This document shows, in pieces, positions 1 through 64,000 of a stretch of DNA of 64,000 bases (positions are counted from its first letter, which is position 1; each line of letters begins with the position of its first letter). The translations under genes and the position numbers were made by a program. Below the pieces are notes generated by a model. The model made no database searches and was not told where the DNA came from. It was given only the letters and a program-made list of their open reading frames with translations. The DNA is from Takakia lepidozioides (lineage: Eukaryota; Plantae; Bryophyta), in the NCBI GenBank assembly GCA_030704615.1, contig CM060733.1, positions 41,230,001 to 41,294,000 of the forward strand. Direction: 5' to 3'.

Positions 1-640
1 TGTCAAAGCAAGTACTATAAGGTACAAGCACAGTGCAGTAACAAGCACCATATAGAACGAGCACGTGTAAACAAGCACCCTATAGAAACGAGCATACTGT
101 TAGACAAGCACGGTGTATGTTTGTAGCAACGGGAAAAATCTAAAAACCTTAGTTGAAATTTAAAAAATTAAACATAAACATAGTTACTAGTCACTAAATT
201 ACAAATGTTGAAATTCCATTTTGTTAAGTACAAAATTGAATAATAATACCTAATTAAAAAATTAAAAATTAAAAATTAAAATTTGCTGAGTGCTAGACTT
301 CAGCCGCTCAAGTTGTCAACTTGAGAGGCTGAGTGCCTGACTTGAGTGGAAACGGACACCGTGTAGAAATGAGCACCGTATGTGTAGAAACGAGCACAAT
401 ATGTAAAAGAGCACCATGTAGAAACGAGCACCGTATGTAAACGAGCAGTGTAGAAACGAGCACCGTGTAGAAATGAATGAGAAATGATAGAAACGAGCAC
501 CGTGTGTAAATGAGCAGTGTAGAAAAGAACGAGAAACGACCACAATGTAGAAACGAACGAGAAATGAGCACCATGTAGAAACGAGCACAATATGAAAACG
601 AGCACCTTGTAGAAACAAGCACACTAGAAACAAGCACCGT
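1..640. repeat. Degenerate array of the motif TAGAAACGAGCAC(CGTG) in two clusters (about 1-115 and 350-640) separated by an AT-rich spacer and a palindrome; probably transposon subterminal repeats
   Basis: AGAAAC(G/A)AGCAC recurs many times (e.g. near 85, 421, 452, 489, 577, 610). The overlapping ORFs here are repetitive artefacts. Confidence 0.8.
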
Positions 641-1371
641 GGATAAATCCCAGGTTACATAGCAGGTTGGAAAGAGACAGCAGAAGTTGAAAGAACGCAA
701 TGAGAAAACACGGATTTCAGCAGGGATATATGGAACCTTAAACACAGAAGACATAAGAGAACGAGCGAGGGTGAGGGAAAATCCAAAAGGAAGAAGACGG
801 CAAGGCCACGCTCCCACGCTGATGTCCTTTGGATGAAATAACCTTCATCCACAGGAAGGTAATGGATGAACAGGGACTAATGAAATCTCATAGGAGCATG
901 GGACCTGATATTCCTATGACGTCCCATGAGGGAATCAGCATGAGCCCTCAGAGGCACTTGATATTGCGTCCTCTATGGCAAATCTAATCCGGATCTCCGG
1001 ACACACACACGTGCCTATATCATGTCGACGTGTAAACTTGGGAAGCTATGATCGAACTCATCGTGGATGAGCCATGGAATACATACACTATCATTATGAC
1101 ACCCGAGCACCTGATGCAGTTAGAAAGGTCCTCTCTATGTTGTGCAGTCAGTGAACCTAGAATACACATCATTTTGCTCTAAGTTAATGCACCATTATGC
1201 TTTCTGATGATACAAGCTGCCTAGTCTTGCCTTTCTTGATCTTTCAAACTCCACCCTAGGTCTGTCATGATCAATATGAAAAGATCTAAAAGCATTTTTA
1301 ATGTCCAGTTGAAGATAAGATGAATACATCCTATTTACTGTCGTAAATAACGCTGAATAATGCTCTGAAGT

Positions 1372-3855
1372 TCATCTACTTAGTTCTAAATTATTAAATT
1401 GAGTACACAAGGGGCTCATTGCTTTTTTAAGCGCAGCATCAAATGTAGATCCAGAGAAGCAGGAGGCCCGCAGTCTTGCTGCTTTGGCAATATGTATCCG
1501 CTCATCATCCACCATTGACAGTACACAGCACATAGCATCTGCAAACTCGGCAGCAGTACTAGCCAGAAAACCTGTGCTTTCTCCTCCTTCCTTGACCACT
1601 ATGTCCAACTTGGGCCCTGCTGAATTATGTGCTTGCAACCACAAGAAAGTGATACAAGATCTTAATTAACCAGGAAGAATCCGGTGTAGTCAAATTTTTG
1701 TCTACTTTTAATTGATCACATTGAAACTGAAGTCAACGTGCTGATGTAAAGCCTAATTCCTGGCACCGGAGTTTAAGATTTGCCACTCGCTCCTCATCTT
1801 CCTGATTTCTACAGCTGCCGACCAGCTTCAAGCGTGCCCCTTTGTGCTGCTCGGACAACTGCTCCATTGCCAGAGCAAATGCTTCTAGCTGCAACCCATG
1901 CGCCTGCAATCACTGCTTGTCAATTATAACCTCTGTACACCGTCCCCTGCCACATGTGCAATATGCCTTCACACTAGATGTGCAACCAGCACAATACTAA
2001 CAGTTGTGAATGCTGTCTTCAAAACAGATAAGAAAGATGTGATGGATTACCCGAAGACTGCAATATAAAATATGTGTGCTAGTTACTGCTCTGACTTTTT
2101 TTTAAATGGCACAGCAAAATGTCTTGTACTGTAGAGCTACAGGCCACAAAGCAAAATGGGAAAATGTGGAGAGAGATGGGACTGGCAGATGCAACAAAGC
2201 TGAGGGGGAGAAAAGAATAGAAACGAAGGACAGGGTAAGTACCTTCTCAGGCCGAATTGAGCAACAGAGATGATGTAGGGGGGTTTTACTGACCACTCCA
2301 GGGGAAGCGCCTGCTTGCCAGAGGTTATGAAACAGTCAACATCTCTGCAAGCCAATGCCCACAACCAAAATCACCTATACTCTGTTCCTCTGAACTGCAT
2401 ACAGTATATAGGTCGGGTCTGTAATAAGCCAGAAACCCTTGCTACCTACCACATTTGTCTGCATCTTCAAATCCGTAGCAAGTTACCTCGTCAAGTTGTC
2501 ACAGCTGAAGACCAAATGTAAGGTGCAACAGCAAGCAAATTAAGCTGACCTGGCTAGTTGGAAAAATGGAAAATGGGTCAAACTGATCACATATTTCTTG
2601 ACTTCCATCTGAGCTCCCAAACAAAAAAAATGGGGAAACAGGGGGATGGAGGGGGACCTGAAGGGTGAGAGTGTCACAAGGCGGGTAGACAAGAAAAATG
2701 TGATTTGGAATCTTCTAGAGCTGACTGATGTGTGTCTTTGTCTACGACGAATTAACCATGGCCAGATGCACACAGCAGCCTGCCAAACCATAGAGCCAGG
2801 CCATCATTCTGTAGTATGCTGCCTTCCCTGCTGTCAACCAATAGCTGCACCTCCAGTGACCAGTACTGAGATGCAGTTTTGATACACTTTCAAATCAAAT
2901 TAGCAACTCGTGTCCATTGTGCAATTGACTGTCATTCCCCTGCATATTGCATTCCTCCCTGACAGCCACTACAAAAGGACATACCTGGAGGCCTCAAAGT
3001 ATGATAAAGTGAGGGGACTTTGTTCATTTGTAGCCTTAATCACGAGATTGCTCATCACAAGTAGGAATATACACCTGCCTGTGAGCAATGAAGGTGTCAT
3101 TGTTGTAGAGAGAGGCCCGACTCCACACGCGGTCTAGCATATCTGAGCTGATGGTGGGGTAGTGTGTGTAGCAACAAGGCAGCCTGCAGAGCGTGCCAGC
3201 ACATATGTGACGGCGTTAGCCACTGGTGTCCACAAATAGCAACGGGGTCACAATACTGAGTGCCTCCCATGCCAGTACCATCGACCCCAAGCTCTGCCCT
3301 ATCAATATGGCGTGCGGGTAAGTGCTTGCCTCTACCAACTTTCTCCATTGTAATCTCACCACCTGCCACCCCAAACACATTGGATAGATATCATGGGGTT
3401 CGGTGTTTTGTCACACAATGCATCCATTCTCCGTTGTCATAATAAAATCTCTTTTGACTGTTATCCTTGCAGACTTGCCCATCCTGTTCAGTGCTCTATT
3501 CTTAAAAGTGTATCGGTGGTCCCAGCATAGGTAGAGAGAAAGTGGAGGGAGGTGGAGGGTGGATAACAACCATTAGGGGTTTTATGAGCCGAACTCCAAG
3601 TAGGTCCAAAGCAAGGGCAGCCAACTCCTGAGATGTGGTAGGGTCACCCGTGTAGATGACAACGTTCAGGTCGGGCAACATCTCCTGAGTGGCCCTCACA
3701 GCGCACCACAGCACTCTCTCCCCTCCGCCCCCATCGGTGGTAAAAGGGTGAAAAAATCCCACCACTCTGTGCTTCCTCCTACTCCGCAAGCGCAAGAAGA
3801 GCGATGAAAGACCCAGTGCGACGATGATCAAAGCCCCGCAAATTACCAGCATCAT
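1372..3855 (-). pseudogene. ALG11: ALG11 alpha-1,2-mannosyltransferase pseudogene (multi-exon)
   Basis: N-terminal TM segment plus VGFFHPFTTDGGGGERVLWCAV; later exons give [55 protein letters not shown] and AHNSAGPKLDIV. Disruptions: frameshift/TAA at 3216-3218, TAG at conserved Trp positions (2742-2744, 2715-2717), frameshift in QFRPEK, and no EHFGI..VE exon. Confidence 0.9.
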
Positions 3856-6800
3856 CTCGTCAAACCCGCCCTATCCCCCCAGTCTCCGGATATCACGTAC
3901 AACAGTAACAAAAACCCTAGACTGTATAATCGCACAGACGAACGATCGCCCAGCCTGCAGCAACCCGACTGAGACAGGGGCTACGATACAAATCCTCCCA
4001 CAGATCCCACACAAAACTGCATCGATGCTGAAAATCCCACCAGATCCTCAATCCAGCTATACATCCTCAATCCTCAATCCTCGATCCAGAAAGACGTCCA
4101 CAGATGTGCGGAAATCCATGAATGGGATCCATTGATCATGGATTCCCATTCATCATTGAATCATTGAACGGGATGTCATTCATGGATTCATGGATTCATG
4201 AATCTGCGGAATTCGATGTCCCGCGATCGGATCGGAGCATATCCGGCGTATCGCGGAGTGAGGCGCCATGTGTGAGCTCATGTCATGTTTGGCCCAGTTT
4301 GAAGGATCTACGTACACGAGCGCGTCGAGGGACCTCCTGTCGCCACAATGATAGTTGTTGGTTGGTCCTGCTCAACCAAAACACTTCATACCACCAAAAG
4401 TGGAGGGTGTGAAACAAGACGAGACTACGGTAGGTGGAGTTCTCTTTCAAGACATCGAGGGTGTTGTGTATTTTTACTACCTAGTAGCTTACCGAGGTTT
4501 GAACACCGGCATGTTTGAAATGTTGGGTGCGTAATATTGTGACCATTGGATGTTGACTAGTACTGACATATCGCGGCTGTCCATAGTGACGCCATTCACT
4601 GTTGTAGCGCGCCAGTAAGTAAGCGGGTATAGCCCAGGGTTTTTTTCGCTTTAAAAGGGATTCACGCTCCTCGGAGGCGCATTTGTGTTGTCACTTGTGT
4701 TGAGAGAGGAGGGTAGACAGCTTGGGATCTGATGTGTGCATGATAGAGATTAGCTCGGGCAGCAAGAGCTCGCTGCTTGAGTGGCCGATCGGATACACGA
4801 GGGAGAGAGGCTGCTTGGTTGCTCTAGGCTGAAGCGAAGGAGCTGGTCAGAACGATGTGGAGAAAGCTGGAATCCCCGATGGGTTTTGTCATGGTTTCCA
4901 TCGTGATTGCTCATGCGCTGGGAGGAACAAAACGCTTACATCATAAACATGTGGTTCACCCTCTTGCCTATGGTTGCATAGAGTACATGGTATGCTTCAC
5001 CACCTGATTAGATATCTGATGAAGTCCATGTGAGTCGTTGTGTTGTATCGCAGATGTTCATAATTGGTGCATCCGAAACTCACTAATCTTTGAAGTACAA
5101 GCTGCTACGGGCTTATCTAGAGATGGATATGCATAATATGTACGTAAAGCACTCGGCAAATTGATCATTGACAAAGAACTGATGGATAAGGGATCTGTGT
5201 ACAAGCTGCAGGTGCAATTACATGACGGCTATGTGTCGCTGATGCATCCAATGGATCACTTAGCCATGCAAAACAAGAGTCTGGCAGTCTGGCAGCACGA
5301 TACTGCTAATAACTGCACCAAGCCTTGGTGGAGCTCTCGTGATCAAGCGCGACCAACATCAAGTTGCTTCATCTGGTAACGTCGGCACGAACAAATAGCG
5401 GAGTGGCAATCCAGGGGTAAGCTCGCATGACAATGACATATTACCGGTAGGGCCAGAGAAGTCTTCAAGAACCGTGACAATGAATTCTACGAGCATAGAC
5501 TGATGTGAGGGCAATAAATTTAGAATTCAAGATGTATCTTTAAAGCAGCTTTCTGTACTGATTATGACATCGGATGTTGTGAACAGCCTATTGCTCACGA
5601 TGGTTCAATTCAATCGAGGCTATTTCTCACCCTGGCAAAGAAGTTAGTCTTGGAGTTCTGTTACACACGCGGACCAGCTTGCGAGGAGCGAGGGCAATTT
5701 TGATGGACTGGCTTGCGAGGAGCTGAGGACAATTTTGATTAGCCTCTAGTGACTCTTCAGAGATCACGAAAAAAGTTTTTTAAAATTTTGTAAGGCTAGT
5801 TTCTATCTAGCTCGACAGCGGTAGTAAGTAGGAGTACAACTTAGCTTGAGCTTACGTAGTATGAGCAAGGTAGCACGGGAGACCACTCGTCGTTGGAGCT
5901 CGACGGATTGATGTACTCATGGTGTGTTCCCATGGAACCCGGGCGTCAAAACCCGCCATCTACATCGTCCAAGAGCCGGCACCTGAAGGTCTCGTCCAAG
6001 AGCCCAAGTTATAGAACTAGCATGGCTTGTGTTCCCCTGGAACCGGGGCGTCCCTTGACCTGACAGTCCGACTGTGTCCAACAGCCTTACTCGGACGACA
6101 TGGCGCCGGGCGTCAAAGCCTAGCCGTTGTCACCCCACCCTTTCTGCAGAGACGGGGAGGAGCAGCAAGGCTTGGAACCGGCGTTTGCGACCACACCATC
6201 ATGAACAGCAGTCTGCGCTGAGTGGCTTCCGCGATGATGCACAAGTGGGCTTTGCCTCTGCAATGTTCGCTTGGACAGTAGAGAATCCAACCAACCGTAT
6301 GTTGTCCCCCAATCCTAGCCATATACAAGTGCTGAAGAGAGAGCCCTCCACTTTCAAGTACTTGCCCATAAAATCCAGACACAGCCAACCATTGCAAGCA
6401 TAGCAGAACTATAATCCCAACCTGCAAGAGCACTTGCCGCCTCCTTTGTACGGCACTTGGAAGTCAAAACTCGCACCGTGACGCCAAAGTTTGCCTCAAT
6501 AAATGCAACAATAACATACAGTGCTATAATGCAATCCATGGTGGACAAAGTTGAGCCTTGTCAGAAAATATATCAGCGGTGTATATATAAGCATCTAGGT
6601 CATGAATGAGCATGATTGTATAAGGTAGTTATACCCAAATGTGAGCGTTTAAGCAGATATGCCCATACAATTGGTGCAGCAAGGGGAAAAATTATATGAC
6701 TGGATTAGCAATTGAACAAACAGCTTGTGGTATGAATTGCATGAATTTTGGACGAAGTGGCTAATTGATATATATTATCAAAGTGGCAGGGCACAAAAAT

Positions 6801-7329
6801 GCTATGCCTGAGCTATAGAGGGTACCATAACTCACTGAAATATTATCTAAGCCTACATGTGACCTGATATGCACGAGATGTGCACTTAATGGCCCCCACA
6901 CACCAACTACTACACCCAATAACTCACCCAACAGCTCGGCCCACAAGAGCAAAAGGTATCCTATGGTGCAGTAGCAAAATAAAGGAGATCGGATGCATGA
7001 ACTCCAGTAAGCCCTTGGGAAACCGTGAATGTGTGCCAAATGGTCAATCCTACATGTAAAGTGGACCCCACTTATTTAAGCACGCAGTGATCCAAAGTGT
7101 GCCAAACTGCGTGCTTTTCCATCCTGAAACCTCACCTCTCACTACACTAATTTGGACCATCCAAGTGTCACAGGCCACGGCTCTCCACCTATTGTTCTCC
7201 CGCCACCACCTTGATTCCTCCCACCATCTCTGTCGCCTCCCAGCAACTCCTTCCCACCATGGCCCGCCATGACAACAACTCACTCTACAACAGGTGGTCC
7301 CGAACCTGGTTGATACGCCCATGGCACTC

Positions 7330-9759
7330 CTACGACCTGCAGATGACTTGTGTCTTCCCCTCGGGCCTTTGCCCGACATTTAGCAATAGCAATTTTTTGA
7401 TTGTGTTTACATATTGGTGGAGCCCACTCGCACAATGGGGCGATCCATGCATGCTTGGGGGAGGGGTTGTTGCTTTGATTGCTGCATGCAGACGTTCTCC
7501 TGCCTCGCTGCAGGCTCGTGCCGACCACTTGGCGTCGAAGGCCCTCCTGGCCAGTCGCTCTTGTGTTCGGGCCTTCTTGAGAGCATATTTCTCGATCTTC
7601 TCGGCTGCCCGCTTTGCTTTACCTTGCAGGGTCTCCTCTTTTTTCTGCTCACGAGCTTGGGTTGCTTCTTCTTTTAGTCTCACTTTTTGCTCTAGTGTTG
7701 CCAAGTATATATCAGATGTCATTATAATTGACTTGTTGTAGTCTATAATAGGTTCATCTCCTGATGCTCTTACCCTTCGATTGACTGCAGGAGCCTCTGG
7801 GAGCGTCAAGAATCGGGAGATTGATGAAGGGACCTCTGGCTGGCTGGGAACCATCTCCCAGTCTGCGTCATCATCGAGCTGCACTAAGGACTCCTGGCTA
7901 CTGCGAAAGTGTGGCTGGCTGTCATCGCCCCTTTCCTGGTCATTGCGCCCATCCTCATCTGGCTCTTCGACCACCACAAAGTAGTGGTGGTGATTCTCTT
8001 GTATGCTGGGCACATGGTTGCCCAACACCTCTTCCACATGAAGGGCAGAAAGTACGTCTTCTACCTCCCCCTCAAGTGTATCCTCGTCCATTGATTCTGG
8101 CCTGATCTCCTCGGCGTGCAGGTCTGGTGTCCCCGGCCCTGAGAAACATTCTGCCGGCCCCATCTTTCCTGCCATGGCTTCTGGATTCAGAGGCTAGATC
8201 CCAGAGGTCTTGAATCCCTTGGCAATGTTGGTAGGGGTTAGTCCTTTTTTCAATGCAAGGGAGACCCATTGGGCCAGATTTTCTTTCAATGCTCCTCTTC
8301 CTTTATGTGTCATGGTCCAAACATCTCTATATTTCCTGAAGGCAGTCTTAAAGGGCTTGAACACTGCCACATCAAGGGGCTGGAGTGCATGGGATGTGTG
8401 GGAAGGAAGTGTAATGACATCAAGTCCTACTGATCTTGCTTGATTGACAACGTCTAGGGTGACGTGTGAGTTGTGACCATCCAAAATTAGCAAATGTCTG
8501 TTTGTGACGGTAATGTCATTGCCCATTGCCTTTGCTGATTCCAGAAAATGTGATATCCACTTGTGAAACAATATTGCAGTCATCCATGCTTTTCTTTGCA
8601 TTGCCATTGTTGCTCCAGATTCACATTTGTGAATGTAATTGCGACAGAATCTTTTCCCTTTGAATATGTAGAAGTTTGGGATGTAACTTCCTGCAACATT
8701 CATGCAGGTGAGGACGCTCAGCCACTCCCTCTGATCTGGTGTTATAGAATGAACAGATCTGGATCCGGTCTTGGCCAGCACAACAGCACCTCCGTTTCGC
8801 CCAGCTTGGGCCACGGACTCGTCACAATTCCATATCCTTGTTGGCCCATAGTTGTGCTTCTCATACATCAGTTTCAGGTTAGCATAGAACGTCTTTACGT
8901 TCTCTGGACATACTCCCTTGGCCCTCCCAGTTTCTAGTCCTTGAGCTACTCTCATTGAAAGATGTGGATGTCGTGACCTGAACCATCTCACCCACCCCCA
9001 GCCCGGGATTCCATTTGTGAAAGGTGTGACTCTCTCTTGCGTAACTTCAGCCACCTTCAGACGTAGTTGACTTAGTGTCAAGGGATGCCCGATATCTTGC
9101 ATTTTTTCAATATATTGGACTAGTTCAGCTTCTTCCTTGGCGTTTAATGTCCCTTTGCTGCCTCTCTTCCTACTGGTAGTAACGCCATAAACGTGGTTTC
9201 TCAGACTTGTTGCAGGCACTTCAAACATCTTTACTGCGGATCTGATGCTGTCTCCACGGTCAACGGCAACCACGGCACCTCGCAACTGTTCATCAGTCTA
9301 GTTTCCATTCTTGAGAGGCCTCCTCCCTCTCCTTGGGCGGCCCCCATGCATAGCAGGTCCATCAGATCGAAGAGTGTTAATGTCGGCAGGTCCTTCAGTA
9401 TTTGTCTCTGGCAATGTTGTTGTCTGGTCTAGCTGTACTGCAGATTCTGGTTGACGTTGGCCTTGGTCCACCTGAAATTCAACTTGATCTTGGCCTTGGC
9501 CTTGGCCCACCTGAAATTCAACTTGGGAATCCTCTCCCTGGCCCCACTGGAAATTTTCAAGGCCATCATCCTCACTTTGACCTCCATCATTTGCATGTTT
9601 ATACCTTTCATTGTATTTGTCATCTGAGTCACTTGTGAGTGGTTGGCTACTGATCTGCGTTCCATCACTATCATCAGCTACCTCGGTATCTGGCAACAAT
9701 CGAAAAGCTTGTCTGGGCCTGAAATTCAAGTCCATCGCTGTTGCACACTCCTCACTCAT
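7330..9759 (-). pseudogene. pogo/Fot1-type transposase (HTH_psq + CENP-B HTH + DDE_1, DD35D) with two in-frame TAG stops
   Basis: ORFs 9759-9298, 9285-8194 and 8175-7330 share one frame. Motifs WNCDES, LILDGH and LQPLD, with 35 residues between the last two Asp. Stops at 9298-9300 (N*TDEQL) and 8194-8196 (GI*PLN) fall at expected Trp positions. Confidence 0.88.
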
Positions 9760-9769
9760 GAATATATAC

Positions 9770-9996
9770 TTAGTAATAAACTAGATTAACTGAAGTGTAA
9801 ACTAAGCCAATCTTCAAACTATGCTCCCTGCACATGAATTAGTAATAATGTACTGGATTAACTGAAGTGTAAACTAATGGGATTCCAATCTCCAAACTAT
9901 GCTCCTTGCACATCAATCAATAGTAATGGACTGGATTAACTGAAGTGTAAATCAATGCTGAGCCAATCTCCAAACTATGCTCCCTGCACATGAATG
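9770..9996. repeat. Three imperfect tandem copies (about 72-80 bp) upstream of the pogo transposase
   Basis: GATTAACTGAAGTGTAAA..CCAATCT(T/C)CAAACTATGCTCC(C/T)TGCACAT occurs at about 9784, 9855 and 9933. Confidence 0.9.
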
Positions 9997-12761
9997 AGAA
10001 CTTGTAGTTGCGAAGTTGTGTGCAATAGTCGTAATGAAGTTATACATGCAGGCAAAGTGAATGGAACCCTGTGAATTTGAAATTGAGCAGCCGCCAAGGC
10101 ATTTTAAAAAACAAATCAGAGCATATCCGATCAATCCTAAACCCCATTTGAGTTAATTAGAATAACAACGTGCGTACATTAGCACTCAGCTTTATTAATA
10201 CGCCTCCATTTGGCAAATACGCTGGTCACAGTAATCAGTACGTTTTTGTTCACCTAACAAAGCACCATGGGGCCCACAATGTCCATGAAGGAACCTAAAT
10301 CAGCCCGTTGGCAGTAAGGTCGCCGTTTAAGGGCAGGCAAAACCACTTTACACCCCAAAAATAGGGGTCCATTTTGAGACCTGCTCATATTTGGGTGTTT
10401 CTACCTTAGGCTACACTAGGCCATAATTTCATACTTTTAGTCAAACAGAGGTTCATAAAAGAGGAAAAAATGGGGGAATTGAACACATCCAGTGTGCTAA
10501 GCTACATAGCCACCAAGATCCTTGGCCAGCGTGAAGTGGCTGGAACATACACAGGAGCTCCTTGTATGAGATATAAACTCTCCAATGATTGAAAGATTTA
10601 AATGTACAGTCTTCACCGTACCTTATTGACAACACGCAGAGTATGGTTACAATATTGTTTCATACATCTGTGACAGGATTTGAAAGTGGTGTGCAAGTGC
10701 ATACCAGCATGCAGTGTTTCCTACACACGGTTTCTGTACCTCTATCAATGTGAAAGAAATCTGGCTGAGATTGCAGACAAGCACGGGCTTGGCAGCATAT
10801 TGCTTCTCAAATACCTAAAAGATACAATCTAATTAGTCATGCTGTAATTGTAGAGGAACCAACTGCAAAGCGTTCACCACAAACAATTATTATTATACTG
10901 ACAGGGCGTGAATGAAGCATTGTTCTTGCTTCGCGACTATCCATGGGCTGCGTAGCCAAATTTGGGATCGAAAGGCCCAAGGAAGGTCCTCTTGAGCTGA
11001 GGTCTTGATCATCTCTATAGGTGGTTGTCGTCATCTACTACCAGAATGAAGTACAAAGCCCAATGGAATGCGCAAAGACATTCCCTCAGAGAGAAACTCG
11101 TAACATATCCAACCCTGACCTGACAGGCAAACCAAACAATTGAAACGCAGGTGAAGTTCAAGAGTTTTGAGCCAGTCAAGCCAATGTAGAACCTGCCGCT
11201 CATCTAGTTGGATGGGTATTTGAGACACTGTGTTCAACGATAGGGTCATGACTGCTATAGAATCCTTCCCCTGGTCCAGAGAATCTTTCTAGGCTTTCTA
11301 GGCCATTGTTGCAAGTGCATGGCCTTTTCTGAGTTGTGTACATCATGGCGTTGATGCCTCCAACTGCAGGTACTGCTTGCAACATGTTCGTCGACACTCG
11401 CACTACACTGGGAAGAGCATTGGCTAATAAGCTCACACACAGCTAACTAGAGCTAAGCTGACAGAAATCAACAATGGCCAGAGTTACGGGTAATGTCCTG
11501 CTCTTTGATGTATTTGAGTTCTATTTCTGTCTGAAGCTGAGTTGCATCAGTTCGATTCCCTCTCTAGAGCTGAGCAATCGAGCTCTTTACTCACTGCATC
11601 TGATCCGAATTAACTTCATATGTGTAGACTTCACTTTTAGGGGCCAGGTTTTTAAGTAGTTGAATTCATCAACTCATTCAAGGAGTCATCATGTTGTATC
11701 ACTAGACCAGAGAACCCTTCAGCGGGCTGTCTGCTCAGATGTCTGTTGAAAGTATGGATCTACAAGCTCTAGGACATTTGACAGCAGAGAAGAACAGATC
11801 CATTCCGAATGAGTCGTGCACGCAGAGCGGGACCAAGATTGTAGTTGGGAAAGGGAAGTAAGAGTCACATATCCATTCACACAACCTGGATCTCAAGATC
11901 TGTGATCTAAAATTTCCCAAGATTATGTCGCATGACATCTAGAGAGTGAAGTATGCGAGATACTCACTGCAGATATGGGTTATATATGTTGTCTTCTGTC
12001 GCGGGTACCAGGCACTATGGACCTTGTCAGCTGCCAATACAGGTTTGCAAGCGCAACTGTGGCTTCCCTCATAAGCGGCACTACATTACCATTGGAACTT
12101 TAGTCCCTTCCTTCATCATCGCTTAATTTGACTACGGACTCTAACAAGATGATGCCACCAATTGTGAGAGTCTTTTGTGAGTTTGTATGGCTTAGGTTTC
12201 TTTAAGCTACTGGGATTTGGATCTGCTCAATCTCCTGCTTTGCCTTTCTCATTACCTGGCAAGCTCCTGGAATCCTCATGCCTAATCACTGTGTGCATAT
12301 TGATCAAGAGGTCAATGTTTGGCAGAAGGATGTGAATTGTCAGTGCCATTGTCCAGGCAAGCCTTCCCATTTCTGAGCGAGTCTACCATGGTGCTTTCAA
12401 CACACAAATTCTTTGCATTCAGCACTCTCCAAGGTCCATTGCTGATTAAGGCTATACCAGGGTTGTTCAGAGATCATGCTCTTGCCCATGGATAACAAAA
12501 TTAGCTACAGGTTTGTTAGTCGTTGGTTGTCCACCTACGCCCACAAGCAGTGGTGAAGGTTTTCAGGCTGACCAGGAGGTTGATGATTTGAAATTTTCTG
12601 TCTCACATGTGCGACCTTTTCTCGCTGCAATAGCCTGTTGTGGCTGCATGCCTGCAGCCACTGGAATAAGTTTTTGTCAATTGATGGTCATATATCACTT
12701 CCACCATATCTTTAAGATCGATGCATCCCATATCCTTCCCCATTGCTGCAGCCTGCTGGGC

Positions 12762-15179
12762 TCAAGCACCGAGTGGAATGTCAGTGGAGACTGCACTAGG
12801 ATCGTCAGCCATTTCGTGTGCTACTGGTACCGGAGGTGTTAGGCACTTGTCCCTCCCACTGCCAGGGCAAGCCCCTTTCTCTGGCATGAAGGACATAGGT
12901 GCGCTACTTGGTGTAGGAGTTCCGCACGCACCATACATATTGTCATTGTCTAAGGATTGAAGGATGCAAGTTGCATCATGAAGAGCTTCTTCTTTCTTCT
13001 TTAGTACTTTAGGTTTCTTCATCCTTTGTTCCTGAATTTGCATCATTGTGTTGATTGCCCTTGACAATTGCGAGTCACTAGTTTCTTCTTCTGATGCTTG
13101 TGATCTTGCAGTTGGCATGGCTGAGCTTTGTGTCTGTGGCACTGCCCAAGGTGTGGGCACGGTGCCCATCTCCGCCATGACCATGTTAGCACGGACATGC
13201 TGCATCCTGCAGTTCTCCACTACAGCGTCATGGAAAGCAATGTCAGACTGATCTTCTTTGTTTGCTTCCAGCAATAGGGAAAGGCAAGCAGGGTGGAAGA
13301 AACTCTCAGTACAGTCGGAGCAGACTATCTTAGACTGTTCAAACCCCAGTTGGCAAAAGGGGCATGGACTGGGCTCCATGAGTGATTCAGTGGGGAGGGC
13401 ACACAGTGACCTCTTGTATGTCCCATCCTCGATGCTTTGTAGCTCAATCTTGGCATTCTCTTTCTCCAATGCAAGGTCATCCAAAGAAATCAGCACTTCC
13501 ACCAGATGACAGTTGCTGAGGTCCAGCTGTTGTTGCACATTCTTGTGCACCTTTTGCAACCTTTCCTGCTCGGTTTGGAGTGAGCGGAAAAATTCTTCTT
13601 CCTCCTCCTCCTTTGCTATGATTGCTTGTTCTTTGAAAATGATAGCTTCCAGCTTAGCATCAACAATTGTTTCTGTCCTCAAATTGCAGCTGGCAATGGC
13701 AAGCTTCAGCTCAATGGTAGGCACCGTCATAATCTTGACCTCATCATGTCGTGCGTTGTAAGCTTCTAGGTCCCTTCTCACAAGGGAATCAAGTTGCTCA
13801 TTCAGTGTATGGAGGCAATCACCCTGCCTTCTTAACTCCTCTGCATGTAACTTCTCCTGCTCTAGGGCTTTTTCCTTCTGTTCGAGAAGCACCCTAGCAT
13901 TCTCCAGTCGTTTTGGTGATACTTCTTTCTCCTCCTTGAGTATCAAACCAATGGTTGCTGGTTCTTCTGGCGTAGTCTGCTTGACAGTAACACCCGTTCC
14001 TGACCTCAGCTTGGTGCTAATAACTGCATGCTGCTGTTGCCTGTTTTGTGCCGGATTTACCTCAGCTTGTCCTTTATCAGAGTATCCGTGTATATTCACC
14101 TTGTCAAGCTTAGTAAGCTTTTCTTGCATTGCGTGCGGCGCATCATCCCGCTTAGTTCTCTCCTCTGTATGCACATTTTCTCTCAGCAAGGCGTCTTTTT
14201 CTTCTTGCACCGTTCTGGCATTCTCTGATATGACTGACGATACGTCTTCGCTGGCAGATGCCAAGTCTTTCTCAATTCTTTGGATGGCCTGCTTATTTGT
14301 ATCTTGCACATTCTTGCAGTTATTTTGCATCTCACCCAGCTTCATCTGGATTGAACGGGTGAGTTCCTCAATCTCCTCCTTCTGTCTCGCAATGCTTGCT
14401 TGCTCCAACTTAGTGATACCAACGTTTGTCTCCCCTTTAAGACTGGCAATACCACTATACTCCTCGGGGTTAGTCTGTGTAGACAACACTTGCTCATCCT
14501 GCTGGGAGATGTGACTTCTGTTACCAACACCAGGACCAGCTTTCAGAACGTCTATTTGGGGTGAACCGAGTAGCTGTGATATCCCCTTTGCTTGGTATAC
14601 CTCAATCAACAGTTTCCCCAGAGCGAATAACTGCTCTTCCAGGCCAGGGGCTATAGCTAGCAGCTCAGGTGGATTATTTTTTGCATATGCCACTCGCCTA
14701 TTGTGATGCTCAAAAGCGGCACGAGCCCAATTCACATCGAGCTCCTCTCCGAAGTGTGCAAGACATGCACGAACAAAGCAATGGCAGAATTCGTCATCAT
14801 AGGGCTGACAACCATAGACCTTTCTGTGCCAAGCCGCAAACTGCTTTGCTTGCTTTTGGTCGGTTGCAAGAGCAATTGGGAGCCTCTTGTAGGAATGGGG
14901 AGAGCACGGAAATAGCTTGAAGAGCTCAGAGGACGGAAACATTGAAGACGGAACATCTTCTGGTAGGACCCCAGTGTTGGGGAGATCCACAACCTCGTGC
15001 CAGAACTCAAGACTGTACTCTGCTTGATCCGGTCCTAACAAGAAGGGAGCTACTCGGTATGCCTTTGCCTGTAGCCAACTGGGCAGGCCCTGTAGATCCA
15101 GCGCCCCTTTATTCGTGAAAAAACCCGTCTCACAAGCTACAGCCGGAATCTCCAAGGTGAGAGAATCGTTGAAGCTCAT
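12762..15179 (-). CDS. Intronless 805-aa hypothetical protein: N-terminal VYG..P/VNWA domain, long coiled coil, RING/PHD-like Cys/His cluster; probably transposon-associated
   Basis: Uninterrupted 2.4-kb ORF; E/K/Q-rich heptad stretches; CPFCQLGFEQSKIVCSDCTESFFHPACL. No family recognised with certainty. Confidence 0.6.
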   Translation of the reverse strand: MSFNDSLTLEIPAVACETGFFTNKGALDLQGLPSWLQAKAYRVAPFLLGPDQAEYSLEFWHEVVDLPNTGVLPEDVPSSMFPSSELFKLFPCSPHSYKRLPIALATDQKQAKQFAAWHRKVYGCQPYDDEFCHCFVRACLAHFGEELDVNWARAAFEHHNRRVAYAKNNPPELLAIAPGLEEQLFALGKLLIEVYQAKGISQLLGSPQIDVLKAGPGVGNRSHISQQDEQVLSTQTNPEEYSGIASLKGETNVGITKLEQASIARQKEEIEELTRSIQMKLGEMQNNCKNVQDTNKQAIQRIEKDLASASEDVSSVISENARTVQEEKDALLRENVHTEERTKRDDAPHAMQEKLTKLDKVNIHGYSDKGQAEVNPAQNRQQQHAVISTKLRSGTGVTVKQTTPEEPATIGLILKEEKEVSPKRLENARVLLEQKEKALEQEKLHAEELRRQGDCLHTLNEQLDSLVRRDLEAYNARHDEVKIMTVPTIELKLAIASCNLRTETIVDAKLEAIIFKEQAIIAKEEEEEEFFRSLQTEQERLQKVHKNVQQQLDLSNCHLVEVLISLDDLALEKENAKIELQSIEDGTYKRSLCALPTESLMEPSPCPFCQLGFEQSKIVCSDCTESFFHPACLSLLLEANKEDQSDIAFHDAVVENCRMQHVRANMVMAEMGTVPTPWAVPQTQSSAMPTARSQASEEETSDSQLSRAINTMMQIQEQRMKKPKVLKKKEEALHDATCILQSLDNDNMYGACGTPTPSSAPMSFMPEKGACPGSGRDKCLTPPVPVAHEMADDPSAVSTDIPLGA

Positions 15180-15796
15180 TTGTAGGAAGTGTGAATTATG
15201 AGGGCCCTGCTGTAGACAATGAAGAGAGATAAAGGTCTTGCAGATAGAGTTGAATTAGCAACGCCCAAGACAAACTTTGACGAAAAAGCAGAGTAGTAGC
15301 AATCAATCCCTACGCCTTTCCTTCACTTGAGCCCCTCGGGATTTAGCAGACACAATCCTTGTTGGGATCAGCGATAATAGCAGGTCGGGCAGCCTCTCTC
15401 AGGTCGATCCAACAGTATATGCAAGCCCACGATGATTGCAAACCATGGGAAGCCTGACGCCATCGCGGAGCCCCCTGGCACGCTAGTCCGCTGGGTGTCT
15501 GGCAGAGATCAGAAGAGCTTGGGCCAGTCTGCAGCGATCCACCCAACGCCCTTCCACCGCCGCCCTCTCACCGCCGACGGCCGGTAGCGGTAGACTCTCT
15601 CGGGGGTTTCCCAACCGTACGCTACCAGGGAAATTAAGCTATTTTCGAATATGCCTAAGAACGTAAAGAATTTTGGGGAAAATTCCTTTGTATTTTGCGG
15701 GGCCTTATACTTGTGAACACCACTCTAGGGTTACGTGCAGGGACGTTCAGGAGTGGGAACGCACTCGCCAGGCTGTCAGGCTTGCGTTACGTATTA

Positions 15797-15909
15797 GGGA
15801 AGGGTCGTTCCCAAGGCCCTTCTTGAATTTGAGAGCACCGGCAACGAGGGCGGAGCCCGAGTTCCGGGTTCTCGAAAATTCAGGAAGGGCCGTGGGAAGG
15901 ACCCTTCCC
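15797..15909. repeat. Inverted repeat/hairpin with arms of at least 34 bp
   Basis: GGGAAGGGTCGTTCCCAAGGCCCTTCTTGAATTT pairs with AAATTCAGGAAGGGCCGTGGGAAGGACCCTTCCC (3 mismatches). Confidence 0.85.
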
Positions 15910-16115
15910 CAACGTGAAAAACTGGGAAATTTTTCTTTCCCGCTCCTTGCCCCGCAAATCGGGGGACCCTTCCAAAAGCGGAAGGTACTTCCCGTAAATC
16001 GGGGAACCTTGTGGCCAGGGAGGCTCCTTGAATTACAAAGAAAAAAATTTGCCAGTGTTTTACGCTCCTGGAAGGCACTCCTCTTACCCCTCCCTTCTTT
16101 CCCTCTTCTTTTCGA

Positions 16116-16629
16116 CTTCTTCCCCCTTTGTTCTGATTTCTTTCTGGCATCTTTTCTGACTGGACACCGTGTTGGAAAGATGATAAAGATAAAACATTCT
16201 TTATGTAGGGTAAAGCACCTGGGCTCGGTGGTTCCCAGGTTTTCGCCCCTATAAACCGCCCTCGTTTCAGGGGCCAAAACCTGGGAACCACCGAGCCTGC
16301 TTTACCCTACATAAAGAATTTTTGGTCCCCCCTCTTTATCTTTATCATCTTTCCAGCATGGTGTCCAGTCAGAAAAGATGCCAGAAAGAAATCAGAACGA
16401 AGGGGGAAGAAGGGAGGACTGCGTTCCAGGAGCACCTGGGAACCACCGAGCCTGCTTTACCCTACATAAAGAATTTTTGGTCCCCCCTCTTTATCTTTAT
16501 CATCTTTCCAGCATGGTGTCCAGTCAGAAAAGATGCCAGAAAGAAATCAGAACGAAGGGGGAAGAAGGGAGGACTGCGTTCCAGGAGCACCTGGGAACCA
16601 CCGAGAGCCCAGGTGCTTTACCCTATACA
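16116..16629. repeat. Long foldback (arms about 16116-16243 and 16276-16412) whose right arm is tandemly repeated with a 155-bp period
   Basis: The left arm is the reverse complement of the right arm apart from small indels. ACCTGGGAACCACCGAG starts at 16279, 16434 and 16589. Confidence 0.9.
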
Positions 16630-16737
16630 AATTGACGGAAAACATTTGTAATTGTTTCAGCTCTCAACCTCATTGCCCGAGGTCCTGGGCGCCTGTCGCC
16701 GGGCTGCTAAGCACTTTGTCCGGGTTTGTATGACATG

Positions 16738-16902
16738 GATATATATATATATGACGCCAGCCAAAGCTAGCGTGAATAAGAGGGAGGACAATAGGACTAA
16801 TGTAAGAACTTAATGGACACGTGTAATCTGAGAGTACTTTCGTTGGATTCCAGCAACATGGGCTCCTATGGCGAGGGGCCCTTGTCAAATCCTCCCCACC
16901 CC
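16738..16902 (-). mobile_element. SINE-like/non-LTR 3' end with stem-loop and (AT)n tail
   Basis: (TA)n-TGACGCCAGCCAAAGCTAGCGTGAATAAG matches 34997-35040. 16782-16830 and 16881-16901 match the reverse complement of parts of 34860-34956. Confidence 0.55.
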
Positions 16903-17389
16903 CTATTACCTCTGTTTCACTATTATTCTAGCGACGACCAGGTCGGAAGCTAGTTTAGCGTAGAGCGGATATAGGGTGCCATAGTGCCACGTCATCATCA
17001 CCACGTGTCGTCGTCAAATATTTTTGAACTTGACCGGACTGCCCGAAAATAACTGAAAAAAACAGGGATGGGTGTGCGCGGGGAAGGGATGACGATGCCC
17101 CCGCGAAGAGTCTTGCAATCGTCCCCGCGAAGATTTGTTCATCCTGCAAATGTGGGCTCCTGGCTCCTGTACCATAATTTGGCATTCTTCCTGATGTTTA
17201 CAAGGTTTCAATCTCTGCCTGCTCAGCTGCACCGTGGTGGTTCTCACAGACCAATCCGACATTACCTGTGGGCTCCTGGCTATGTGGTGAGGGCTCCTTC
17301 TTCTTCAACCTATTTCTGCCTGTTTGTCCCTCTCATCAGACTCGGCCCTGAAATGCATATTGAGATGCATATTGTCTCTGTAGTTCCCA

Positions 17390-17560
17390 AAGCAAGCGGC
17401 GCATAGTTGGTCTTCACGTTGCAGATTTTCCCACCTACCAGTTTCTATCCGCAAACTGCGGTAGCCCACCCTGAACCTCCCCAATGCCCTTAAGAAGAGA
17501 GGAAGATAGGGCTGCAGATAGGTAATTAAGCCGCAAGATCCTATCGTCACGGAGAGTCAC
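17390..17560 (-). mobile_element. Degenerate non-LTR (RTE/RTEX-like) ORF C-terminal fragment
   Basis: YLQPYL..RALGRFRVGYRSLRIETGRWENLQREDQLCAAC resembles the RFR.G.H.L.IETGRW..C..C C-terminal motif of this LINE group. Confidence 0.6.
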
Positions 17561-17746
17561 AGAGAACTAAGAATGTCTCCCGAGAGTGGCTAGTTTCCAT
17601 ATCCGCCTGACGTGCAGTTCATGAGTTCTCTTCTGATGCATCTATTGCGGTCCTATTTGGAGGCAATACCCACCCTTTCTGCATTTGTTGCTCCACTGAA
17701 TAAAAGAGAGCCAACTCGTATTTGCATGTAGCCAAAGTCCTGATGA

Positions 17747-18079
17747 AGTGGGCTCACGCTGGTTCCAAGGTCTTTCTCCCTTGATTCTGATCATTTATTT
17801 CATGTCTGGCATCTCGCATTGGAACGTCAATGCGCAGAAGAGATCAAAGCAATCCCCAGGTAATGTGCACAGATACAAAACCTAATTTGTCATATAGACT
17901 TTTGGAAAGTGGGCTACGCTAGTTCCAAGGTCTTTCTCCCTTGATTTTGATGGTTGCCATTTATTCATGTCTGGCATCTCGCATTGGAACGTCAAGGCGC
18001 AGAAGAGATCAAAGCAAATGATCCCCAGGTAATGTGCACATATACAAAACCTAATTTGTCATATAGACTTTTGTAAGTT
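17747..18079. repeat. Tandem duplication of about 165 bp
   Basis: AAGTGGGCT..GTTCCAAGGTCTTTCTCCC..GTCATATAGACTTTTG occurs at about 17747-17903 and 17908-18073. Confidence 0.9.
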
Positions 18080-18681
18080 AGCTCTCTGGGTGGATCTATG
18101 GTGGTTATAAGTGTTTTTCACATTTTATTGCCAATGGGGTAGCAGGCAAATATCAGAAAACCAAAAACAGAGACAAGGAACAGCTTTATTAGAAGGAATA
18201 TGTTTTGAACCTAAGACAATGGTGGGACACTAGATGCAGAAAGGTGAATCCCTTATCTTACCGAAAAAACAGACAACAAGATGCTCGAAGAGCTTTCCTG
18301 CAAAATTTTCAATTCTCTCTGCTTGACACGTTTCTACGTCTTGTCAGCACACAGGGACTAGTGGGTGGTAAGGTGCAGTTGGGGTGTTTGCTAGATAAAT
18401 TATGGTTTGTCATCGTAGCTCTCAGCAGCAAGGTGGAGATTTTATTTTTGCAAAGGCAGGGATAACTGGAGGTCGTGATGGAGTTGTGGGTCCAGGTCCA
18501 TCCGAGAGGGCCAGATCTCAAGCACAAGAGTACCAATGAGCCGCCATGGATTGATAGCTGCAAGTAATCTGCATGGGTAGATGGTCAACTGGAAGCAGGA
18601 GTGGGACCACAGCTGATAAAATCAGGCACTTCCACCATGACAACCACTTCCAAAAGGGGACCAAGAGAGGGAGTCTAGAAG

Positions 18682-21110
18682 ATGTCTTCTTGTGCTTCTG
18701 GGCAAATGACACCAAGTGAGGCAGGACAACTGAAAGAGGCTCTGCAAACTTTGAACCAAGGAGGTATTTCAGCACATTCAGATACTTCTGTCTGTCTCCT
18801 GCATAAGTGCATCAAGATGAAAGACCTAACAGCTGGAAAGGAGGTGCGCGCTCACATTATCCAAAGTGGATTCAAGCCAAATGTGTTTCTACACAACACC
18901 CATGTCAACATGTATGTCAAATGCAAGAGCATTGTGGATGCACACCAAGTGTTCGACAAAATGCCTCAACGAGGTTTGATCTCGTGGAACATAATGATTG
19001 CAGGATTTGCCAAGCATGGGTGTGGTAAGAATGCCTTGGAGACATATGAGCAAATGATGCGCGAAGGGGTGAAGCCCAACCAGGTCACATTCATTTGCAT
19101 TTGTAATGCGTGTGCAAGCCTGGCGGCCCTGGGAAAGGGAAAAGAGGTCCATGCTGACATCATGAAAGCTGGAATTATACCAGATGTCATTCTAGGCACC
19201 GCCCTGGTGGATATGTATGCCCAATGCGGGAGCATCAATGATGCAAGGTAGTGTTTGATGATATAATGGCACAAAATGTAGTGACATGGAATGCAGTGAT
19301 AGCAGGATATGCCCAGCATGGGTGTGCGAGGGAGGCTTTGGAGACCTATGAGCAAATGATCCTGGAAGGGGGGACACTCAACCAGGTCACGTTTGTTTGC
19401 ATTTGCAATGTGTGTGCGAATTTGACAGCCCTAGAGAAGGGTAAAGAGGTCCATTGTGATATCAAGAAAGCTGGAATTGTACCAAATATCATCTTGGAAA
19501 CTACCCTCATAGACATGTATACCAAATGTGGGAGCATCAAGGATACAGTGGGAATATTTGACCATATGGCTGAACGGGATGTGGTGTCTTGGAGTGCGAT
19601 GATCGCAGGATACGCCCAGCTTGGTTGTTGGATGGAGGCTTTGGAGACCTATGAGCAAATGATCTGCGAAGGAGTGAAGCCCAACCACGTCACGTCCGTG
19701 TGCATGTGCAATGTGTGTGCAAGCCTGGCAGACCTGGAAAAGGGCAAAGAGGTTCATGGTGACATCATGAGAGCTGGAATTGCACCAGATGTCATTCTGG
19801 ACACTGCCCTCCTAGACATGTACGCTAAATGCAGGAGCATCAAGGACGCAAAGGGAGTGTTCGACAATATGGCTGCACGTGGAATGCAATGATGGCAGGA
19901 TATGCCCAGCATGGGTACGGGATGGAGGCTTTGGAGATTTATGAGCAAATGATGTGGGAAGGGGTGAGACCACACCAGATCACGCTTGTTTGCGTTTGCA
20001 ATGTGTGTTCCAGCTTGGCAGCTCTGCAAAAGGGCAAAGAGGTCCATGCTGACATCGTGAAAGGCGGAATTGTACCAAATATGATTCTGAACAATACCCT
20101 TGTGGACATGTATGCTAAGTGCGGGAGTATCAAGGATGGAAAGGAAGTGTTCAACAATATGGTTGAACGAGATATGGTGTCGTGGAATGTGATGATGGGA
20201 GGATATGCCCAGCACGGTTGCCATAGGGAGGCCCTGCAACTATTTGAAGGAATGCAAAAGGAAGGCTTGAAGCTGGACAAGATCACCTTCATTTGTGTTC
20301 TCTCTCTCCATGTAGGCATGTTGGCCTAGTGGATGAAGGCAGGCATTACTTTCATTCCCTGACTCAAGATCATGATGTGACTCCAACAGTATGTGGAAGG
20401 ATAGCTACAATATCCCTGGAAAGTGGCAGGGGAATCCATTCTGATATCATCAAAACTGGAATTCAGTCAGACAATATTTTGGACACCGCTCTTGTCCACA
20501 TGTATGCCAGTTGCGGGAGTGTGAAGGATGTGCGTGAAGTGTTTGACAGAATGTCTAAGCACGATGTGGTCTCATGGAGTGCCGTGATCACAGGGTATGC
20601 TCAGCTTGGACATGGCAAAAAGGCTCTCAAATCTATGAGCAAATGCTCTGGAAGGGTGATGCCTAACAGAGTCACGTCTATTACCATTCTCGATGCCTGT
20701 GGTAGCTTAGGAGCACTGGAAAAAGGGAAGTAGATCCATGCTGACATGAAGGAAGCTGGAATTGTGTCATCTTTTAATTTGGAGACTACCCTAGTCTATA
20801 TGTATGCCAAATGCGGGAGTGTGAAAGAGGCACGTTAAGTGTTTGACAGAATGGATAATCTTATGTGGTGTCCTGGAGTGCAATGGTTGCAGGATGTGCT
20901 TAGTGTGGTCATGGTGAAGAGGCCCTCAAAATGTATGAGCAAATGCAAAGGGACCGAGTGATGGCTGACAAGGTTACATTCATCAGTCTTCTTAATGCTT
21001 GTGCCAGCCTAGGAGCCCTGGAAAGGGCCAAGTGGATCCATGCTGACATTATCAAAGCTCAAATTGCATCATATATTAATTTGGATAATGCCCTTGTCCA
21101 CACCTAGGCA
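18682..21110 (+). pseudogene. PLS-class pentatricopeptide repeat (PPR) pseudogene, organellar RNA-editing-factor type
   Basis: Repeating about 101-aa L-S-P triplets (GKEVHADI..G..PDVILGTALVDMYAKCGSI.DA..VFD.M....VV.WNA.IAGYAQHG...EALE.YEQM..EG..PN.VTF). Frameshifts near 19250, 19880 and 20310; stops at 20731 and beyond. No E/DYW domain seen. Confidence 0.92.
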
Positions 21111-21208
21111 AAATGCAGGGGGTGCTGGTACAAATATGCATTAAAAATAAAATAAAATAAATAAATAAAACCAAGCTTTTTCATGAAACCATGACATTAA
21201 ATCAAAAT

Positions 21209-24200
21209 GGTTGGTAACGGAGGGGTTTTTGAAGATGGGCGGTGCCCTGGGCTCCGCAGTTTGCGGTGAGTACACCTGGGGACTTAGCCATTTTCCCTCG
21301 CCTCTCCTCCTCCCACGATGCTGTGTATGGGCAATGCAATGGAAGAGATAGTAGTGGGCCAAACTCACTGCTTTCATCATCTCCACATTTCACCATGGCA
21401 TTCGTCACAATTTCTCAATGCCGCGCTCAATGCCAGCTCTCACGTGTTTACTCATCTCCACTCTCCCGCCTCTTCCCTCTGCTACGTTAATGAGCCGCCA
21501 CTGGCTATGCGGCTTTGCGCATCTCTCTCCTGGCAGAAATGTGTGGCAGAAAACGGAGGCTTCTTTTACTCCGCAGGTGATTCAACAAGACAGCTCGCTT
21601 TATGATTGACGGCAAAATGGATGCTTTGGCAAAGAGACTTGAGAGTCTTTGCTCCCTTCACACATTCCAGTGCCTCAAAGGGAAGTGTCCTAAACCAAGG
21701 GTGAACTCTATGCATTGGCATCCCACACTTGTCTTGTGGTGAAGTTTTTGCAAATTCCGCTTCTCAAATCTCTCTTTAGCATAATCTCTCTTGTCTGCTG
21801 ACTTGTCTATCTTGACCCTGTGAATTCGAAGTTCTACAGGCCTATCGCCTTCCTTCCTCTGTTTACTCCCGTCTATTGCATACTCAGCTTGTTTGTATTG
21901 TGCGATCTTGTTAAGCAGAAATCTTTTGTCTGGCACTCATGGCCTCCATAGGGGAAAGCTCCAAACGTAGTAAGCGCGGCGGTGCATCGCACTCAAGCAG
22001 GGGGGAAAACCAAACGTGGATCAGGAAAACCACCTCCATGGATTTGACGGGAGGTTCCATTTTGGATAAAGGGCCGAGTGCAGCAGTCCTCCCCCACCCC
22101 TCCCCAACACATGTAGAAGTGCTCTGGGAAGACACAGTAGTGGCAGCTGAATCAGAACAGCCAGTTCTCACCCTCAACAAGGATAAGATGATAGCACAAG
22201 CACAAAAGTTATCGCAGAGAGGCATTCTGCTTTACTTCCCTGGCAAACTACATCCCCGTGCATGGATCAGGCGATGGGTGGATGAACATCTCGGTGCAGG
22301 GGGAGGACTCGCGCAGCACTTCTGCCTGTCCATGGGAAGGGGCTTCTACGCCATCCTGTTCGGTTCCTCCACAGATGCTGAAAAGGCTGTTTGTTTCAAC
22401 ACTTAGCGATCCTCAGCGAGGGTTTTCATCTTCCCCTGGACCCAAGACTGGGGGCATAAGAAGGGTATCATGTGGAAACCGCGTCTGATTGCCATCCCGT
22501 TTCTACCTCCAACGTACCTCACTCGCTCCCTGAGATCGGAGCAAGCTTTGGCACCTTCATAGGTGCCATTAATGTGTATGAGCCAGTGCAAGATCAAGTC
22601 TTGAGTGTTGATAATGAAGCAATTCAACATGATTACAACTCAGATAATGGAGTGCCGAAACTGGTTGTTCTAATGCCAGCCAATGCTACAATAGGCTCTT
22701 CCATCAAGCTGCCCACGATCGATGACTCATTCATTGTAGTGTCGATCAAGGAAAAAGTGTTATCAGTCATATGCTTCCACTGCAACGCTGAAGGGCATGT
22801 CAGGGCAGATTGCCCGATTCTGAAGGGATCAAAGAAACATGAAGGAACAATCAAGGAGTCTGGATCCAGTCACCCCCAGCAAGAACGTGGCCTTAACCAT
22901 TTCGATTCAAATGGGTAGGCCACGGTCATGGAAGTTGAGGAGTTGCACACTACCAAAAAAAAGAAGCGGAATGCAGAAATCACAACCTGGAAGCACCCAA
23001 ATCGACCCTCTGCTTTCTTCCCAGTGAGAGTTATGGAGGCGTGGGCATCTTTCCCCTTCACACAGTTAGAGCTGCTCCAGCTAGACAGCAACAGCTTGGC
23101 CATCACCTTCTTGGAACTTCATTCGTTCATATCCAAGCTAATTCAGCCATACCTCATGGGAGCTACACCCACATCCTCCCCCCTTTGGGCTTTCTTGCTG
23201 AGATGGATAGTGCAGGGCAGAAACGCGAATGTTGGGTTGGGCTCCAAACCTTGGCAATCAATCTGGAGAGCCTGACACACGCTCAGAGGTAATCTTTTCC
23301 AGAAAATGCCTACAATGCTGCAGGAATGCCTGCGACAACCACTATTTCTCAACTATAACATGGACTCCGATTCCTTGCTAAGGCAAACCCCCACATGGGC
23401 CTTCTGGAAGGGACAGGGTTTTACGCACATTGCAAGCACCAGATCTAAGGGACATTTCCTTCAAGAGGAAGACATTGTTTGGAATAGTGGGGCAAAGAAG
23501 GTCAAAAGCCTGGAACACAATCATCTCACAGATCCCTCAGTTCATGCTCCCACTGCTGGATGAGACCAGGGACAATTGCACTCTCCCTGCCCGGATGGCA
23601 TCGGATCAATGCAATCCTGTAACAGTGGCTCTGATTTTGGCAATTCTTGACATGGAGGCCACATGATTGGGGTTCATACCAGACAGTGTTGGCAACCTCG
23701 CATTCTCTGGTGAAATAACGTTGGACAAGCGGAACCTATACCATATCAGGGTGCTGGATATGCTTGGAAAGGCCAACCCCATGCCACCGCAAGGAATGGA
23801 AATTCAATGGGTTGTCCATCAATCATTCACCTGGTTTCTCAAGTGCCCACTGGCGGATCTGCAATTTGATCCCTACGAGTGGAATTGGATGGACAAAAAA
23901 CATTCACCATTTTTCGCCTACAAGGTCAAGTTGGGTTACTCTCTCATCAACCCGCCCCGCACCTTTTTGGCAAGATGGTCTTCAAAATGGAGCAATCTGC
24001 AGTTCACCCAGTCTAACTGGGCCAAAATTTGGAAGGACGTTTGGAGGAAAGACAGGGCAGCAAAGGTCTCGGGTTTCCTGTGGAAATTGACCCACAGAAT
24101 CCTGCTAGTCAAGCTAACCACAGACCAAGACAATCCTACCTGCCCTCTCTGTCTGCAAGAACCAGAGTCCATGGAACATTGCCTGTTGTCTTGCAATTTC

Positions 24201-25139
24201 TCGGGTAGTATCTGGAGAAAGGTTTTGGGGTTCTACTCTCATTGGGCCTACCCCTCCCCTCCTCCTTAGTCTTTGTTGCTTCTCAACATGGTGCCAAGTC
24301 AGGCGCAAACCCTCTGTCCAGTGTGGGCCTCGCTTAGAGCCCATACTTTATGGAATATCTGGAAGTCAAGGTGTCCTATGTCTATGAGGGCAAGCCCCCC
24401 AGAGGCAGATCTGTCTTGTTCCACATTTTTCATGATCTGTTGACTGAGGGGAGAAAAGCGTGGGATTCGTTGTGTGCAGCTATTTCCAGATCTTCTGAAC
24501 AACGAGGAAGGAAGCTATTTCAAGATTTCATGCAGTCCTGGGGCAAAGGCAACCTGCTCGGCACCAGTCTTCCCGACAACCGCTTTGCTTGGAAAGACTC
24601 CATCCCCACTCAATGGGAGGTCCCCTGGTGATGGGGCGGAGGCTGATTACAACTGGCGTCACAAGAGAGCTCGAGTTACAAAGTTAAAAACTCAACTGAA
24701 GTTCTAAATCTGAAGCACCAATCGCTCGCCTCTCGGTCTGCAGCATCTACAGCTCCGAACTCGTAGGCTGGAGCCTCCCCTCTGGCGGGCCTTTCTGTCT
24801 CTCCTGTTTCTCAGTTCTAAAACACCTTACATTGTTCTTAGAGCACCAATACTACAAAACTGGATCAGTAGCTGTAGCAGGATTTCATCTGCCTTGTCTG
24901 CTCCTACGCCATGTTCTTTTCCATCTACCCTCCCTCTTAGCATTTCAAATTACCTTCAAACACTCATAATACAATCTCTAATCTCTCCTACGTCTCTTTT
25001 AGCTGTTTTGCTACAGTTGCGGGGAAGTTCCCCCCCAGTAAGTCCTCACGGCCTCTGCAGTGGTTATTTTTTCCATTGATATGACTCTACTTTTAATTAA
25101 TTTGATTAAAAGGGCCTCTATCCCCCATTTTAATTTTTT
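21209..25139 (+). mobile_element. L1/Tx1-like LINE with both ends retained but EN/RT core deleted; 12-bp TSD
   Basis: TTAAATCAAAAT at 21197-21208 and 25140-25151. ORF1 remnant with zinc knuckle CFHCNAEGHVRADC (21939-22918). ORF2 C-terminus with zf-RVT-like IWK..W....KVSGFLWKL..CPLC..EPESMEHCL (23667-24631). No endonuclease or YADD motif seen. Confidence 0.8.
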
Positions 25140-25560
25140 TTAAATCAAAATTCAAACGATTTAAAATCAAAACCAATTGAAAATAAGATGAAAAAGATAT
25201 CATGTAATCAACATTCATAATTCATCTACTTGTTGTACCAAAACGAGCCAGAATCATTACACCAGTCAAATTAATATCAAATGAAACAAGCCTCAAATTG
25301 CAGTGGACTCTCTTGCTTTGGCAAAACATAAGAGGAAGGGAAAACTAGGGAGCATGACTGAGCACATTACACCAATCACAACACACCAAAGGGGAGGAAG
25401 CCCTTGAGTGGGATTATTGAAGGGGATAAAATGTAATATATCTTTTAATAAAACTTGAACATTCACAATCCAAAATTGCATCATGTATCACAACACAATG
25501 CAGTCCATCTTTTCATAAGACTTGAATAGACCCCATCAACAAATTAACAATTCGTCCCTT

Positions 25561-25650
25561 GCCGTGGGGATGACCCACCCCTTTTTGTACCAATTGAAGG
25601 TAGTTCTCAAAATTTGTCGCTAGTAGTGCGGAGCAACGCGAAGCCCTAGT
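25561..25650 (+). mobile_element. Putative Helitron 3' terminus (copy 1)
   Basis: About 90 bp closely matching 46786-46877; ends GCGGAGCAACGCGAAGCC-CTAG|T, and homology stops exactly at CTAGT. Confidence 0.5.
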
Positions 25651-25699
25651 AAATACTTATGAATCCAAGTGGGTTGCAAGCTGTGGTGGGTAGCGTGAT

Positions 25700-25890
25700 T
25701 GTCGTGCGCATACATATCGCTACACAACTACATCGCTATCCAAAACCACACAACACATGTGCACACCACACACTAGTATACCACTAGTCCACCACTAGTC
25801 TAGCCATTAGTCCAACCACTAGGCTACAACTAGTCAGTCACTAGGCTGCCACTATGCGGGCAGTCACTAGTCCACACAATCGCCCCCCTA
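25700..25890 (+). repeat. Left terminal repeat A (inverted copy at 31682-31849)
   Basis: Starts TGTCGTGCGCATAC. Differs from revcomp(A') by 3 substitutions and a 23-bp extra block of CCACTAGT-type motifs. Confidence 0.95.
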
Positions 25891-28800
25891 TCACTAGGGG
25901 CACTAGAGCCACGAGGGCAGTGGCTACACCTGCCGCTGCACCGGCAGCTTCAGCGAGTAGCAGTGGGACTGGTGGGACTGGTGGTACAGTAGCTACGACG
26001 TCCACCCAAGCCACTACCGCACCAGCACTAGTACCCGTGTCTGCCTTCAACCCTGTTGTGGAGTTCTTCGAAGAGTTGAGAGGGAACTACCAAGGGGTGA
26101 GGACAGAGAAGTTGCGGAGCTTGCAAGAGTTCCAACGGAAGCCGACCGAGAGCTTGAGGGAGGCTTTCACTCGCATGAAGCGCTTGATAAATGTAACCCA
26201 AGGGGTTACGGAAGCTCAGGCAGTCCAATTCTGGTATGGGATATTGGACAAGAAGCTGAGGAGAAGGGTGCGGGATGCAACTCTCCTACAAGCGGCCCAA
26301 CCCACCTTAGCAAATGTGTTTTTGCTGGCAGAGCGGATAGAGCTCAACATGGTGGAGGAACGAGTGGTCATGGTGGGATTTGCTAAGGAGACACCACGGG
26401 GTAGTGGTGCTTCTAGCCAACCACTACCTCAACGTGCTCAAGGCAACAAAGGGGCTCAGGTGAAGCTCAGGGAAGGGCAGAGAGGACCTCAGATGCAGGG
26501 GTCTCTCCTTTCATTTGCTGGCCAACAACGGGCGGATGTGGTGTGCTGGACATGTGGAGGACCCCATGTCAAGAAGGATTGCCCAGAGGGAGGCAAAGGG
26601 CCGGCACATGCATAGTCTACACAGTTGCAGTGTGGGCATTGTGGCAAGCACGGGCATGGAGAGACCCAGTGTTATGGTTTGCATCCTGAGTTGCGCCCAT
26701 GCCAGTTCCAAGGGAACAATGGTGGCCGGGGGCGAGGTGGAGCAGCCCAGAGAGGACGAGGTGGCCAGCCACGAGGTGCAGGCCAAGGGCAAGCTCAACA
26801 TGGCCAAGGACGCGGAGGTCAGGGGGTTGACCAAGGCATGGCCAACCGGCTTCAGCAGCTAGAGCAGAGGCTCGCTGCCATGGCTACAACTCAGGTGGTA
26901 CCGGCTCTAAGGCCGGATGGTCCACCTCCTGCTCTTGAGGGAGGAGATATGGGAGGCATGGGATTCATGTGTGAAGCAGCACTACCACTAGTGCAGGTGG
27001 AGTCTGCTGCAGCCGTGACTCGAGGAGCAGCACGAGTTCCTGAGCCACGAGGTGCAGAGGTGGAGTTGGAATCACAGCGTGGGGAGGCAAGTCGTCAGGC
27101 TAGGCTTCCTTAGTCATTCACATTGGCGGAGACAGTGTCGACGCCATCCATGGCACCTAGTTCTCGCCCGACTGTTACCGAGGCCGAGGTTACTATGTCA
27201 TTGGGGAGAGCTACACTGATAGCACCACTACCTAGTGTTGCCAAGGCTACGGCAGCTAGTGTGCTGCTAGGAGCGGCCACATCTGTGTGCCAAGCTCCAT
27301 TGTTCTCGGCTACCATAATTGCGACGCCGGGGGTAAGACCAGCTGAGGTGTTCAGGCTGGCAGCTACACTCTGTGAGAGTGGGGAGGTTACTTCATCTTC
27401 TGCGGAGATAGTGGGAGGTGTAGTGCCGGAGGGATCCTCGGATTTGAGGGTCAAGACTGCCACGGCGGCGCCCTGGCAAGCTGCAGCTGCCAAGTTGATG
27501 GAGCTGCCAGCTAGGCCAGCCATTGAGCGCGCCATGGTGACACCTAGAGTTGTCATGTTAGACAACCAGGATGACATTTTCTGTTTGAGTGGACCGGCAG
27601 GCAAGAGGTACCGGCCACTACGGGTCTTGTTGGACTCGGGAGCTCAGCCATTGATGCTAGGCAGAGCTGCTATTGCAGGCTTGGGCCTCACGGAGGCGGA
27701 TATTGAGCCTTGTCCTTTCCAGATACAGACGTCTCTAGGAGGATCGGAGCAGGCTCGGGGCATAACACGGCGTGAGTTGGCTATCATACTATGGCCGGAT
27801 CACCCTACAGATGGCTCAGTGATGCGAGCCAAGGCCATTGTGACAGACGTGGTCTCATACGATGTCCTGGTTGGTGGGGCAGTGTTGTACCCCATGGGCT
27901 TCACCCTGGATTTTTGGGAGGAGACAGCTTCCTATAGGCCTGCATGGCAGTCAGGGGAGGGCCGGCGTGTGCAACTCCCTATGACGTTCATAGGAGGAGT
28001 TGCGGTTGCCCAGCGAGGCAAGATGCCGACACTAGCAGCATTCACAGCGGCAGTGAGTTGGCCTAGAGAGTTGCTTGAGGGCAACGCTTATTCAGAGGAT
28101 GTGCCACCTCCGGGAGAGCAGGATGACATGTATGGTATGGCGGAGTTGCCTACCATGGTTGCTCAGACTCCATTGTGGGGCACAAGCAAGGATTTGCAGC
28201 GGGATGCTGATCGACGGGTTCAACAAGCCTGGGTGGAGGCTTTTGTACCGTCAGGAGAGGAGGAGAGTGCGGGGATTGCACCAGGACCACCTCAGTTGTC
28301 TTCATTGGACACCACACCTATTGTGTGGCAGTATCCGGATGAAGGCATTTGTCTTCTGGACTTGTTTGGCGGGATTAGCACCAGATTGGCTGCTGTATTA
28401 CAGGCAGGTGTACGAGTTCGGCGTTACCTATATGTGGAGAGGGATGAGACTGCACGACGCGTTTCACTTCGCCACTGATGGGCGATTCTCGGGCCAGGGT
28501 GATGGCCAGTGTGCATCAAGTCCGGTCGTGGCTTGGGTCAGCAGTGTTGCTAGATGCAGCTACAGTGGGGTCACGGGCTCATCGTCCACGGCTATGGTGG
28601 ACTAACTTGATGCCACCCGCACTGCTCAAGCGTGCATTTGATGGGGTGCAGCGGCCAGCACATCTCACAGTGGATAGCATTCTGGACACATGGAGGCAGT
28701 CTCAGCGTGTGAGACACGATGACCGTTCGTCTTTGGGAGTGGTCAACAAGGTAGGTCAACCACGAGCAGCATTACCTACACTGCTCAGCTTCCCATGATC

Positions 28801-31433
28801 GCATGCTTTCCGGGATAGTGGACTTGGCCTCCTGTGGGATGCTCAGTTGCAGCAGTTAGTGGAGCCTAATGCTGACGAGCGTGAGCGGGCAATGGGTTTT
28901 ACCACTGGTACCACGGCGGTGTCGTCTCTTTCTGAGGCATCACGTTGTCAAGTGTTGGGGCAAGCAATGGATCTCAATTACTTGACCTGGATTATCAGCT
29001 TGGCTATGGCTGAGCAACGCAGAGTGTGGAGTACACTTCCATCGATGGTCTCTCTGCCTACCGAGACGGTATAGGCAATGAGTGGGGGCAAGCATGTGAG
29101 GACCACGGGGTGCATGCATCCATGGCACACGTGGGAGGTGCTCAAGGTTCAAAGGGAGTTGGCAACCAAGGTGGCGATGAAAGATGAGGTTGGGGATTTT
29201 TCTCGGGTGGAGGAAGTCCTTGAGGATGAGATGATGGGGCAAGATGAGGCCTTGTCACTGACTGAGCAGGTAGGGAGTACTGCTCAAGAGGTTGCAACAT
29301 AGCAACCACTGGACGCGTCCTCTACCTCTAAGCCCACTGGACTTAAGGTTGCAGTTACGGAGGACAATTGGGAGCCTGACATTGGACCCATTGTCACCGG
29401 AGGAGAGAGACGACGTATACGGCGGTTCCTGAGGGCTTACAGGAATTGCTTTGCCTTCAGTTTGAAGGACTTGGGAGTACTGAAGGGTCAAGAGATCCGT
29501 ATTGAGTTGGCCATTGACACGCCAATCTTTTGGAAACCCTATAGATACAGTGACATGGAGAGGTCTTTGATTCAGATGAGGACTCAAGATCTCTGGGAGG
29601 CAGGTTTGGTGGAGCTCTCTGGTGGAGAGTATGCTTCAGCCACAGTGATGCCAGCCAAGAAGGATGTCTATGGTAATTGGACGGAGAGACGTATGTGCGG
29701 TGATTACCGGCCTGTAAATCGTCAGACCAAGTCCGATAAGTATGCCATGCCAACACCAGAGGAGATCTTTGATGCCATCGGGCATACTAAGGTCTTTAGC
29801 ACTTTGGATTTACGATCCGGATATCACCAGTTGCCAATCAAGGAGGCGGACAAGCAGAAGACGACATTCTGGGGGATCAATGAGCACGGCAAGGATTGCC
29901 TATATCAGTAGCGGTTCTTACCATTTGGGCTTAAGAATGCTCCTGCAGAGTTTCAGAGAGTCATGGATAGTATTCTAGCAGGGGTGGACTTTGCTCGGTG
30001 CTACATAGATGACATCATCATCTTTAGTGTTACGATGGAGGAGCATGAGAGACACCTTCAGGTGGGAGAGGGATTGGATCTTGCAACGAGCCAAGAGGTT
30101 CAAGTGGGAGGGGATACACCTACTTCAAGTGTGGGAGGATGGTCGGGTGAGAATTGTGCCTCACCCCACACAGCGTGCACGGTTAGTGCGGCATGCCCAT
30201 GAGGAGTTGGGGCATTTTGGAGTGCGACGCACTCACAGTTTACTGCAAGGGCAGTATTGGTGGCGTGGTATGCATACAGAGGTGCAACAGTTCGTGGCTA
30301 GGTGCATGGTGTGTGACAGGGTACGTGCTTCATTCAACACCCCTATATCACAGTTGCATCCTTTACCAATCATGGGCTACAGGTGGAGTCTTGACTTCGC
30401 AGGACCGTTGCCACTGACTATGCGCCACCACAGATATGTGTTGGTGATGGTGGAGCACTTCTCCAAGTGGATTGAGTTGGTTCCATTGCCTGACAAGGCT
30501 AGTGAGGGGGCTGCGTATGCATTCTTGGATCGTGTGCTTAGCCGATTTGGTGCTCCAGCTGAGGTACTCACGGACCAAGGGAGAGAGTTCTTGGGGGAGT
30601 TTCAGGCTTTGTGTGATAAAGCCTTGATAGACCACCGCACCACTTCTCGGGATCATCCTGAGGCCGATGGCTTAGCAGAGAGAGTTGTTCAGACGGTGAA
30701 GAGGGGTTTGCGCAAGTATGGCTTGCAGAAGGGACACCTAGGAGATTGGGATCTTCAGGTTCCTTGGTTAGCCATGGGCTACAGGTTCAGCAAACAAGCA
30801 TCACTTGCCTCATTCTCACCATATTTCCTTATCTTTGGCCGAGAGCCGGATTTGCCTGCAGCCATTCGTAGGGACACTGCTCAAGTTCTTAACCTTGACG
30901 ATCCGGACGTGTGGGTACATGCATGTGATCAGCGTGCAGAATTGTTCAAGAAAGTCATGTCCATGGCTTTTGATAACCTTGTCATTGCACAGCACCGTGA
31001 TACGTTGAGGTATGTCACTATACGTGCTGGAGGATATCGTCATGGGGTTCGGAGGTTTAGCCCTGGTGACTATGTTTATCTGCAGCAGACTGCTCCTACG
31101 ACTCTAGATGTTACTACAGGGCGGGTTATTCTGAGGGTTCGAGAGGTGTTGCCCTCAGGGGTCCTGATCTTGGAGGGTCGGGATGGCATGACTTGGAAGG
31201 ACCATGTGCGTAATTGTGCGCCATGTCACCTTCCCAATGTCGATGGCAGAGTTGACCCAAACTTGGCAGTGGTACCTGCAGGTTTGAGGTGCATGCTCTG
31301 TGGGTCTGCCAAAGGGGCAGCCACCATGCTGGTGTATGATCGATGCTCAAGGGGTTGGCATATGGGATGCTTGACACCACCTCTTGAGAAGGTTCCTGAC
31401 GGAGATTGGTTGTGTCCACACTGCTTGGGATAG
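25854..31433 (+). pseudogene. Degenerate gag-pol: Gag with two zinc knuckles, aspartic protease, C5 DNA methyltransferase, RT, DDE integrase, C-terminal PHD finger
   Basis: CWTCGGPHVKKDC and CGHCGKHGHGETQC; VLLDSGAQP (about 27625); RT motifs RMCGDYR, LDLRSGYHQ, PFGLKNAP, YIDD (30002-30013); integrase H-H-C-C, SLDF, TDQG, AERVV; PHD 31289-31423. Several TAG/TGA stops. A deletion at about 30062 removes the end of RT and RNase H. Confidence 0.92.
28340..29010 (+). other. DNMT3-like cytosine-5 methyltransferase domain inside pol (central catalytic motifs deleted in this copy)
   Basis: Motifs I/II LLDLFGGIST...YLYVE; motif VIII LDAATVGSRAHRPRLWWTNL; motifs IX/X ERERAMGF..GTT....LSEASRCQVLGQAMD. 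PC and ENV motifs are absent at the frameshift near 28478. Confidence 0.85.
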
Positions 31434-31681
31434 TGGCAGTGGACATGACTGGAGGCAGCTAACAAGACATGGGAGGCCAAGCTCATAGGAGTCAATACAT
31501 GAGATCTCAAGCTCAAGTTCACAGGTTGCAAGATGGCGACTAACGATGGGGCAACTCTTGCACCCGGCCTCTTGATCTATCGAGTTTGAGTGTAGTAGGG
31601 ATAGTGGTGGAGGACTTAGTGAGGCTATGGTCACTATCACATCTTGTGGCTACCTGGACTTAGAGGGACCTAAGCACCAGC

Positions 31682-32172
31682 TAGGGGGGCGATTGTGTGG
31701 ACTAGTGACTGCCCGCATAGTGGCAGCCTAGTGACTGACTAGTTGTAGCCTAGTGGTTGGACTAGTGGTATACTAGTGTGTGGTGTGCACATGTGTTGTG
31801 TGGTTTTGGACAACGATGTAGTTGTGTAGCAATATGTATGCGCACGACAGCTGTCAAGTTATTTTACCACTAGTGTGAAACTAGCTAGGAAATAGCTAGC
31901 TTTTACATATTGACATTTGGGATTGGCCCAAGTGTCAATCCAGGGGTCAAGACAGATTTAGGCCCTGGAGTGGTTATCTTCACGGCAAGCGCGGGAGGCT
32001 CATCTTTCTCGAGTTGAGCCTCACCGTGCCTAGCTATGGCGTCGTAGTGTGGATTCCCCATGGCGTGGGGTGCACTTGGCTTGACTTGTATTTGAGTGAT
32101 GAGGTTATATATGCATGAGTGTATGCTTCAGCTTTGTGAGCTCGCATGAGCTTATTCTTCTTCTTTATCACT
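31682..32172 (-). repeat. Internal complementary block A'-GC-B, equal to the reverse complement of right terminus + GC + left terminus
   Basis: Junction reads GCGCACGACA-GC-TGTCAAGTTA (31840-31861). Confidence 0.93.
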
Positions 32173-32897
32173 GTCACAGCCCCTCACAGCCCCACAGGCC
32201 ATAGGGCACAGCCTGTCATAGCCCCTCATAGCTCGCCACAGCCTGTCACAGCCCGTCATAGCCCCACAGGCCACAGGGCACAGCCTGTCACAGCCTGTCA
32301 CAGCCCTTCACAGCCCGTCACAGCCCCACAGGCCACAGGGCACAGCCTGTCACAGCCCGTCACAGCTCGCCACAGCCTATCACAACCCGTCACAGCCCCA
32401 CACGCCATAGGGCACAGCCTGTCACAGCCTGTCACAGCCCCTCACAGCCCCTCGCAGCCCCACAGGCCACGGGGCTTAGCCTGTCACAGCCCGCCACAGC
32501 CTGTCACAGCCCCTCACAGCCCCTCACAGCTCGCCACAGCCTGTCACATCCCGTCACAGCCCACAGGCCACAGGGCACAGCCCCTCACAGCCCGTCACAG
32601 CTCGCCACAGCCTGTCACAGCCTGTCACAGCCCCACAGGCCATAGGCCACAGCCTGTCACAGCCCGCCACAGCCCCACAGGCCACTGGGCACAGCCTGTC
32701 ACAGCCCGTCACAGCCCCACAGGCCACAGGGCACAGCCTGTCACAGCCCCTTATAGCCTGTCACAGCCCCACAGGCCACGGGGCTCAGCCTGTCAAGCCC
32801 CTCACAGCCCGTCACAGCTCGCCACAGCCCGTCACAGCCCCACAGGCCATAGGGCACAGCCTGTCACAGCCCCTCACAGCCCGTCATAGCTCGCCAC
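32173..32897 (+). repeat. Minisatellite of roughly 10-bp CACAGCC(T/C)GT units with higher-order CCCCACAGGCCACAGGG spacers
   Basis: Dozens of CACAGCC units; the 247-aa ORF at 32146 is a repeat artefact. Confidence 0.95.
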
Positions 32898-34229
32898 TAA
32901 ACTCAATGGCAAACAACCAAGCCCTGCTGGTTCCCAGCCCTTGTGAGCACTCATTCAAGCACTCTCCTTGGCCATAACATCTATCTTAGAGCCTATTCCA
33001 GCCCCCTACACCTGCTGCTTCAAGAGTTGCGCTCCCTTCAAGCTTGAAGTTGAAACCCCAACTCACATAGGCCCTACAAGTGCTTTTCTTTCACTCCAAG
33101 TGGAAACCAGCCCTAGACCTTCCGTTCTAGCTCTCTAAAGCTTGAAAACAAGAGCCTCAATGGGCTGAAGGCATGCTCCACACATGCCCCACTCTCACCA
33201 TAAGAAAATCAGCTCATTTGCTTCATTTCTTGCACCCACAAACCTGAAAATACAAGCTTCAGCAGGCTGAAAGCATGCTCCACATGCCCTACAGGGAAAC
33301 CAGACCCTTCCTTCCTTTCTTGCACTCCCACACCTGAAAGTGCAAGCCTTCACCAGGCTGATAGCATGCTCCACACATGCATTTCCCTCACATAAGGGAA
33401 GTCAGCCCTTCCCTCTTCCTTGCTTGCCCTCCAAGCTTGAAGATGGAAGCTTCAATGAGCTGAATACATGCTCCACACATGCAACCTCTTCACACAAGAG
33501 ATATCAGCCCCCTATCTTGGCTCCTTAGCTCTTTGATGCTCTCTAAGACAAGACTAAGCGCTCCACAGCCCTTGCCAAGCTCCTGAAACCCTAAGGCTTA
33601 CATTTCCAGCCACAAGACACTCCTCTTGTGGTGCAAGAACTTTTCTTCCAAGCTCTGAAACCCTAGGTGCACATTCCATGGCCTTGCCGCACCTCTTAGC
33701 TCTTGTTCCAGCCCCGCTCTTGCCATGGCAAGAGCCCTCATACCGCTGGAGTTTCAGATTGAAACCCCCAACTCAACATAACCACAAATGCATTGGCTTG
33801 CATACAAGAGAAATCAGCCATCTCTCTTCACTCATACCTCCTTATGAGCTTGAAGTTGGAGCTCCCGATAACTGTGACTTACATCTAACACCCTCGCAGC
33901 TCCACATTGCTGCAGCTCCTTAACTTGGCCTGCAGCTGAAGAAGACGACCACCAGTTCACCCATTCGAGACCAGCATCTCCCCCGCTTCACACTAGAAGC
34001 CCAAACTTGGTTGCCATAGCGTTGAGCTATGCAACGCCGCTCTTCAACATAGGCTATCCGCCTCTCTATCCATTGCAAACCTGCAACCTGTTCGTCTTTG
34101 CACTCTATCCACTTTGGATAGGCTCATGCATGGATCCCTGCACTCTAGGCTGAACCGCTTCTCATGAAAACACAAGTGCTACAAAACAACTCGAACCTGG
34201 CACTCACAGACTCGAGCTGATCTTTCTCG

Positions 34230-34558
34230 AGTGATAAAGAAGAAGAATACAAGCACAAGCTCATGCGAGCTCACAAAGCTGAAGCATAAACTCATGCATA
34301 TATAACCTCATCACTCAAATACAAGTCAAGCCAAGTGTGCCCCACGCCATGGGGAATCCACACTACGACGCCATAGCTAGGCGCGGTGAGGCTCAACTCG
34401 AGAAAGATGAGCCTCCCGTGCTTGCCGTGAAGATAACCACTCCAAGGGCTAAATCTGCCTTGACCCTTGGATTGACACTTGGGCCAATCCCAAATGTCAA
34501 TATGTAAAAGCTAGCTATTTCCTAGCTAGTTTCACACTAGTGGTAAAATAACTTGACA
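34230..34558 (+). repeat. Right terminal repeat B' (inverted copy at 31852-32172)
   Basis: Ends AAATAACTTGACA. About 9 substitutions and one 8-bp indel versus revcomp(B), counted by eye. Confidence 0.95.
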
Positions 34559-35687
34559 TGATTGTAAAATGATAGCAATGGAGGCGACGAGGTTCCGGGT
34601 TCAATTCTTGATGGTAGGCTAGCTCTGGTAGTGTAACCCCGGTTAATGTAACCCTCCACTTGGTGTAACCCTCTGAAACCCCGATTTCTCATGTAATTTT
34701 GGTTGGTCCATTTCATCACATTTGGACTTAGTCAAATTTCGAGACCAAGTGTGGGTTACACCGACTGGAGTTACACACCTCGTCGTGTAACCCGATGTAA
34801 CCCCGAGTGGAGTTACACACGTGGAGTTGACATTCTTTCAGTTCCATGTCACTCTCAAGAGAGGGTGGGGAAGATTTAACATGCCGGAAACCGGCGTACC
34901 ATCCTGTCAGAGGTTGCACATGTGCATTAAGTTCTTACATATTCCTATTATCTTCCAAATAAGAGGCTCTTCCCAGTGTGTGGGTACAAGGGTGAGTATA
35001 TATATATATATGATGCCAGCCGAAGCTAGCGTAAATAAGAGCCACTCCCCCGTGTGTGGGTACAAGGGTGAGGAATACTTAGAGATGGAGAGGTTCCAAA
35101 GGTCCACAAGATTGATATTGATGCGGCCGGAGAGCCAGCCACCTTATTTTGATGCACAAAATGTACTCGTAAGACGTTGTTTGCTATAGAATTGTGGCCA
35201 TTGACCCGTACCCAATTTGAGCAACACAAAAAGGACAAAAACTACCTGTGTTATAAGAGGCTAATGCCGGTAGTATGACTTATCTTTGATCCACAAAGAG
35301 TGAAATTTCTGCAAGTTGACCGCCCATGTGGCAGGCCGGGAGCTTGCCATGTGTCTAACTTGTCAATTGTCAAGAAACTCACAAATTATTTATGCAACTT
35401 GGAATTTTGCTCTAAATCTAAATGTCTTTTTGCGCAGTAGTTTAGATGTTTACAAAGCATAGACTCACCCTAGGAAATTGGATTCCAAGTAAAAACGTGG
35501 GACATTTTAAGAGCGTTGATCTTAATAGAGCAAATTTGGATAGTTTACCCTCCTAAATTTACATACAAAGCAGCCCCACCCAGGTTTTGATCTTTCACTC
35601 TGAAATTGTGAGAGAAACACCTGTTATGTGCCCTGTATTGTGAATGTGGAGGCTATTCATCCAAGAAAAACTTGCAACTTGCAGAAT

Positions 35688-37960
35688 TTTATTTTATTTT
35701 ATTTTAATAAAGGGGATGAAGCCCCGATAATTTATTTCTGGGGAAAAAATAAATCCCTGTGGGGCCATAAGGCATACACACCTTTCGGTGAGGGCGAACC
35801 CAAGATACTTTTAACAGCAAGAAAACCATCCGAGTGGATGAAAGTATTAGTTTAGACTCAAGAGGTACCCCTAGAGCCTGGCTATGGCTTGGCTATGGCT
35901 CACGAGATGCGAGCTTTCAACAGAGAGAGAAGAATTGTGACGGGAGATTGTCAACAATGGAAGATGGGTTCTACAACAGCGATGAAGAGAAAACCCCATT
36001 ACATGCAGCATACAGAAAGAGAGCAGTCTGGACCGTCTGCTATAGGGGAAGAAGAAGCGTAGAATAAGCATTGATCTGACAAGCAATGGAGGAGAAAAGT
36101 GGGGAAGTGCAGACAGGGATCTACGAAGGAAAGGAGTCTGGACCGGCTGCAAATTGGGATTTCAGATAACCTCTGAACTCTGAAAAGCAAATATACGAGA
36201 GAGAAAGGGCAGACAAGGGCGGAACTAAGTGAAAGGAAAAAATAAAAATAAAAATTCGCCGATCGCAAAGAGGAAGCCTACATGGAGATCTACGAGTCGA
36301 AGCAAAGTCTGGTGGAGCGCTTCCCACCGATATGCTTCTAGTTGACCTCCCTTTCAAATTCGGGTGATTCAAGGCAACGAAGCTGCTGCGAAGCTGCCAT
36401 GAGTTTGGTGGGCTTTTGGACCATTGACAACTTGACGTCGAAGAGCAACTGCATAGGAACTTGTTTCTGCCCCCAAGATCTTTGGAATTTCCTGAGGAGC
36501 CCAGGTTCAGCCTCTGGATCCCTGCTGATGTCTGCATGCATTTTAACCCAAGCCTTTCTTGCCTCAATCTGGACCTCATGAAATATTGTAGACAGTAAAA
36601 CAGAGAGACAATCTCTCTCGTGATTTAGAGTCCAACTGCATCTTACCTTCCATATATTCCACAACGCGATAGGCCTAAATGAATCATACACTGGGCAGCG
36701 ACAGTGAAGTTGTTGAGATACTGGGTCATAATTTAAAAGCTTTTGAACTGAAGAGGGTGACCCTGGTTTCCATATCTGCATAACAGGAAGGAATCGAGGC
36801 CAAGTTTTAGAAGGTATGGTACAGCGGAGGAGGCAATGCTCAATTGATTCCAAGATACCAAGGTTGCAACATTTACAGAGTAGTGCCTCTGAAAATGACA
36901 ACCAAGCCCCGACCTTGAGAATCCTGTTAGCGAGTTGCCAAAGGAACGCAGCCACCTTCGCTGGTCTGACCTTGATCCAAATATGAGACCAGATGAGGTT
37001 CCAATTAGCTTGTTGAAGACCATGCCCAACCCATTTAGAGTTCCATTTATCCGAAAACAGGTTTGGTTTCAGCGTGGAGCGGTATGCAGCTTTGGCTGAA
37101 TAGTTAAAGAACGAAGGTCGGGAGGGTTCAAAATCCCAAGACCATTCTTAGGGGTCTACCGCCAGACCCATGAGAGGGCCTCCCTCTACCCATAGAAACA
37201 ATTGAGAAGAGAGCCATGAAGCTATTGGCTGGCCAAGAGGAGCCATTGGATTCATATCCTTGTCTTTTGATGACCAGTGACAGATTCTAACTGGAGTGAA
37301 TTGTCCACCAGAGATAACGGCTGGGGCCCTGGATGAAAGGTGCAGATAGTTGGAGAGGTCTACTTTGTTCATCACCAACCCCATGAAGTGATCTGATTTG
37401 GAATCAGTGATGGAGATCACTTAGTTGGGGTTGTTGGAACAAGTAATCCAACTGTTAGACAGACCACAATCCGGGCCCGCGGTCAGGTTATGGATCCATG
37501 GGAGTGGGGTACTTTGAAGGAGCTGTTGGTAGCCTGAGTTCCCTCTTTGAGGACCCATAACGGTGTTGACCTGGTCCTGAGAAAAGAAAGCATGCCCATC
37601 CCAGATGTCTTTTACCTGAGAAAAGTTAAGTCTGTCCCAGGCAGAGTACTTGGCCGCCGAGGCCTTTTCTGCGGGGGAAGGGGCATTGGAGTTAAGGGAT
37701 AGGAATTGGCGCATTGTTTCCTCATAAGTCTGCGGTTCCCCTTTAACCAAGTGAGGCCTGATTGATCCCCAAATATCCCGAATGGCCTTCCACAGAGGAG
37801 ACCCACGGGTTGGGAATCTTTTTGCATCATAACTTTTGCTTCATATAGGTACATATGAGGTGGCACTGAAGGTAAGACCCAATGATCCCCACTGGGATAA
37901 CTCAGAAATCGCGATTGCATCATCTGCTGCTCAATGTGATAACGTGCCAGAAAACAAGCA
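35688..37960 (-). mobile_element. 5'-truncated L1/Tx1-like LINE (ORF2 C-terminus, 3' UTR, (AAAAT)n tail)
   Basis: AAFLWQLANRIL...CKCCNLGILESIEHCL...LWNIWKVRC (36338-36955) resembles the 23667-24631 LINE protein. ATTTT repeats at about 35688-35706 form the tail. Confidence 0.78.
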
Positions 37961-37962
37961 AC

Positions 37963-40900
37963 CTAGTATAATCCACAGCCCATGACAATACTTGCTACCT
38001 CCTTGGTCTTGGTATAAATGTACCCATGTACAACTTGGAAGGCAATTAATTCCTTCAACATGGTACTTGCTTCAGACCAGTACCTCGCAAAGTGATGATC
38101 CTCAATGGGTCGATTATTCGGAAGAACCTTAGTCATAGTTGCCACGGGCAGCCAAATGCGCATGATCTGGTAGTAATGTGCCAACGACTGCGGAGGACTA
38201 AATTCCTTCCAAGCCAAATCCAACACAATGGGAATTTGGTTGAAGGGCATAATCATAGCCCGACTGTACTCCCGTGCAGCATGAGTCTTAGGTGGATTAA
38301 AAGCAGCATCCCCCCATACCTCAGGCTATGGTGTGGCTGTAGTAACAACAGGGTCAGCTACCTACACAGTCACTTGTTGTGGTATTGGTAGCACTGGCCC
38401 TTCTACCACTGGCATCTCCTGCACCCCTTGCGAAGAAGACTAAAAAATTAGAGTTCTGACTTGTAAATAAGTAGCCATCAGCTGCTCCTTAGGTACAAAG
38501 ACTCTCTTGTCAATATTTGAACTCAGGTCATCCACCTGAGTCTGCAGGCCTTCTACATCCTCCTGTAGCTCCGCTATCCTACTATAGACATTGTCTATAG
38601 TAGTTGTGGCAATGTTCTGCACCTGTAGTCTGAGCTCATTCATCTCGCCTTGGGTGAGCTTCCGTGGTGCTTTGCCTTCCACCGGCCCTTGTGCTAACCA
38701 GACTTGCATAAGGTGGTTATCCACCAAGTTGTGTGTGGCACCCCTAAGAGTCTACTTCTCTTTGAGCCTGTACACATCTAACTGCTACTGTAAAGCCTAC
38801 ATGCGCTTTGCATGAGGTTCAACCAAGCTCGCATAGGCAGCAGCCAGATTATTGGCTTCCTTCCAAGCCTTGTTAGCCATAGAGAGTTCATTTCTATTTA
38901 CCATGACCGTTTGTTGCAACTCCAGGATGTACCTCTCTTGGTCAGCTTCAACCTGTCTGTATTGCTTGAAAGTATTCTCATTGTAACAGATTGTATTCTT
39001 CATATCAACAATGAGTTTCGCATGTTCGACTGTCTCTGCCTCTGCCTTCATACATCTCTCCCCTTGTCTGTTAACTTCTAATGCAGTTTGCTCAAGAATA
39101 GTTGTGAGTGTAGCACATTGTATGGTCATCCTCTCATGTACTGCCTGCAACTCTGTATGTAGTGCATTCACTTCTTGCAACTTGCCCTCATGCTTCACCT
39201 GCATTTGGTATAACTGTTGTTTATGTGCTTCGTGCAACAGGTCATGCGCGAGACATGCTTCAATCAAATGTTCCTTGGCCAACTGCAAAGCAGCTTTTGT
39301 ATCCTCTATAAAAGATGAGATTGACACCTTGTTTGCACACTCAATGGCAAGTTGAGCCTCAAACTCCTTTCTGAGCTCCTCCCTCAAAGCTGCCAATTGG
39401 GTAGATGGAACATGGGATTTCACATAAGTGCCTAACAAATTAAGCATTTTGCTTATGGAACTCATAAGCATGGCCTGCTGAGGGTCTTCATGGGGAGCTT
39501 GTTGCTGTTCTCCCTGATCCTCAACAGTGTGATGTCTCACCAACCATTCATGCCATTGCCCTACCAGATTTTCTTCCTAAACCACCTCATCCGCCATAGG
39601 TGCTGCAGTGTCTTGATATTTTACCCTTGGTACCTCCATCACAGGTGTGGGTATTACATGCTCAGCAGGGTTTCCCCTGAACAACCGCTGCACCTCTGGA
39701 ATCACTGATTCCCTTACCAAGCCAGAGTTTTCATAGAGAAGGTCACCCTTCTCAATTTCGGCCACGACCTGCTCTGTAGTGGGAATGTCCAACCTTTCTC
39801 CTTCCAGAGCAATTGGGGGTGATGTCACAGCATATACTAACTGTGGAACCTCTAAGACAACGGAGTCAATTGGTTGGGGTGGCTATGGTATCGAAGTGAC
39901 TTCCTCTTCCCTCTCTCAAGGCCGTGCTTCCAATAATAGCAGCTCTCTGTGCTGTTGTGCCCCATCCTACACAAGAGCTTGGGAAACATTATCGTGCGGT
40001 TTCCGTGAAGCCAGTGGATCCGCCACTACAGTCATTCCCCGCCTCTGTCTCTTAGACTAGTGTTGCGCTGTCAGTCCACCCTCACTGTGTGAAGAGCCTT
40101 GCTCTTCAATTGCAGTGGTTTCTGCCTCAAACACTCCCATCTCCTTACGTTCCCGAGTATCAAGTATGCAAGAATCAAGAATTATTTGGGCAATGACTGG
40201 ACCAGACACAATGATCGGAGACTAGCAGCAGTTCCCTGTAACCTCTTAATCTCGTCCACCAATCCATTGTACATTAACTCCGCCCAAGCGACATCTTCTC
40301 CCCTCAAAGCTTTCAGTATCTCCTCTGTGAATGACCTGCTCAAATACTGTTGGTTCTATTTCATGGCAAACAGAACGTTCAAGATTAACTTCCCTAAGCC
40401 CTGGGTACTCGGCTTTGGTACAAGCGTAGCCTTGAGTTTTAAAGAAACTCCCTTCTTGGAACAAATTCCCTATCTGCAATCTTGTCTGTGCTCATCCACT
40501 TCCACATGTCCTGATGGCAAATCAAACAATTGCTGCAGGTACTGGGGAGTAATTTCTATATCTACTCCCCTCACCTGAGTAACTCCTGTCCAAGGCTCAA
40601 AATTCTGAAGAAATTGTATCATGAACTGCCGATGATGCAAGGACCAGTCCTTGCGTAATAGCCCCTCCAATCGCAACTCCCTTAGCAGCTGTACTGCCTG
40701 CGGTGCCGCAATTGTTTGCTTCTGCAGTATCGTCGTGCTCTTCACCCTGATATCCTCCATTCCCCTCACTCTCTTCATTCTAGACAAACAGAAAGGCTTT
40801 GTTTGAAACAGCTGAAGGAAAGCTTGCAGGGCACAGAGCATGAAGGTGTGGTTGGCACAGAATGAAATGGATAAGTGCTTGTAAGCCTGTGGGGCTTGCA

Positions 40901-41130
40901 AGTATCGATTTAGAGAAAATGTACTCTCCGTTCGTCTGTCCTTGTGCCACTGTGTAAGTAGTAAGGCAAGCGTGTAGTCTGTTATTTCCGCCATAGCTTC
41001 AAAGCTATAGCTTTGATTGTCTCTCCTGACGAGACGTCCGTTACTCGGAACTACGCCGACTCTTGCGCTCATAATTTCTCTAAATTCTTGATCTTGCTTC
41101 TTGGAAAATACCCTCTGCAGGTAATTCTGG
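37963..41130 (-). pseudogene. Degenerate accessory ORF(s) 3' of integrase (Athila/Tat-type extra ORF-like domain plus coiled coil)
   Basis: QFLQNF..VRGVDIEITPQYLQQLFDLP, then ALRGEDVAWAELMYNGLVDEI past a stop; coiled-coil ORFs at 39543-38797 and 38727-38440. Confidence 0.6.
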
Positions 41131-41759
41131 CTCATGATTGGCTGTTGACTCTGTGATTGGTTTTGTAATTTAATTCCCTTCCGTGGATTTCCCCCCCTGG
41201 ACTGTCCACTAGGATAGCACATGTGACAAGGATTTTGCTTTTGGGTACTTGTAAAGGGTTCCGTTACCCTTTCCCTGTATGCATTAATGGGCCCACAATA
41301 AATTTCGGTTAACGTGCCGGGTAGGTACTTTGACGGCCAATTTTGTCTTCCTTCTTGATGACACCCGTTCTTGCAATTCGTGTCCGGCTGTGTGTCACAC
41401 CCTGGCGTCCACGTGTCCATTTCTAAACCTGCCTCCGTCCACTTTTTCGCCGGCCACTCTCCAGATGTTAACCCACGTCCACCTGTCACTGATCCTATGG
41501 ACTGTTTAGCTGTGACAGGCTGTGTCATACTGTGGTACATTGTGATAGGCTGTGTGGCACTGTGATAAGCTGTGATAGGCTGTGTGACGCTGTGATGGGC
41601 TGTGATAGGTATGCGAACACCTGTAGTTCCCGCCTTGGTCATATATGCTCGGCTTAGCGACAAGTGCTCCATACTCCGTTGGTATCACAGGCACAGCCCG
41701 TGACTGCTTTTGCGTTTCAACATGCAAATCGTGCTGCAATGGTTTGTCATGGATACCAC

Positions 41760-44700
41760 TGTACCCCTTCAACTTATTGGCATTGACTCTTCCCAGCATC
41801 TCTTTGTTAATGGTTTGTAACATGGCTGTGTTGTTATCATACATCTTTTGTATGACATAAGGTCCTTTCCATGGTGATTTAAGCTTAGAAGCTTTAATCT
41901 TTCCCTTCTTCTGCAACCAGAGAACCAAATCTCCCGTCTTAAAAGTCTTTAATTTGCCTTCATCAAACTGTTCCTTCATCTTCATCTGAATTCTGGTCAT
42001 GTTATCAGCTGCATCAGCACGTACTTCTTCCACATGGTATAATTCATGTTTCCTGACCTTAATTGAATCTTCCAATTCCATTCTCTTTCCCCATTCCGTT
42101 CTCATGGTAGGTAACAAGAATTCCACTGGAAGTAAAGCTTCCATACCATAAACTAATTGGAATGGTGTATACTTAGTGGTGACTTTATATGAAGTCCGGT
42201 ATGACCACAAAGCTGTCAGCAGCTTTGTATCCCAATCCGTTCTGTTTGCATTGACTATCTTAACTAAGATAGTACATATTATTTTGTTGGTAGCCTCTGC
42301 CTGCCCATTACCTTGTGGGTAATACGTTGTACTTTTCCTATGCACAATCATGAACTCTTTAGTCAATAGTTCAATGGTCTCATTAATGAAGTGACTTCCC
42401 TGGTCACTGATAAATTCCAAGGGACAGCCAAATCGTGTAAGTATGTTCTCATACAGGAACCTTGCTGTGGACTTGGCTGTGTTGTCCCTCAGAGCTTTAG
42501 CTTCCACCCACTTCATAGTATAATCAGTGGCTGTAATTATATACTTGTTCTGTGTATTCTTGGCCGGTGGGTTAATTGGTCCAACAAAGTCTAGTCCCCA
42601 TTTTTGAAATGGTTCAGTAGGCATCGTAGGATGCAAAGCCATCTTCCCAGATCCTTGCAAAGGTCCTAGCCTCTGACATTCATCACAACTCTGACAATAC
42701 TTGTGTACATCCTTGAACAAAGTAGGCCACCAGTAACATGCAAGTAGTATCTTCCTACTGGTAGTCTCTTCTCCAAAATGTCCTCCAGCCACTCCTTTAT
42801 GAACTTCCTCCAAAACTTTATTTACTTCATGGTGGTACAAGCATCGTTTAAGTACTCCATCAGGTCCTAGCTTATACATTCTGCCCCCTACCATAGTATA
42901 AGGTAAAGCCTTGATAGCGATTCTCTTCCTCTGCTCCTTACCATAACTAGGTGGGCACTAACCATGAGTAAGGTAGTATCTGATTGGCCACTGCCAATCT
43001 AACCATTCATCTGTACTTCCTTGCACCTCCATTGCAAATAAACTCGCATCAGGTAATTGGTCGTCTACTCCTATGGCGGGCTCTCCTGTTGTTAAGCGTG
43101 ACAAATGATCTACCACAAGATGCAAACGGCCAGGCTTGTAAACAACTTCAAACTCAAACTCGTGCAAAATCATTAACCACCTTGCTATCCTTCCACTTAT
43201 CAAAGGTTTGTTCACCAGATATATCAGAGCCTGGTGATCCACATAAAACATAAACTTTCTTCCCAATAGGTAATGCCTGAATTTCTTGACTGCATAAATC
43301 ATTGCCAGTACTTCTCTTTCAGTTGTGCTATAGTTCCTTTCAACACTGTTCATCAACCTGCTAGCATAGTATACCGGTGAATCTATATTTCCTGTAACAT
43401 TTTGGGCTAACACCGCTCCCAACGCTTCTCCTGAGGCATCACAGTGAACATGAAATACTACATGCCAGTGAGGGTTAATCAGCACAGGTGTAGTTGTTAC
43501 TGACAATGTAAGTTCCTCAAAAGCCTGTTGACATTCAGCTGTCCATGCAAACACTGCATCTTTCTTCAGAAGCTTGCTCAATGGTGCTGCTATCTGTGCA
43601 TACCTTTTGACAAATCTTCTGTAATAACTGGTTTGTCCAAGGAATCCCCTTAGACTCTTAACATTTACTGGTGGTGGAGAGGCTTTAATGGCCTCTGTCT
43701 TCCTGGGATCCACCAGAAGTCCCTTCTTACACACAATGTGTCCCAAAAGCACCCCTGAGTTCACACAAAAAGTACACTTCTCTGGATTCAGGCCCAGACC
43801 TCTCATCCTGCATCTGGCCAAACATAACTCCAATTTATGCAAGTGCTCATTCTTAGAGCTGTACACACTGAAATCATCCAAGAACACCTGCATGAAATCA
43901 TCCAGATACTCATGAAAAGATTCATTTATCACTCTCTGAAAGGTTGCTGGTGCATTACAAAGTCCAAAAGGCATGACTTTGTATGCATAAGCACCCCAGT
44001 CTGTGATGAAAGCTGTCTTTCCCTGGTCTTCTTCTGCCACTTGCACTTGATTATAACCACTGAAGCCATCCATGAATGAGTACATCTCATGGCCTGCCAC
44101 AGTGTCCAATACCGCTTCTGTGAATGGCAAATGGAAAGGATCTTTCTTCGTGCAAGCATTCAACTTCTTATAGTTCACACAAACTCTCAGTTTACCATTT
44201 TTCTTGGGAACTATCACAATGGGTGACAACCAAGTTGTATACTCTATCGGGTATATAAACTTAGCCTCAGCCAACTTCTTGATCTCTTCTCCAACCTTCT
44301 GTGCATAGTTGGGATTCATTCTGTACCTTGCCTGTTTGATTGGTACTGACCCTGGTTCCAGTTCAATCTTATGCTAACAGATCTCAGGTGGTATCCCTTT
44401 TAGATCCTCGTAGCTCCAAGCAAATACATCTTTGTATTTGATGAACAAACTCTTAGCTTCCTCAAAGAATTCTGGCTCCAAATCAGCCCCTACCTTCACC
44501 ATCATCGGTTCCTCTTCAGTTCCCACATTCACTTCTCTCACTTGCTCATCAGCTGTGATTGTCCAACCAGTCACCACTTCATCCTGTAAACTCACAGTGG
44601 CTGGTTCCTCTAGGATTTCCATTTCTCCTTCTCTTTCTTCATAAAAATGTGGTGGGTAACTGCTTATTTCACCTTCAATTGGTGTTGCTGTCACTACACC

Positions 44701-46085
44701 ACAACAGATACCTTTTAAACAACTTAGGCCTTCCAGCTGCATCTCTGCAACCTGCTCCCACTCTAGGTGTGCAGCGAACAGGGTAGCTTCCTGCTCCTCA
44801 TCCAGTCCTCCCCTCCAATCATACTCCCTGACCCCTCGAGGTCTTCTCGTAGCAGGTAATCTACTAGATTTCTTAGTGGTAATTTGTATCTTGTGCATCC
44901 CATCATGCACAGTTAGTAACTGGGAATTCCAGTCATGGAATACCCTGGCCTGTTTCAGCCACGGACGTCCCAACAATAAGGAGTAAGCTTCCATGACTTC
45001 ATCCATTTTTAACACAGTTACTGTGATCATAAAGATCATCTTTTGAATCTGTATCTTAACTCCTCTTATCAATCCCAATGGCTGTACACTTCTTTGATCT
45101 GCCATTGTTACTGTAAATGGGGCTGGTTTCATGTTACTTAGACCAAGCTTATGCCTTAATTGGTCTGTCATGATATTCACTCTAGAGCCTCCATCTATCA
45201 GTACATCAGTTAGTTCTGTGCTTCCAATTCTCAATTGGATTACTGGCATAGAATCATCAAAGTCCCTGACTGTTTCTCGCCCTTCCGGCTTCACATTATA
45301 CTTCTGGTACAACACATGGCCTAACCATGTGAGCTGCCACCACTGGGCCCTCATTCACAGGAGCTCTCATTCTGGTGTCTAATCCAGAATGAACAGGCTG
45401 CCTTGCGATGTCCTGCCTGATTACAATAGTAACACAGTTCTTCACCATTGGGTCCTCGCCCTTGGTCTGCTCTAGGATTATTTCTGTAATCCTGATTCCC
45501 TGTCTGGTAATTCCCCCTTGGATTACCCTGATAGTTGCCCCTAGAATTTCCTTGGTAATTCCCTCTTGGATTACCTCTCCCTTCCATACCTTTGTTATAA
45601 CCACCGGGCCTACCATAGTGGTCCTGATCACTGTTTCTTCTTGGCTGGGGCTGCACTTGATGCACCCTTACTTGCCTAGGTTCTCTAGCTGCTGTCCTTC
45701 TGTTGTAGTAACAATTCTCAGTAGAATGGTTATCCATTTTACAGATAGTACAATGTTTCTCCTTCATGTGGCATTCAGTGGTGGTATGGCCTTCATTCTG
45801 GCACTTTGCACACCAAACACCCTTCCTCCAATGTGTTGCAGCCTCTGTGGCATACTTCTTCAAGATTTCTTCTAATCTTTTCTCATAGTTATCCCTCTTC
45901 AACTTTTCCTTTCTCTTACTCTTCCTCTTCAGCTCCTGTTCTTCTTCCTCATCTGACTCATCCTCAGAGTCCTCATCATCATTTTTTTTCTCTCATGAGC
46001 ATTCCCAATTGCTCAATTCGGTTTGCTGTTTCAAATGCCTCCTCCACTGTATTATGGGGTAACATAACCAAATTCAAAGATTGTT
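41760..46085 (-). pseudogene. gag-pol of second Gypsy element
   Basis: Three CCHC knuckles (CAKCQNEGHTTTEC, CTICKMDNHSTENC, CYYCNQAGHRKAAC); VLIDGGS; RT MDGFSGYNQ, MPFGLCNAP, FLDD; RNase H HCDAS, YSTTERE; integrase GGHFG..CDEC, WGLDF, SDQG, QAE, W.GPY. Stops at 44374 and 42958. Confidence 0.93.
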
Positions 46086-46785
46086 GGCCGAGCAATTGTT
46101 GTATGGGACGCTAACTACTTTCCACCACTTTGAAGATGGGATTTGTTCTTGTGGTGATTACTGGTGAAATGATGTTTTCTTGGAAAGATGCGAGTGTCTT
46201 GCTTCATTCATTGATCCGTGACGTAGCTACTCACACCATCCACCATTTCCCGAAAGTATTGACCATGATGTACTGTTGAGTGCATTTCTTGTGCCATAAA
46301 TCCACAGGAAATGATAGTGGGGTCTACTCAGTCAGCCCATAATTGCACTTGACTGAAGGGGTGATTTTTGACTGATTCTGGGGACAATGGATGGAAATCA
46401 GAGTGCTGTCCTAATTCTGGGTTTGGGTGGTGGAGCTTCTCCAAAGCTTCAAGATGGAAGTGAATACGAATTTTAATGAGCTTGATGAGAGGGGCAGCAC
46501 TGTGCACAAGTTTGTTCAGCATCTTAAATTTGGACATGTTGTTTGTTTCTCATGGTGTGGCTTTGGATGGAGCCCTTGACGAACTTGCATGAATATTGTC
46601 AAAAGCTAGCCTTAACCCACCAAGATCCAATCCCATGGTGGATGCTTGAAAGTTCATATAGTGAATGTAAGGGTATTTGGGTATGTTGTTATTGGTTGAT
46701 GCGGCTTGTGAAAATTGAACATTGAAATGCAGATCCGCCATTTTTCTTCCAGAAAAAAACAAAACACGGGATCTCTGCATGTAAC

Positions 46786-46877
46786 GCCGTGGGGATGACC
46801 CACCCTTTTTTTGTGAAAAACTGAACGTAGTTCTCAGAATTCGTCGCTAGTAGTGCGGAGCAACGCGAAGCCCTAGT
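46786..46877 (+). mobile_element. Putative Helitron 3' terminus (copy 2)
   Basis: Repeat of 25561-25650 ending CTAG|T. Confidence 0.5.
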
Positions 46878-46916
46878 TTGTCTAGTACGGTTCTTCTTCC
46901 ATGAATATAAAATCGT

Positions 46917-47072
46917 ATAGCCCACTGGTAATGGGCACATACCACCTTAGAAGTAATTGTGGGTTCAATCCACCAATTGGTGTCACAGACATATCCACCT
47001 TCCAGCTGGAAGGCAGTAGCCTTTTCGGAGTGAAGAGACACCATTATTTACGTTTCTTTTAGAATGCATCAT
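46917..47072 (+). mobile_element. tRNA-derived SINE
   Basis: A-box-like TAGCCCACTGG and B-box-like GGTTCAATCC; homologous to 50548-50620; 3' end TTTACG..GCATCATA. Confidence 0.65.
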
Positions 47073-47164
47073 ACTTTTTCTTAGATTACAATCGTACAAT
47101 CATCTGATATCATGTATATATAGACATATGCACATATAATATAGACATATGTGTTTATATATGC

Positions 47165-47265
47165 ATATGTATATATATATGATGCCTTTTGAAGGAAGCA
47201 TAAATTATGGTGTCTCTTAACCCCAAATGGCTATTGCCTTCCGATAGGAATGTGAATGTGGAGAC
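47165..47265 (-). mobile_element. 5'-truncated SINE copy, tail-to-tail with the 46917 copy
   Basis: 47200-47242 is an imperfect reverse complement of 47008-47050; (AT)n tail at about 47165-47180. Confidence 0.6.
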
Positions 47266-47994
47266 ATTCGTATCATGTGCATATCTATGGTGCATTGGTA
47301 CACAAAATTGTTGAGATGACATTGGGATCATCTGTTGAAAATATGTGCATGGAAATATGCTTGATAAAATTCACTGTTGTTTAAATAATCACTTTAAAAT
47401 TTAACCATTTTTATCAAAATGTGATTCATCTTTCACATGAATATACAATTTGCAAGGTAACATGTCGTATGATCTATGCATCTAAGATACAAAGGTTTGA
47501 GATGATAGTGGAGATAATGCTTTGAAAAAATGTTAAGAAATGTAGATTAAAAGAAATCTGAAAATGCCCATGTAAATATCTCAGTTCATATATTAATCTT
47601 GGGCTCTCATTTTAAGATAATAGCATCTTCAATGTGCATGTGGGCCCCGCTAGTACTGCCCATGGGGTCACCTCATAAGCGGAGCGCCCATCCACCGGGT
47701 CCGCCGGATGGTCCATTGGACAGTCCAGTCCGTTCTGGAGAGTCTGCTGGAAGGTCCATCCATTCTGCAGAATCCGATGGACCCACAATCCACTGGAGAG
47801 GGTCCACTCTGTAGAGTCCGCTAGAAGGTCCACTCTCCAGTGCAGAGTGGACTCACTCTGCAGAGTCTGCTGGAAGGGTTTGCACAGTTTGCTGGACCCA
47901 TAGTCCGCTGGAGGGTCTGCCGCCGTAGAAGAACAAGGACTTAGGAAAATTTCAGAAAGAACCAATATCCAAAATGTTTAATTAATAAACACAT

Positions 47995-49850
47995 TTAAAA
48001 AAGAAGATAAAAGGGACAGAGGCCTTTTTTATCAAATTAATAGAGAAAATGTCAACATCAGTGGAAAAAATAACCACTGCATGGGTTGTGAAGGCTTACT
48101 GCGGGGAAACTTTCCCGTGATCCTAGCATACCAGCTACTAAAGTAAGAAGAGCAAGTGAGGGAAAAGCAAAGAGCTGAGTGAAGAGGCTGAATCGTCTAC
48201 GTACTAAGATCTAAGTCAGGGGGTCCGAGGTGCTTTGAAGGTGAGCCAAAGGATGTGGTTAAAAGACATAGGATAGTAGAAAATCAGAGAGAGAAAGCTA
48301 GGTAACCAGAAGGTAGAGATTCCGGCTGCCACCGATCATAGTACTATGGAGATAGCGTATCAGCCCAGCAGATGATTGAGGGTCCCTGTGAAGTGCATTG
48401 GAGCTGAAAGAAAATGCTGGGGGTTGAAGAACCACAGAGATCCAGAGGTCCCGAGATAAGTGATCTCGAGCTTTCTTGTGACGCCAGTTGAAGTCTGCCT
48501 CCTCCCCTTCACCAGGGGACTTCCCATTGAGGGGGGATGGAGTTCTGCTAGGTAATCTGCAAGTTGGGAAGACAGGTGCCGAACACTCAGCCTTTGCCCC
48601 AGGACTATCAGGTGATAAAGTACCCAGTGTTCAATTTTTGTCAGGTGATAATGTGTGTTGGGCAACCTCTCTTTGCAAATTTCAATATGGACTCTACAAC
48701 TCTCATAAACCAGTCTCCAAGGTTGGCCTTTTGGGAAGGACATGGATTCACACACGTTGCCAGCATCAGATCTCAAAACTAGTTCCTCTCGGAAGAGACA
48801 GTAGTTGCTGAAGTGGTGGGCAGAAAGAGGGTAAGAGCTTGGGGCACCATTCTTGCAAACATCCCGCATTAATACATGCTTCCTATTTTGGACGATACGA
48901 ATGGACCTACCATGACCCCCACCTGGATGGCCTCTCCCAAGCCCAATCAAACAGTCATTCTGGTGCTCTCCTTTTGTGACAAGATGGCAACAGGCCTGGG
49001 CTTTAAGGCTGATATGGAAGACCATCTCTATAGATAGTTATCTACAAGGCTTCGTTGAAATGGACAAATCGACCTTGTTCCACATTAGGGTATTGGATGA
49101 GAAAGGGAATGTTAACCCAATCCCACCCCGAGGACGGGACATCGTATGGGCTCGGCACAATTTTTTTATATGGTTTCTCACCTGCCCACTGGCAGACCTG
49201 CAGTTTGACCCCAGAGAGTGGAACTGGATGGATAGACACCATTCCCCTTTCTTTGCTTTTTTAGTTAAATTGGGTTACACTCTCCTCGACCCAGCCAGAT
49301 CTTTCCTATCCAAATGGTGCTCAAAATGGGATTACCAACACTTCACCCAAACAGATTGGGACAAAATCTGGAAAAATGTCTAGAGGAAAGACCGTGCAGC
49401 TAAGATTTCAGGTTTCTTGTGGAAGCTCACGCCACAGGCCAAGATACTGCTTGTTAGACAAAAAACACATGAAGACCAACCTTTATGCTCTATTTGCAAT
49501 GCACAACCTGAACACTCCCTCGTGGTCTGCAATTTGTCAAGGAAGGTCTGGCAGATGGTGCTCTCTTTCTACTCCAATTGGAGTCTCTTTCCTACCCCAC
49601 CACCCCCACTCCTCATGTTGCTCAATTTCATGCCTGCATGGTTTCAGAATATATGCGATGTGTGGGCTTCATTGAGAGCACTTACCTTGTGGAAGATGAG
49701 GTGTGCTTGGGCTTTTTAGGGCAAACCCCCCAGGGGCAGATCTGTTTAGCTTTTATTATGATCTGCTGACTGAGGGGAGGAAAGCTTGGGATTCTGTGTG
49801 TGCAGCTATTCCCATAACTTCAAAACAATGGGGCAGGAAGCTGCTTCATA
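47995..49850 (-). mobile_element. L1/Tx1-like LINE with 5' inversion (twin-priming structure)
   Basis: About 47995-48606 is the reverse complement of the 3' part of the 21209 LINE (about 24533-25140). About 48607-49850 matches its upstream part (about 23310-24520) in the + orientation. Confidence 0.8.
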
Positions 49851-50299
49851 CATATTATTCATTGCTCTTAACCATCACACTACCCATTGCATTATGAGAA
49901 CCTTGAAACTATTTAATATTTTATCTGCATTGTTAGCGCCTACAGACAGGTCATGGGCCCCTCTTGGCTGGGACCTACCGCAGTGTACCGGCTTGCTCCT
50001 ACTCACAAGCGGACCCTACCATGGGTAGAAGCACTCCCACCCTCCATGGCCCTCTATGCTACACATGGGCCCTGCCGAAGGCACATGCGCTATTATCTTA
50101 TAATGAGAAGCTTAATGGTGCCAAATGGAGAGATCAGGGACACCTACATTAGATGTTTGATCAACAAAATAGACAAATGTGTTTAAACTTAGTTAAGTCC
50201 TAAGCACCAGCCCAACAATGGTGCATAGTGGCATGGATAATGCCATAACTTCCTACCCTGAATCATCCACATTATCTAACCTTACAAACATGTCCCTAC

Positions 50300-51146
50300 C
50301 GGTGTTGTGCGGGTCCGGGTTTTGAAGGCGGGTTAGGATCCGGGTTACCCGGACCCGTGCTATCACAAAAAACCCGGACCCTAACCCGGATCCTAACCCG
50401 GATTCATTTCTAAAATGAACCCGGAACCGGACCTGCCTGCTGGGTCTAGAACCTGTTAAACCCGCTACCCCTGGGCCAATGTAGCGGGTCAGGGTCCGGG
50501 TCTTAAATTTAGATGGGGCATGCGGGGTCCACCTTAGATTTGGTAGGTGTGTAGCACAGTGGTAATGCACATACCACCTCAAAAGCGGTTGTGGGTTCAA
50601 TTCCCGGAGTGGTGTCACAAAGTTGTGCCCTCTGGGACCATAATTTAAAGGAGACGTCATATATTATTATTATGCCAGATCCACACATCCATGCTATAGT
50701 GATCTACCCTTGAGGCATATTACTATTCTTAACATGTTTAAAGAATTGATATTGAAAAATAGAAAATGGAACTCAAACTTAATTTAATTCTTATTCATGG
50801 TATACATATTCATATTCATGGTATATTTTGAAGGAATGTCTCTTAAAATAAAATTCATTATTAGGATTTAAAGTTTTTTCCAGCCAAAATCCCTAATTAA
50901 TCTTAATTTTCTAATTTATTTAATCAATAAATTAGGACCTGATCCGAACCCGTGAACCCACTAATATTTCCCAACAACTACCCAGACCCTAACCCGAATC
51001 CGTGTTGACAAACCCGGACCCGAACCATCCGGATTTTCCAAATTTCAATTTCAAAAACCCGGATCTGGACCCGGACTTGGCTCCGAAAAAAAACCCGCAC
51101 CCGGACCCGGTGGGTTCCTTAAAAAGGCAGAACCCACACAACACTG
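50300..51146. mobile_element. Non-autonomous hAT element (MITE) with 8-bp TSD and ACCCG subterminal repeats
   Basis: TIRs C(G/A)GTGTTGTG(C/T)GGGT; GTCCCTAC at 50292-50299 and 51147-51154; many AACCCGGA motifs at both ends. Confidence 0.9.
50545..50665 (+). mobile_element. tRNA-derived SINE nested in the hAT MITE
   Basis: A box TAGCACAGTGG, B box GGTTCAATTCC, 3' end ACCATAATTTA..GTCATATAT. Confidence 0.65.
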
Positions 51147-51164
51147 GTCCCTACCTACTACGTA

Positions 51165-51341
51165 AAGGAATTTGGGGGCAGATTATGCCTTTTTTGAGGC
51201 AAATTAAGAAGCGGAAGATGGTCGCGCTCCAGGGTGGTAACGCATTCTGTATTCATACCGTTTGACTCTTATGATGGGCCGTTTGACTTTTAGCAGCTCA
51301 TTATGGCCGGCAGCCAATCATAATCTGCCCCCAAAATCCTC
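51165..51341. mobile_element. Tc1/mariner-type MITE (TA TSD)
   Basis: About 22-bp TIR AGGA(A/T)TTTGGGGGCAGATTATG; TA at 51163-51164 and 51342-51343. Confidence 0.65.
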
Positions 51342-51352
51342 TACACCAAATA

Positions 51353-51450
51353 ACGGGTTGGGATTGGCACATTATGCCTCCCCGTCCGCCATCACGCTCG
51401 CCCGCGTAGAGGCTCCCATTGGGAGGCATAATGTGCCAATCCCAGCCCGT
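51353..51450. mobile_element. 98-bp Tc1/mariner-type MITE/hairpin (TA TSD)
   Basis: 30-bp TIR ACGGG(T/C)TGGGATTGGCACATTATGCCTCCC with one mismatch; TA at 51351-51352 and 51451-51452. Confidence 0.7.
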
Positions 51451-51873
51451 TATCTAGTACATCCATATGCCTCTGAATTACACAAACTTTCACCGTTGCA
51501 ATTGGCAGATTATAAAAAAACCAAAACGTGGTTTTTCCACATGGACTCCAAGATTATTGCCATACATTTTTTTCACACTTTGGTGGCAGCCAGAGATATT
51601 TTTGATAACACTGAAGAGCCATTAGACCCGAATGTTTCTGTTGCTGACCGTCTCGTTGATGCTGTACGTACATACGTATGTAGTATGGTCCGATCGACAC
51701 CCATGTATCTGTACAGTCACAGTGACTTGGCCGCCTGTAAATGCTGTCCCATTTTTGTTTGTAAATTATGTAGAGGCACCGAGCGCGTTCCCGGGCAAGA
51801 GAACGCGGGTGGGCACGCGCGTGGGGAGAGGCATTGGCGATGCGGGAGCGAGGAGCGGTGCAGTGGAGGTTCA

Positions 51874-54800
51874 ATGGCGATGGTGGTGCCGGTGGATCCT
51901 GCGCACCAGTTCGACCATCGTGTGCTGCTGCGCTACTTGCAAGCATCCATCCCCGGCTTCCCGCCCCCTCCTGCAACACTTCAAGTATTCCAGGTGAATT
52001 CTGGACCTTGCGTCTCCGTGGTATCTTTTGGCACTTGCATAGGCCTCCGGAAGGTCCATGAATTTCGGTTTTCTCACGATGTGAGTGCGTGCAGTTTGGG
52101 CATGGGCAATCGAACCCCACCTTTTTGTTGAAATTGGAGCTGGATGGTTCTCAGCATCGCTTTGTGCTTCGCAAAAAACCACCTGGAAAACTTCTCCAGT
52201 CCGCGCATGCTATTGAGCGTGAATACCAGGTACCCATCTTTGATGAAAATGGAAGAGGATTACGTAGATCCAGATGTGGAAGGGGAATTAGTGACAAGTC
52301 ATTTGTGGAGCTCAGGAGTCTCACCAAATTGGAGAAACTGTGAAACGCCGGTGCAGAGTTTTAATTTTGACAATTGGTGTGAGGCTTGCAGGTTCTAGCA
52401 GCATTAGGGGATGGCAAGTCAAAGGTACCCGTTCCACGCGTGTATTGCTTGTGCGAAGATTCGAGCGTGATCGGCACCCCCTTTTATGTCATGGAGCACC
52501 TGCAGGGCCGTCTTTTTGTGGACCCTTCTCTACCAGTTTGTGTCTATCTCCTCCATTTACCATTTCTTTGGGCTCTTCTGGTCCTCTTGAATGTATACTT
52601 CTGTAAAATGCTTTGATGGCGGTTATGTCGCTAGTCTGACTGTAAGATGCAAGTCGAGCTAGATGAATCATGAATCAGTGGGCTTGGCCTTGTTGTTAAC
52701 AAAATATGGATGACTCAGATTCTCAAGGACGAGGAAGCTAGTATTTGGTGATGATGGTTGACCCTCTCCCTGCTTTCTCAACCCTCCTTTCTCTTGCCAA
52801 GGAGTTGGTGACATTACTTAATCTCCCAAAGCTTTTATGCAAAAATGGATTCTGTTATTTGTCTGTTGCATGAGAAGTGCGATATCTGAATTCTTCTTTT
52901 GGGGAGCTGTCATCAACAGGGGATCAACCCAGAGGAACGGAGAGCCATTTACCACGCCATGGGCATGACTTTAGCGGCCATCCATTTAGCTGATGTGGAT
53001 GCCATTGGTTTGGGTCGGTATGGTCGCAAAGATAACTACTGCAGACGACAGGTTTGGACCTCCTTTCAGGCCTGACTGTCCATTGAAGAAACACATTGTG
53101 TATGAAAGTTTGGCTATCTAGGCACAATTCCCCTCTCGTAGATTGCCCAGTAAATAGTTTTGAAAGAGGGAATTTGTGCTTAGCTGAGCAGCAGCAGCTT
53201 TTCCACCAACCTGAGTACAATGTCGCATGCAAATTCGCAGATTTGGTGAAACCTTCAGTCGAATGGTTATTTTACAGGGTCAGTATCGAATTTTCCAGTT
53301 ATGTCTATCCTGTTTGTTGTTGGTGTAGGTGGAAAGGTGGGCTGCCCAGTACAACTTGTCAACTGGTGAAGGAAAGCCTGACCCAGATCCAAATATGCTC
53401 GTAGTCATCCAGTGGCTCAAGGAGCACATCCCAGCAGAAGACAGAGTGGCAGGCCAGAGGACGGGACTTGTGCATGGAGATTTTCGAATTGACAACCTTA
53501 TCTTCCATCCTACAGAGGTATGTTCTAAGAGGTCACATCCGTTGAACCTTAGAACTCATCTAATGGAAATTGTCTCTTTAACCAGCTATTTGAGAGAGAA
53601 GTTTGTCCCTGTATGCCTTGTGTCTGGCAGTTTTGACGCCACCTACTTTCGCAATCTGTATTGACACGGGGGTTGTTTTAGCAGTATGCAAATTAAGAGG
53701 AAAATGAACACTGAAATTATGATTGGCTGCCCGCAAGTGCTACAGGCATTTTGGGTACAAATCCCATCAGCTCTAGAAAGGATAGTATTTCACAGGGACC
53801 ATATTCAGCAGGCATGTCAGAAGCAATATTCAAATGGAAGGGGGTCATTGAATACACATCTTATTCTCTTTGCTCTATGTTGTCAGTTTGTTCAACCTTG
53901 TCTTATGGGCCATTGTATCCCTCTGGATGTTGTAGAGTTTCTTTCTTTCTCTCTCTCTTTTATCTTTTTTTTTTCCTTTCTATACAAGAAGTGTTGAAGT
54001 GCCGGTTACTGGCATGGCAGGCACGAGTAATGGGGGTCCTTGATTGGGAGTTGTCAACACTTGGAAATCAAATGTCGGACATTGCATACAACTGTCTGGT
54101 GTGTATCTTTGTCACTTGAGATCAGGGGGTCTCACCTCTGTCGAGAACCTGATTCTATGCTATTTGGGACAGACCTATTCGGCTTGGCTTTCCTACAAGT
54201 GACGATTTTTTTGTAATGCCTCTGGTCCTACGTAGGATGTGTTCCAGAGATGATTGTGTAGTCGACGTTTTTTGTTTCCAAAGTTTGATCTGGTGCTTTC
54301 TGCTATCGAAATTTAGTGGCAATGTTGGATGGTGCAGCCTTTTGTTGTGAAGAACAGTGAGAGTCCTGCAGCAAAGTACGGTATAAGTGATGAACATCCA
54401 CAAGGGATTCCTTCCTTACCAGAGTATCTCGACGATTATTGTCGGGCAGCAGTGAGTACCAGTTTGTTTTGCTTGGTGCTCTATCTCTGTTACTCTTGAA
54501 CGTGCAGCTGACCTGCTCATGTTAAAATACAACATTCGTAGGATAGGACTCCAGAATGTTGACACTTAACTAGAGCTGTGTATCAGGAGATTATCCTCTA
54601 CTAGCAAAGTTCGTTCTCAGGAATGCTGATGGGGGCACGTAGATTCACTTGAATGAGAGAGGCATTTTGTTCAAAAGACTGCTCTATGCAGCAGGGCTGA
54701 ATATGTGACAGAGGTGTATTTCATGTGATACTCTCACATTTGAGAAATCTGATTGAGCTACTTTTAATGGGGAACCTTCAGGTCGCAAAATGTGATGAGC

Positions 54801-57800
54801 CTGGCAGGGTTGAAGTGAAAAACAGTGATTCTCATGGAAGAAACAACCCTGTTTTCAGTATCATAGTCTTACTTGCCTATAATTAGAAACAAAACTCTGC
54901 CTTTTCAGTCTTATTGAAATTTCTCCATTCCAGGGGGTTCTATGGCCAGTTGATACGTGGACATTCTACACCGCACTCTCACTATTCCGTTACGGTGCCA
55001 TCTCGGCTGGAGTCTATCTACGAATGCTTCAGGTTTGTGATACATATTTTCTTTGCTTCCCCCCTGCTCATCATGTCTCATAGTTTTCACTGTCAATATA
55101 GCAATTGTCAACCTTTCTCCTGACTTCTTAGTTTTAAACTGGACCTCTGCTCAGTGGCACTTCCCCCCTTGCAACCAGGTAGAGTCGAGCTCAATTTTGT
55201 AAAAAAGAAGGTCATTGGCTGGGGGACAGCTGTAGCAGTTCCAATATGAGGCTTTCAGCCATTCAATGCTACGGCATCTGTGTACTGGTGGGGGTACACT
55301 GTCCCTCTTTCTCTAGATCTTAATCTAAATTGTCTCAGCATCCACACTATTTTCTCCAAACATGCAGATACAAGATCTTTTGAGCTTGGTTTGTATTGCA
55401 CAAGTTTTAAATACTCAGATTGAGTGGACATGAAGGTCAGTAAATTGTACATCATTTAATGTGACATATAAGCAGGACTACCTCATGAGAAGGAGCCCAC
55501 TTCGCTGTATTATTGACGAACAATAGAACCTACAACACATTTTTCCTTGAGACAAAAGACTTCACACCTCCAAGCACCTGTCATTTGCTGCTTGAGGAGT
55601 TGATATGACAGGATGGTACTTCTCTTGTGGACATCATGACTCCCTCAGAATACGTTCAAGGGAATGTGCGGTTCGCTTTGGAATATGCAGGGTAATGCAT
55701 CAAGTGGAAAACGGGCCATGGAGTCTGAAAAAATGGCTAAATACTTTGCAGCTACAGCCTTGAAGTTGATTGGACAACACTCGTCAATGCTGCCTGCCAG
55801 GCCACCTACCCTTCTGTCTGGTATGCTGGCTTTGCTATGACTTTCAGTTCCATTGCTGTTGAACATCAAAGGGGAATAGTGTCGCAAGGGAAGGGCAGTA
55901 AACATTAGTCTACAGAAACAAGACTAATCTGAAGATGAGAAGTGATATCTGTATCATGACATCAAGGTTCTTTTTCCTAAGATTCATCCAACTACATAGT
56001 GAAGTCCACTAGCACTGTCTCAATTCCCTTCACCCTGATGAGGGTCAGCAATCCAGAAGATAACTTTGGACTCTCAGTGATTATTAAAAGGAGATTTATT
56101 GCATGTGATTATACATTATAGATCTGGAAAGAAGTGCTCATGGCAAGAATGGGTTGATTCCTACTCTAAGGAACTGGTAAAGAGTGAAAAAGAGACGCAT
56201 ATTGTTGACTGTTGCCGTGCCACCATTATCTCTTGATGGCATAGTCATCATCTGTCTTGGAGCCACTCATGGAGACCCAGCAGTGTACAGAAACTGAAGC
56301 TTGCACAACCAACAGCCCTCTTGTTATAGGGGAGAAAGTATGGAACGAGGGTTGGCAAAGGTTACCAGATTGTTGACAATTTAATTAGTCAGCCTTTCCC
56401 CTGCCACACTGACAAGTGTAGTGCAAAGTTACACCTCATACATATGGTACCTGGAAAACCTAGCCATGGTCAATGGTCAGTGATGATGTGGTCTGAATGG
56501 AGGCAACCTGGTTGTCAAATGAGCCACGAACGTACTCTGTTTACAGCTTTTGTGCTAACCTACTAATCCTTTTACTGCTGTGGGAACATTTTCAGATCTG
56601 GCGGTCAGTGCTGCTACTACTGGTGATGAGGTTCATGGGCCAAAAACATTTGGGTTTGCTCCATCGGCAAGAGTGGCAGAACTGAGAAGGAGAATACACT
56701 CATTTATGGAGACAAACATATATCCGGCAGAGAAGGAGCTCAATGCTCTTGCCTTGTCAGAGAATCGATGGGCAATTCATCCCACTGAGGAAAAACTCAA
56801 GAAGATGGCTAAGTTGCAGGGACTCTGGAATCTCTGGATACCTGTATGACCCCTGCTTGTCCCTCTGGTGGACCCCTTGTAATTTTGCATTTGATTGTTT
56901 ACTGGTTTTGTTGAGCAGATTGTTCTTCTATTGTACAGGATGCTATCTAAAGTGTCTCTAGGAAAGCCCACTGAACAGCATTGAAGTGTGGATGTTAAAG
57001 AGATTGAGGTATATGTGGAATTGGAAAAAAGCATGTGGTGAATTCTCAGGGAATGGTGCTGCTCTATGGGTTTACATTACAAGGACATTCTGTTAGTGGT
57101 TTCAGTTGCAAGTGAACTCAACTGTGGGATTTACACGGCATACATGACAGGAGGACAGTGCAAGGCTTGCCTCCAGTGTGTTGTACGAGGATGGCAAACT
57201 TTCTCATTCAAAGGATGTGGCCGACCGGCTAGTGGGAGCTGGACTGAGCAATTTGGACTATGCCCATTTGTGTGAAATTATGGGACGCTCAGTCTGGGCC
57301 CCTCAAATGTTCAATTGTAGTGCACCTGACACTGGAAACATGGAGGTGCTATCTCCATTCCCTCCTCTCCCCTTCCATCCCAAGACACCAGGTACAGGCA
57401 TGCTCTTACATAGTGTGATGGAGGAATGGAGTGGAAGACCACTGGGCTCTGGAGTTTTGTCAGTGCGAGGGTGTGATTCAGTTCTACTTAAAAGCTCACT
57501 TGTGTTGGGACCAGCTAACTTTCCTCCATCAGCCTTATGATCACTTGCTGTTTCCACCCGCTTGTATTTGTATAAATTTCCTCATCACACTTCATTGAGT
57601 TCTGTTGGTGCAGGCATGCTTTATACTACTTCCAATAGGTCTAACATCTAGTGCAAAATTGGAGTGGGAGATCAGCTGGAATCAAGCCGTTATCTTGCAA
57701 ATTGGACAGCTGGCTATAAAAGAGCTGTGGCAGTTCCATACTAGTATGCTCAGTGTCTTAGAATGTATTCCTACAGGACAAATAGTGGGAAAGCATTATT

Positions 57801-60800
57801 TTGTCCATCTACCTCATGGTGCTATTCTCGTTTGCTGTTGTCTTTCATTTCATAATTTTTGTTCATTGAGCTCTGTTGGTTCTGTGAAGGTGTTGCTGCG
57901 GTATGGAAATGCTGAGCAGCAGCGACAGTGGTTGAAGCCGTTATTAGAGGGGGAGATTCGCTCTGCATTTGCTATGACTGAACCCAATGTGGCATCTTCT
58001 GACGCAACCAACATTGAATGCTCAATTGTCCGGTTGGATATTTTACCTTAGTTTTTAGAACTCCAATTTTTACTTATATATATTCACATGCCTAATACCA
58101 GATACCTAAGATGATCGACTCTATTTCTTGGAAGCAAGACCATCCTGTTAAACAGGCCAAGTCCTGGCAGAAATAGTTGGAGGAGATTTTCAAGCACCTG
58201 AAGATTAGGCCCGATGAACTGACCCTGGCAGATGAAGCTGACCTGGAGGCTGAGGTGTCTAAGGCTATGTCGGAAGCATGAAGAATGTCCAAACAGAACA
58301 AAGTTAGGCATAAAACTTCCCTGAACTTGTTTCCAGTTTGTGACACGGGTCAGGACCTTAAGGATGGTCTGAAGGGCCTACCTACCCTCCGCACTAGCCT
58401 GGAATTGAAACTCAGCGGCGAGTCTACCATTGAACAATAAACAGATGCAGAGGGAAAGGGTGAATGTCAATGCCGGATGTGTGGGCAGCCTGATCAAGAC
58501 AATATCCATTTTCTGATACAATTTGCAGGGTATTCTCATCAGAGAGTGACCCTCTTCAGGGCCATCAGGAACATAGTCCCTGCACCTCTGTTTGCCAACT
58601 TTCAAAATCTCGAGGCTCAGCCTAAAGTCCTGGCCCTATTGGCGTCTAATTACTGGGCAGCTCACACTGCAGATTGATGATTGTGTGAATGGATTTCTAG
58701 AGGAAATATGGAAAGGCCAACGCAATTGTTTATACGGAGTGAGCCCCTCATAGTCCCTCTTGTTCCGTGTAAACTGTTCATGGGGTCTATGGGCACAAGG
58801 CTAGGGCAAGCAATGCTGCAAGAGTACATTTTCTCATGTTGGTGTTTCTCAATGCAGAGAGGGAGATGAGTACGTGATCAACGGTCACAAATGGTGGACC
58901 AGTGGTGCTATGGATCCAAGATGCCAGCTGCTGATTGTTATGGTAGGTAAAGAGTACTGAAGAGGATGAAAAAGTGTTTTGACTTAAAGTTATTTAGTCT
59001 CCAATGTGGTCACAGATGTCTTGTTCGAATAGGTTGACACTTTTGAAGAATCGGGTGGGCTATTGACAAGTGATAGGCTCACTAAGTGATTAATCATAAC
59101 TTTTCAAGTGTCATTGGAAATTTGCTGTTAGTGAACATTGAGATATTTTGTAGTGTTGGGATTTTACCAGTAGTTTTGAAGAATGATTATCAAGGAACTC
59201 CAGTGACAGTCTTACTGCATCCACTAGTAAAGCTATTGTAAACTATGTAGCTTTCCAGAATGGTCTTGTGGCTATTGCAAAGCAGATTCAGTAGTAACCA
59301 AATGGTAACTGCTGGGACATCTTAAGAGGCTAAGCTCCTAAGTCTCTATTGTTTCTGTGGTTCATATTGGCAGGGGAAGACAAACACAAAAGGTCCCTTG
59401 CACAGGCAGCAGTCCATGGTACTGGTTGACATCAAGACCCCGGGTGTGAAGTTAGTGCGGCCTTTGCTGGTCTTTGGCTTTGACGATGCTCCCCATGGGC
59501 ATGCGGAGGTTACGTTTGAGAATGTGCGGGTTCCAATCTCCAATCTCCTATTGGGTGAGGGGCGTGGGTTTGAGATTGCCCAGGTGTGTGGTACTTTCTC
59601 TCCCTTGCTTTTTTTATGGAATTTTAGTCTCAGCAACTTCGCTGTTTCTGGTTTCATTTTCAACGTATCCATCAGTGTAATGCCACATTGCTTATCTGGT
59701 TTGCCAGTTGCCAGAGGTGGCAAGTAAAATGGTTAATTGGAAAAGGGTAAAGTTGCATCTGCAGATCGTGACTGTGTAAGGCATTTCTGAAATGGTGTTT
59801 TGCCTGGTCCCAATCATCTTCTTCTTCTGCGATCTCACTAAGTGGCAAAGTACGGTGTGGTGGTATTTGTTATTCATATGCAGGGAAGACTAGGCCCTGG
59901 GCGACTGCATCACTGCATGCGCTTGGTGGGGGCTGCTGAGCGCGGCATGGATTTAATGGTGAAAAGGGCCATTGAGCGCAAAGCATTTGGCAAGGCTCTC
60001 GCTCAGCAGGGTTCTTTCCAATCAATGCTTGCCAGGGTTGGTCTCTCAGACTCAAATGTGAATTTGTTTCCTCCATATCTATTGATGAAGGGAATTTTGC
60101 TCCTCTGGACATTGAGGCCACACAAGATGTGGGTTGGGGTGGAGCAAGACTGACAGTCTGCATATATACTGAGAAGAGGTCTTTTTGTCATCAAATTGAC
60201 GTAGGTTGCTATGGCTTTGTTCTTTGGTTGCAGTGTCGTTTGGAGATTGAACAAACTCGACTTCTGGTGTTGAATGCTGCCAACCAACTGGACTTGTATG
60301 GCAACAAAGTTGCAAGAGGAGCCATTGCCATGGCCAAAGTATGCTGCCTTCTCTAACTCTGACTCCTATATAATTCTATGTATGCTTGGTGCTCTTTCAC
60401 TTGTACAAGGGTGTTGCAAAGGTTCATACAACTCGACCATAGTATTAGCTCAACCAGTCTAGTGTACGTGCCATGCAGATAGCTTGCTCTCATTCAAATA
60501 GACTGGTCTGTCTTTAAATGTGAAAGGTGTCTTTGGTTTAGACCAGCTATGTCTTTGAAGCTAGGCGGGCAATGGTGTTAAATCTGAATATTCCTTAGTA
60601 AGATGTTCTAAGTCTCTCTCTGTATGGCAAGCATATGGTGTACTAAAGTAATTTTGGGAAGTAACAGGTTGCAGCTCCCAACACAGCACTGCAAGTGTTG
60701 GACAATGCCATTCAAGTACATGGAGGTGGGGGTGTTAGCTCCGATTTTCCATTGGCACATCTGTGGGCAAGTGCTCGCACACTACGGATTGCAGATGGCC

Positions 60801-60862
60801 CAGACGAAGTTCATCTTGGCACTGTTGCCAAACTCGAGTTGTCAAGCGCCTCGAAACTTTAG
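51874..60862 (+). CDS. IBR3: Peroxisomal acyl-CoA dehydrogenase IBR3 (ACAD10/11 family: APH kinase-like domain + ACAD domain), 17 exons
   Basis: GT-AG exons starting at about 51874, 52095, 52392, 52920, 53329, 54021, 54338, 54934, 55691, 56597, 57151, 57890, 58858, 59374, 59884, 60234 and 60669. Motifs [86 protein letters not shown]-terminal SKL-stop (PTS1). Confidence 0.95.
58395..58680 (+). mobile_element. Degenerate RTE/RTEX-like LINE C-terminal remnant within an IBR3 intron
   Basis: LGIET...[25 protein letters not shown] resembles the IET..C..C..ED..HF...C..Y...R zinc-finger tail. Confidence 0.45.
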
Positions 60863-62555
60863 CTTTTCTCTGTCACCACTTTTGTTGCATGTTGGAAGCT
60901 GGGATCCTGCTCCTAGGACTTTGCATGGTGGGAAAATTGTCACCATTCATCTAAAGTATCCCACAATTGCAAGCTTGATCGCATAATGTAAGGTTGCCAA
61001 TTCTCAAAAATTCAGTTTTTGCTTTTGGTAATCTGTAAATTAAATCTCTCTTATCGTTAAGATTGTATATATTATAAATATCACACCACCTAGGCAAGTT
61101 TCATACAGGGAGAAGCCAAAAAGCAAGAGAGGAGAGGGCTGCCAAAGAAGAACCGGAGCAGCCAGACACAAGGGCTGAGGTAGCTAATGCTAGTGATTGA
61201 GAGAATTGACCTGTTACTGCATTGTAAGTTTCTCATTCCTTAATTTCCTATATCTCCAATGGACTTGGGAGTCTTCAGCCTCCTAGAGTTAATCTGGCTC
61301 CCATTCCCAAGGGAGCTAGACTATCCGTTGGACTCTTGATGGAGAGCTCCTGGTGCAGAGGATGCCGCCTTGTGGGGTGGAGATTGGCAAGAAGGGAAGT
61401 TCCTCAGAACACCTTGAAGACTTGTGAGAATAAATCCCCAAAGGCGAGTCATCATGGGACAACCAATCAAGCAATGTTTCATAGACTTTGTCAGCTGAGC
61501 ATGACAACAAAGCCGACATGAACCTTGAAACACCTATGGGTCACTGCGGGCATAGCTAAAAGCACGCATCAGCTTTGCCACACATTGTCTGAATGCATTT
61601 CGTCTGTCTGTTAAATGTGACCTGCTAGAGGGAAAAAGGGCAACCTTTAGAACATGGTCACAACTTGAAACAGGCTTCACTCAATTTGAACTCCCAATTG
61701 CAAGCTCAAGGTACCTTCATAATGAGAGTTTCTTGTAGTTCACTGAAGACAGTGCAGGTGTGGAAAACCTGATCAACTTGCCAGTGCATTAGCTACACCT
61801 AAGAACTTCCTTCGTAATCCCCGAGTTTGCGAAAGAGATGGTGCAAAGGGGTGGGGCCAGGACACGATTAACTTGGCAATGCCTTCCCCATCAGAGTTCT
61901 CATGCAAAATCCACAAGCAGACGACAGCTGCCTCGGGAAGCTCCCCGGAAACCTGTCCATGCACTCGCTCGTGGGGCCAGGCCAAAACCGTGATTTTTAA
62001 CTCAGTCCTGTACCGATTGCCTGGGCCTGCGTTCATGGTCTTTTTGCTAATCCATACTCAGCAGCGAGTAAGTAGTAGGACAGGGGTGCCTGGGCTGCAG
62101 CCCGGGCTAGCCGGGCTTCATGCCCTGGACACTGCGAGGTAGGTGTGGGAACATTGAGGAACAATTTTAGAGCATTTGCGGTCAGCTGCCCAGAAATGAA
62201 CGGCCGAGATCTGATGTAGGATTTCGAAGGCCACGATGTCGTCTCTCTCCTCTCCTCCGTGTCTCTTGCCTTGCCCAAGCACTCGAAGCCCGCGTGCGAC
62301 GATCCGAAAGTGTCTTCAATCCCCCTGGCCAAAAACAGCAATCTTCATCACTTGTAATGGACTGTACAGCTGCTCATCTGTTATGGGCAGGCATATTAGG
62401 GTGTCATTGTTATGAAGTCAATGTCAGTGGGAGCTGTGGACTGAAACATTGTTAACACTTGTGAGGCTCCAAACATTGGATGCACATGTTGAAAAAGACT
62501 CTCTTACCCATCCCCCTGCAAGTCGACCAATGCCTCTTTTGGGACTTGTGGGCAT

Positions 62556-62890
62556 GTGAAGATGCTTTGTGAGGCAGGCAGACTCATAGAGGCTCTACAG
62601 ATTTTAAATCAAGGAGGAATTTCAGCAGATTCAGAGATGTATGTCCGTCTCTTGCATATGTGCATCAAGATGAAAGGCCTGGAAGCCAGAAAGCAGGTCA
62701 CATTATCGATAGTGGATTCAAGCCAAACGTTTTTCTACACAACACCCTTGTCAACATGTACGTTAAGTGTGGGAGCATCGTGGATGCTCACCAAGTGTTC
62801 CACATAATGCCTCAACGATCTTTGATCACGTGGAATGTAATGTTGGCAGGATTTACCAAGCATGGGTGTGGTACAAATGCTTTGGAGAGC
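62556..62890 (+). pseudogene. PLS-PPR gene 5' fragment, paralog of 18682-19040
   Basis: EAGRLIEALQILNQGGISADS..LLHMCIKMK and SGFKPNVFLHNTLVNMYVKCGSIVDAHQVF align closely to the 18682 ORF; frameshift at about 62700. Confidence 0.88.
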
Positions 62891-62923
62891 TATATTTATG
62901 TTTTTGGGGTTGTGGGGTAATAG

Positions 62924-63107
62924 TTGGATGCTGGGCAATTGAACATGCAGTCCCCATTAGAAAAAGATGAACAAGCCAAGGCTGCACTCATGGGGCAAAT
63001 TCAGCGGCTAACGAAACTTATTCTTATCTCTACCAAAATATCAAACACCCCTGCCCGTCACTGAAAAGCCCACTCACCGACGGCGACACTCCTATGGTGA
63101 AGAAGAG
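62924..63107 (+). pseudogene. Isolated kinesin-7 (CENP-E/MKRP-like) exon with a frameshift
   Basis: AG|LDAGQLNMQSPLEKDEQAKAALMGQIQRLTKLILISTK.../..THRRRHSYGEEE|GT matches the plant kinesin-7 neck/stalk motif. Length is 184 nt (+1 frameshift). Confidence 0.75.
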
Positions 63108-64000
63108 GTAATTCCAAAAAAAATCAGCAGTTGGATGGAAGTACATCAGTCTTCACCCTCAACAAGGATTACAATGGATGCTTGAACGTTTCATGTGAAA
63201 GCCAGCCATCATCTACAAGACTTTATATATGGACCCTCTTCACACGCCTGACTAATTCATTCATCTCTGGAATCAATGCAGTTATACAAGCTTGTTCAAG
63301 ATGAATGATCAACTATCATGCTAACAAGATTCCCTGGGTATCTGTAATTCCCATTTGATGAGAATTTTCCCTCACAATTCACATCCATCTTGCACATTGG
63401 ACACCTTGTAGGAATTCGTGGGCTTTCCCTGGAAGAGAAAGGGGTCAACTTCTCCATAGTGGAACCAGGAAATTCAGTTCATTGATAAATGACCACCACA
63501 GATATGACAGAATCTCCTAGACTTGCATGCAATTTTTTGTATAGTTTGTGGTCAAGTTTTCTGCCAATCAGAAGAGACTAAATTCACTTTAACATCAAGA
63601 ACACAGGCCAAACCCCTAGGTACTTCAGTTCACCCCAGGGAGTACTGCCTAATGAGCAGTTTTTAATTAGGTTTTAATCATCCATTTCCAGCAAGCTAAA
63701 TTCTGCCTGTAGCTGGGTTGCCATACCACCCACAGTATGACCCATCAGTAAGAAACTCTACAGGATTCAATCAGGTCTTCTGCATGGCAAAAAGCAGGCA
63801 TTACATCTGGACACTGCAACGCAGTATAGCTCTTTAAAGGAGTGGAAACAACGATCTACCACCAAACCAAAGAGAACAGCTGAGGGGGTGTTAGTGCTTG
63901 CGAGCAACACGTCGCTCATTGGGATTTCGCTGGCCACCGAAAATTGCAGCAGCATGTCTCACTTGAGAGCCCTTTCCTGTTGTCTGGATGCCAGCATGTT

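Follow-up and report, generated by a model that had tools for sequence, protein, structure and literature searches.

An internally inverted, defective copy of a Gypsy-Dnmt3 retrotransposon in Takakia lepidozioides, most likely a one-off product of a clade with an integrase site inside the LTR

Does a Ty3/Gypsy-type element that is bounded by two unrelated pairs of inverted repeats represent a replicative design of its own, or is it an aberrant copy of a known kind of element? The question was raised by a single locus in the window, a 64,000-nt stretch of Takakia lepidozioides contig CM060733.1 (positions 41,230,001 to 41,294,000; assembly GCA_030704615.1), and no further copies of its repeat arms A or B or of pol were found elsewhere in these 64 kb. 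Repeat comparison and reading of the ends bore out the predicted layout (Table 1). A and A' are inverted repeats whose gapless arms are 97–99% complementary, the overall identity falling to 86% because of a 23-bp insertion in A, and B and B' are a second inverted pair with 95% identity across 329 bp; A shows no relationship to B beyond TGTC. At 170–330 bp and 95% identity, such repeats far exceed what chance would produce. All four arm ends are TGT/ACA: the left end reads gtagcgTGAT/TGTCGTGCGC, the internal junction GCGCACGACA-GC-TGTCAAGTT (GC at 31850-31851, the middle being ACA-GC-TGT) and the right end AACTTGACA/TGAT. Right end, GC and left end, joined and reverse-complemented, give the internal block. 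The whole unit between the TGAT copies is 8859 bp, and neither A..A' nor B..B' has its own target-site duplication (TSD); by chance, all four TSD bases would match with a probability of 1/256.

Table 1. Features of the Takakia element (positions in the window)
Feature	Position	Strand	Basis or remark
Left TSD copy TGAT	25696-25699	.	read directly; equals 34559-34562
Arm A	25700-25890	-	reverse complement of PPT+Y; Y2 in minus-strand reading of element
Junction J1, ATCACT directly after arm A	25890-25895	+	same hexamer is last 6 bases of arm B (32167-32172)
Defective gag-pol	25891-31433	+	Pfam, frame map, tblastn against intact C. fissa copy
gag homology to relatives	starts ~25980-26043	+	
gag CCHC knuckle	~26541-26588	+	
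Protease, weak match	~27612-27707	+	
DNMT remnant	28472-29164	+	
RT	29333-30061	+	
Integrase H2C2	30165-30329	+	
Integrase rve	30375-30659	+	
PHD finger, C-terminal to integrase	31290-31424	+	
Arm A'	31682-31849	+	PPT+Y1, sense; ends GCGCACGACA
Polypurine tract (PPT) AGGGGGGCG	31683-31691	+	motif shared with related loci
Palindromic integrase (att) site ACA-GC-TGT	31847-31854	.	within RT-made LTR; junction recurs in relatives
Arm B	31852-32172	+	X2 (rest of U3, then R, U5), sense
M, 5' leader antisense to gag-pol	32173-34229	-	GC skew, PBS position
Putative primer-binding site (PBS) CGAGAAAGAT	reverse complement of 34220-34229	-	adjoins B'
Arm B'	34230-34558	-	X1 on minus strand
Right TSD copy TGAT	34559-34562	.	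read directly

As had been proposed, the element is of Ty3/Gypsy type: it has gag, protease, RT and DDE-integrase sequences and lacks a conventional pair of LTRs. The gag-pol region had been correctly recognized, but the copy is defective, with six in-frame stops and two frame changes. By tblastn against the intact C. fissa copy (L001), about 177 aa of the gag N-terminus (sought in the window element and absent), 96 aa of the DNMT core (junction ~28472) and 343 aa comprising the RT thumb and RNase H (junction 30061/30066) have been lost. The leader M, which has tandem repeats at 32174-32955 and 33116-33510, runs antisense to these genes, its GC skew being -0.32 to -0.40 and that of most of gag-pol about +0.1 to +0.3; in intact L001 the skew is +0.2 to +0.38 throughout, leader included. 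An ORF at 32146-32886 had no Pfam match. The skew of arm A is likewise negative, i.e., antisense, and the arm contains the polypurine tract complement CGCCCCCCT, so that J1 is a switch of polarity from antisense PPT-Y to sense gag. With a promoter and PBS module that points away from gag-pol, and with coding sequence deleted in three places, the copy had no means of replicating and cannot be the working retrotransposon design that had been proposed.

The ORF encoding the integrase and PHD finger matched proteins of liverworts, Sphagnum, Klebsormidium and Haematococcus at up to 85% identity, the nearest named relatives being Riccia and Calypogeia (79–83%), and the Y end of arm A' is 85–88% identical to that of a Riccia sorocarpa locus (L003). 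In L002 and L001 a DNA_methylase domain sits between protease and RT. Among streptophyte retrotransposons, the window element thus falls in the Gypsy-Dnmt3/PHD-integrase clade, of the KnitGypsy-Dnmt3 kind, and not in an undescribed class as originally predicted. A figure legend in de Mendoza et al. 2018 (Nat Commun 9:1341, PMC5890265) describes Gypsy domains with DIRS-like A-coding-B-A-B repeats for the Klebsormidium element; the repeat structure appears only in that legend, and the paper offers no mechanism. KnitGypsy-Dnmt3 of Klebsormidium nitens (PMC5890265) combines Gypsy gag-PR-RT-RH-IN with a C5 DNA methyltransferase. Between the window element and a K. nitens locus (L172), the integrase-PHD ORFs share 52% identity. 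The repeats of L172 read Y-GACA-GC-TGTCA-X-Y, GACA-GC-TGTCA lies between Y and X in both elements, and A-coding-B-A-B repeats also occur in relatives of the window copy. In contrast, the window copy has lost its DNMT core and carries inverted instead of direct repeats.

The related loci revealed how the clade is normally arranged. The ACA-GC-TGT junction was also found in C. fissa L001, Riccia L003, L002 and many metagenome loci, and in about 45 related loci it separates a short Y from an X of about 330 bp (330–342 bp in relatives, which arm B matches in length). Y starts directly 3' of the PPT; in most related loci with the motif, about 164 bp separate the integrase/PHD ORF from the PPT. These ~45 loci are direct (X..Y-GC-X-Y) or repeat-free (X..Y), so the inverted order is not the normal layout. 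Ordinary LTRs in other copies had been named as the sign of a one-off inversion; the other copies essentially lack the inverted layout, and ordinary LTRs are absent as well. Direct-LTR finders would, as predicted, miss the element, and this extends to the whole family. Eight complete related copies each have a 4-bp TSD, in agreement with the single-unit insertion proposed for the window element: GTCA, AAGG, TCTC and CATA in the split-repeat copies L001, L099, L101 and L139, and TGTT, TACA, ACTA and ATTA in the repeat-free copies L093, L105, L140 and L149. More than 20 additional loci have a Y that terminates in GACA and abuts unrelated flanking sequence. In all integrated copies the ends are the two halves of ACA-GC-TGT; in the window copy, the outer ends of arm A and arm B' (the latter ...AACTTGACA) are, respectively, the Y end and the X start in reverse complement. 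The att site and the TSDs of the family were thereby established. The X2/Y2 junction is precise in most copies, with a 19-nt insertion in L101/L103, and no PPT was present at this junction in L001, L003 or the other split-repeat loci shown.

Because the junction lies between Y, after the PPT, and X, before the PBS, Y-GC-X corresponds to the LTR made by reverse transcription. Integrase would ignore the outer LTR ends and cut the palindrome inside the LTR, and copies would therefore begin with X (TGTC...), end with Y (...GACA) and have a 4-bp TSD. Tf1, by comparison, uses the outer ends of its LTRs for integration, and both of its LTRs stay complete. Cutting at one site of a form like a 2-LTR circle would yield X-leader-gagpol-PPT-Y-GC-X-Y, the "DIRS-like" split direct repeat; since no other form keeps a 3' R, a further round of copying would be possible from this one alone. 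The repeat-free X-leader-gagpol-PPT-Y would result either from cuts in both LTRs of a linear cDNA or from subsequent Y-Y recombination. That repeat-free copies could stem from Y1-Y2 recombination instead of direct integration was counted against the preferred account. PMC1180852 and PMC1905944, on retroviral circles (foamy virus, HIV-1), provide precedent for an integrase that cuts palindromic LTR junctions in circles, the half-site palindrome being cleaved to integration-competent ends; in the clade, however, the palindrome is inside each LTR and not at an LTR-LTR junction.

The PBS would pair about 150–170 nt into X, suggesting Tf1-like self-priming. In the window copy, ATCTTTCTCGAG at 32002-32013 is the putative R start and is complementary to the PBS. 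Complements of the PBS within X measure 10–13 nt in the window copy, 12 nt in L001 and 16 nt in L099, and they differ in sequence among these three lineages; such lengths were reached in at most 1/1000 shuffles (1/1000 for the window copy). There was no tRNA-type TGG primer-binding site after U5. Tf1/Tf2 and self-priming Ty3/Gypsy elements similarly have post-U5 sequence complementary to the presumed R start (10–16 nt), although for the clade self-priming is deduced from sequence. The PPT just before Y and the self-priming-type PBS just after X indicated that ordinary LTR-type strand transfers still operate, contrary to the prediction that the ends are regenerated in their place.

Read on the minus strand, the window copy is X1-PBS-leader/(X2'-GC-Y1'-PPT'-gagpol')/PPT-Y2, that is, a minus-strand split-repeat copy in which the block gagpol-PPT-Y1-GC-X2 is inverted. 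The breakpoints are the exact U5 end (arm B equals a full-length X and stops at the U5/PBS boundary), the U3 start with the PPT attached, and a third inside gag, where the N-terminus was lost. The layout is thus most likely that of a one-off, internally inverted, broken copy of a bryophyte/charophyte Gypsy family. We give a probability of roughly 70% to the explanation that this is a member of a Gypsy-Dnmt3 clade with att inside the LTR, whose cDNA was misjoined before a single integration. The simplest origin would be a linear cDNA that broke inside gag and had both natural termini joined to the wrong sides of the break, giving a circle with two inverted att sites; integrase would then have opened one site and inserted the whole circle once, creating the TGAT duplication. 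Retroviral inversion circles have the same topology, and the window junction keeps the PPT, which is typical of aberrant retroviral circle junctions. Unlike in autointegration circles, no 4-bp inverted duplication was found at the junctions of the inverted block, and integrase-mediated autointegration is therefore not supported; end joining or template switching may have joined them. After insertion, recombination between the inverted arms may have turned over either loop, so that the present isomer need not be the original one. Two observations were counted against the misjoining account: ATCACT is present at both junctions, and "X end + PPT" shares 11 nt, ATCACTAGGGG, with the gag-side junction.

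Alternatively, an ordinary minus-strand split-repeat insertion may have had gagpol-PPT-Y1-GC-X2 inverted later by chromosomal rearrangement. This would leave the TSD and outer ends unaffected, and the few percent divergence of the copy (arms 95–96% identical) and its other deletions indicate that post-insertion damage did occur. We consider it unlikely, as the breakpoints at the U5 end/PBS boundary (nucleotide-exact) and the U3 start are cDNA termini, for each of which the probability of being struck by a random breakpoint is about 1e-3, and a canonical copy has no inverted repeats to drive inversion. Nor does a plain inversion create PPT-Y2, given that the X2/Y2 junctions of L001, L003 and others have no PPT.

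A heritable DIRS1-like replicative design for a DDE-integrase element appeared less probable again. DIRS1-like elements have inverted terminal repeats and an internal complementary region. In such a design, single-stranded cDNA would fold, A with A' and B' with B, so that the termini meet across GC and are sealed into a circle that integrase reopens. The geometry of the internal block fits exactly, and the window element, like DIRS1, has no direct LTRs. The direct split repeats that are the norm of the clade parallel the PAT/Ngaro versus DIRS1 pair: L001, L099, L101, L139 and L172 have the PAT/Ngaro order (A1-int-B1-A2-B2), although with Gypsy-type enzymes, a DDE integrase and TSDs, and an integrase site within a conventional LTR made by RT accounts for their repeats. 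In addition, L128/L129 and L143, two independent insertions of another family, are aberrant forms that end at att half-sites with an inverted X arm at the right terminus, and inverted forms are thus not unique events in the clade. Read-through of an over-long self-primer by plus-strand strong-stop DNA can, however, account for the L143 type; this explanation predicts a direct X at the left end. Unlike DIRS1, the window element has no tyrosine recombinase but a DDE integrase with an H2C2 zinc domain, a 4-bp TSD, outer arms that are not mutual repeats, and a PPT and PBS at LTR-type positions. An inverted Y upstream of gag was found in none of about 15–20 related loci with more than 6 kb upstream, making the inverted layout exceptional. 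A transcript from X would be antisense to gag-pol, and we know of no promoter facing gag-pol. The gag N-terminus, DNMT core and RNase H are missing, and the PPT in arm A would be expected of a cDNA terminus with retained primer, not of a designed repeat. We therefore judge the layout an aberrant pre-integration by-product.

Misorientation of a repeat-flanked segment during assembly is very improbable: short reads leave segments between inverted repeats ambiguous in orientation, but none of the four flip isomers equals the canonical copy, which has direct repeats only, so misorienting cannot create inverted arms, and the arms differ by 4–5% and a 23-bp indel and are thus distinct sequences. Two unrelated terminal-inverted-repeat elements, A..A' and B..B' (Ginger- or MITE-like, adjacent or nested), can be given next to no credence, although the TGT..ACA ends, the Gypsy-like integrase and the 4-bp TSDs are Ginger-typical: gag and RT are absent from Ginger transposons, no separate TSD flanks either module, A' carries the PPT and B' adjoins the PBS of one element, the "TIRs" are two different LTR halves, and A'-GC-B is one contiguous unit (Y-GC-X) conserved from Klebsormidium to liverworts, which refutes two elements side by side.

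Analyses of the window by repeat search and self-BLAST identified two pairs of inverted repeats in the 8859-bp Gypsy-type unit (hereafter the window copy), arm A with A' and arm B with B', and its ends and internal GC junction were read from the sequence as the original prediction had described them. The gapless arms of A and A' were 97-99% complementary, with a single 23-bp insertion in A, and B and B' were 95% identical across 329 bp. Self-BLAST found no further copies of any part of the element within the window. The expectation that the element would be unusual by the standards of LTR finders was also borne out, in that it has inverted arms only and no direct LTR pair.

Positions and sequences of features in the window copy, related loci (L-numbers) and neighboring parts of the window
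Feature	Position	Strand	Sequence or content
Arm A	window 25700-25890
Arm A'	window 31682-31849		PPT and Y
Arm B	window 31852-32172		X
Arm B'	window 34230-34558
Left end			TGAT then TGTCGTGCGC
Internal junction			GCGCACGACA-GC-TGTCAAGTT
Right end			AACTTGACA then TGAT
Leader (M)	window 32173-34229	-
PBS beside B'	reverse complement of window 34220-34229	-	CGAGAAAGAT (13 nt counting the last three X bases)
Site complementary to PBS	window 32002-32013		in B, with its copy in B'
PBS complementary sequence	L001		ACTTAGAGAACT
PBS complementary sequence	L099		CTCAAAGAACTATGTT
Hexamer at both joints	window 25890-25895 and 32167-32172		ATCACT
Deletion junction, methyltransferase motif	window ~28472
Deletion junction, RT thumb and RNase H	window 30061/30066
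Tandem repeats in leader	window 32212-32663
ORF in leader	window 32146-32886		247 aa, within tandem repeats
TSDs, split-repeat copies	L001, L099, L101, L139		GTCA, AAGG, TCTC, CATA
TSDs, repeat-free copies	L093, L105, L140, L149		TGTT, TACA, ACTA, ATTA
Inverted right ends	L128:3235-3878, L129:1286-1929, L143:1157-1798
Insertion at X2/Y2 joint	L101:10837-10855		TTGTGTTATGATAGTACCG (19 nt)
Near-perfect palindrome in X	L172:1607-2093 (DF237449.1)		GAAAGAATGAAGC..GCTTCATTCTTTC
Locus with RT, RNase H and IN	L004:1-21140
Second Gypsy-type element	window 40470-45902	-	protease, RT, RNase H, integrase
Stretch in its C-terminal ORF	window 41494-41609
Pogo/Tc5-like transposase ORF	window 8194-9282	-	DDE_1, HTH_Tnp_Tc5
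ORF beside transposase	window 7330-8172		280 aa
ORF with PPR repeats	window 18682-19248	+	weak Transposase-associated domain match
ORF	window 12762-15176	-	804 aa

The frame map of the window copy showed one long plus-strand frame that contains six in-frame stops and shifts frame twice. In Pfam searches, Retrotrans_gag (alongside a CCHC knuckle) and an aspartic protease matched weakly, and RVT_1, Integrase_H2C2, rve and a C-terminal PHD finger were also identified. As the standard for comparison we used the Calypogeia fissa relative L001, which is nearly intact, with only two stops, and whose three ORFs (1339, 797 and 248 aa) contain DNA_methylase, RT, RNase H, IN and PHD domains. Three segments of L001 are missing from the window copy: ~177 aa at the start of the gag-containing ORF, with the gag N-terminus among them; 96 aa in which the detectable C5-methyltransferase motif lies; and 343 aa comprising the RT thumb and RNase H. 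Both apparent frameshifts are deletion junctions. Sequence flanking the methyltransferase deletion aligned to L001, and the region had no Pfam match to a DNA methyltransferase. Relatives conserve the gag N-terminus that is missing here, and it was absent from the rest of the window copy, with an antisense search inside the leader also negative. The ORF within the leader had no Pfam match.

A protein search with the integrase-PHD ORF matched hundreds of relatives, hosted by the liverworts C. fissa, Riccia sorocarpa and Marchantia polymorpha, by Sphagnum, Klebsormidium nitens and Haematococcus, with many more on bryophyte-associated metagenome contigs. The nearest were 79-85% identical. Kinship of the integrase/PHD region to the Klebsormidium elements, a feature of Gypsy-Dnmt3 elements, was evident from K. 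nitens proteins (52-54% identity over 65-96% of the query, E 1e-186 to 1e-123) and from a tblastn match to the K. nitens locus L172 (52% identity). Two relatives, L001 and L002, encode a cytosine methyltransferase (PF00145), which sits between protease and RT. The legend to Figure 4c of de Mendoza et al. (PMC5890265) gives KnitGypsy-Dnmt3 A-coding-B-A-B repeats with Gypsy domains. This layout was present in relatives including L172 but not in the window copy, whose four repeat units and B-GC-A junction match those of the relatives except that two units are inverted. The relatives of the window copy are of the type that was published as KnitGypsy-Dnmt3. The proposal of an undescribed class was therefore not upheld, the family being already on record, if only briefly; no mention of the element outside de Mendoza et al. 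was found in the literature searched.

To describe the architecture of the family, we fetched the loci of C. fissa (L001), R. sorocarpa (L003) and K. nitens (L172), the ENA/JGI assemblies L002, L004 and L174-L176, and 80 metagenome contigs (L092-L171). The Ty3/Gypsy order of gag, protease, RT, RNase H and DDE integrase was found, with RNase H between RT and IN in L001, L002 and L004 and deleted in the window copy. Also as in Ty3/Gypsy elements, there are a polypurine tract (PPT), a primer-binding site (PBS), TG..CA ends (TGTC../..GACA) and a target site duplication (TSD) in the 4-6 bp range, of 4 bp in nine copies including the window copy. A full LTR at both ends was found in none of the loci fetched, which were of the form X..Y or X..Y-GC-X-Y.

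Where the PPT (AGGGGGGCG) was detected, it was in most cases ~164 bp past the integrase/PHD ORF, and Y (73-160 bp, ending ...GCACGACA) began directly at its 3' edge. Three types of 3' end followed. In the first, Y is followed by GC, by X (330-430 bp, starting TGTCA) and by a second direct Y that closes the element; where upstream sequence was available a direct X opened the element, giving X-leader-gagpol-PPT-Y-GC-X-Y with a 4-bp TSD (the split-repeat form). In the second, seen at more than 20 loci, unrelated flank directly followed Y, and with upstream sequence the element read X-leader-gagpol-PPT-Y, with no repeats and a 4-bp TSD (the repeat-free form). In the third, which was rare, the right end carried X as an inverted arm (L128/L129 and L143, which are independent insertions because their flanks differ). 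The Marchantia locus (L173) is a fragment with no repeats. L004, of which L005-L013 are the same locus in several JGI samples, had no repeats of at least 40 bp in 21 kb and no ACAGCTGT junction, and is probably another repeat-free copy.

The junction dinucleotide between Y and X was GC in most copies and AT, AC or GT in decayed copies, all three derivable from GC by C-to-T changes. These variants were observed, in CAG/CTG contexts, in L092, L101, L115, L130, L143, L152, L160 and L165, a pattern compatible with deamination at methylated CHG sites, in an element encoding its own DNA methyltransferase. Since the Klebsormidium locus also has a GACA-GC-TGTCATG junction, in Y-X-Y order, this site (att) is conserved across streptophytes. 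A search of viral contigs with the 14-mer junction CACGACAGCTGTCA gave 78 matches, all by chance. The near-perfect palindrome in X of the Klebsormidium locus resembles the palindromes of L001 and the metagenome family, located where transcription is presumed to start, and may be conserved at the start of R.

Immediately past the last base of X comes a short sequence whose complement is 150-170 nt inside X. In three lineages (the window copy, L001 and L099) this sequence differed and its position was constant, and the observed length of complementarity was reached in at most 1 of 1000 shuffles. In the Tf1 retrotransposon, the transcript's own 5' end base-pairs to the PBS, and cutting by RNase H yields the primer of minus-strand synthesis. 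The complementarity shared by the three elements is likely a signature of Tf1-type self-priming. With the PPT before Y and the PBS after X, PPT-Y-GC-X-PBS has the layout of plus-strand strong-stop DNA, and Y-GC-X that of the LTR made by RT. Each integrated terminus is one half of the ACA-GC-TGT palindrome within Y-GC-X. Cutting after each CA would yield two recessed CA-3' ends and complementary 2-nt overhangs; recessed CA-3' ends are normal products of 3' processing by integrase.

Together, these data, from ~45 loci, lead us to propose, with a probability of roughly 0.6, that in the clade extending from Klebsormidium to liverworts the integrase site has shifted to a mid-LTR palindrome, and that integration occurs from circular or long-tailed cDNA. 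The joint of X end and Y start in split-repeat copies would have the expected look of a 2-LTR circle junction, and it is precise in most copies. At one locus (L101 and L103) it carries an insertion resembling an imprecise circle junction. The 3' R is kept only in the split-repeat form, which is therefore the form able to be copied again; repeat-free copies would come either from direct insertion of a cDNA that had been cut at both sites or from later recombination between Y1 and Y2. The clade would also insert by-products bounded by such ends, including split-repeat, hairpin-ended and inverted forms. In foamy virus and HIV-1, integrase has been described to cut circles at palindromic LTR junctions (PMC1180852, PMC1905944). 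No paper found by our literature search stated a mechanism with the integrase site inside the LTR.

The rare inverted right ends represent at least two independent insertions, all on contigs that break before the left end. In L128, L129 and L143, PPT-Y-GC-X-PBS was followed by the initial ~180 nt of X in reverse complement. L143 was colinear with L099 through the PBS and then ran on into X positions 1-183, reverse-complemented, up to the half-site at the X start. Such a product would arise if plus-strand strong-stop DNA copied a self-primer extended upstream to the X start. L143 shows that the integrase inserts any molecule bounded by two half-sites and that aberrant cDNAs of the clade do reach the genome. 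A one-off origin of the window copy is thus plausible, and there is less reason to read an odd layout as necessarily a design.

In the window copy, A' is PPT and Y and B is full-length X, joined by the same GC as in relatives. The PBS adjoins B' on the minus strand. The GC skew of the leader was -0.32 to -0.40 and that of gag-pol roughly +0.1 to +0.3, compared with +0.2 to +0.38 over the whole length of intact L001, leader included, and the leader is about as long as that of L001. The PBS position, skew and length show that the right third is a canonical 5' end on the minus strand. Read on that strand, the window copy is X1-PBS-leader, X2'-GC-Y1'-PPT'-gagpol', PPT-Y2, the order of a split-repeat copy in which the block gagpol-PPT-Y1-GC-X2 is inverted. 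B ends at the U5/PBS boundary, exact to the nucleotide. In arm A a PPT precedes Y, which is not the case for Y2 of L001, L003 or the other split-repeat loci compared. The first two breakpoints are the natural termini of a full-length linear cDNA, one with the plus-strand primer retained; the third is inside gag, and the gag N-terminus was lost.

The simplest reading of these breakpoints is that a cDNA broke and its termini were misjoined before integration. The break would have been within gag, with the cDNA termini joining the wrong sides of it to form a circle carrying two att sites inverted relative to each other. Integrase would then have opened one att site and inserted the molecule, making the TGAT duplication. 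The hexamer common to both joints, of arm A with gag (J1) and of arm B with the leader (J2), and an 11-nt identity between X end plus PPT and the gag-side joint, may mark microhomology. Gag homologues extending across J1, as would mark sister copies rearranged in the same way, were sought by protein search; the best matches had 50-68% identity, and none showed convincing homology to the first ~45 residues (arm A and J1). Autointegration at J1 and J2 was rejected: the joints still have the extra CT beyond the CA of the X end and all of the PPT, so that terminal dinucleotides were not lost, and they have no 4-bp inverted duplication. For these reasons the joints are not credited to integrase. 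Primer retention of the kind in L143 was also rejected, as the PBS has no complementarity to the end of the leader at J2.

A chromosomal inversion after insertion is a possible source of the layout, but it leaves unaccounted for both the breakpoints at cDNA termini and the retained PPT. Since insertion, either loop could have been turned around through recombination of the inverted arms, making four isomers interconvertible; none of the four is a canonical copy. We considered it highly improbable that the double inverted-repeat form is a replicating, heritable DIRS1-like architecture on a DDE integrase, the inverted counterpart of the PAT-like form of the clade. Inverted Y was found in 0 of ~15-20 related loci with enough upstream sequence, the promoter/PBS module points away from gag-pol, and the window copy is heavily deleted. 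As to membership of the DIRS order, the window copy shares with DIRS1-like elements an internal block complementary to both termini. DIRS-order elements use a tyrosine recombinase, whereas Pfam identified Integrase_H2C2 and rve in the window copy and a phage-integrase domain in no piece of it. Its termini are not mutual repeats and it has a 4-bp TSD, in contrast to the inverted terminal repeats and absent TSD of DIRS1-like elements. The conserved Y-GC-X junction excludes a side-by-side pair of TIR transposons; Ginger elements, unlike the window copy with its gag and RT and termini sharing only TGTC, are cut-and-paste elements with an integrase-like transposase only and true TIRs. Misassembly of a copy with only direct repeats cannot yield diverged inverted arms. 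The double inverted-repeat layout is most likely a dead by-product.

Taken alone, the window copy is a dead, scrambled retrotransposon, and the family mechanism is the more interesting result. Integrase cutting within the LTR would mean that a bryophyte/charophyte Gypsy clade leaves no genomic LTR pairs. Most genomic copies would be without terminal repeats and hence invisible to LTR finders, so that standard LTR-based annotation would miss or mis-bound these elements, and dating by LTR divergence is inapplicable to repeat-free copies. The integrated forms (repeat-free, split-repeat, hairpin-ended and internally inverted) would be a natural record of pre-integration cDNA species, circle-junction forms among them. 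The mechanism also offers a testable route to "DIRS-like" layouts with a DDE integrase, and bears on the repeats of DIRS, PAT and Ngaro elements relative to ordinary LTRs.

The window contains a second, different Gypsy-type element, with only ~30% identity to L001 pol and no obvious LTRs (no direct or inverted repeats of at least 80 bp in the 36-50 kb part of the window). Its C-terminal ORF (399 aa) has no Pfam matches; a stretch inside this ORF is 72-77% similar, in the opposite orientation, to the tandem repeats in the leader of the window copy. The 804-aa ORF matched no Pfam family at E<=0.001, and the ORF beside the pogo/Tc5-like DNA transposase had no Pfam match. The ORF with PPR repeats may be a host PPR gene fragment beside transposon remains.
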